Translations under genes and position numbers: made by a program
Part shown: positions 1 through 28,320 of the stretch, one piece after another
How the letters are laid out: every line of letters begins with the position of its first letter
How positions within the stretch are numbered: the first letter of the stretch is position 1
Source: a virus
Virus record (IMG/VR): IMGVR_UViG_3300014204_000586
Strand: one strand, 5' to 3'
Length of the DNA stretch: 28,320 bases
Notes under the pieces: model-generated
Told to the model about the DNA's origin: nothing
The model's input: only the letters and a program-made list of their open reading frames with translations
Database searches by the model: none

Positions 1-69
1 GAAGGAACCGACAACGAGGCCGCATATATAGAAACACAGCAAGCACCAGAAGAACTAATAACCGCATAA
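1..69 (+). CDS. 3' end of an upstream gene (partial, EGTDNEAAYIETQQAPEELITA*), probably a head-tail connector by position
   Basis: Frame 1 is open from the window edge to TAA at 67-69 and lies directly before the neck genes. Function is inferred from synteny only. Confidence 0.45.
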   Translation, partial: EGTDNEAAYIETQQAPEELITA

Positions 70-86
70 CGAAACGAGGCGGTACT

Positions 87-410
87 ATGGCAGATGAAGG
101 CCGATTTATGCCCATGCCGAAAACCTGCACGATTCAAACCCCTAACTATAGGGGTAGATATCACCAAAAATATCTAACTCCACCGGTTACGGTTCCTTGT
201 GAATACGTAGTCGAGATACTGACGGCTTCCGGAGAGCCATATATTAACTCAGGTTGGGTTATGTTCCCTCCAAATACCGACGTAACCAACGAAAGTATAA
301 TTATCGTAGAGGGGTTAAACGCTCCGGTTAAAAGCGTTAAAATGGAAGAAGACAAGCGCAGAAGGATTATAAGAGGCATAAAAGCAACTTTAGGGCATGA
401 GAAGGTTTAA
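87..410 (+). CDS. Putative head-closure / head-tail adaptor protein (107 aa)
   Basis: SD-like GAGGCGG upstream. Beta-rich size and position before the gp10-like gene match head-closure proteins. Confidence 0.6.
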   Translation: MADEGRFMPMPKTCTIQTPNYRGRYHQKYLTPPVTVPCEYVVEILTASGEPYINSGWVMFPPNTDVTNESIIIVEGLNAPVKSVKMEEDKRRRIIRGIKATLGHEKV

Positions 411-412
411 TT

Positions 413-787
413 ATGGTTCAAACTTCCGGCGTTACTGGCTTAGAGGTCTGCAAACGAAACATTAAAGCAGTTAAAAAGAAGTATGTTGAGCAGGGAGCTA
501 AAGCTCTGGAAGCATGGGGCCGGAAAACAATGGACGATTCAAAAAATAACTACTGTCCAATAGATACCGGTCTCATGGTAGGAACCGGTAACATTCAAAT
601 GATACGTGGAGCTAATCGAATAGAAGTAATCCTTTATTATAATACTGATTATGCGCCTACGGTCCATGAAAAGGCCGGGGTATATCATCCAATCGGACAG
701 GCTGGTTTTTTAAGAATCCCCTTTAATAATCATGCTCCTGAGTTATTGAAAACAGTAGCTCAGTATTTAAAGGCGGTTGGTATATGA
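413..787 (+). CDS. HK97 gp10-like neck / tail-completion protein
   Basis: Motifs CPIDTGLM, YYNTDYAPTVHE and GQAGFLRIP match the P-v-DTG-L...YA-VHE...G.A.FL..P signature of this family. Confidence 0.8.
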   Translation: MVQTSGVTGLEVCKRNIKAVKKKYVEQGAKALEAWGRKTMDDSKNNYCPIDTGLMVGTGNIQMIRGANRIEVILYYNTDYAPTVHEKAGVYHPIGQAGFLRIPFNNHAPELLKTVAQYLKAVGI

Positions 788-1161
788 CAGACTGGACCGA
801 TGATTTAGCGGATATCATAGCCGGGCAGTTTCCGGCGGTTGATATCTATTTTGAATACCTAGACCCGAATGTTAAAAACTGCATAGTCTTAAAAACTGAA
901 CCGGGAACAGGTGATACTTACTATTCGGGTGGTAAGTCGATATATAGGGGTGCAGTGCTTCTAAATGTCCGTAATATTGATCTTGAAACAGCAAAGAATA
1001 TTGCACAAGACTTATCTAACTATCTACGGTTGATAACTAACCGCTCACAGGGTAACACTTTCTTCGAAAGGATTTCCTGTAATGGTTATTATCATGTAAA
1101 AAGCAGTAATCAAGAAGGAAACATATACAGTATAAACATTGATGTAAAATATCAGAGGTAA
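784..1161 (+). CDS. Tail terminator / minor capsid-type protein (125 aa)
   Basis: ATGA overlap with the upstream gene, canonical position before the tail tube gene, and a C-terminal Y-S-I-N-I-D-V strand typical of tail terminators. Confidence 0.65.
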   Translation: MTDWTDDLADIIAGQFPAVDIYFEYLDPNVKNCIVLKTEPGTGDTYYSGGKSIYRGAVLLNVRNIDLETAKNIAQDLSNYLRLITNRSQGNTFFERISCNGYYHVKSSNQEGNIYSINIDVKYQR

Positions 1162-1165
1162 TGAA

Positions 1166-1903
1166 ATGGCCGTACCTGAAGACGCTAAAGATACTTGGTT
1201 AACCGTTTTTAAGATAGACAATATTGAAATAAACGGGCTTAACCTCGATGTTATGCCAATTCCTGACGGTGAATTTGCCGACAAGAATACAAGCACATAC
1301 CAAACCGGCAGATATGCCAGATTTGGGAAAAACCAGTTTGATGCCGGAAGCGTGGACATATCCGGAATAAAGATTCCCGGTGATGCTGGACAGATTGCAC
1401 TTAAAAACGCACTTGGAGACACGAAAACACATACATTTCAAGTTATACTAACTGAGCTTGGAGTTATCTTTGAATACCAGGCTCTTGTTATGCAGTTCTC
1501 TCCTTCAAGCGAGGACAATACAGCAACCTTCACAGGCAAGCTGAAAGCATCAGGTGAATTTATCGAGACTACAAGTTATGCATCAGTCTCGAAGATCGAG
1601 ATAACTACAGCTACGGTAGTTATACCTGCAACCGTCGAAACTACCTTCCCTGACTCTGTAAGTGATGTAGTTATAACTGAACTCACCGGGACCGCTACAG
1701 AAACTATAAAAGTTACCGCTGCCTCTGCTACTTACATAGGGTATTCAGTAGACAACGGTTATACATGGACCGAACTAACTACCGCTACGATATCCGGCAG
1801 TATAGCGTTAGGTTCTGCAGGAACAGTTAAAAAAATAATAGTAAGAATTGAAGAAGAAAACAAAGCAACCAGGTTTGTAAATCTCTGGATTGGAAGAGCT
1901 TAA
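1166..1903 (+). CDS. Major tail (tube) protein with C-terminal cadherin-like beta-sandwich domain
   Basis: Tube-like N-domain (DAGSVDISG..IPGDAGQIAL, FTGKLKASG). The C-terminus (ETIKVTAASA...SGSIALG...IIVRIEEENKATRFVNLWIGRA) fits a cadherin-like sandwich. Confidence 0.8.
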   Translation: MAVPEDAKDTWLTVFKIDNIEINGLNLDVMPIPDGEFADKNTSTYQTGRYARFGKNQFDAGSVDISGIKIPGDAGQIALKNALGDTKTHTFQVILTELGVIFEYQALVMQFSPSSEDNTATFTGKLKASGEFIETTSYASVSKIEITTATVVIPATVETTFPDSVSDVVITELTGTATETIKVTAASATYIGYSVDNGYTWTELTTATISGSIALGSAGTVKKIIVRIEEENKATRFVNLWIGRA

Positions 1904-2621
1904 AGGACTTGATAAAGTGATAGCCAAAACCCCATTTATAAACGGTCTTACCCTCTCGTTTCCTATCGGGTACTTTCCCGATTTGTTCATGTGTGTGAAT
2001 GCCAGGACAAAGAAATCATTTGTTAAGAACCTAATGGACATGGAAGATGAGAGCAAAGGCGGCGAAGGAGTACCAGAAGAAGTAATTATTGAAATGTTTC
2101 GGGTTGGTCTCCTTCATATTAAGCCTGCTTGCACCTTCGAAGAGGCACAGGAGGCCGTACAGGACTATCTTATAACCTATGGTCATAAGAAACTCGATGA
2201 AAAGCTCATTGACGCTTTCGTGGACAGCGGTATTTATGACCGTGAATATGTCGAGAAACAGCGTAAGTTTTCGGCTGAGCTCGAGAAAATCAACGATGAA
2301 AGAGAAATGGCTCTTATCAAAAAAGCTCAGTTTGAACTTGAGCGTTTAAATGGTGCTATTGATGATCTCATATCGAAGGCCATACAGGAAAATCTAATTG
2401 ACAAGGCAGACATACCCGGCAACGAAGACCAGGCCGACGGAGGAGGCACAGGAGAGGAAAACGAAGAGGTCCAGGACAATATACCTAAGTCTAAGCCTGT
2501 TAAGCCTTCAGCGGTCAAAGAAGAGCCAAAGCCTAAAGCTGACCCGGCTAGAGTGAAGAGTAATAGGCGCAAACCTCGCCCAGGTAAAGACCCTTTGGAG
2601 CCTCCGGAGATCCTGATATAA
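1890..2621 (+). CDS. Tail assembly chaperone (gpG-like); start is TTG 1890 or GTG 1917
   Basis: Lies between the tube and tape measure genes. Charged, low-complexity C-terminus. Contains the slippery heptamer CCCTTTG at 2591-2597. Confidence 0.75.
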   Translation: MEELKGLDKVIAKTPFINGLTLSFPIGYFPDLFMCVNARTKKSFVKNLMDMEDESKGGEGVPEEVIIEMFRVGLLHIKPACTFEEAQEAVQDYLITYGHKKLDEKLIDAFVDSGIYDREYVEKQRKFSAELEKINDEREMALIKKAQFELERLNGAIDDLISKAIQENLIDKADIPGNEDQADGGGTGEENEEVQDNIPKSKPVKPSAVKEEPKPKADPARVKSNRRKPRPGKDPLEPPEILI

Positions 2622-2989
2622 ACATATCAGATCTTGATGTTTATACTTTCATAGACAAGCTCCAAAGGGCTGCTTATCATGCCTCAGGGTGTCGGGTCTT
2701 ACCCTCTCAATCATTTTATATGACGTTGGCCGAGCTTGAAATTATCCTCTCGGTTGGGTTTGACTATCAGGAAGAATTAGTTATACGCCATGCGGACTTA
2801 AAAACGGCAATTTTAAACGCTCCACGGGTTGAACGTGAGGGACACGGATTATTTAAAATAACTGACTTCTTGCCTGAGGCTTTAAAATCTAAAATAACTG
2901 AAATTTCGGAAGAGGAACAGGTAAAAAGGATATATGCAAGGGGTGAGGCGTTAGCGGCAAAATGTAGGGAAAAATTTAAGAAGAGTTGA
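2588..2989 (+). CDS. Tail assembly chaperone gpT-like frame, expressed as a G-T fusion by -1 frameshift
   Basis: The -1 frame is open from 2588 (after TAA 2585-2587) to TGA 2987-2989. The gpT-like motif LPSQSFYMTLAEL begins upstream of the ORF-track ATG at 2720. Confidence 0.75.
   Translation, partial: RPFGASGDPDINISDLDVYTFIDKLQRAAYHASGCRVLPSQSFYMTLAELEIILSVGFDYQEELVIRHADLKTAILNAPRVEREGHGLFKITDFLPEALKSKITEISEEEQVKRIYARGEALAAKCREKFKKS
2591..2633 (+). other. Programmed -1 ribosomal frameshift signal: C CCT TTG plus downstream hairpin
   Basis: X XXY YYZ heptamer in the correct phase. Stem CTGATAT (2613-2619) / ATATCAG (2624-2630) with an AAAC loop, extendable by GATC pairs. Confidence 0.75.
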
Positions 2990-2993
2990 TAAC

Positions 2994-5096
2994 ATGGGTT
3001 TGACAGTCGGAACACTCTTAACACGGGCGGCTTTAGATGTAGACGGTGCCAGCTTCGGGAAACTTGACACTGCGATAAATAACGCAACTACTCATTTATC
3101 AAAAATGTCTACGGAGTCCCGGTTGGCTCTATCTGCAACCGTCGCAAGTGTTCCCGCTGCCATTGGTGCAATAGCGGGCGCAGGGCTCGCAGTTGCTTCT
3201 AATTTTGAGGATGCCAGTACAACCCTTACCGGGTTATATGGCAATGTTGATATAGCGCGTGAAAAGTTTCAGAACCTTTCTGCTTTTGCTGCAAAAACAC
3301 CTTTCGAGTTTCCTGAACTTCTTGACGCTACGGTAAAACTAAAAGCCTACGGTATCGAAGCAGGCGATTATCTTACCGTCCTCGGTGACACTGCAAGCGC
3401 AATGAATAAAACGCTTGATGAGTCGGTTGAGGCTTTAGCCGATGCTCAGACCGGGGAGTTTGAAAGGCTCAAAGAGTTTGGAGTTAAGGCCATAGATATT
3501 ACGAAGAAAAACGCGGAACAGTTAGGCGTATCTATGGCCGATGTCGGTAAAACTGCATTAACATATACTGACAACTACGGGAAGCAGCAAGTAAAAGTTA
3601 TTGATCGAAATAACAGAGAGGCCATAACCGCCGCTCTTGTCGGTGTAGATGGGATTTTCCAAAAGTATACCGGCGCAATGGAAGCAAGATCAAAAACTCT
3701 CTCGGGTCTCTTGTCTACATTGAAAGATAATGTAACAATGGCTCTTGCGGACCTTGTCGGCTTCGATATGGAGACAATGACCGTACAGGCAGGTTCTCTT
3801 ATGGGTGCCATTGAAAGCCTCGTTAAAGCCGGTATAGGGCTTACTAACTGGCTGACAGGCATCTCTGAACCTGCCCAAACGTTCATTACTGTAGCCGGTG
3901 CAGGCATAGCTATTACTGCCGGGCTGGCTTCAGGGTATATCCTTCTAGGGGTTGCAGCTTCAGCAGCGGCAGCAGCTCAAACAGTCCTTGGTTTTTCATT
4001 ATCGGCGGTATTGCTGCCAGTAACCGGGATCATTGCAGGACTGGCTTTACTGGCTGCCGGGCTTTATTACCTCGATGAAAAAACCGGAGTAGTCACATAC
4101 TCTTGGAACTTACTAAAAGACATATTCACTATAGTTACATCTGAAATATTACGAGCTGCCGAAATACTCCGAACAGGAGTAGGCCAGGTTATAGACTGGA
4201 TCAAAGAAAAGATAATGAGTTTGATTCCCGAGAATCTAGTATCCGGGGTTACAAGTGCCATTGACGGGATAGTAGGGCAGTTTGAAAGGCTTGGTATAAA
4301 TGTACATGAGAAAGCCGAAAACATAAGAAACGATGGTGAAACAGTCAAGACTACCGCCGATGGGATGGGTACGTCTTTCGGGAACGCTGCAACCAATGTA
4401 CAGGGCTCTAGTACTATAATGAGCTCTGCCTTTAATGTGGTTGGCTTTGATGCTAATCAAATGAGTTCTATCGTCTCCGGAGCAGGAACTAATATGCAGG
4501 GTTCCTTTTCTCAAACCGGGACAAGTGCAACGGGTATGAGCTCTTTGGTTACTTCTGCCGGAACTAATATGCAGGGTTCCTTTTCCCAAACCGGGACAAG
4601 TGCAACAGGCATGAGCTCTTTGGTTACAACTGCCGGCGGTAACATGGTTACTTCTATGAATAACGTCGGTTCATCAGCAACTCAAATGAGCAGTGACGTA
4701 TCAGCGGCAAAAACAGGAGTAGAAGCTCTTACAACATCTGTAAATATCGCCTCCGGAGCTAATCGAAGCTATGCAGCAAGTTTTAAGGACATCTCAAAAC
4801 TGTCAAGCGAGGCAGCTAGCGCAGCGGTTAGCGCATCCTCTAAGATAGGTGCAGCTTTGAAAACATCAGCCGATCAGGTGGGTAACGTTGCCAGTTTAGC
4901 CGGTAAATGGAACACAAGGGCAAAAATAGGTATAACTTCATCTGGAAGTAAAGGCACAGGAGAAGGTAACGTTAAAATCATTCCTGCAAAAACGACAACG
5001 AACAACAATACAACAAATAACACTACAATAAACATAAGTACAACTAAATCTAGCTCAAATGTCGTTTCCGATGCAAAACGGAGTGTAGGAAAGTAA
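2994..5096 (+). CDS. Tape measure protein (700 aa)
   Basis: Tape-measure motif TPFEFPELLDATVKLKAYG...LGDTASA, hydrophobic Ala/Gly segment, Ser/Thr/Gly-rich repeats, and position after the chaperones. Confidence 0.92.
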   Translation: MGLTVGTLLTRAALDVDGASFGKLDTAINNATTHLSKMSTESRLALSATVASVPAAIGAIAGAGLAVASNFEDASTTLTGLYGNVDIAREKFQNLSAFAAKTPFEFPELLDATVKLKAYGIEAGDYLTVLGDTASAMNKTLDESVEALADAQTGEFERLKEFGVKAIDITKKNAEQLGVSMADVGKTALTYTDNYGKQQVKVIDRNNREAITAALVGVDGIFQKYTGAMEARSKTLSGLLSTLKDNVTMALADLVGFDMETMTVQAGSLMGAIESLVKAGIGLTNWLTGISEPAQTFITVAGAGIAITAGLASGYILLGVAASAAAAAQTVLGFSLSAVLLPVTGIIAGLALLAAGLYYLDEKTGVVTYSWNLLKDIFTIVTSEILRAAEILRTGVGQVIDWIKEKIMSLIPENLVSGVTSAIDGIVGQFERLGINVHEKAENIRNDGETVKTTADGMGTSFGNAATNVQGSSTIMSSAFNVVGFDANQMSSIVSGAGTNMQGSFSQTGTSATGMSSLVTSAGTNMQGSFSQTGTSATGMSSLVTTAGGNMVTSMNNVGSSATQMSSDVSAAKTGVEALTTSVNIASGANRSYAASFKDISKLSSEAASAAVSASSKIGAALKTSADQVGNVASLAGKWNTRAKIGITSSGSKGTGEGNVKIIPAKTTTNNNTTNNTTINISTTKSSSNVVSDAKRSVGK
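4485..4634 (+). repeat. 75-bp (25-aa) tandem duplication in the tape measure gene
   Basis: GGAACTAATATGCAGGGTTCCTTTTC.. starts at both 4485 and 4560. Protein reads AGTNMQGSFSQTGTSATGMSSLVT(S/T) twice. Confidence 0.95.
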
Positions 5097-5171
5097 TTAT
5101 CACAATAAGGTTAAAATCCAGGAAGTTGCACAGCTGACAAATAACACAAGAAGGAAAGTGAGTGTATCAAT

Positions 5172-8100
5172 ATGGCAGGTGAAACAAGATTTATAACTTG
5201 GTCAGGCGGTCCGGCAGGCGATTATATTACCGACGGTACGCACGACGAAGCCGAAATTAACACGGCTATGAGCTGGTTGAATTCAAACCCAGGCAATATA
5301 TTAATAATGCGTGGAACTGGAAACGTAAACAGTCCCCATTATTATAATATCGAAGCTCAGGTAAAAATAGCAAATAACATGAAGTGGACCGCAGAAGCCG
5401 GCGTTATGCTATGGGTACCTGATGGGGCGTGTGGAACTAATACTACTAATTGCGTTTTTCCGAACGGTACGCCAGTCATAGGCCAACTTAATACATATGT
5501 TGCACATGTTGAAATATCAGGGTTTTCTATCTCCGGAAACTGCAATAATCAAAGTACTGTCTTAGGATATGCTCACGGGGTTTTGCAGTCTACAGGCTCC
5601 GGAGTAGAAAGGCTATTTGGATTCAAAGGCGTAAGCGGGACCGGCTCCAAATGTACAGACATCTATATCCATGATATACACGCCATGGATTCATGGGGCG
5701 AGTTTTTACATCTGATGTACGGCAGGGGAGAGATTAAGATATCTAACTGCCTAGCTGAAAATCATCAGCATGATTGTGTTATGTTAATAGAGGTCGATGG
5801 AGACGGAAACGAGATAACCGACTCTACCTTCTACGGGATAACTGACGGATGCGTAAGGCTTGATAACTGTAAAAAGATACCTGTTCACGATTGTTATATG
5901 TTAGCATACTCCGGGACCCATAATAACGGTGCTACTAAATACGGTCATAACGGTATGCAAATAGCAAACGAGAGTAACAAAACACTCCTAACAAATGAAA
6001 TATCGGTTTATAACTGCTATTTCGAAGGTCCTAATCTTGACGGTATTTGGCTTAATGACCAGTTGAAAACAGCAGGCTCAGCCGATCAGTCAGTATATAT
6101 TCATCATTGCAAGTTTTCTAATCAGATTGCATGGGCAGATTGGGCTTATTGGTCAAGTGGAATTACTTTAGGCGCATGGGGTAACGGTGTAAAAATCGAG
6201 AGCTGTACATTTGACGGATGTTACGCCAACGGAATACAGGTTTATAGCGTCATATCCTCCGCCCAAACCCATAAACTAGAAATCGAAAACTGTAATATTA
6301 TTAATACAGTTGGGTTAAGGGCAGGTTCTTCTAATGGTCCATCGGTTCAGGGATGGGGACTTTATAACGCGGTTCCTACAAAAATGTCAATAGTTGCCAA
6401 AAATAATTACTTAGCTGGCAACATAAACGGAGATTATAAAAATGTAACTCCTGTTACCTCATCTACTTCTTTGATATCAGGAGCAGAGCCGGGCGGAGGC
6501 TCGACTATTGATGATGATGATTCAGATTATGTCCCGCCTGAATCATCCGGAGTTTATATTCCTGCATCTGCCTCTATAATCGATACTGACTTCAAATATG
6601 TACCTAGAGCGGATGATGATTTCAGAAGTTATATAAACGGCGTTCCGTTCGAAATGGTTAGATTTCTGCCTGTAGGCCAGCGCGGTATAAGTGAATCTGA
6701 AAGCCCTTCTTTCGAAGGAACTAATTTAGGGGATCTCGGGCTCAAAGGCTGCGAAATTGAACTCACGGGTTTAGCTGCCGATATCGACGAGTTGTATAAA
6801 ATAAAGGCTGCCTTTGCACAAGAGGGCAGGTCATTCTTAGAGCTTGGAGGTTCTAGGAAAGGATACTTTGTTAGCGGTCTAATGTCAACTCATGGATCAA
6901 CTGAAGATATGAGTCAGGGAGACATAGCCGGCGAAAACATCATATTCAATGCTACAGTTAAAACAGAATTCCCTTATCAAGAAAAGATGATTAAGGCAGT
7001 AAGGGACCACTATGTCAATAGTTCTTGTATAATCTCATCCGATGATATACACAGTGGCAATGTAGTTAAGAATAATAACTTTTTAAATTGGTCAGTGCCT
7101 CAAAACCTCGTATGGGAAACTATACCCGGTCCTTCATCGGCTGACCTTCAGAATGTTAAATACTCTCCTGAACTTCAAATGTGGATGGCAGTCGGAAACA
7201 GTGTTTCAGGAGCAGACCCGCAGTGTATTATCTCCGGACGTTCGGTTATTCCGGATCATAGCGGATATAAAAATCATGGGCTGGCTTCCGGAGCTTGGGA
7301 AAGCGTGACCGGCGGCGGGGTGTCATTCAATGGTATTGATTCATACGTAGCAATACCAGACCCGGAAATAACAAACACTTCCAATTATTCATTATACAGC
7401 CGGTTTAAAGTTGGTGCTTCTGGTGTTATTCAATCTTTAGTAGGTATAGCGAAATCAGATTCAAACGTTCAAATGTGTAATATTACCCTGAATACCTCAA
7501 ATCAATTATTACTACAGCATAGGGATGATGCTGGACATATTGCGAATGTATCCTCATCAATTAATGTAAATGATGGGTTAGTTCATGAGGCAGTAGGCAC
7601 CAGAGACGGAGACACGTTTACTATATACCTCGATGGGGTCCAGGTCGGGCAGGTAATTAACTCCACTATCGGGACCACAACCACGGATAGAGCCGCAATT
7701 GGATGTTTACCGAGGCTAAGCTCCCGGTATTTATTTACCGGGGAAATATACGAAACTAGGATATTCTCGGATACTATCCCATCTGGAAGTATATCTACTG
7801 CCGGCACCAGGACAACAAACCGTGTAAGCTCCTTTAACAGTCCAACAACTGAAGAGCCGGGTAATTCTTGGATAACTCCGCCTTGGTGGTCTGCCTTATC
7901 AAGTAACCGGAATAACTGGAAAGGTCTTGAGTGGTGCCCAGATTGGGGCATGTGGGTTATTTCGTCGGTAACTTCCTATTTAGGGGTTGATGATAAAATT
8001 GCCTATACTGCCGATGGGGCAGAATGGTTTATAGTAACTACTCCGAGCGACTCGAATTCATGGGCTAACCTTCTATTTATTCCGCCTAACTCGACGGTTC

Positions 8101-10784
8101 CGAATGGCCGGCTTATGGCATTTGCTCAAAGCGGCACAGGTAACAGGATTTTATATTCAGATAATCAGTTATCATCCTATACAACCATAGCAGGACCCGC
8201 CGACGTACTTTCTAATAACTGGTTAAGCTCTGCATATTCCCAGGAACTTAACCGTGTTGTTGTTGTAGCTTTCGGCGGATCAGCTTCTAAAAGGGTTATG
8301 TATTCCGATGATTGCGGATCTAACTTTATTTCTGTGGTTAGTCCTGCTCAGCAATGGACCGGCGTTATATGGGCAAAAATGCCGAGTATGTTTATGGCTT
8401 GTTCCCAGGACGGGACCCAACAAATCATGACATGTGCCGACGGTATAAGCCCGTGGACACTTCAAACAACCCCATACGCTGACGCTGTAACGCCCAGTGG
8501 GTCTAGTACTGTCGTTCGTACTCTTGCCGCTCAGTCAAATGTAGGATGGAATTACACTACGTTAGCGACAGATTACAGCGCAAGTGTAAACCCAATGATT
8601 GAATTTGTCCTGCCTGCCTCCGGGCTTACTGCCGGGAATCATTACCGTATAGATAATGTACATGCAAGACTTCGGATAGTTAGCGCAGGTCCAACAGCGT
8701 ACTTAAAAGTAACTGCTCAGACAGCGACTATATCCGAAACAACTATTAAAGAATGGACCGAAACCTCAACAGTTTACCAGGACAAAAGCTATGATTGTGT
8801 TTTCGAAGGAGCAGCAGACGAGGCCGTAACAATCAGGTTTTATCTTAAAACTTCCAATGCATCAATTAGAGCCGGAGCCGATAACATGGGTTATGACGCT
8901 TCGGAAATGACAAGCGGCTCATCTACGATAACATATTCCCGTAATCTATGGCGAGATATTTGTTATTCGGATGAGTTGAACCTCGCGGTAGTTGTCTGCT
9001 ATGACACATCATTAACTAATAATGTCATGTATTCTCAGACCGGGACTAATTGGTATATGGTCCGATCGATAGCTGCAGCTCAGTGGTGGTCAGTTGAATA
9101 TTCACCGGAAACTAGAACATTCATTGCAGTAGGTCAAACAGGCTCAGAAAGGGTTATGTTAGCCAGGGGTTACGGTGAACTTGTTGATATAGCGCCAGAC
9201 AACTGGACAAAGGTAACCGATGGCCAGGAGGCAAGCGACGAGCATACAAATGGCAGTGTTTATACCTACATGATTAAAGGTAATGGAGTAGACGAAAACC
9301 CAGGATACATTTATCAAAAATTACCGTTTGACTCCATGTATGACGCAGGCGAGCTTTATATTTTAAAATCGTCGGCTTATGTAGAGGGTTTGACCTCCGG
9401 AGCTTTCGCGGTTGACATCTTTGCAGGTGGAACAATCGTAAAGGAATTGATATGGGACGCTAACACCAGCGAAATAGACACAAAGGAAATACGGTTTATC
9501 TTTGATACCATACCGCTAAATGTTTATGCCCGGATACGTGGAATAAATACACCAAATGACGGAGCGTATTTTTATAACTCGAACATTATAGTATCAAAGG
9601 TTCAGGAATATGAAAATGACCAGGTCGGCGCGCCAATAGCGACCTTTGGATATAGGGACGCAACACCAAATATTAAATTAAAGGGTGTGGGCACTAATAC
9701 AATGTCCGCAGACACAAACCGGATAATATCAGACAAGGATTACGATACTTATACAACTACCTCAACAAGTTATGGAGATCCAATAAAAACAATAACCTTG
9801 CCTGCCCTTACAGGCGGCTCTAAATATCAGTTAGATGCTTTATCATTTGACTTTAAAACCAATAGCACGGGAGCGTATATATATTGTAAAACTACAATTC
9901 AGGCACCTTCGCTTTTTGGTGGAGCTGAGCGCGATATAAGCATGTATACAACCAACGGGACCAGCTATGAATATAGGCGTTACAAACTGCCTTATCCTTT
10001 GATCTCAGAGACTAACGAGCAGGTAATATTTAGGTGGTATATCCGGATCTCAAAAACCGGTTACACTGGATATGTCAAAAATGCATGGTATCAGTTTACA
10101 GAGTTGCTAGATGTAAACACTACTAAAAATGTTCCAATCTACCTATATAATACGAATGATTCCCGGATAGTTTTAACATGCTGTGATAGTCTCCCGCCAG
10201 GTTACCAGGTAGAAATAAATAAAAACGGTACCGGTAGCTATAGGTATATAGAATCATTTGCAGATGATAATTTCATATCAAATGCTTATGAGGTAGTAGG
10301 TGGTGTTTCCAGAGACGAAACAGAACAAACGCTTTATATACCCGATGGAGGTTCAATAACATTTCCAATGAGTACCTATTATCCTGTTTCCGGAGTTCCG
10401 TTTATAAAAATGCTCGTTGTATCGGGAATACCTCAGATTTCTATAGCTGTGGATACTGGAAGCGGACCCGGCACTTTTTACGAAGTTGATTCTAACACTT
10501 CTGTATCTGTAGAGAATGCCGAAGTTATCAGACTTCTTGACAATGCAGCAGACTTAACACTGAGGGGTGAAAGGAAGTTCTATGTAAAGATATCCAACTT
10601 GTCCGGGGCTTCTTGTACATTCGGTCAAATGCTTATTTACTCAACTCTTGACACTATCGACGCAAGAAGGTTAAAAATATATTCTGCAATTAATCCCAAT
10701 GCAATAGCGGTAGAGGTCGGCGGTGATGGTAAATGCAGTGCCGTATTATCAATAGACTACAGGGATACCCAAATAATAACATGA
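5172..10784 (+). CDS. Giant multidomain tail-tip protein (1870 aa): N-terminal right-handed beta-helix plus an evolved Dit-like scaffold carrying CBM-like, beta-propeller, LamG and other inserted domains
   Basis: Sits directly after the tape measure gene and before the hub. Shows beta-helix repeats, a LamG motif (TIYLDGVQVG...FTGEIYETRIF), seven W/Y-S-x-E-L blade repeats, and Dit-like segments (PNIKLKG; LPPGYQVEIN; NAIAVEV...IDYRD). Confidence 0.8.
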   Translation: MAGETRFITWSGGPAGDYITDGTHDEAEINTAMSWLNSNPGNILIMRGTGNVNSPHYYNIEAQVKIANNMKWTAEAGVMLWVPDGACGTNTTNCVFPNGTPVIGQLNTYVAHVEISGFSISGNCNNQSTVLGYAHGVLQSTGSGVERLFGFKGVSGTGSKCTDIYIHDIHAMDSWGEFLHLMYGRGEIKISNCLAENHQHDCVMLIEVDGDGNEITDSTFYGITDGCVRLDNCKKIPVHDCYMLAYSGTHNNGATKYGHNGMQIANESNKTLLTNEISVYNCYFEGPNLDGIWLNDQLKTAGSADQSVYIHHCKFSNQIAWADWAYWSSGITLGAWGNGVKIESCTFDGCYANGIQVYSVISSAQTHKLEIENCNIINTVGLRAGSSNGPSVQGWGLYNAVPTKMSIVAKNNYLAGNINGDYKNVTPVTSSTSLISGAEPGGGSTIDDDDSDYVPPESSGVYIPASASIIDTDFKYVPRADDDFRSYINGVPFEMVRFLPVGQRGISESESPSFEGTNLGDLGLKGCEIELTGLAADIDELYKIKAAFAQEGRSFLELGGSRKGYFVSGLMSTHGSTEDMSQGDIAGENIIFNATVKTEFPYQEKMIKAVRDHYVNSSCIISSDDIHSGNVVKNNNFLNWSVPQNLVWETIPGPSSADLQNVKYSPELQMWMAVGNSVSGADPQCIISGRSVIPDHSGYKNHGLASGAWESVTGGGVSFNGIDSYVAIPDPEITNTSNYSLYSRFKVGASGVIQSLVGIAKSDSNVQMCNITLNTSNQLLLQHRDDAGHIANVSSSINVNDGLVHEAVGTRDGDTFTIYLDGVQVGQVINSTIGTTTTDRAAIGCLPRLSSRYLFTGEIYETRIFSDTIPSGSISTAGTRTTNRVSSFNSPTTEEPGNSWITPPWWSALSSNRNNWKGLEWCPDWGMWVISSVTSYLGVDDKIAYTADGAEWFIVTTPSDSNSWANLLFIPPNSTVPNGRLMAFAQSGTGNRILYSDNQLSSYTTIAGPADVLSNNWLSSAYSQELNRVVVVAFGGSASKRVMYSDDCGSNFISVVSPAQQWTGVIWAKMPSMFMACSQDGTQQIMTCADGISPWTLQTTPYADAVTPSGSSTVVRTLAAQSNVGWNYTTLATDYSASVNPMIEFVLPASGLTAGNHYRIDNVHARLRIVSAGPTAYLKVTAQTATISETTIKEWTETSTVYQDKSYDCVFEGAADEAVTIRFYLKTSNASIRAGADNMGYDASEMTSGSSTITYSRNLWRDICYSDELNLAVVVCYDTSLTNNVMYSQTGTNWYMVRSIAAAQWWSVEYSPETRTFIAVGQTGSERVMLARGYGELVDIAPDNWTKVTDGQEASDEHTNGSVYTYMIKGNGVDENPGYIYQKLPFDSMYDAGELYILKSSAYVEGLTSGAFAVDIFAGGTIVKELIWDANTSEIDTKEIRFIFDTIPLNVYARIRGINTPNDGAYFYNSNIIVSKVQEYENDQVGAPIATFGYRDATPNIKLKGVGTNTMSADTNRIISDKDYDTYTTTSTSYGDPIKTITLPALTGGSKYQLDALSFDFKTNSTGAYIYCKTTIQAPSLFGGAERDISMYTTNGTSYEYRRYKLPYPLISETNEQVIFRWYIRISKTGYTGYVKNAWYQFTELLDVNTTKNVPIYLYNTNDSRIVLTCCDSLPPGYQVEINKNGTGSYRYIESFADDNFISNAYEVVGGVSRDETEQTLYIPDGGSITFPMSTYYPVSGVPFIKMLVVSGIPQISIAVDTGSGPGTFYEVDSNTSVSVENAEVIRLLDNAADLTLRGERKFYVKISNLSGASCTFGQMLIYSTLDTIDARRLKIYSAINPNAIAVEVGGDGKCSAVLSIDYRDTQIIT

Positions 10785-10793
10785 GGTCATAAC

Positions 10794-11963
10794 ATGATAA
10801 GATTTTATGACTACTCAGCAAGAATACAGAAGCTCACAGGGGAGGTTTATTATCCTCCTGTAGTTTCATTTAGTACAGTCGATAACCTGCCATTTCAGAA
10901 CTCTCCGGAGGCATCTATAGAGGTCATAGCGAATGAGAATTTATCAGGCATACAAAACATTACCCCAATAGAATTTGATGATATCATAAGGCTGAGCGTA
11001 TCTATCAGGTATCATCCGAAGGATGTACCAGTATATGTTAATCTATTTGAGGGAAAAGTTCAGAACATATCTAAAAATTATGGAGAACTGAACACGGTAA
11101 CACTTCAATGTGTAGGCCATATTTATGAAGTGTTCGACACTCTGGAAGTATTCGGCCATTCATGGACAAGTACAGTAGACGCAAAAACAATTATATCAAC
11201 CCTTATGAGCGAGTCTCATAAGCTCAGCCGGGTAGAGTATGACGCTTCGTATGTTGATTCCGGTGTGACACTTCCAGAATTTAACGTCGAAGCTGAAAAA
11301 ATGTTTCTGAATCAGGTACTTTCTAAAATAGAAGAAATATCCGGGTATACAAAATACTTCGATACTGTCCAAATATACGATAGATGGGGCATACTGCAAC
11401 ATATTTACCTTACATTTAAATCAATATCAGCAGCGGTAACGCATAAATACGAAATTAACGAAGGTTCTAACAGGCTTATTGCTGCCTCGGTTGACTCCAT
11501 AGGCGAGGATGTAAAAACCTTTAGGTATGTCGTTGGAGGAACCGACGAGGTAACGGGGACCACATACCACGCCGACGTATCAGACTCGGTGGCAGTTTCT
11601 ATACATGGTCCTCGTTATGCTCTTGATACCTACTCGTGGATCATGTCAAACTCATTATGTACTCAGGTAGCACAGGGTTTACTAGATGGTTCAAAAGATC
11701 CATATGTCTCTATATCATGCACTTTAGAGGGAACACCAGACGCGCACAAGGGAGACCTTGTTAAAGTTGATTTTCACACACTGGATTTAAAGGGAGTTGC
11801 AGTATCCGGGAATTACCGCGTCGCAAAGGTGCAGCATCGTTTATCTGAAACAGGAGCTTATACAACTCAGTTAGACCTGAACAGGGTAAAAATGACTCCA
11901 ACGGAATATACGATAAAGTACATTTCACAGAAATTAAATACTGTATTGACAAACCAGGCATAA
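10794..11963 (+). CDS. Baseplate hub / Tal-like (gp27 / Mu gp44 / late control D-like) protein
   Basis: C-terminal GTPDAHKGDLVKV...GNYRVAKVQHRLSETGAYTTQLDL is the hub-family signature. 389 aa, follows the Dit-like gene. Confidence 0.75.
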   Translation: MIRFYDYSARIQKLTGEVYYPPVVSFSTVDNLPFQNSPEASIEVIANENLSGIQNITPIEFDDIIRLSVSIRYHPKDVPVYVNLFEGKVQNISKNYGELNTVTLQCVGHIYEVFDTLEVFGHSWTSTVDAKTIISTLMSESHKLSRVEYDASYVDSGVTLPEFNVEAEKMFLNQVLSKIEEISGYTKYFDTVQIYDRWGILQHIYLTFKSISAAVTHKYEINEGSNRLIAASVDSIGEDVKTFRYVVGGTDEVTGTTYHADVSDSVAVSIHGPRYALDTYSWIMSNSLCTQVAQGLLDGSKDPYVSISCTLEGTPDAHKGDLVKVDFHTLDLKGVAVSGNYRVAKVQHRLSETGAYTTQLDLNRVKMTPTEYTIKYISQKLNTVLTNQA

Positions 11964-12018
11964 CACAAAAAGGAAAGAAAAGTTGCTGCAGTCACTCGAA
12001 GGATAGTACAAAAAGGAA

Positions 12019-12060
12019 ATTATAGGTATTTTCTATATTTTATAAGAAGGTACCTATAAT
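12019..12060. terminator. Inverted repeat between convergent transcription units (putative terminator)
   Basis: ATTATAGGTA (12019-12028) / TACCTATAAT (12051-12060) form a perfect 10-bp stem between the + tail operon and the - operon. Confidence 0.55.
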
Positions 12061-12137
12061 ACAAGTATGCAATTGGATCATGTAACCAAAAAACTACTTT
12101 TTCTTGAAAGGTCCAGGAGCTGTAATTTAATAAGTTT

Positions 12138-12398
12138 TTATGGTCTTGCAAGCTTCACATCCTCCACAGGTACCCATAGATCAGACTCGATATTAACAAA
12201 TCTTACCCGGATATGTTTTATAGGGTTCTTATTGACGGTTAGGGTCATAGGCTTTGAAATAATCATCACATAAGTTTCTTCCAGGGAATCAAGGTGATTT
12301 TCTTTTACAAACTCCTCTCTTATATTCATAATTACGCCAGGGCTAAAAGAGGACAACCGCGACACGTTGAACGATACATATTTTTTAGCTTTGCTCAT
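12138..12398 (-). CDS. Hypothetical protein (86 aa), possibly SH3-like fold
   Basis: GGTGA SD upstream. Ends in ..RVRFVNIESDLWVPVEDVKLARP, reminiscent of SH3/Tudor-like barrels. Confidence 0.65.
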   Translation of the reverse strand: MSKAKKYVSFNVSRLSSFSPGVIMNIREEFVKENHLDSLEETYVMIISKPMTLTVNKNPIKHIRVRFVNIESDLWVPVEDVKLARP

Positions 12399-12402
12399 AT
12401 AC

Positions 12403-12660
12403 TCACCTAAACTTTTTATTGGCTTCTGCTTTAGTTTTTATCCGGTCTAATGTATCCCACCAGGATACCGGCAATAACTCCAACTCTTTAAAGATGTCAA
12501 TTTCCGGGCTATCATCCGCCCTGATGCTGTCATTTATGCCTTTCTGAGACACAGGCAACCATTTATTTTTATCCTCATTGAAATCTATTTCAATCCATAA
12601 ATGAGATAAGGGAGGTAAAAATACCTCGGGTTTATCTCTTTCTGGCTGGTATTCGTTCAT
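12403..12660 (-). CDS. Hypothetical protein (85 aa)
   Basis: Start overlaps the stop of the upstream gene (TGATG). Part of a tightly packed minus-strand operon. Confidence 0.65.
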   Translation of the reverse strand: MNEYQPERDKPEVFLPPLSHLWIEIDFNEDKNKWLPVSQKGINDSIRADDSPEIDIFKELELLPVSWWDTLDRIKTKAEANKKFR

Positions 12661-13394
12661 CAGATCGCTATTTCAAATGTTCGTCCGGCTTTCTTTTGGA
12701 CCTCAGCAATTTCTTTACGGGCAGCTACCAGGGCGTTACCTGCTGCTTTCATAGTGGATATAATCCACTTGAGGTCTGAGCCGTCAAACAAGGAAGAACC
12801 GATAACAAGCCACTTTGTACGAAGGTTTGTACGTATGCAAAGTTCTTTTCCATTATCCGGGGACCTCTTGACAGTATAGAAGGCTACATTTCCATATCTG
12901 TAAATGTCCGGGAGCTCTTCGAAAGGCAATACATTATGTACTGATTTAACCCTGAACAGCAGGTTACTTTCATGAGGGACCATTTCAAAAGTAATCTTAC
13001 ATACCGAATGATCATTTGATAACTGATTTCTCAGTTCTGCATTCCTTGAGAGCCCTTTAGGACCGCATGAATCGGCAGATACGACGGAGCCAGGTGAACC
13101 AGTTGATTTACTTTTATCTTTTGCTGTAGCTTCTCTGAGTGGTCCGAGCGGTGACACGGTGAGATACTTGTCCATGAGTTCTAAAGTCTCATCCGCCAGG
13201 ACCGGAACAAACATAACCTTTGGTGAAGGGTTTAAAGCTACATTAACCTGAGAGCCTTCGAGTTTGCTCACGAAATCCCGAGCCTGCTTTACCATTTCAT
13301 CAAATGGGTTATTTTCCTCTAATGTAACCTGTCCGGTTAAAAGTTTGTTGTTGTTCTCAAGAAGTTCTTTAATGATTGTGTCTATACCATTCAT
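12660..13394 (-). CDS. Hypothetical protein (244 aa)
   Basis: Long ORF, translationally coupled to the next gene. No recognisable motif. Confidence 0.75.
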   Translation of the reverse strand: MNGIDTIIKELLENNNKLLTGQVTLEENNPFDEMVKQARDFVSKLEGSQVNVALNPSPKVMFVPVLADETLELMDKYLTVSPLGPLREATAKDKSKSTGSPGSVVSADSCGPKGLSRNAELRNQLSNDHSVCKITFEMVPHESNLLFRVKSVHNVLPFEELPDIYRYGNVAFYTVKRSPDNGKELCIRTNLRTKWLVIGSSLFDGSDLKWIISTMKAAGNALVAARKEIAEVQKKAGRTFEIAI

Positions 13395-13454
13395 ATATTA
13401 TCATATCCTCGATTTTTTGTTTATTTCAGTTGATTTTCTGTTATTTTTCATCAA

Positions 13455-14108
13455 TTAATTGAAGTTTTTAACTAAAAACTCTTGTATTTTGCAATGTTCT
13501 GTTTTTATGCCATTGCCTGAAGAAATAAGTTTAGAGACATAAAGCTCATTTTTACTTATTACCTCTGGCGGGATAGTGTCCAGGAAGTCTATAAAATCCC
13601 TCTCAGTACTGCATCTACGTACACTAACATCGAGGCAGTTAAGGGACCAGCTTTTACTAATCGGCTTGTAATACTGCCAATACTTAGACATTCCGGAATT
13701 ACCGGGCACTGGATCATGTGTTTTTTGTCTGCTCAGTGCGTACCTTATTTCGTGTTTAACCTTCGGTCTTTGAAGCTTAATAGCGTTTTGGGTAGTATCA
13801 AGACTGCTTTTACAATAGGAATACATCCTATTGAACAACTCATCCGGAGTATGTAAACTTCCGCTGTCCTGCCCATCCGGTGTATATATTTCGATGCTGT
13901 CAACTATGCAAGAATCGCTTATAACATAAGATTCTGAAAACATAGCTACGAAATACTTTTCGAAATTCTCAACGGGCTTTATAAACCAGTCAAAGAACTT
14001 GAACTTTCTTAAATTAAGTTCACCATCGGGCTGAATCAATACTATCTGAAGGATAGTTAAATTAGATCCGTCGGACGGTGGTTTTATTATTCCTTTGTAT
14101 CGGTCCAT
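13455..14108 (-). CDS. Hypothetical protein (217 aa), first gene of the leftward operon
   Basis: GGTGATATC-ATG SD. TATA box at 14152-14159 upstream. Confidence 0.75.
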   Translation of the reverse strand: MDRYKGIIKPPSDGSNLTILQIVLIQPDGELNLRKFKFFDWFIKPVENFEKYFVAMFSESYVISDSCIVDSIEIYTPDGQDSGSLHTPDELFNRMYSYCKSSLDTTQNAIKLQRPKVKHEIRYALSRQKTHDPVPGNSGMSKYWQYYKPISKSWSLNCLDVSVRRCSTERDFIDFLDTIPPEVISKNELYVSKLISSGNGIKTEHCKIQEFLVKNFN

Positions 14109-14143
14109 GATATCACCTTTTAATACTACAAATACCTATTAAG

Positions 14144-14188
14144 TATACATGTATATATACCTTATCATCAGATGATTAAGTATATATA
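14144..14188. promoter_or_regulatory. Bidirectional archaeal promoter with central dyad (putative operator)
   Basis: TATATATA at 14152-14159 and 14181-14188, arranged symmetrically around ATCATC-A-GATGAT (14164-14176). Divergent genes on both sides. Confidence 0.7.
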
Positions 14189-14221
14189 GGTCTGGTTCTA
14201 TTGTTATTATGGTGAATACCT

Positions 14222-14344
14222 ATGCAGAATTTGAAGAAAATCACTATAGGCAAATATGCCTTTGAAATGCCGACAGAATCAATAACAGGCTGGCTTATTT
14301 TCGGGCTGGCTGCATTGGGTCTAGGATGTTTCATTTTATCATGA
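14222..14344 (+). CDS. Small single-pass membrane protein (40 aa, MQNLKKITIGKYAFEMPTESITGWLIFGLAALGLGCFILS); not in the ORF track
   Basis: GGTGA SD at 14211-14215, ATG 14222, TGA 14342-14344. Hydrophobic C-terminal half. Confidence 0.7.
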   Translation: MQNLKKITIGKYAFEMPTESITGWLIFGLAALGLGCFILS

Positions 14345-14350
14345 GGTACT

Positions 14351-14641
14351 ATGACCACGAACAGCTATAACGATACCCTGAATATAATTTTCGGGGATAA
14401 CCGACGGGTAAACATCTTGCGTTTACTTTATGAAATGAGTACGCAGGGAGACCCAATATATATAAGAAAAATAGTTACGAGGACGGGATACACTCCCCAG
14501 ACAGTTACAAATCATATAAACGAGCTTGAAAAGTATGGAGTGATAAAACGAACACAGCGCGAAGGTTCGCCGACAAAATACATAGACCTCAATGAAAATG
14601 TTGAGGGCGTGATAGATCTTATTCAAGGTTTGAAACTATGA
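14351..14641 (+). CDS. Winged-HTH transcription regulator (ArsR/MarR-like)
   Basis: RRVNILRLL...IRKIVTRTGYTPQTVTNHINELEKYGVIKR...TKYIDLN is a typical wHTH. GAGGT SD. Confidence 0.85.
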   Translation: MTTNSYNDTLNIIFGDNRRVNILRLLYEMSTQGDPIYIRKIVTRTGYTPQTVTNHINELEKYGVIKRTQREGSPTKYIDLNENVEGVIDLIQGLKL

Positions 14642-15975
14642 TCGACTGTTCAGGCATCTCCACAGCTTCACAACTTCAAAAGTACTTTGATAAATACGGA
14701 GCTGAAACATATCAATTTAGTAAGAATCAAAAGATTGCTGTAGATACTCGGATGAATATAAACGGGGCGTATAACCTAAAGGGGTTTTCTGCATATGCAG
14801 ATATGCCCATTTTCAAGTTAAACCCGAGAGTATCCGAAAAAGACTTCGGTATACAGGAAGCAATTATAACCATCAATGGGGCAGGACCTTCTATAGAAGG
14901 TATCCGCTTTGATGGGAATGACGTAAACCAACTATTTGAAAGAGGAGATGGTTACCACAACTTCATAAAACTATACAAGACTACAGGCTTCAGAGCAGAC
15001 CGGTTATATGTCGAGAACTCACTCGGGGATGGAATCCGGGCACAGTTTGCGGATGATACCGAAATATCAAGAATGGGAGTTCATCAATGTGGGCATGATG
15101 GAATATACTTGCAGGAATCTAAAAATGTAATTGTTTCGGGATGTGTGTTTCATATCCGGACCAATTGTGCTACAAGGTTCAGAGCTTGTGAGAATGCCCA
15201 ATTTTATAATAATTGGGTTGAAAATCAAATCCATACAGGCATAAGCACAGGGCCAGGTCTCCAACTTGAGAATTCAACAACCTCGACAACTGCAAAAGAT
15301 TACAGCATATTTAACAACTACTTCAAAAACACTGATGGTCCGGGAATATGGGCTATTAATACATATGCTGCAAGTCCGGACGCTGCAACAGGCTTGAACA
15401 TCTACCAAAACACGTTTGAGAATTGCGGCCAGGGAGGGCACTATAAGAATGTCACAAGTACAGGCGGTATTTGTGTCGATGGTTGGAAGGCAGGAATCTA
15501 TCAAAACCTTTTCACGGGTTGCAGCTCTGGCGTGACTATAGGTCCTTGGGTTTCAATAACTCCGGCTGGTTCCGGGTATCAAGTAACAGTTAAAAATAAT
15601 ATGTTTGCTCACTGTGCAGCAGGCAAGCAGGTCTATTCATCGGCTGGTACAGGCATAGACAAAACTTCTAAAGTTAATACAAAAGTTTCATGTTCTGAAA
15701 ATTGGTTCTATGAAAATAAAAATGACTATTTCGGGACGGGAGAGACGACACAGATAAACCCATACCTAACGCTAAATAATCATCTATATGTAATAGGTGA
15801 TAAATCAAGCGTCGAGGGTAGGGGTATAGGCGCAAAAGGTGTAAACAACACATATGAGTCAACCGATGTTGAAAAGGTCGAAATTAGAATATCAAAGATT
15901 CTGAAGGTAAGATACTCGGATAAATACCCGAATGTTCTTCCTGAAGGTGTGATAATATGGAAGCGTAAATCATGA
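14638..15975 (+). CDS. Free-standing right-handed beta-helix protein, disaggregatase-related-like (putative polysaccharide depolymerase)
   Basis: Motifs GDGYHNFI, NSLGDGIR, GHDGIY, RTNCATR, GPGLQLE, GPGIWA, GGICVDGW resemble Methanosarcina disaggregatase-related beta-helix domains (recalled, not searched). Confidence 0.7.
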   Translation: MIDCSGISTASQLQKYFDKYGAETYQFSKNQKIAVDTRMNINGAYNLKGFSAYADMPIFKLNPRVSEKDFGIQEAIITINGAGPSIEGIRFDGNDVNQLFERGDGYHNFIKLYKTTGFRADRLYVENSLGDGIRAQFADDTEISRMGVHQCGHDGIYLQESKNVIVSGCVFHIRTNCATRFRACENAQFYNNWVENQIHTGISTGPGLQLENSTTSTTAKDYSIFNNYFKNTDGPGIWAINTYAASPDAATGLNIYQNTFENCGQGGHYKNVTSTGGICVDGWKAGIYQNLFTGCSSGVTIGPWVSITPAGSGYQVTVKNNMFAHCAAGKQVYSSAGTGIDKTSKVNTKVSCSENWFYENKNDYFGTGETTQINPYLTLNNHLYVIGDKSSVEGRGIGAKGVNNTYESTDVEKVEIRISKILKVRYSDKYPNVLPEGVIIWKRKS

Positions 15976-16541
15976 ACGAAGAGAAAACATATAGTTCTGA
16001 CCCAAAATATGTATTCACAACTAGATACAGTGATTTTGAGCTAGATACTAATAGACATCCAGAAGCTACGGTTACCTTACCGGCAAAAGACGGTTACGAC
16101 CTTAAATTGTTAGAACTGACTGTAAATATGTGTACTCAGTCAATAGGTAATACTGCATATTGTACATATCTTTTAAAAATCGATGGTGCAATATTTAACC
16201 CCAATTTAACACTAAAGACTACCTCAACTGGATACACTCCGATAAAAGCTTCAATTAGTAAGCAGATCAGGACCTCAAATGATGTAACCTTTTATTTACA
16301 TCTCAAAACCTCAAACTATGCTTCTAAAGCTATGGTAAAAAACTTTCAGATAAAATACAAATATGTAGCAAAAACCGTAAACGTGGCACCAGTCACACCA
16401 GAACAGGACACAAGCGAGGCGGAAAATTTGGAATATATATTATATATTTCCGGATCAGAAACGGATGTGGAAGCGGCAATTTCTGAACTTAAAAAAGAGT
16501 TTGGAGATAAAGCCACAGTGGAAACATATTCAAAAAAGTGA
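15972..16541 (+). CDS. Beta-sandwich protein paralogous to two inserted domains of the giant tail protein
   Basis: TLPA, GNTAY, TTSTGY, VTFYLHLKTSN align with tail-protein segments VLPA/GPTAY/TETSTVY/VTIRFYLKTSN and TLPA/TTNGTSY. Confidence 0.65.
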   Translation: MNEEKTYSSDPKYVFTTRYSDFELDTNRHPEATVTLPAKDGYDLKLLELTVNMCTQSIGNTAYCTYLLKIDGAIFNPNLTLKTTSTGYTPIKASISKQIRTSNDVTFYLHLKTSNYASKAMVKNFQIKYKYVAKTVNVAPVTPEQDTSEAENLEYILYISGSETDVEAAISELKKEFGDKATVETYSKK

Positions 16542-16545
16542 TTCA

Positions 16546-16791
16546 ATGGCAAAGGACAGGTACAAATTTAAAAGGGATAAATCAAATATGGCTCCGGGTT
16601 GTAACGTGCCCGGATACAAGCCAAAAAGGAATAAAAAACGGAGCAAGACCAATATAAACACAGAAAAGGTGAAATATATAACTCCAATCTGTCCCTTGGG
16701 TGGTAAATGTATTCAACCCCCAGGAGAGGACGGTTATAACCCTGCAAACTGTAAGAAATGCTCTAAGATGATCGAGGGTTTATCATGGTAA
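16546..16791 (+). CDS. Basic Cys-rich small protein (81 aa; likely start ATG 16546)
   Basis: Lys/Arg-rich N-terminus, CPLGGKC...CKKC. Start lies just after the upstream stop. Confidence 0.6.
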   Translation: MAKDRYKFKRDKSNMAPGCNVPGYKPKRNKKRSKTNINTEKVKYITPICPLGGKCIQPPGEDGYNPANCKKCSKMIEGLSW

Positions 16792-17195
16792 CGGCAGAAA
16801 AATTACCTGTAACTGAGATATCAGTTAAGCAGCGCGGCAGAAGGATTAAAACGGGTCTCATTCTAAAGGTCCCCATATGCCACTTAGGACAGTCAGAGTT
16901 TAACGAGCTCGTCAAACATAACCCAATGTACACTCAGGTACTTTTGTCTTATATACGCGAGCCTGAGAAGCTTAAAAAGGTCATTCCAGAAAAAGGCTTT
17001 GATGAGTATAGCTTATGGGACATTCAAAGATATATACACATTTGGAAATTCACAAGTAAAAAAGGTAATAAGTCAACTGTAATTGCTCCAAACAAGAAAG
17101 AGGCTATCAAGGCTTCCAGACTTCCAAAACACGAAATATTATTCTTGACCAGGTATAACAGAAACGGAAAAGCATTTCCGATTAAAAGATGGTGA
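16785..17195 (+). CDS. Hypothetical basic protein (136 aa)
   Basis: GAGGG SD, overlaps the upstream stop, in operon context. Confidence 0.7.
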   Translation: MVTAEKLPVTEISVKQRGRRIKTGLILKVPICHLGQSEFNELVKHNPMYTQVLLSYIREPEKLKKVIPEKGFDEYSLWDIQRYIHIWKFTSKKGNKSTVIAPNKKEAIKASRLPKHEILFLTRYNRNGKAFPIKRW

Positions 17196-17204
17196 GGCGA
17201 GTAC

Positions 17205-17660
17205 ATGAGTTACAAATGCACAGACAGACTTAACGCGGACGAGAACGGAAATATCACATGGAAAAATCAAGATAAGGTTTTTCTTTCTAAAAATCTTGCA
17301 TACCGAGACCAATTTGTTAAAAAAATAGTATCGGGTGCTACAAAATCCAAAACGAATAAAAAAACTTACATTGACCGGGAAGGCCGGCCATTTGTACTTA
17401 AAATGACTAATGATTACATCAGGCAAAACCCGACTACTTTTAAGAAGGGTAATTTCTTCCTGTATAGGGACCAGCATAAAAAGCTCAAAACCGAGAAAGG
17501 CTATTATGTGTTCATAGTCTTTAAAACACCTTCCGGATATGACCAGATGAAAATTGATTCAGATGCTTTCTTTGTTCGTGAGCACATGGAATGTATATGT
17601 TGGCAGAGTGTTCAACACCTGGCCGAGGAAAGAGGCACTGTGGAGGCGTTCGAGGAATGA
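17205..17660 (+). CDS. Hypothetical protein (151 aa), possibly degenerate PD-(D/E)XK-like fold
   Basis: GGTGAGG SD. The segment KGNFFLYRDQHKKLKTEKGYYVFIV resembles archaeal viral nuclease-fold proteins (weak). Confidence 0.65.
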   Translation: MSYKCTDRLNADENGNITWKNQDKVFLSKNLAYRDQFVKKIVSGATKSKTNKKTYIDREGRPFVLKMTNDYIRQNPTTFKKGNFFLYRDQHKKLKTEKGYYVFIVFKTPSGYDQMKIDSDAFFVREHMECICWQSVQHLAEERGTVEAFEE

Positions 17661-18148
17661 GTAAGAACACTAATAACGGCCATATAAAGTCTAATTACTA
17701 CAGGAACTTATATAACACAACTGCAAAAGAAACAGGGTTATATCAAGTTGAACTTAGCGAGATCTTACTCAACGATCTCGTTTTTAAAGCTAATTATTCA
17801 TTAGATAACTTGATTCCCGAGTTCAAAAAAATATATACCCATGTTCAGGACCCGGTTAATAAACAAAAGCTTGAGCAATACGCGGAGGCAGATAAAACCG
17901 TTAATATTGCTATCCGGGTTTCCTCACTTAGTTTAGTAAGATACATTGCCAGCAAAGCAAACGTGACTCATGAAAGTGTTATCATTTCCTTATTAGGTGA
18001 GAACATTATAAACTGTGATGACTTCGATACTCACCTATGGAACATTTTAGACTACTATTATTATATGTACACTTTGAAAAAATGGCAGTACATAGAATTC
18101 CTAACTAAGATACCAGGCTACAGCGAATATAGGAGTAACAGGAGATGA
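17657..18148 (+). CDS. Hypothetical protein (163 aa; likely start ATG 17657), with an internal RHH-like segment
   Basis: ATGA overlap with the upstream stop, GGAGG SD. VNIAIRVSSLSLVRYIASKANVTHESVIISLL has a strand-helix-helix pattern. Confidence 0.65.
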   Translation: MSKNTNNGHIKSNYYRNLYNTTAKETGLYQVELSEILLNDLVFKANYSLDNLIPEFKKIYTHVQDPVNKQKLEQYAEADKTVNIAIRVSSLSLVRYIASKANVTHESVIISLLGENIINCDDFDTHLWNILDYYYYMYTLKKWQYIEFLTKIPGYSEYRSNRR

Positions 18149-18196
18149 TAAACTATATATAATAGTATGATTAATTAGTATATGGTGATAAAACAA

Positions 18197-18508
18197 ATGG
18201 CTGAACTTAACTTAGGAACACTTGACCGGATGTATGGATTAAAACCTTTCCAGGGTTTTTTTGTAAAGTATAGAAATCAACCCTATAAAGGTACTCTCCA
18301 TTATTATAATGAGACTGAGAAAACGGCTTTGGTATCATTCCAGGAAAGAAACGGAGAATGGGGAAATCCTGAGGAATGCGATATTTCAGACCTTTACCTA
18401 TGGACTGAAGGTAAAACGCAAGTTAGAGTAATAACTCCATGCATAACCCTCTTTCAATGCTGGAAAAGTTTTAAGTGTTTTGACTGTCCGTACAAGGACG
18501 ACAACTAA
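18197..18508 (+). CDS. Hypothetical protein with C-terminal 4-Cys cluster (start ATG 18197 or 18182)
   Basis: GGTGA at 18184-18188 precedes ATG 18197. C-terminal CITLFQCWKSFKCFDCPY. Confidence 0.7.
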   Translation: MAELNLGTLDRMYGLKPFQGFFVKYRNQPYKGTLHYYNETEKTALVSFQERNGEWGNPEECDISDLYLWTEGKTQVRVITPCITLFQCWKSFKCFDCPYKDDN

Positions 18509-18570
18509 TTTATTTTTTTACAAATATGATATAATATAAGTGTAATATGTTATAACGGAGGTTTTTATAA

Positions 18571-18831
18571 ATGTCGTGTAATACAAAAGTAAACAGATTG
18601 CCTAGATTCAAAAGGCTGTATCCAAATGTATATTCGTATCGCGCAGAGCTGTTATATGGTAAGAGGTTCCAGCAAAAACTAAGAACCTCCAAAACATTTA
18701 ACCAGGTAAAAAGCACATTTGAGGAAGTAAACCCGGATTATTTCAACCGGCAGGACAGTATCATAATTACATATGGGACCCGTGCAGGCGGGACCCAGAA
18801 ACTTAGAACCAGAAAAGCAGGAGTGATTTAA
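18571..18831 (+). CDS. Hypothetical basic protein (86 aa)
   Basis: GGAGGT SD at 18559-18564, AT-rich promoter-like spacer upstream. Confidence 0.7.
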   Translation: MSCNTKVNRLPRFKRLYPNVYSYRAELLYGKRFQQKLRTSKTFNQVKSTFEEVNPDYFNRQDSIIITYGTRAGGTQKLRTRKAGVI

Positions 18832-18832
18832 G

Positions 18833-18934
18833 ATGGAACAGGTCAATTATTCAACCCCTATAAGTAACTATGAGGAACAGCTCGAAGAAAAAGGTTTTGT
18901 AGTAGTCGAATTTGAGTACAATGGAGGTTACTAA
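18833..18934 (+). CDS. Small acidic protein (33 aa, MEQVNYSTPISNYEEQLEEKGFVVVEFEYNGGY); not in the ORF track
   Basis: GGAGTGA SD. Exactly fills the gap between two genes, with its stop 1 nt before the next ATG (18936). Confidence 0.55.
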   Translation: MEQVNYSTPISNYEEQLEEKGFVVVEFEYNGGY

Positions 18935-18935
18935 A

Positions 18936-19526
18936 ATGATTAATGCCGGAACATATCGTTTAAACAGAAGGACAGGAAACAGTTTCTTTTTCAGAGACTT
19001 CTCTTTTTTGGAGTCTGATATCCAGGGATTTGCCGTTACTTACCTTCCAGATGGTGTAACCCTTCTTCATGGAGATATGGGTTACCTTGTATGGAAACGA
19101 AATGTTAACGGGTATGATTATGGATTCCCAAGCACAGACACATCTATAAGCTATTTTGCGGAGAAGGTCCAGAACTCCGGGTTAGATGATAAAGTCTATG
19201 TCTGGAACGCTGAAGACGCTATACAAGAGCTCAGGACCACCTTTAAAGAGAACTATGAGCCCGAGGAGCTGGAAGAACTCGAAAGCCTGATAGATTCCCA
19301 ATGTTGGGCAGATGTGCCGCCAGAGGTAGGAAGGTACCAGATGTTCCAGGACTTAGAGGAGAGGTTCCCGGATCTTGAAGACTGGTTTGAAACTGACTTT
19401 GGGACATCTATAAGCCCATTCTTTAAGTATAGATTCGAGATGTTGGTATCTGTTTCTGGAATCATACTTAATACTGTGAAAAACTGGCCACGAGTTCCGA
19501 CTTATACCCACCCGAGGCGCGGATAA
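18936..19526 (+). CDS. Conserved phage hypothetical protein (GDMG...YFAEKV family); likely start ATG 18936
   Basis: GGAGGT SD at 18923-18928. The LLHGDMGYLVW and ISYFAEKV motifs recur in uncharacterised bacteriophage proteins. Confidence 0.7.
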   Translation: MINAGTYRLNRRTGNSFFFRDFSFLESDIQGFAVTYLPDGVTLLHGDMGYLVWKRNVNGYDYGFPSTDTSISYFAEKVQNSGLDDKVYVWNAEDAIQELRTTFKENYEPEELEELESLIDSQCWADVPPEVGRYQMFQDLEERFPDLEDWFETDFGTSISPFFKYRFEMLVSVSGIILNTVKNWPRVPTYTHPRRG

Positions 19527-19666
19527 TGGCTTATACATTATGCCAGGACTGTAAATATAAAAACCGTCCATCTCCTTTTTGTTGGTTTTGGATGCGTACA
19601 ATAAAAAACCCGGTTTATGTATGTGAGCACAGGGTGACAGAAACTAGGAATGGGCTGATAAGGTGA
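19526..19666 (+). CDS. Small Cys-rich protein (46 aa, MAYTLCQDCKYKNRPSPFCWFWMRTIKNPVYVCEHRVTETRNGLIR); not in the ORF track
   Basis: TAATG coupling with the upstream stop, fills the gap, CxxC-x9-C-x13-C pattern. Confidence 0.65.
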   Translation: MAYTLCQDCKYKNRPSPFCWFWMRTIKNPVYVCEHRVTETRNGLIR

Positions 19667-19670
19667 GGTT

Positions 19671-19910
19671 ATGATCAGGGTTATAAGGGGGCTGTCTGCC
19701 CATTTCGAAGGGCAGGTATTCAAGCGTGAAACGGAATGCTGTTATAAGTTTGTATTGATCGGGAAAAAGGACCAAGAAGCTGAATGGATAGACATTTCAT
19801 GGCATTATACTATTAGTCTCGCCCGGGCTTCTATGCAGAGATGGGAGAAACTTTATCCTCTCTGCCGGGTCATTCCTGTAACATCTAACGAGTACATCCG
19901 GAGGACGTAA
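19671..19910 (+). CDS. Hypothetical protein (79 aa)
   Basis: GGTGAGG SD, in operon context. Confidence 0.65.
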   Translation: MIRVIRGLSAHFEGQVFKRETECCYKFVLIGKKDQEAEWIDISWHYTISLARASMQRWEKLYPLCRVIPVTSNEYIRRT

Positions 19911-19913
19911 ATT

Positions 19914-20156
19914 ATGGATTCAACGGAGGACATACGGGAATCACTTTTAAAATTGGATTTAGAAAAGCTCGAGACAGTAGAGCTGTTCAAGCTGCGAGAA
20001 GTCTTAAACCAGTTTTTCGCCGACGAGGCAGATTACTGGTATAATTACATGGCCGACGGTGAAAAACTCGAAGGCAGAGCACATTATATTTGTGCTCTTT
20101 TATTATGCAAGTATATTGAAGACATTCATAAAATACTACTATCACGGGCGATATAA
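19914..20156 (+). CDS. Hypothetical helical protein (80 aa)
   Basis: GGAGG SD, coupled to the downstream gene. Confidence 0.65.
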   Translation: MDSTEDIRESLLKLDLEKLETVELFKLREVLNQFFADEADYWYNYMADGEKLEGRAHYICALLLCKYIEDIHKILLSRAI

Positions 20157-20653
20157 TGGCTAAAAAAGGCGGGGCTAGCGTTTACATCGATCTTCAATTA
20201 AAGCAAATGGTTGACGTAATCGCGCCAATAATGGGAACCAGTTTATCGGAGTTAATAAACTCTAAAATGGAAGAGTATCTTTCAGAAAACTCCCCACTTG
20301 AAATTATAGACATGCAGATTCTTAAATTAGAGTCTGAACTTGCAGAGCTCCGCCTCGAACGCGAAAAGGTAGCAGGAGCCTTAAAAATACACGAAGTTAT
20401 ATCTAAGCATGACCAGGAAAGCCGAGCTAATAAAGAGAAGGCCGAGCGTGAAATACTCAAATTCAGAGAGGAAAAACTAAGCGACCCGGAGGCCATCAGG
20501 AGCTTAACTTACCAGGTAAAGCACAAAACGATTGATTGGAACGTCATAAAGACCAACATGTCTTTTGATACCGCCATAGATGCAAGAGAGGCGGTATTAA
20601 CTTATTTATTAGACATTGGTAAAATTACATCAGATGAATGTAGAAGCGTGTGA
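20156..20653 (+). CDS. Ribbon-helix-helix DNA-binding protein with coiled coil
   Basis: ASVYIDLQLKQMVDVIAPIMGTSLSELINSKMEEYL is an RHH pattern, followed by a heptad-rich region. Confidence 0.7.
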   Translation: MAKKGGASVYIDLQLKQMVDVIAPIMGTSLSELINSKMEEYLSENSPLEIIDMQILKLESELAELRLEREKVAGALKIHEVISKHDQESRANKEKAEREILKFREEKLSDPEAIRSLTYQVKHKTIDWNVIKTNMSFDTAIDAREAVLTYLLDIGKITSDECRSV

Positions 20654-20659
20654 TATCGT

Positions 20660-20706
20660 TTTCCAGTGGAAACTAAGCTATTTATATACTAAAAGTTCCA
20701 GTGGAA
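20660..20706. promoter_or_regulatory. TATA box (TTTATATA 20681-20688) flanked by two palindromic operators TTCCAGTGGAA
   Basis: TTTCCAGTGGAAA at 20660-20672 and TTCCAGTGGAA at 20696-20706, centres 35 bp apart. Confidence 0.7.
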
Positions 20707-20759
20707 ATGGGAAATGACAAGCGGCAGAACTTATAAAAGGTTTAGTGTAGGTGGATGAA

Positions 20760-21530
20760 ATGATAAATCGGCAACCGTTGAGCGAACAGTTAAGATTGGA
20801 CCCAGGGAGGGCACGGTTTCTAATGGAGCCTATTTTCGATCCTCGGGTAATACAGACAGATCCAGAGCTTAGAAGATTTCTGCAATATCTTAGAACAGAC
20901 ATTCCTACATTTCCAGGACCGAGAGTAGAGTACATAAAACATGATATCAATTATCTTGTTAAAGTTTCTAAGATGGTATTATTAGAATGTGCTCTTATAC
21001 TCGAGAATGAAGACTACGATGTAAAAGCTTTGATTCCTGATATTGGCAGTACGTTGTTTTTATACAGCCGAACATTACCGGGTATTGATGAGATATTCGA
21101 GCCGGGGACCTTTAGACCGGTATGCAGTCTATTTGATTATATAGTATCCTTTGCTATTGAAACTAAAGTAATCCACATGAATTCTGATATGGTGCCTAGA
21201 ATCACTGATAGAGGTTTACAGGTCTTATCTATGGAATGCCATGAATATTATCCTCTTGAAAAGGATTATAAGTTTCATCCTGAAGCTGTAGTCGAGTTTC
21301 TAAACATGGTTCTAAGCATGAATCCTGATGAGCTCATGCTATACTTTATAACAGACTATCCGGATTTAATCAGATCTAGCCTTCATAGACATATAGTTGA
21401 GAAAAAGAGGCGCAGTATTGCAGCATCGGTTTATAAGAAGGAAATCGTATCTTTAGAGAAGGGCGCAGAAATGGCCGGAGAATGTATTGAGACTTTCTTA
21501 CAGTACATTCAAGCACAAAGCTATTTATAA
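20760..21530 (+). CDS. Hypothetical protein with C-terminal UPF0175-like HTH (start ATG 20760 or GTG 20751)
   Basis: C-terminal AASVYKKEIVSLEKGAEMAGECIETFLQYI matches the A..LY..G.ISL.KAAE.AG....F pattern. Confidence 0.65.
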   Translation: MINRQPLSEQLRLDPGRARFLMEPIFDPRVIQTDPELRRFLQYLRTDIPTFPGPRVEYIKHDINYLVKVSKMVLLECALILENEDYDVKALIPDIGSTLFLYSRTLPGIDEIFEPGTFRPVCSLFDYIVSFAIETKVIHMNSDMVPRITDRGLQVLSMECHEYYPLEKDYKFHPEAVVEFLNMVLSMNPDELMLYFITDYPDLIRSSLHRHIVEKKRRSIAASVYKKEIVSLEKGAEMAGECIETFLQYIQAQSYL

Positions 21531-21620
21531 GAATAAGTAACTTGTTGATATTGTACTCAGTCCTTTAAAGACGGTCTGCCGTTACCGTCGTGTCTGACAT
21601 ATAAACCTGTATACCTCCGG

Positions 21621-21668
21621 ACTTATTGAGTTTGTTTATCACCTTTCAAGCTCAATAAGTATTTTTTT
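21621..21668 (+). terminator. Hairpin plus T-tract
   Basis: ACTTATTGAG (21621-21630) / CTCAATAAGT (21651-21660) followed by T7. Confidence 0.6.
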
Positions 21669-21758
21669 CACATCCTTTTTTAACAGCGTTAACAAATATT
21701 ATTTATACCATAGTGTCTTTTTAAGAGTGTACAAGAATCGTGTTGTTAACTCCTCTTT

Positions 21759-21798
21759 AGCCTGTCTGGTTATACCTTTCCAGACAGGCTTTTTTTTT
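21759..21798 (+). terminator. Hairpin plus T-tract
   Basis: AGCCTGTCTGG (21759-21769) / CCAGACAGGCT (21780-21790) followed by a T-run to 21798. Confidence 0.7.
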
Positions 21799-21849
21799 GA
21801 CTTTAGGACGAGATACAAAGATTTATATGTGTGACATATAATATACATA

Positions 21850-21987
21850 GTAAGGGGTTTTGGCCGGCTAACCGTCTATGAGTTATGCCGGTATAGCTGA
21901 GGCTATATTTTACATACTCACTGACTAACAAGGAAGTGAGTTATAAAGCGTTCTTGAATTATTTAAATAGTTTTCGTCTCTTTTTTA
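21850..21987 (+). ncRNA. Candidate structured small RNA (three consecutive hairpins)
   Basis: TATA-like TTTATATG at 21822-21829. Stems 21864-21891, 21892-21907 and 21916-21941. T6 at about 21981-21986. No ORF over 16 aa. Confidence 0.35.
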
Positions 21988-22000
21988 TACTCTCTAAACT

Positions 22001-22128
22001 TATAATATATTACAACTATAATATATTGCAACACATCATTACATCTTGATATAATAAACCGTTATCAGTAGACAATATACTATATTAATATATTACAAGT
22101 TAGATGATATATTAGTTATATATTATAG
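22001..22128. repeat. AT-rich direct repeats (TATAATATATT(A/G)CAAC x2, plus a partial third copy)
   Basis: Tandem 16-mers at 22001-22016 and 22017-22032, TAATATATTACAA at 22086-22098. Confidence 0.7.
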
Positions 22129-22167
22129 TAAAGACTAACATAGTTAGTACGTTTTACAAAATACAGC

Positions 22168-22368
22168 TCCACTGGAAGCCAGGTGGGGGGTCTAAAATAG
22201 TAACTATCTTATTGATACTATGTCTCTCGAAGCTTATTAAGAAACGTATAGCAAAGAAAAAACAGTCCATTGGAAACGGAGGTTTAAACGGTGATAATCC
22301 CGATAAAAGCAAATAATACAATAGTATATGTAAAAACAAGGATGTTTATAACCTATTTCCAATGGAGA
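22168..22368. promoter_or_regulatory. Three TCCANTGGA palindromes and the putative late/packaging promoter (TTTATAA 22345-22351)
   Basis: TCCACTGGA 22168-22176, TCCATTGGA 22266-22274, TCCAATGGA 22358-22366. Confidence 0.6.
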
Positions 22369-22431
22369 AAAACAAGCAAACATATAATAATCTATTGATG
22401 TATTAACATTTTTAATAGGTTCGGTGGTTAC

Positions 22432-22968
22432 ATGGGTAAAATATTAACTACGAATATGCGCCGAAAAATGGAAAAGGAAGCAAGAAGAAGAGAAGCAGTT
22501 AGGCTATATTTCGACGAAAATAAAAATCAAAAAGAAATAGCTCTGGAATTGGGTATATCAGTACCTACAGTTTCAGTATATCTTAAACAGACCCGCGAAG
22601 CATGGGCAGAAAGGGCAAACGTTACAATCAATGACCATGTTAACCGGGAGCTAGCAAATATTGAAAAGCAGGAAGCTAATATATATCAATGGCTAGACTT
22701 CTTTAAGCTGGACCCGGACGACCCACAACAAACATCCAGAAACTCACCCGAGGCGAGGAAATGGCTTGAGTTATGGATCAAGTTAGCAGCCAGAAAGGCC
22801 GCGTTATTAGGATTAGATAAGGCTAAAAAGTTCGAAGTTGAATCCGGGCAACCTGTAATAATAAACCTGCTTCCTGTAGATGGAAGCCAGGACGACAGGC
22901 CGGAAATAATAGAGGGTAAATTTACGGAAGTAGACGAAGAAACAGAAGGGGACGAAGAGGACTATTAA
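22432..22968 (+). CDS. terS: Terminase small subunit (HTH-containing)
   Basis: N-terminal HTH (NQKEIALELGISVPTVSVYLKQ), LLGLDKAKKFEV motif, acidic tail, coupled to the large subunit by TAATG. Confidence 0.75.
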   Translation: MGKILTTNMRRKMEKEARRREAVRLYFDENKNQKEIALELGISVPTVSVYLKQTREAWAERANVTINDHVNRELANIEKQEANIYQWLDFFKLDPDDPQQTSRNSPEARKWLELWIKLAARKAALLGLDKAKKFEVESGQPVIINLLPVDGSQDDRPEIIEGKFTEVDEETEGDEEDY

Positions 22969-24293
22969 TGAATAGTGAGCTTGAAAGTTTCAAAGGTGGA
23001 TTGCCAGGGCACAGGTATATTCAAAGGAATACTTGTTTCTGGAAACACTTTGAAAAACCACAAAAAACAAAAATATTTTACGGTGGGGCGGGCTCCGGTA
23101 AGTCCCTTTCAATAGCTCAATATTTTTTAATGAAACTGTGCTCAAACGATGGCCGAAGAAGGGCAATATTAAGAAAGACATTTCCCTCAATGGCTACTAC
23201 TACATATTTAGTCTTGAAAGATATATTGACTGATTGGGGAGTTCCTTATAAGGAAAATAAAACAAAGCATTTTTTCGAAGTAGGCAGGAATAGACTTTAT
23301 TACCTATCCCTTGACAATCCGGAGAAAATAAAGGGCGGCGAGTTCGAAGACATATGGTTAGAAGAAAGCACGGAATTTACAAAAGATGATTATCTTCAGC
23401 TTAACATCAGGCTATCCAGGGACCGCCTAAGCGAAAATGTACATTTGTTTATGTCCTTTAACCCCATAGATGCTAATCATTGGTGTGTGAAGCTTGTCGA
23501 AGAGGCATTAAACGATAGGAAAAACTTTCTGGTAATGCATTCGACTTATCATGATAATATCAAATTCCTGAGTAATACATTCATAAGAAGTCTTGAAAAG
23601 CTCATCAATACCGATGATAATTATTATAGGATTTATTGTTTAGGCGAGCCAGGTATTCTTAAAAATATCATATACTCAAATTATATAATTGAAAATCCTG
23701 TAGAATGGCCGGATTATATCTATTCGGCTCCTACAGCTTATGGTCTTGACTTCGGGTTTAACCATCCTACGGTATTATCTCAGATCTATATGTTTGATGG
23801 GGTCCCTTACATTATTGAAAAGTACTGTAGGGAGCAGAAAACAACCGAGGAGCTTTATATTTGGATGAATGAAAATGAAATTTCACATACTTCCGAAATA
23901 TGGGCAGATTCGGCCAGACCGGACCAGATAGAATATCTATGTGAAAGTAGGGAAATTGGAGGAATTCAATATCAGGGCTTCAATGTTCTGCCAGCCAAAA
24001 AAGATGTAATAGCAGGCATTGACTCGGTAAAGTCTCGGAGGCTCCATATATCGTCAGAGTCTCCTAGGATCATATCCGAAATAAAGGGCTATAAATACCG
24101 CGAAAATAAAGATGGTGTGGTCCTCGAGGAGCCAGTAAAGTTTAAGGACGATGCAATGGACAGTATTAGATATTGTATCTTTTCTGCCGATTGGATAGAG
24201 GGCGATATAATTACAGAAAACCGTCCAAAAATGAAAAATTCACCTTCAGATGTTTACCAAATCGATAGCGGGAAAGGCGTTTACCAAATGTAA
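22968..24293 (+). CDS. terL: Terminase large subunit (PBSX-like)
   Basis: Walker A YGGAGSGKS, Walker B IWLEESTEF, coupling motif SFNP, RNase H nuclease GLDFGFNHP and DDAMDSIRY. Confidence 0.95.
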   Translation: MNSELESFKGGLPGHRYIQRNTCFWKHFEKPQKTKIFYGGAGSGKSLSIAQYFLMKLCSNDGRRRAILRKTFPSMATTTYLVLKDILTDWGVPYKENKTKHFFEVGRNRLYYLSLDNPEKIKGGEFEDIWLEESTEFTKDDYLQLNIRLSRDRLSENVHLFMSFNPIDANHWCVKLVEEALNDRKNFLVMHSTYHDNIKFLSNTFIRSLEKLINTDDNYYRIYCLGEPGILKNIIYSNYIIENPVEWPDYIYSAPTAYGLDFGFNHPTVLSQIYMFDGVPYIIEKYCREQKTTEELYIWMNENEISHTSEIWADSARPDQIEYLCESREIGGIQYQGFNVLPAKKDVIAGIDSVKSRRLHISSESPRIISEIKGYKYRENKDGVVLEEPVKFKDDAMDSIRYCIFSADWIEGDIITENRPKMKNSPSDVYQIDSGKGVYQM

Positions 24294-24341
24294 CAAATAT
24301 ATACTATGAAGTCATATTATTAATAGTAAGGATGTGAACTT

Positions 24342-24647
24342 ATGGAAGTAAAATTAACCGAGCAGAGTATTATAAATATCATATCTATGGCGGGCTTTAT
24401 AGCGTGTGTTATCGCCTTTATTATAAAGGGGTCTCTAACTCCGGAGTATGTGTTACCCTTGTTCCTGACCTATGTATTACCGTCGCCAATAAGTGACAGG
24501 ATGAAGAACACAAAGATATCAAAAAACACATCAGAAGCCTCTACAGCTTCAGGAGTTAACCAGGTAACAACCAACAATAATGAAGTTGAAATCGAAAGCG
24601 GAGTAATTGAAATTACCGACGGCTCTTTTGAGGGAAAGGCAGAATAA
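24342..24647 (+). CDS. Small membrane protein, holin-like (101 aa)
   Basis: One strong and one shorter hydrophobic segment at the N-terminus, charged hydrophilic C-terminus. Confidence 0.55.
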   Translation: MEVKLTEQSIINIISMAGFIACVIAFIIKGSLTPEYVLPLFLTYVLPSPISDRMKNTKISKNTSEASTASGVNQVTTNNNEVEIESGVIEITDGSFEGKAE

Positions 24648-24747
24648 CCGCTCTTTCCCGACTAACCCAAAAAGGTAAAATGTCAGCTGTGCATATGCAC
24701 CTATTTTATCACAAAACGGACATCTATTTTATTAGATTCGCTCTTAT

Positions 24748-24774
24748 TATAGGGGTAAAGCGTAAACCCCTATA
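24748..24774. promoter_or_regulatory. 9-bp inverted repeat overlapping the portal start codon
   Basis: TATAGGGGT (24748-24756) / ACCCCTATA (24766-24774). The last base is the A of ATG. Confidence 0.55.
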
Positions 24775-26375
24775 TGAGTAAATTGGTCAATGTAAAAGTG
24801 TCACCGGAGACCAGGGACATAATCAGAGAGGCTAAAAGCGAGGGTCAAACCTACGATGATTTATTAAAGGATAGGTGCCAGACATCGGACCGCCTCAATA
24901 AGTCCTCATCCTCCGGAGGCAGGGAAGAAGGTATAGTCTATTTATCAACTTCTGGAACTTCATTCGAGGCAGAGCCTTTTAATATCCAGACCTTAACACG
25001 AATGGTAGAAAATACCTATATCGCTATGAAATTGAACTTAAATAACGTTCTATATTTCCCTAGCGCGTTAAAGGTCGAAGCAAGAAACCCTGAGGATAAA
25101 ATAGACGAAGATGTAACCAACGATATGAAAAATATGGTGGGGGTTATTGGTTGCATAGTCTCTGAAAAGATCAAGCAGGCTAAATATGATACTGATTGCT
25201 ACGGTATAAGCCTATTTAATCCAGTATGGGAAGTTGTCAATGGAGTAGATACTCTGGTATCTATCAGGCATTTGCCGGCGTGGTCCTTTTCTAGGGCTCC
25301 CTCAGGTTACAATAAAACCTATTCTCATCTCCTGCCAGGAGTTACTATAAACCCGAAGTCCGGAGAAGTGGAATATTGGCAGATCCAGGAAGACGGGGAA
25401 CCAATCCAAATAAATAACATCATGACGGTTAAAAACCCAAGGGATGAAGGTTTAGCCGGGGACTCAAAGCTTGCGCCTCTTTATGACTTCATAAATATGG
25501 CAAAATTTGGCTGGAATGTAGAATTACAGGCAATTGCCAGGGCCGGGGCTCCAATCTTCTTTTTAAAGATAACTAAACCTAAAAAGGCAACCGATCAGGG
25601 TACCGGTGGAGTTTCAGATATCTCCCTCGGGAATAAGATATTATCTTCGTGGAGCACATCAAAACAACATCTACTTAGGGAAAATATGGAAGTCGTCGGT
25701 CTACCGATGAACCAGAAGATAAACGTAATTGAAGCCATTGAGCGCATAGAGGCTGTAATAGATAATTACTTTTCAGTAACAAACGAAATCAAATCCGACG
25801 GTAACAGGATCGGAGGCTCTGACCTTTCGGAATTGAAGTTATTAAACCGAGCTATTCAAGGCGCGCATTCGTGGTTAATACCTCCATTCGAAGCCCTATG
25901 TAATGAGTATTTTGTAAGAAACGGTTTTCCGGAAGGCTGGCATGTAAAGCTTTCATATGATGTATGGGAAAGTGACGACAGGGAAGTAAGAATACAGCAG
26001 GTGTTAGCCGGTCTTCAGGGTGATGCTGTGGACCTTGCAGACATCCGGGAAAAACTGGACTTTGATCCAGCCGACGAGGAAAAATTAAAAAGTATTGCAG
26101 AATACAATAAAACAAGGTATTCTTATAAATCGTCAGGTATCCAAACCGAAAACAGCGTTTCAACAACCTCCGGAGACGGCACACCAGATGCGAAAGCCTC
26201 CGATGCAAACAGGAAGAAAGTAAAAGGCACAAATTCAGGCTCGGGAGCCATACTAAATAAACTACCTGTCCAGGGAAACAATGATCTTGATGAGCTAGGC
26301 CAGAAGCTCTATAATGACATAACCGGGGACTTTGAAAAGATGATAGACAGGCTGTCTAAAGTGCTTTCCAAATGA
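24774..26375 (+). CDS. Portal protein with N-terminal RHH-like extension (533 aa)
   Basis: Position between TerL and MuF. Portal-like motifs (YGISLFNPVWE, GDSKLAPLY, LIPPFEALCNEY, DLADIREKLDFDP). Confidence 0.85.
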   Translation: MSKLVNVKVSPETRDIIREAKSEGQTYDDLLKDRCQTSDRLNKSSSSGGREEGIVYLSTSGTSFEAEPFNIQTLTRMVENTYIAMKLNLNNVLYFPSALKVEARNPEDKIDEDVTNDMKNMVGVIGCIVSEKIKQAKYDTDCYGISLFNPVWEVVNGVDTLVSIRHLPAWSFSRAPSGYNKTYSHLLPGVTINPKSGEVEYWQIQEDGEPIQINNIMTVKNPRDEGLAGDSKLAPLYDFINMAKFGWNVELQAIARAGAPIFFLKITKPKKATDQGTGGVSDISLGNKILSSWSTSKQHLLRENMEVVGLPMNQKINVIEAIERIEAVIDNYFSVTNEIKSDGNRIGGSDLSELKLLNRAIQGAHSWLIPPFEALCNEYFVRNGFPEGWHVKLSYDVWESDDREVRIQQVLAGLQGDAVDLADIREKLDFDPADEEKLKSIAEYNKTRYSYKSSGIQTENSVSTTSGDGTPDAKASDANRKKVKGTNSGSGAILNKLPVQGNNDLDELGQKLYNDITGDFEKMIDRLSKVLSK

Positions 26376-26384
26376 GGGTATTAT

Positions 26385-27098
26385 ATGCCGGAAGAATTGA
26401 CCGCTGAGGAGCTGGAAGAGCTCACAGAAGAACAAAGGGACTATATCGAGAAGGTTGTAAGCCTGTTCATAATTGCCTATGCAGGCCGGCTTATAGCTGG
26501 TCATGGAGCCAGGATAATTAAGACTGTTCGTGAAGAGCTCCCAATTATAAAAAGTGTCCAGAAAAAAGCAGGAGTTGAAATTACCGATTTTAAACCAGGT
26601 GATATATCCGGTTGGTCTGCAAGCGAAGTAGAATTCTATAGAAGAATGCTGTTAGATTATGGAGGTACTTATATTGTAAAAAACGGGATATTAGAATTCA
26701 AAGATTGGATGCGAGATCTACAGCCGGCTTTAATCGAGTCAGCCGAAAAAGTAATTATCCAGGCTAAGCAATTCGGATATACTCCTCAGGTACTCAGAGA
26801 GGAGCTTTTAAAGGCATTGGGGAATGAATATAACAATAGGCTATATGTAGGTGCTTATGTAGAATCCAGAGTAATAGAGGACCGGACAAAGCGTGAATTA
26901 TACGCCGATACCGGAATTAATTATGTAGTATGGTACACTCAAAAAGATTCAAGAGTAAGGCCAACTCATCAAGAAAGGCAAGGGAAAATATATTTATTAG
27001 CCGAATGTCCGAGTTTAGGAGAACCGGGCTGTAGATGTTGGATTTATCCTTACACATCAAAAAACAGTCTAATGATTTCTACGGGCGGTCCAGAATAA
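26385..27098 (+). CDS. MuF / SPP1 gp7-like minor head morphogenesis protein
   Basis: VWYTQKDSRVRPTHQERQGKIY...EPGCRCWIYP signature, directly after portal. Confidence 0.88.
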   Translation: MPEELTAEELEELTEEQRDYIEKVVSLFIIAYAGRLIAGHGARIIKTVREELPIIKSVQKKAGVEITDFKPGDISGWSASEVEFYRRMLLDYGGTYIVKNGILEFKDWMRDLQPALIESAEKVIIQAKQFGYTPQVLREELLKALGNEYNNRLYVGAYVESRVIEDRTKRELYADTGINYVVWYTQKDSRVRPTHQERQGKIYLLAECPSLGEPGCRCWIYPYTSKNSLMISTGGPE

Positions 27099-27126
27099 AA
27101 AAGAATTAAAAAATATATAATTGAGA

Positions 27127-27228
27127 TCAATACTGTTTTTCAAAGAGCTCTTTAAGCTCCTCACTTTTTTTATGTCTCAATGCATCATACACGATATAAG
27201 CCAGGAACATTACGTATTTAATGTTCAT
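27127..27228 (-). CDS. Small protein (33 aa, MNIKYVMFLAYIVYDALRHKKSEELKELFEKQY); not in the ORF track
   Basis: ATGA overlap with the upstream gene stop. Confidence 0.5.
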   Translation of the reverse strand: MNIKYVMFLAYIVYDALRHKKSEELKELFEKQY

Positions 27229-27428
27229 TCCAAAACCGACTCCTCGAATTTTTTAAAAGGTACAATTTTATTTGGATCTATGTGTTTGAATATTGGCCGT
27301 TTAAAGGTTCTCCCACAGCAGATACATTTATAATTATGCTGCCGGGGAGAATGTGCAACATTGACAGACCCGCAAACGGGGCACGTTTTTCTATCCCGTT
27401 CGCTGTCGTCTTTCCGTATACCTCGCAT
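27225..27428 (-). CDS. Zinc-ribbon protein (67 aa)
   Basis: CPVCGS...YKCICCGRTF motif, GGTGA SD. Confidence 0.75.
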   Translation of the reverse strand: MRGIRKDDSERDRKTCPVCGSVNVAHSPRQHNYKCICCGRTFKRPIFKHIDPNKIVPFKKFEESVLE

Positions 27429-27432
27429 AATA

Positions 27433-27600
27433 TCACCAATTAGGACAGGTTACAAAACAAGCCTCATCATCACAGTCTATTTTCTCGATACCTGCCTCAG
27501 TAGGTGGAACATAAAGCCCTAGTTTTCGGCGATACCCTGCACATCTTTGGTTAAAAGGCTCGTATTCCTTTTCACTATCGGTTAACTCGAATTCACTCAT
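27433..27600 (-). CDS. Small acidic Cys-containing protein (55 aa, MSEFELTDSEKEY...DCDDEACFVTCPNW); not in the ORF track
   Basis: GAGGT SD, ATGA overlap with the upstream stop, fills the gap. Confidence 0.6.
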   Translation of the reverse strand: MSEFELTDSEKEYEPFNQRCAGYRRKLGLYVPPTEAGIEKIDCDDEACFVTCPNW

Positions 27601-27755
27601 GATCTAACCTCTTTAATTTTCTCAGCGGCGTTTCTATATGCCTCTTCACGTCCAACATTTAAATAAAATTGTTCGGTCCCTTCAGACAGTTTAGAGGCTT
27701 CTTTCATCAGGTCGGCCATTCTTAAAAGCCAGCTTTGAAAGTCACACATATCCAT
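27597..27755 (-). CDS. Small helical protein (52 aa, MDMCDFQSWLLRMADLMKEASKLSEGTEQFYLNVGREEAYRNAAEKIKEVRS); not in the ORF track
   Basis: GGAG SD, TAATG coupling, fills the gap. Confidence 0.65.
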   Translation of the reverse strand: MDMCDFQSWLLRMADLMKEASKLSEGTEQFYLNVGREEAYRNAAEKIKEVRS

Positions 27756-27856
27756 TATTTCAGTCTCCATCTTCTGTAACTATCGGTAACCATTTGGGAC
27801 AGTTTCCAACCGATCACAATACCAGTAGAACACACCAGGCAATATATAAAGCTCAT
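27755..27856 (-). CDS. Small membrane-anchored protein (33 aa, MSFIYCLVCSTGIVIGWKLSQMVTDSYRRWRLK); not in the ORF track
   Basis: GGTGA SD, TATA-like TTTATAT upstream, hydrophobic N-terminus and basic tail. Confidence 0.6.
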   Translation of the reverse strand: MSFIYCLVCSTGIVIGWKLSQMVTDSYRRWRLK

Positions 27857-27902
27857 AAAATCACCATTATAATTTACGTCCCATTAATATAAATGGTTCT
27901 GC

Positions 27903-28127
27903 CTATAGTATCATGTCTGTAGTTTCCGGGTTATTCATCCTCTTTGCAAAGTTATAACTCTGGATTGCCGGGAATACAAAGCAGCACGGCAAGAACAACC
28001 AGAGCAAAGGTATGGTCAAGCACATTAGAAAGCATATGAACGTCATAGCGGCTTTTCGAGGGAATCCCAGGGCAAGTAGTCCAAGACCGGGAATAATGTT
28101 CATTAGAGAGGCTGTCAGTGGCTTCAT
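27903..28127 (-). CDS. Small membrane protein (74 aa)
   Basis: NIIPGLGLLALG motif plus two hydrophobic segments. The only called gene ending in TAG. Confidence 0.65.
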   Translation of the reverse strand: MKPLTASLMNIIPGLGLLALGFPRKAAMTFICFLMCLTIPLLWLFLPCCFVFPAIQSYNFAKRMNNPETTDMIL

Positions 28128-28146
28128 TATTTATCAGCTCCATATA

Positions 28147-28320
28147 TCACACGTTGAATTTTTCTTTCAGTTTAAAGACTATGTCTTTATCCTTTTCCAT
28201 AATTGTAAGTTCAGTGGTTCCAGTCGGCCAATCATCTGCAGAAACTTCGTAAAAAATATCTGCAAGCTTCAGAGCACAGTAAAACTCATCTACACAAGGA
28301 TTGATAGAACTAACCCAACA
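28147..28320 (-). CDS. 3' part of a hypothetical protein (partial, ...CWVSSINPCVDEFYCALKLADIFYEV...KLKEKFNV*)
   Basis: Open from the window edge to TGA at 28149-28147. Confidence 0.55.
   Translation of the reverse strand, partial: CWVSSINPCVDEFYCALKLADIFYEVSADDWPTGTTELTIMEKDKDIVFKLKEKFNV

Follow-up and report, generated by a model that had tools for sequence, protein, structure and literature searches.

A disaggregatase-related beta-helix at the N-terminus of a viral tail-module protein: a candidate matrix-glycan depolymerase of a Methanosarcina virus

A large tail-module protein encoded in the 28,320-nucleotide stretch of viral DNA analysed here (IMG/VR record IMGVR_UViG_3300014204_000586, hereafter the window) begins with a right-handed parallel beta-helix related to disaggregatase (Dag), the Methanosarcina enzyme that dissolves the sugar matrix (methanochondroitin) by which cells are clumped. 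Judged from its sequence and predicted structure, this domain (aa 1-442) is probably a tail-borne depolymerase of matrix glycans, with methanochondroitin as the most likely substrate.

The open reading frame (5172..10784, + strand) is open throughout and specifies a product of 1870 aa. Its N-terminal beta-helix (aa 1-442; 5172..6497, +), a candidate glycan depolymerase by its AlphaFold2 model, PF08480 match, and AlgE4 similarity, is joined to the remainder by an acidic, Gly/Ser/Asp-rich flexible linker (aa 443-460; 6498..6551, +), after which come a conserved but unassigned region, a Laminin_G_3 domain (aa 721-871, the sole Pfam domain of the protein besides PF08480), and a large C-terminal part. 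The motifs quoted in the first-pass annotation of this DNA were all located in the frame, namely GDYITDGTHDEAEINTAM at aa 16, NPG at 39, HQHD at 198, GIWL at 291, SGITLGAW at 329, FDGC at 347, and NINGDYKN at 417. A copy with 99-100% identity occurs on an independent IMG/VR contig, and ~15 clusters of proteins 1330-1880 aa long share the architecture, the beta-helix domain occupying residues 1 to ~450 in each case. A tblastn search with the whole 1870-aa protein against 50,697 phage records returned 0 matches, and neither the whole protein nor its separate parts gave a significant match to PHROGs; 'tail spike protein', matched by two of 15 relatives at an E-value of 3.8e-4, was the sole PHROG label among them.

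Fold and family of the N-terminal domain

When supplied with a 31-sequence alignment, AlphaFold2 modelled the beta-helix domain with a mean pLDDT of 89.7 and a pTM of 0.90, as an unbroken all-beta coil from aa 1 to ~442 with a capping helix at the N-terminus (aa 25-38), followed by disorder over aa 443-460 (pLDDT <50). This alignment-based model was used instead of the one obtained from the single sequence without an alignment, which was unusable (pLDDT 37.8). The coil agrees well with the parallel beta-helix originally proposed for the first ~435 aa (to nt 6480). A structure search with the model returned more than 400 chains at Z scores of at least 8, beta-helices without exception, and on the strength of the model the domain is confirmed as a right-handed beta-helix (pectin-lyase fold) that superposes on solved members.

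The top solved relative was the A-module of AlgE4 (Z 39.0, rmsd 2.0 Å over 343 aa using VIA-align), alongside the AlgE6 A-module (Z 38.8), an alginate epimerase/lyase (Z 34.7), the Vibrio cholerae biofilm (VPS) polysaccharide lyase RbmB (Z 33.9, 17% identity), GH28 polygalacturonases (Z 31-33), and phage tailspikes (Z 29-32). The top structural relatives are monomeric enzymes, and a monomer-type beta-helix is the best explanation of the predicted structure. At the level of sequence, phmmer with aa 1-460 against PDB sequences gave 0 matches, AlgE4 being reached by the family profile only (E 4.8e-8), together with the epimerase/lyase (E ~1.5e-7) and no other PDB families. The nearest solved structures, namely the AlgE A-modules, the alginate epimerase/lyases, and RbmB, act at uronate residues, and a substrate that contains glucuronate, as methanochondroitin does, would be consistent with this; RbmB is, moreover, a matrix-dispersal enzyme, as is Dag.

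Membership of the disaggregatase-related family was established with the PF08480 profile (Disaggr_assoc, 'Disaggregatase related'), as the first-pass annotation had proposed. The profile matches aa 275-429 over positions 2-151 of 194 with 51.6 bits (E 1.4e-13), well beyond chance given a curated gathering cut-off of 22.6 bits, and PF13229 and PF08480 were found in each of the relatives P0002-P0013. Only 90 related clusters emerged when phmmer was run exhaustively against 1.84 billion cluster representatives; they comprise the ~15 long fused proteins described above and others that are mostly stand-alone (~465 aa). Whole-domain matches (query aa ~10-430, 25-33% identity) were detected in 48 of 151 genomes of the Methanosarcinaceae, the family of a Methanosarcinales metagenome-assembled genome (MAG) that carries a related provirus. 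Ten cellular homologue ORFs were scanned with Pfam, nine of which contain Beta_helix and PF08480 (146-310 bits); most of the ten also possess at least one PF06848/CBM96 (DNRLRE) repeat and Ig-like domains, with PF06848/PF24517 scoring 276-584 bits in most of the homologues scanned. Their NCBI label, in many Methanosarcina species, is 'disaggregatase related repeat-containing protein'. The statement in the first-pass annotation that Methanosarcina genomes encode many related beta-helix proteins was thereby borne out.

Among these cellular proteins, an M. mazei cluster of 1077 aa (P0146), which includes BAB59139.1 (an early DDBJ record) and M. mazei LYC MSMAL_0160, is probably Dag itself; we take it to be the published M. 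mazei enzyme, a protein of 1077 aa with DNRLRE repeats, from its length and its type of accession. BLASTP aligned viral aa 11-425 with residues 17-389 of this cluster at 23% identity (E 1e-11), so that homology to the probable Dag extends across the whole beta-helix, and the best homologues of the viral domain are, as anticipated, disaggregatase-like proteins. Cellular Dag-type proteins (PF13229, PF08480, and PF06848/CBM96) share with the viral domain a beta-helix homologous over its full length, the PF08480 match, the residues H200, R229, and Q263, the GIW motif, and the Methanosarcina setting. The viral domain nevertheless differs from them in several respects: identity is only 23-33%, it falls in a separate clade, and its PF08480 score is weak beside those of cellular proteins (51.6 vs 240-310 bits). 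It is also devoid of Ig domains and of the Dag-type DNRLRE/CBM96 repeats, neither PF06848 nor PF24517 being detected by Pfam in the viral protein at E-values up to 0.1, and is instead fused through its linker to a viral tail-module protein of ~1400 aa, the targeting role of the repeats presumably having been taken over by this remainder.

Conservation within the family singles out three residues, H200 (5769-5771), R229 (5856-5858), and Q263 (5958-5960), which are invariant or nearly so across the viral and cellular clades, the Dag cluster, the M. acetivorans protein, and the second PF08480 ORF of the virus; with their codons checked, they delimit a candidate active-site groove stretch (5769..5960, +). 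The cap motif (D25, N30) does not vary either, nor does a ladder of Asn residues (N241, N282, N313, N345, N374, N412); both seem to have a structural role. Further positions, D231, N266, D296, and W336-G337-x-G339, are invariant in the viral clade only, in sequences down to 28-32% identity. Three successive rungs of the model carry R229, Q263, and W293, respectively, in their middle strands (228-231, 262-266, and 292-296), and H200 and D201 lie in the turn entering the strand of the preceding rung, the kind of arrangement that a groove for substrate along one helix face would be expected to show. The term 'conserved active site' is used here in the sense of sequence conservation.

The catalytic machinery is not simply that of AlgE4. 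The AlgE catalytic loop YG(F/I)DPH(D/E) contributes Tyr149, Asp152, and His154, in addition to Asp178. In an HMM alignment, a comparison in which the beta-helix register can slip by one rung, AlgE4 residues 149-154 (YGFDPH) are inserted with respect to the family profile, and the DPH motif was absent when looked for in aa 1-442. The viral domain therefore differs from AlgE4 in being without the YGFDPH-loop insertion and in having its conserved H/R/Q residues on later rungs, and its identity to the AlgE/RbmB group is 10-17%.

Gene order and host

The placement of the protein in the tail module was deduced from its neighbours. A major tail protein gene (1166..1903, +; phrog_158, E 1.2e-7) precedes a tape measure protein gene (2994..5096, +; PHROGs tape-measure families, E 2.6e-15 and others) that is directly upstream of the 1870-aa ORF, and directly downstream is a gene for a 389-aa tail or baseplate-hub-like protein (10794..11963, +; phrog_52 and phrog_400, tail; phrog_196, baseplate hub). 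Farther on, the window contains a small HTH/terminase-small-like ORF, the gene for the large terminase subunit (22968-24293), an ORF of 533 aa at the place expected of the portal gene, and a Mu-F-like protein, overall the gene set of a head-tailed virus. Two small ORFs occupy the tail-chaperone position between the major tail protein and tape measure genes.

This order is conserved. Of 20 related viral contigs from IMG/VR (28-100% identity), 18 have a tape-measure homologue that ends just before the domain-bearing ORF, and the other two carry stand-alone forms of the domain; where the contigs reach far enough upstream, a major-tail homologue is present too, and where they reach far enough in the other direction, the ORF (~1640-1800 aa) is followed by a homologue of the 389-aa protein. 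The same arrangement was found in a 31-kb JGI contig (L006) at 60% identity and in the provirus on a 124-kb Methanosarcinales MAG contig, which is flanked on one side by cellular genes (Trm5/TYW2, enolase, permeases) and has terminase, Mu-F, and RecT genes beyond.

The distal tail protein of siphovirus-type tails is normally the product of the gene that follows the tape measure. The region past the linker (aa 455-720) was compared with Pfam (E up to 10), PHROGs, PDB profiles, and the ESM Atlas, and no distal tail protein match emerged from these searches, the hits being noise at most; 'tail tip' is hence a positional assignment derived from gene order. The protein does resemble the 'evolved' distal tail proteins of siphophages, which have carbohydrate-binding insertions, in its post-tape-measure gene position, its very large size, and its multi-domain make-up with LamG/CBM-like modules, but differs from distal tail proteins in having no Pfam, PHROG, or PDB-profile match to them. 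An enzyme fused to the N-terminus is, to our knowledge, not a described feature of distal tail proteins. A second parallel is with bacteriophage depolymerases (the Sf6, HK620, and CBA120 tailspikes, phi29 gp12, K5A lyase, and Klebsiella capsule depolymerases), which are likewise right-handed beta-helices encoded in the tail module and for which the same path-clearing through extracellular polysaccharide is proposed. In phage tailspikes, however, an N-terminal particle-binding domain precedes the helix, whereas here the beta-helix is N-terminal and the tail protein comes after it; there is also no detectable sequence relation, and the host is an archaeon.

The host was approached through CRISPR spacers. 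When 177 Methanosarcinaceae genomes were compared with the window by BLAST, six matches of 31-39 nt at 94-100% identity were obtained, all to a single genome (4,533,209 bp), that of M. barkeri MS, one of whose proteins has a record under M. barkeri MS/227; there they fall in two CRISPR arrays with a 37-nt repeat. Four of the six sit exactly at spacer positions in the array stretches inspected, and the other two lie just past the inspected part of the first array. One protospacer is inside the 1870-aa gene itself (7837..7872, 97% match), with five further ones at 2781-2811, 3509-3547, 20656-20689, 24046-24081, and 24421-24456. From these spacer matches, the host of the virus is most likely M. 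barkeri.

According to a recent review, M. barkeri is a Type I species, which forms aggregates and bears methanochondroitin; Type II species such as M. acetivorans are generally without the methanochondroitin layer (PMC12369344). The same review describes how aggregates shield M. mazei cells from the S-layer-binding virus MetSV (PMC12369344), a resistance of aggregated cells that gives the proposed enzyme an obvious use. Disaggregatase-related proteins are plentiful also in M. acetivorans, a species said to be without methanochondroitin, so specificity for this polymer does not follow from membership of the family.

Phylogeny of the viral domain and a second PF08480 protein

In a maximum-likelihood tree of 35 domains, a viral-type clade (SH-aLRT 99), which unites the long fusion proteins with the stand-alone forms and an M. 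acetivorans gene, stands apart from a cellular Dag-like clade (support 92). The closest cellular relative of the viral domain is a chromosomal M. acetivorans/M. siciliae cluster of 721-743 aa, 33% identical, which carries the domain at the C-terminus and has a non-viral neighbourhood. As far as the sequences tell, the viral tail domain is an old and separate branch of the disaggregatase-related family. Its separate clade and its 23-33% identity to cellular proteins argue against a recent capture, and a recent capture of a host gene was indeed ruled out by the tree. Since the M. acetivorans gene is nested inside the viral clade, the direction of transfer is not fixed by the tree, and this gene could represent a virus-to-host transfer. 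Thus, of the first-pass proposal that the virus had acquired a host matrix-remodelling domain and mounted it at the tail tip, the relation to disaggregatase and the conserved place in the tail module stand, while simple acquisition from the host is not supported.

The virus encodes another protein of this family, a free-standing beta-helix/PF08480 protein of 445 aa (14638..15975, +), which Pfam and the tree assign to a different subfamily. It shares 25% identity with the tail domain over 130 aa and forms a long branch that groups with the cellular clade; duplication of the tail domain was accordingly ruled out as its origin by the ~25% identity and the different clade. The 166-aa partner of a stand-alone homologue elsewhere (L002) had no detectable relation to the 189-aa ORF at 15972 in the window. 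Being closer to the cellular clade, the product of ORF 14638 could be the real matrix enzyme of the virus.

Proposed function and its alternatives

The following sequence of events is envisaged for a tail-borne depolymerase. The 1870-aa protein would be carried on the virion, as the gene order suggests, with the beta-helix tethered by the acidic flexible linker of ~18 residues to what would be a large, multi-domain tail-tip protein. On meeting a Methanosarcina aggregate, most likely of M. barkeri, the domain would cut the extracellular heteropolysaccharide, most likely methanochondroitin, locally, in a groove lined by H200, R229, and Q263, joined in the viral clade by D231, D296, and W336. The chemistry at glucuronate would be either hydrolysis or beta-elimination, and the cut matrix would give the tail tip access to the S-layer and the membrane.

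A different substrate is the alternative that survives best, although we consider it unlikely. The protein would still be an active tail-borne glycanase or lyase, but would act on a different glycan of the cell surface, for instance S-layer N-glycans or some other exopolysaccharide, in place of methanochondroitin. Such a substrate would accord with the separation of the viral clade from the cellular Dag-like clade, with the position of the other PF08480 enzyme of the virus beside the cellular proteins, and with the occurrence of the closest cellular relative in M. acetivorans/M. siciliae, M. acetivorans being a Type II species generally without methanochondroitin (PMC12369344). Weighing in favour of methanochondroitin are the CRISPR-linked host M. 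barkeri, a Type I aggregate former, the H/R/Q residues common to the viral domain and the M. mazei Dag cluster, and the activity of the nearest solved relatives on uronate polymers.

That the beta-helix has no catalytic role, and serves as an adhesin or receptor-binding module for matrix or S-layer glycans in the manner of PfbA, appears quite improbable. This beta-helix adhesin is among the structural matches (Z 29.8), the catalytic residues of the family are undefined, and the AlgE4 catalytic loop is not conserved; against this, a polar residue set common to the enzyme-bearing cellular clade is strictly kept over 28-74% identity, and binding alone would not carry the tail through a thick matrix. 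Release of a non-virion protein at lysis, aiding the escape of progeny from the aggregate, would suit a protein whose remainder has no sequence match to known tail proteins, but is very improbable for a gene situated between those of the tape measure and the hub-like tail protein, in an order kept in 18 of 20 viral contigs, with LamG and further binding-type domains of the sort typically seen in adhesion devices at tail tips, and with a separate free-standing enzyme cassette available for a soluble role.

Depolymerisation of the matrix from the tail thus remains the favoured function, and a literature search found no published account of a disaggregatase-like enzyme on the tail of an archaeal virus and nothing comparable among archaeal-virus depolymerases. 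The one review found to mention both disaggregatase and viruses draws no link between the two (PMC12369344), and the means by which archaeal viruses cross the envelope are largely unexplained (PMC10791045). Reports of a structural protein predicted to carry a carbohydrate-degrading domain were lacking for archaeal viruses until 2025 (PMC12494034). The nearest counterpart is the head turret protein of Haloferax tailed virus 1 (HFTV1), another tailed virus of archaea; this structural protein too has a domain predicted to modify carbohydrates, in this case polysaccharide-deacetylase-like (PMC12494034); it differs in being on the capsid and not in the tail module, in its fold and chemistry, and in being unrelated to host matrix-remodelling enzymes.

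If the domain is a depolymerase, as we are inclined to believe, the virion-depolymerase idea familiar from phages would apply to an archaeal virus, the new elements being an enzyme of the disaggregatase family and the unusual geometry of an N-terminal fusion. More tentatively, it may be the first methanochondroitin depolymerase known from the tail of an archaeal virus, a distinct viral disaggregatase branch present in several copies and fused at the N-terminus of a protein in the distal-tail position, which would enable siphovirus-like infection of M. barkeri inside aggregates that exclude other viruses. Fusing an enzyme N-terminally to the protein encoded after the tape measure would then be a new way to arm a tail tip, and a coat-opening virion enzyme would explain how tailed viruses get to aggregated Methanosarcina cells.

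Methanosarcina aggregates have a central role in anaerobic digesters and in methane emission. A compact candidate enzyme of 442 residues, diverged from the only characterised Dag, would be useful for deciding between hydrolase and lyase mechanisms in the family, and could help to break up Methanosarcina aggregates for genetic work. The six-spacer link, for its part, points to a culturable strain, M. barkeri MS.

CRISPR link to a culturable host

Spacers of two CRISPR arrays in Methanosarcina barkeri MS, whose repeat is GTTTCAATCCTTGTTTTAGTGGATCTTGCTCACGAAT, were found to match six protospacers in the window (2781-2811, 3509-3547, 7837-7872, 20656-20689, 24046-24081, and 24421-24456) at 94-100% identity, linking the virus to its host at species level. 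M. barkeri MS is a culturable strain available for experiments.

Architecture of the tail protein and a second beta-helix protein

In the 1870-aa tail protein, a Laminin_G_3/concanavalin-like domain was detected at window 7332-7784 (aa 721-871; E 2.1e-14), and the family profile at approximately aa 1100-1230 gave a weak match (E 0.023) to a chain of PDB 2ZEY, recorded as an “S-layer associated multidomain endoglucanase” and probably a carbohydrate-binding module. Taken together, the Laminin_G_3 domain and the weak 2ZEY match suggest that the N-terminal enzyme domain is followed by several glycan-binding modules. The tape-measure ORFs lying 5' of the homologous tail protein in IMG/VR relatives (L049, L051, L053, L054, and L057) range from ~635 to >1330 aa, implying that tail length differs widely across a single virus group that has the enzyme-bearing tip protein in common.

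The window also encodes a free-standing beta-helix (PF08480) protein of 445 aa, followed by a 189-aa ORF (14638-16541). This protein shares only ~25% identity with the tail domain and clusters with the cellular disaggregatase-like clade, and the same gene pair is present in the related contigs L006 and L010.

Relatives of the tail domain under other labels

Close relatives of the tail domain are encoded on contigs binned to Bacteroidales (L007), Fermentimonas/“Pacebacteria” (L008/L002), and Parabacteroides (L009) MAGs. The gene content of these contigs looks viral, with numerous small ORFs, and includes RtcB with an intein and HNH, a dCMP deaminase, and another PF08480 protein; they are probably mis-binned contigs of Methanosarcina viruses.

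A chromosomal relative of 743 aa was located in M. acetivorans (AE010299; L004, 10001-12232). It carries three N-terminal repeats, each ~100 aa long, and its C-terminal beta-helix falls within the viral-type clade with 33% identity to the window. Its surroundings are non-viral, with transposase genes adjoining, and the gene may be of viral origin and domesticated by the host.

Lastly, WP_235284434.1 (P0251; 919 aa, partial), filed as Methanosarcina mazei under the name MalE, combines maltose-binding-protein domains (PF13416 and PF01547) with PF08480 and PF06848, and resembles a recombinant construct for MBP-disaggregatase expression that ended up in an assembly, rather than a natural gene.

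What the first reader, a model, noticed from the sequence alone, without database searches (positions are those of the whole stretch)
14638..16541. Free-standing two-gene copy of the tail adhesin's modules outside the structural operon
Seen: ORF 14638-15975 aligns by eye with the tail beta-helix (DSWGE/NSLGD, HQHD/CGHD, TDGCVRLDNC/TNCATRFRAC, GMQIAN/GLQLEN, YF..GIW, FDGC/FTGC). The coupled ORF 15972-16541 aligns with tail inserts A and B. Both lie directly behind the wHTH regulator in a non-structural operon and have no obvious signal peptide. Inference: a two-tier matrix-remodelling system, with one depolymerase on the virion for entry and a second, separately regulated enzyme plus binding partner made in the cell. 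The second could serve for egress from aggregates (an endolysin substitute in a host lacking pseudomurein), for superinfection exclusion by receptor removal, or as an accessory tail spike. I know of no description of such a paired system. This is the strongest candidate for a novel system in the window.
Basis: partly seen in the sequence, partly recalled or inferred. Interest (0 to 1): 0.85.

Follow-up and report, generated by a model that had tools for sequence, protein, structure and literature searches.

The report
Split depolymerase cassette in Methanosarcina virus
A tailed virus of Methanosarcina-type methanogens carries, besides the sugar-matrix-cutting domain on its tail, a separate and widely conserved two-gene cassette for a second such enzyme plus a small sugar-binding partner; this probably helps the virus move through the glue that holds host cells in clumps, and no archaeal virus is known to do that.

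Summary
The first 130 residues of ORF 15972-16541 (P0002) are homologous to two tail segments (hhalign 97.8% and 93.6%). They are old paralogues, not a recent copy: free-standing helices form their own clade, and so do the tail inserts.

The helix-plus-partner pair recurs in about 14 distinct viral loci, down to 25-30% identity. In two relatives the partner slot holds a Disaggr_repeat/CBM96 carbohydrate-binding domain instead. So the cassette is a split disaggregatase-like enzyme with a swappable binding subunit.

New here: both proteins end in a homologous linker-plus-tag of about 35 residues. Cellular homologues carry export signals and the viral proteins do not.

Best reading (0.45): a tail-independent matrix depolymerase released at lysis. 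An accessory virion spike (0.3) is not excluded. Receptor removal during lysogeny is disfavoured.

Soluble and multiple depolymerases are known in phages, so this is a new variant of a known kind. Unchecked notes from this scan report multi-paralogue disaggregatase-like helices in at least seven other virus genomes.

The parts
14222..14344 (+). 40-aa peptide with a C-terminal transmembrane helix; first gene of the rightward operon
   Evidence: Read from the sequence. The hydropathy scan finds equivalent 40-41-aa peptides in L004 and L007, and a 40-aa gene is called at the same place in L003. Function unknown.
14351..14641 (+). 96-aa winged-helix (MarR-like) regulator; its stop overlaps the start of P0001
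   Evidence: Pfam MarR 1.3e-6 and HTH_24 1.2e-5. Orthologues lie upstream of the helix in L003, L004-L006 and L007/L008. Absent from the cassette in G160, L012 and L014.
14638..15852 (+). P0001 residues 1-405: right-handed beta-helix of the Disaggr_assoc family, the candidate matrix depolymerase
   Evidence: Pfam. AlphaFold model with pLDDT 85. Foldseek neighbours are PL6 alginate lyases, AlgE4/6 epimerase, GH28, RbmB and phage depolymerase spikes. Keeps the motifs shared with cellular homologues: GDG, CGHDG, RTNxxxR, PGxQxEN, GPGIW.
15853..15972 (+). P0001 residues 406-445: low-confidence linker plus a short C-terminal tag
   Evidence: pLDDT 39-54. Tag homology to the partner tags: 12.9 against a null of 6.2 +/- 1.4, 1 of 150, using all members; 25.3 against 7.6 +/- 1.8, 0 of 200, probability 83%, using Cys-type members only.
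15972..16376 (+). P0002 residues 1-135: jelly-roll (TNF-like/CBM-like) beta-sandwich, the candidate carbohydrate-binding domain
   Evidence: Model pLDDT above 90 over this part. VIA-align Z 10.9 to the Pgp3 C-domain, 10.2 to the TNF-like lectin PLTL, 9.4 to CBM36, and 9.4 and 9.1 to fibre-tip domains. Homologous to tail 1123-1244 and 1522-1646.
16377..16538 (+). P0002 residues 136-189: disordered acidic linker (about 138-149) and C-terminal tag (strand, helix 163-177, strand)
   Evidence: Model. The tag is conserved across the partner family and is also found on a Disaggr_repeat protein in G160 (E 1.3e-5).
5499..6245 (+). Tail protein residues 110-358: the beta-helix segment that aligns with P0001 81-333
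   Evidence: hhalign and Pfam Disaggr_assoc 275-429. Motifs have diverged here: GEF, HQHD, ITDGCVR, NGMQIAN, LDGIW.
8538..8903 (+). Tail protein residues 1123-1244: partner-type jelly-roll domain (insert A)
   Evidence: hhalign probability 97.8%, P 1.2e-12. BLASTP hits from P0022 and P0026 at 6e-11 and 2.6e-14.
9735..10109 (+). Tail protein residues 1522-1646: partner-type jelly-roll domain (insert B)
   Evidence: hhalign probability 93.6%, P 2.1e-7. Groups with insert A in one clade, SH-aLRT 99.

Best explanation
The two ORFs are a conserved, movable cassette of tailed Methanosarcinaceae viruses. It encodes a split disaggregatase-like enzyme.

P0001 is the catalytic subunit: a right-handed beta-helix of the Disaggr_assoc family, probably acting on the acidic methanochondroitin matrix. 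P0002 is a separately encoded carbohydrate-binding subunit with a jelly-roll fold. Each ends in a flexible linker and a homologous tag of about 35 residues. I infer that the tag serves for assembly or docking.

Both proteins are made in the cytoplasm without export signals. I therefore infer that they reach their substrate only when the infected cell bursts. They would then clear the matrix around the burst site, so that progeny can leave the aggregate and reach the S-layer of neighbouring cells. The paralogous helix on the tail would serve entry.

Shown: the homologies, the folds, the conserved pairing, the swappable binding domain, the shared tag and the lack of signal peptides. Inferred: the substrate, enzymatic activity, association of the two subunits, the timing, and that the proteins are not part of the virion.
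For: - Family and fold of P0001. It keeps all motifs shared with 15 cellular homologues.
- Fold of P0002.
- The helix-plus-partner pair occurs in the window, L003, L004-L006, L007/L008, the P0011/P0020 contig, L012, L014, L015 and L040-L044.
- In G160 the partner slot holds a Disaggr_repeat/CBM96 domain carrying the same tag (Pfam 1.9e-81). In L010 the 66-aa fragment after the helix begins with the same Disaggr_repeat-like motif. Cellular disaggregatase-related proteins combine these two domain families.
- Fusion evidence: a helix and two partner-type domains lie in one tail polypeptide.
- Shared tag.
- P0001 has no N-terminal virion-anchor domain; the helix starts at residue 1.
- The 8 cellular homologues whose N-termini I examined have signal or anchor sequences; the viral proteins have none.
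- The cassette changes position between genomes: after the wHTH here, after portal/MuF in L012, L014 and L049, and after the tail in G160.
- Small N-terminal-TM proteins recur just downstream in L012, L040, L045, L048 and L049.
- Aggregated M. mazei cells resist a Methanosarcina virus (PMC12369344).
- phiNIT1 PghP and LevP are a precedent for burst-released soluble depolymerases (PMC6966330).
Against:
- In the window the pair heads a long rightward operon behind a regulator, next to what look like early genes. That would be an odd time to make an egress enzyme.
- The cassette always lies close to tail or head genes.
- P0002's fold also resembles fibre-tip receptor-binding domains, and partner-type domains are part of the tail protein. 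A virion-attached role is therefore equally compatible with much of the evidence.
- Helices without a partner gene still carry the tag, so the tag is not only a helix-partner handshake.
- The catalytic residues of this family are not known, so 'active enzyme' rests on motif conservation alone.
Confidence: 0.45

Rival explanations
1. Accessory virion spike. P0001 and P0002 are structural proteins that dock onto the tail or baseplate through their C-terminal tags. This gives the particle a second depolymerase and a second receptor-binding head, and so a broader or two-step host recognition.
For: - In G160 the cassette follows the tail genes, with only one small reverse-oriented gene between. In the window it starts 2.7 kb after the last tail gene.
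- P0016 sits at the end of a tail module in L011.
- P0002's fold matches fibre-tip and tail-fibre binding domains at Z about 9.
- P0001 resembles the phage depolymerase spike Kp32gp38 and several tailspikes.
- A tag shared by two different proteins, each behind a flexible linker, suits docking onto a common site. The tag persists on helices that have no partner.
Against: - There is no N-terminal anchor domain of the kind used by known tailspikes.
- The tag HMM finds no related element in the tail proteins.
- The tail protein already carries a helix and two partner-type domains.
- The cassette is separated from the tail operon by oppositely oriented genes in both the window and G160. It lies after portal/MuF in L012, L014 and L049.
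Confidence: 0.3
2. Lysis module proper. The helix attacks the infected cell's own envelope (S-layer glycans or the matrix) from within, after small virus-encoded membrane proteins open the membrane. This would be the functional counterpart of holin plus endolysin in a host without pseudomurein.
For: - In G160 the cassette lies between the tail genes and the integrase, where temperate siphoviruses of Gram-positive bacteria keep their lysis genes (own knowledge).
- A family of 100-146-aa proteins with an N-terminal TM helix lies 0.2-1.1 kb downstream in five distant loci.
- A conserved 40-aa TM peptide heads the operon in the window's family.
- A catalytic subunit plus a separate binding subunit recalls the two-gene lysin PlyC (own knowledge).
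Against: - Methanochondroitin lies outside the S-layer and is not what holds the cell together, so cutting it should not lyse the cell.
- No holin is defined for any archaeal tailed virus, and small TM ORFs are common in viral genomes. I ran no control for their frequency.
- The window itself has no such TM protein downstream of the pair.
Confidence: 0.12
3. Lysogenic conversion or superinfection exclusion. The provirus expresses the pair from the regulator-controlled promoter. The enzyme strips matrix or receptor from the lysogen's surface, which blocks adsorption of related viruses or changes aggregation.
For: - The pair sits directly behind a wHTH next to a divergent promoter region, like immunity-region genes of temperate phages.
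- In G160 it lies at the provirus end beside a toxin-antitoxin pair and the integrase, a typical place for cargo genes.
Against: - Neither protein has a signal peptide or TM segment in any family member examined, while the 8 cellular Disaggr_assoc proteins whose N-termini I examined have one. The enzyme could not reach the surface of an intact cell by the usual route.
- The wHTH linkage is confined to the window's own virus family.
Confidence: 0.06
4. Non-enzymatic binding proteins. The helix has lost activity, and both proteins only bind polysaccharide, for example as decoys or scaffolds.
For: The catalytic residues of the Disaggr_assoc family are undefined, so activity cannot be read from the sequence. 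Many beta-helix proteins are adhesins.
Against: P0001 retains every motif that is near-invariant in the cellular homologues. The tail-borne helix has diverged at several of them. If either of the two has lost activity, the tail copy is the more likely one.
Confidence: 0.04

Closest known systems
Methanosarcina mazei disaggregatase and the cellular 'disaggregatase-related' proteins (Pfam Disaggr_assoc PF08480 and Disaggr_repeat PF06848)
   Same: P0001 is a member of PF08480 and shares the GDG, GHDG, RTNxxxR, PGxQxE and GPGxW motifs with 15 cellular proteins from two Methanosarcinaceae genomes. In relatives G160 and L010 the partner gene supplies the Disaggr_repeat domain.
   Different: The viral helices are deeply divergent: 42-79 bits against 199-316 bits for the cellular ones. 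They fall on the far side of a branch with SH-aLRT 99. They lack the N-terminal export signal. The binding domain is on a separate polypeptide and is usually an unrelated jelly roll. Both subunits carry a C-terminal tag that I did not see in the cellular proteins.
Phage tailspike and capsule depolymerases (for example Klebsiella phage KP32 gp38; tailspikes of CBA120 and Det7)
   Same: A right-handed beta-helix acting on surface polysaccharide, often followed by a C-terminal beta-sandwich domain. Kp32gp38 appears among the structural neighbours of both P0001 and P0002. Phages with several depolymerases are well known (PMC6966330).
   Different: No N-terminal particle-binding domain. The beta-sandwich is a separate gene product. 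The gene lies outside the tail operon. Trimer state is unknown. The host is an archaeon.
Soluble, non-structural phage depolymerases: PghP and LevP of Bacillus phage phiNIT1
   Same: My leading reading has the same logic: an enzyme made in the infected cell and released at burst, which removes the extracellular polymer so that progeny reach neighbouring cells (PMC6966330).
   Different: No sequence or fold relationship was found or expected; PghP acts on a polypeptide capsule and LevP is a levanase. The resemblance is in how it works only, and the timing and solubility of P0001 are untested.
Two-component endolysin PlyC (PlyCA catalytic subunit plus PlyCB binding subunits); own knowledge
   Same: Catalytic and cell-surface-binding functions are encoded by separate adjacent genes.
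   Different: PlyC cuts peptidoglycan and its subunits are unrelated in sequence and fold. Complex formation between P0001 and P0002 is not shown.
Carbohydrate-binding modules inserted in distal tail proteins ('evolved Dit') of lactic-acid-bacteria siphophages; own knowledge
   Same: The two partner-type jelly-roll domains inside the 1870-aa tail protein resemble binding modules inserted in tail-tip proteins.
   Different: No homology was tested. Here the same domain family also exists as a free-standing tagged protein.

Membership tests
Pfam Disaggr_assoc (PF08480) / right-handed beta-helix (PF13229) | Score above the curated Pfam cut-off | tested here: met
   P0001 scores 42.1 bits against a cut-off of 22.6 for PF08480, and 47.7 against 25.9 for PF13229.
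Pfam Disaggr_assoc (PF08480) / right-handed beta-helix (PF13229) | Right-handed parallel beta-helix fold | tested here: met
   The AlphaFold model has pLDDT 85 and is a continuous helix over residues 1-405. Foldseek hits to PL6, AlgE4/6 and GH28 helices have probability 1.00.
Functional Methanosarcina disaggregatase | Disaggr_repeat and Disaggr_assoc domains in one secreted protein | tested here: not met
   P0001 has no Disaggr_repeat domain and P0002 has none either. No signal peptide. In G160 and L010 the repeat domain is supplied by the neighbouring gene.
Functional Methanosarcina disaggregatase | Cleaves methanochondroitin and disperses aggregates | not testable with these tools
   Needs an enzyme assay.
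Phage tailspike depolymerase | N-terminal virion-attachment domain ahead of the helix | tested here: not met
   The helix cap starts at residue 1 in the model, and no extra N-terminal domain is present.
Phage tailspike depolymerase | Gene within the tail morphogenesis operon | tested here: inconclusive
   In the window it is separated from the tail operon by a minus-strand block and a regulator. In G160 it lies next to the tail genes, and in L011 it is at the end of a tail module.
Phage tailspike depolymerase | Homotrimer that is part of the virion | not testable with these tools
   Needs proteomics or a structure.
Carbohydrate-binding module / TNF-like lectin (P0002 N-domain) | Jelly-roll beta-sandwich fold | tested here: met
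   Z 10.9 to Pgp3, 10.2 to PLTL lectin and 9.4 to CBM36, with 108-127 residues aligned at rmsd 2.7-3.3. These Z values stand only modestly above the background the tool states.
Carbohydrate-binding module / TNF-like lectin (P0002 N-domain) | Binds a sugar ligand | not testable with these tools
   The only support is indirect: a CBM96-like Disaggr_repeat domain replaces it in G160.
Two-component lysin (PlyC type) | The catalytic and binding subunits form a stable complex | tested here: inconclusive
   The single complex prediction returned no verdict. The shared tags are compatible with association but do not prove it.

The most novel reading that the evidence does not exclude
The C-terminal tag would be a previously unrecognised assembly module of archaeal viruses. 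It would join a catalytic beta-helix to interchangeable carbohydrate-binding subunits (jelly roll or Disaggr_repeat/CBM96), giving a non-covalent depolymerase with exchangeable specificity. Together with the nearby small membrane proteins, this cassette would be the first egress system described for tailed viruses of archaea whose envelope is an S-layer plus methanochondroitin.
Probability: 0.2. Interest if true: 0.8.

Novelty: new variant of a known kind. Interest (0 to 1): 0.6.

Why it matters
How tailed archaeal viruses cross or leave envelopes that lack pseudomurein is largely unknown (PMC10791045). Methanochondroitin aggregates protect Methanosarcina cells from a known virus (PMC12369344).

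A conserved virus-encoded cassette, paralogous to a tail-borne domain, gives concrete and clonable candidates for matrix degradation by an archaeal virus. It can be tested directly with recombinant protein on Methanosarcina aggregates.

Such enzymes could also be useful for dispersing Methanosarcina granules in digesters or for genetics. The split design with a swappable binding subunit and a shared tag is a small, well-defined question in protein assembly.

Tried and rejected
- Complex prediction of P0001 with P0002, using both alignments: score 0.17 against a mark of 0.32. No verdict, so it counts neither for nor against binding.
- blastn of the region against phage records: no match.
- The window's own assembly is not held. 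The nearest record, G001, is a near-identical 14.9-kb fragment and adds nothing.
- BLASTP of the tail protein against itself: no internal repeat detected. The A/B relationship shows only through profiles.
- The exhaustive profile search with the 6-sequence partner alignment found 17 clusters, all free-standing proteins of 163-193 aa, and no tail protein at E <= 1e-3.
- The word-based search for longer proteins with the partner domain found nothing. This is weak evidence.
- PHROGs: no family for P0001 or P0002.
- PDB sequence search with the helix profile: no hit.
- ESM Atlas feature search for P0002: best score 0.85, not usable.
The scan with P0026 alone found nothing.
- The bacterial-type promoter/terminator scan gave fewer sites than shuffles and does not apply to archaea.
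- Tag HMM against all ORFs of the fetched loci: the helix C-termini appear only below significance (E 0.37-6). The tag claim therefore rests on the profile-profile test.
- The Medvedeva et al. 2023 compendium of methanogen viruses is not held, so I could not check whether it mentions these genes.
Full report
**Setting.** The window is most of the genome of a head-tailed archaeal virus.
- Terminase large subunit at 22968-24293 (Pfam Terminase_3, 9.7e-37), followed by a 533-aa portal candidate (24774-26375, no Pfam hit) and a weak Mu-F-like match.
- A tail block at 3-11963. It includes a 700-aa protein in the tape-measure position, the 1870-aa tail protein and a 389-aa protein that hits PHROG tail and baseplate families.
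- A four-gene minus-strand block at 12138-14108.
- A long plus-strand operon that opens with a 40-aa membrane peptide, a 96-aa winged-helix regulator and then the two ORFs of the finding.

The host is a member of the Methanosarcinaceae. The Disaggr_assoc family rings only in Methanosarcina acetivorans among 14 control genomes. A related provirus is integrated beside enolase in a genome of the same family as Methanosarcina sp. DH2.

**The observation.** P0001 (14638-15975, 445 aa) is a Beta_helix/Disaggr_assoc protein, and the N-terminus of the tail protein belongs to the same Pfam family.
- Pairwise similarity is weak.
- A profile of nine P0001 relatives aligns residues 81-333 with tail residues 110-358.

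P0002 (15972-16541, 189 aa) has no Pfam family. Three steps establish its homology to the tail:
- Its six closest relatives give two co-linear hits in the tail protein, far above a column-shuffle null.
- An exhaustive profile search added 17 clusters of free-standing proteins of 163-193 aa.
- With these added, the two hits become tail 1123-1244 (probability 97.8%, P 1.2e-12) and tail 1522-1646 (93.6%, P 2.1e-7).

Distant partner proteins also hit insert A by plain BLASTP at 32-35% identity. Both homologies are therefore real.

**Paralogues, not a recent copy.**
- In a tree of 31 helices, the viral proteins lie on one side of a branch (SH-aLRT 99) opposite 15 cellular Disaggr_assoc proteins.
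- Within the viral side, the nine free-standing helices form one clade (SH-aLRT 96), apart from the tail-borne ones.
- In the domain tree, the eight tail inserts (A and B from four viruses) form one clade (SH-aLRT 99), apart from the 23 free partners.
- Several branches are long and the roots are only midpoints, so I claim no direction of transfer.

**The pairing is conserved and movable.**
- The arrangement wHTH, helix, partner holds in relatives at 83%, 63% and 43% identity, with the same genome layout.
- At 25-30% identity the helix and partner are still adjacent in L012, L014, L015 and L040-L044, but the cassette sits elsewhere. In L012 and L014 it follows portal or Mu-F-like genes. In L043 and L044 it lies about 1.5 kb after a large protein and a 495-aa tail-type helix.
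- In the G160 provirus it follows the tail genes, with one small reverse-oriented gene between. Next come a ParE-type toxin pair and the integrase.
- Most of these genomes also have a helix in the tail operon. A 'tail helix plus separate free helix' arrangement is thus a recurrent trait. Unchecked notes of this scan report several disaggregatase-like helices in at least seven other virus genomes.

**What the two proteins are.**
- P0001 models as one continuous right-handed helix (residues 1-405) with a poorly defined 40-residue tail.
- Its structural neighbours are enzymes acting on uronic-acid polysaccharides, together with phage depolymerase spikes. That fits methanochondroitin, which contains uronic acid.
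- It keeps every motif that is near-invariant in the cellular homologues. The window's tail helix has changed several of them.
- P0002 models confidently as a jelly roll (1-133), a disordered acidic linker and a small C-terminal element.
- The jelly roll resembles TNF-like lectins, CBMs and fibre-tip binding domains at Z 9-11.
- The most telling result is from G160. The gene after the helix encodes a Disaggr_repeat/CBM96 domain (1.9e-81) joined to the partner's C-terminal element. In L010 the 66-aa fragment after the helix begins with the same Disaggr_repeat-like motif.

The partner slot therefore holds interchangeable carbohydrate-binding domains. Helix plus partner together reproduce, on two polypeptides, the domain families of cellular disaggregatase-related proteins.

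**A shared tag (new here).**
- Both families end in an acidic or proline-rich linker followed by strand, helix, strand.
- For the lineages that keep a cysteine at the end of the first strand, five helix tags against sixteen partner tags score 25.3 (probability 83%, P 9e-6). The null is 7.6 +/- 1.8, with 0 of 200 shuffles reaching the real score.
- With all members the signal is weaker, 1 of 150.
- In nine pairs the cysteine is present in both proteins or absent from both. This may reflect a single evolutionary event.
- Helices without a partner gene still carry the tag. It is therefore a general assembly or docking element, not only a handshake between the two proteins.
- The tag HMM finds nothing similar in the tail proteins.

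**How it most likely works.** The 8 cellular homologues whose N-termini I examined begin with a basic and hydrophobic export signal. The viral helix, the partner and the tail protein do not. The proteins are thus made in the cytoplasm, and I infer that they meet extracellular polysaccharide only after the cell opens or as part of a particle.
- I favour (0.45) a tail-independent depolymerase released at burst. It would clear the matrix so that progeny can leave the aggregate and reach neighbouring cells. This is analogous in logic to PghP and LevP of phage phiNIT1 (PMC6966330). It also fits the protection that aggregates give M. mazei against a virus (PMC12369344).
- An accessory virion spike docked through the tags (0.3) fits the nearness to tail genes and the fibre-tip-like fold, but no N-terminal anchor is present.
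- A true lysis role (0.12) is suggested by recurrent small membrane proteins next to the cassette and by its position in G160.
- Surface stripping during lysogeny (0.06) is disfavoured by the missing export signals.

**Limits.**
- I obtained no expression data and no verdict on complex formation.
- The catalytic residues of this family are not known.
- All relatives are uncultured contigs or one provirus.
- Searches of the held papers for disaggregatase or methanochondroitin together with viruses found no description of these genes. The main survey of methanogen viruses is not held.

**Verdict.** This is a new variant of a known kind, the virus-encoded polysaccharide depolymerase. It stands out for its archaeal host, its split design with a swappable binding subunit and shared tag, and its coexistence with a tail-borne paralogue.

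Noticed in passing
window 14222-14344: A 40-aa peptide with a C-terminal transmembrane helix opens the operon ahead of the wHTH. It is conserved in L003, L004 and L007 despite 43-63% divergence of the neighbouring genes. Function unknown.
   Followed up: partly
L046:6141-6662, L048:2015-2485, L049:6059-6454, L045:4932-5396, L012:4427-4627: A DUF1699 (PF08004) protein (E 1e-38 to 1e-50; a fragment in L012) lies beside the free-standing helix in five distant viral loci. In those loci it takes the place that the wHTH has in the window.
   Followed up: partly
L012:7141-7500, L040:8838-9161, L045:4147-4895, L048:4229-5032, L049:8626-8928: A family of 100-146-aa proteins lies 0.2-1.1 kb downstream of the cassette. 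They have an N-terminal TM helix, a YGY-K-KG motif and a helical C-terminal part (alignment A4, 18-34% identity). They are holin-like in form only, and no background frequency was computed.
   Followed up: partly
window 5499-6245: The tail-borne helix has diverged at motifs that are near-invariant in the cellular and free-standing homologues (GEF for GDG, HQHD for CGHD, ITDGCVR for RTNxxxR). It may be the copy that binds rather than cuts.
   Followed up: partly
L019 (G160:C10) 15276-17879: The end of the related provirus has a 276-aa truncated-looking third beta-helix, a DUF2683/ParE toxin-antitoxin pair and a tyrosine integrase with a zinc ribbon, next to the cellular enolase gene.
   Followed up: partly
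L012:8631-11028: A 152-aa protein with a weak T4SS_pilin match (1.5e-5) directly precedes the 642-aa tail-type beta-helix. This locus lacks an obvious capsid or tail block in the 12.5 kb seen.
   Followed up: no
L014:7366-8475 and 4015-4290: An RtcB RNA ligase gene and a RyR-domain protein lie inside a provirus-like element that carries the cassette, next to a cellular cation ATPase gene.
   Followed up: no
window 27100-28320: After the Mu-F-like gene the GC skew turns negative and only short ORFs are seen on either strand. In L012, L014 and L049 this position, after portal or MuF, is where the helix cassette sits.
   Followed up: no
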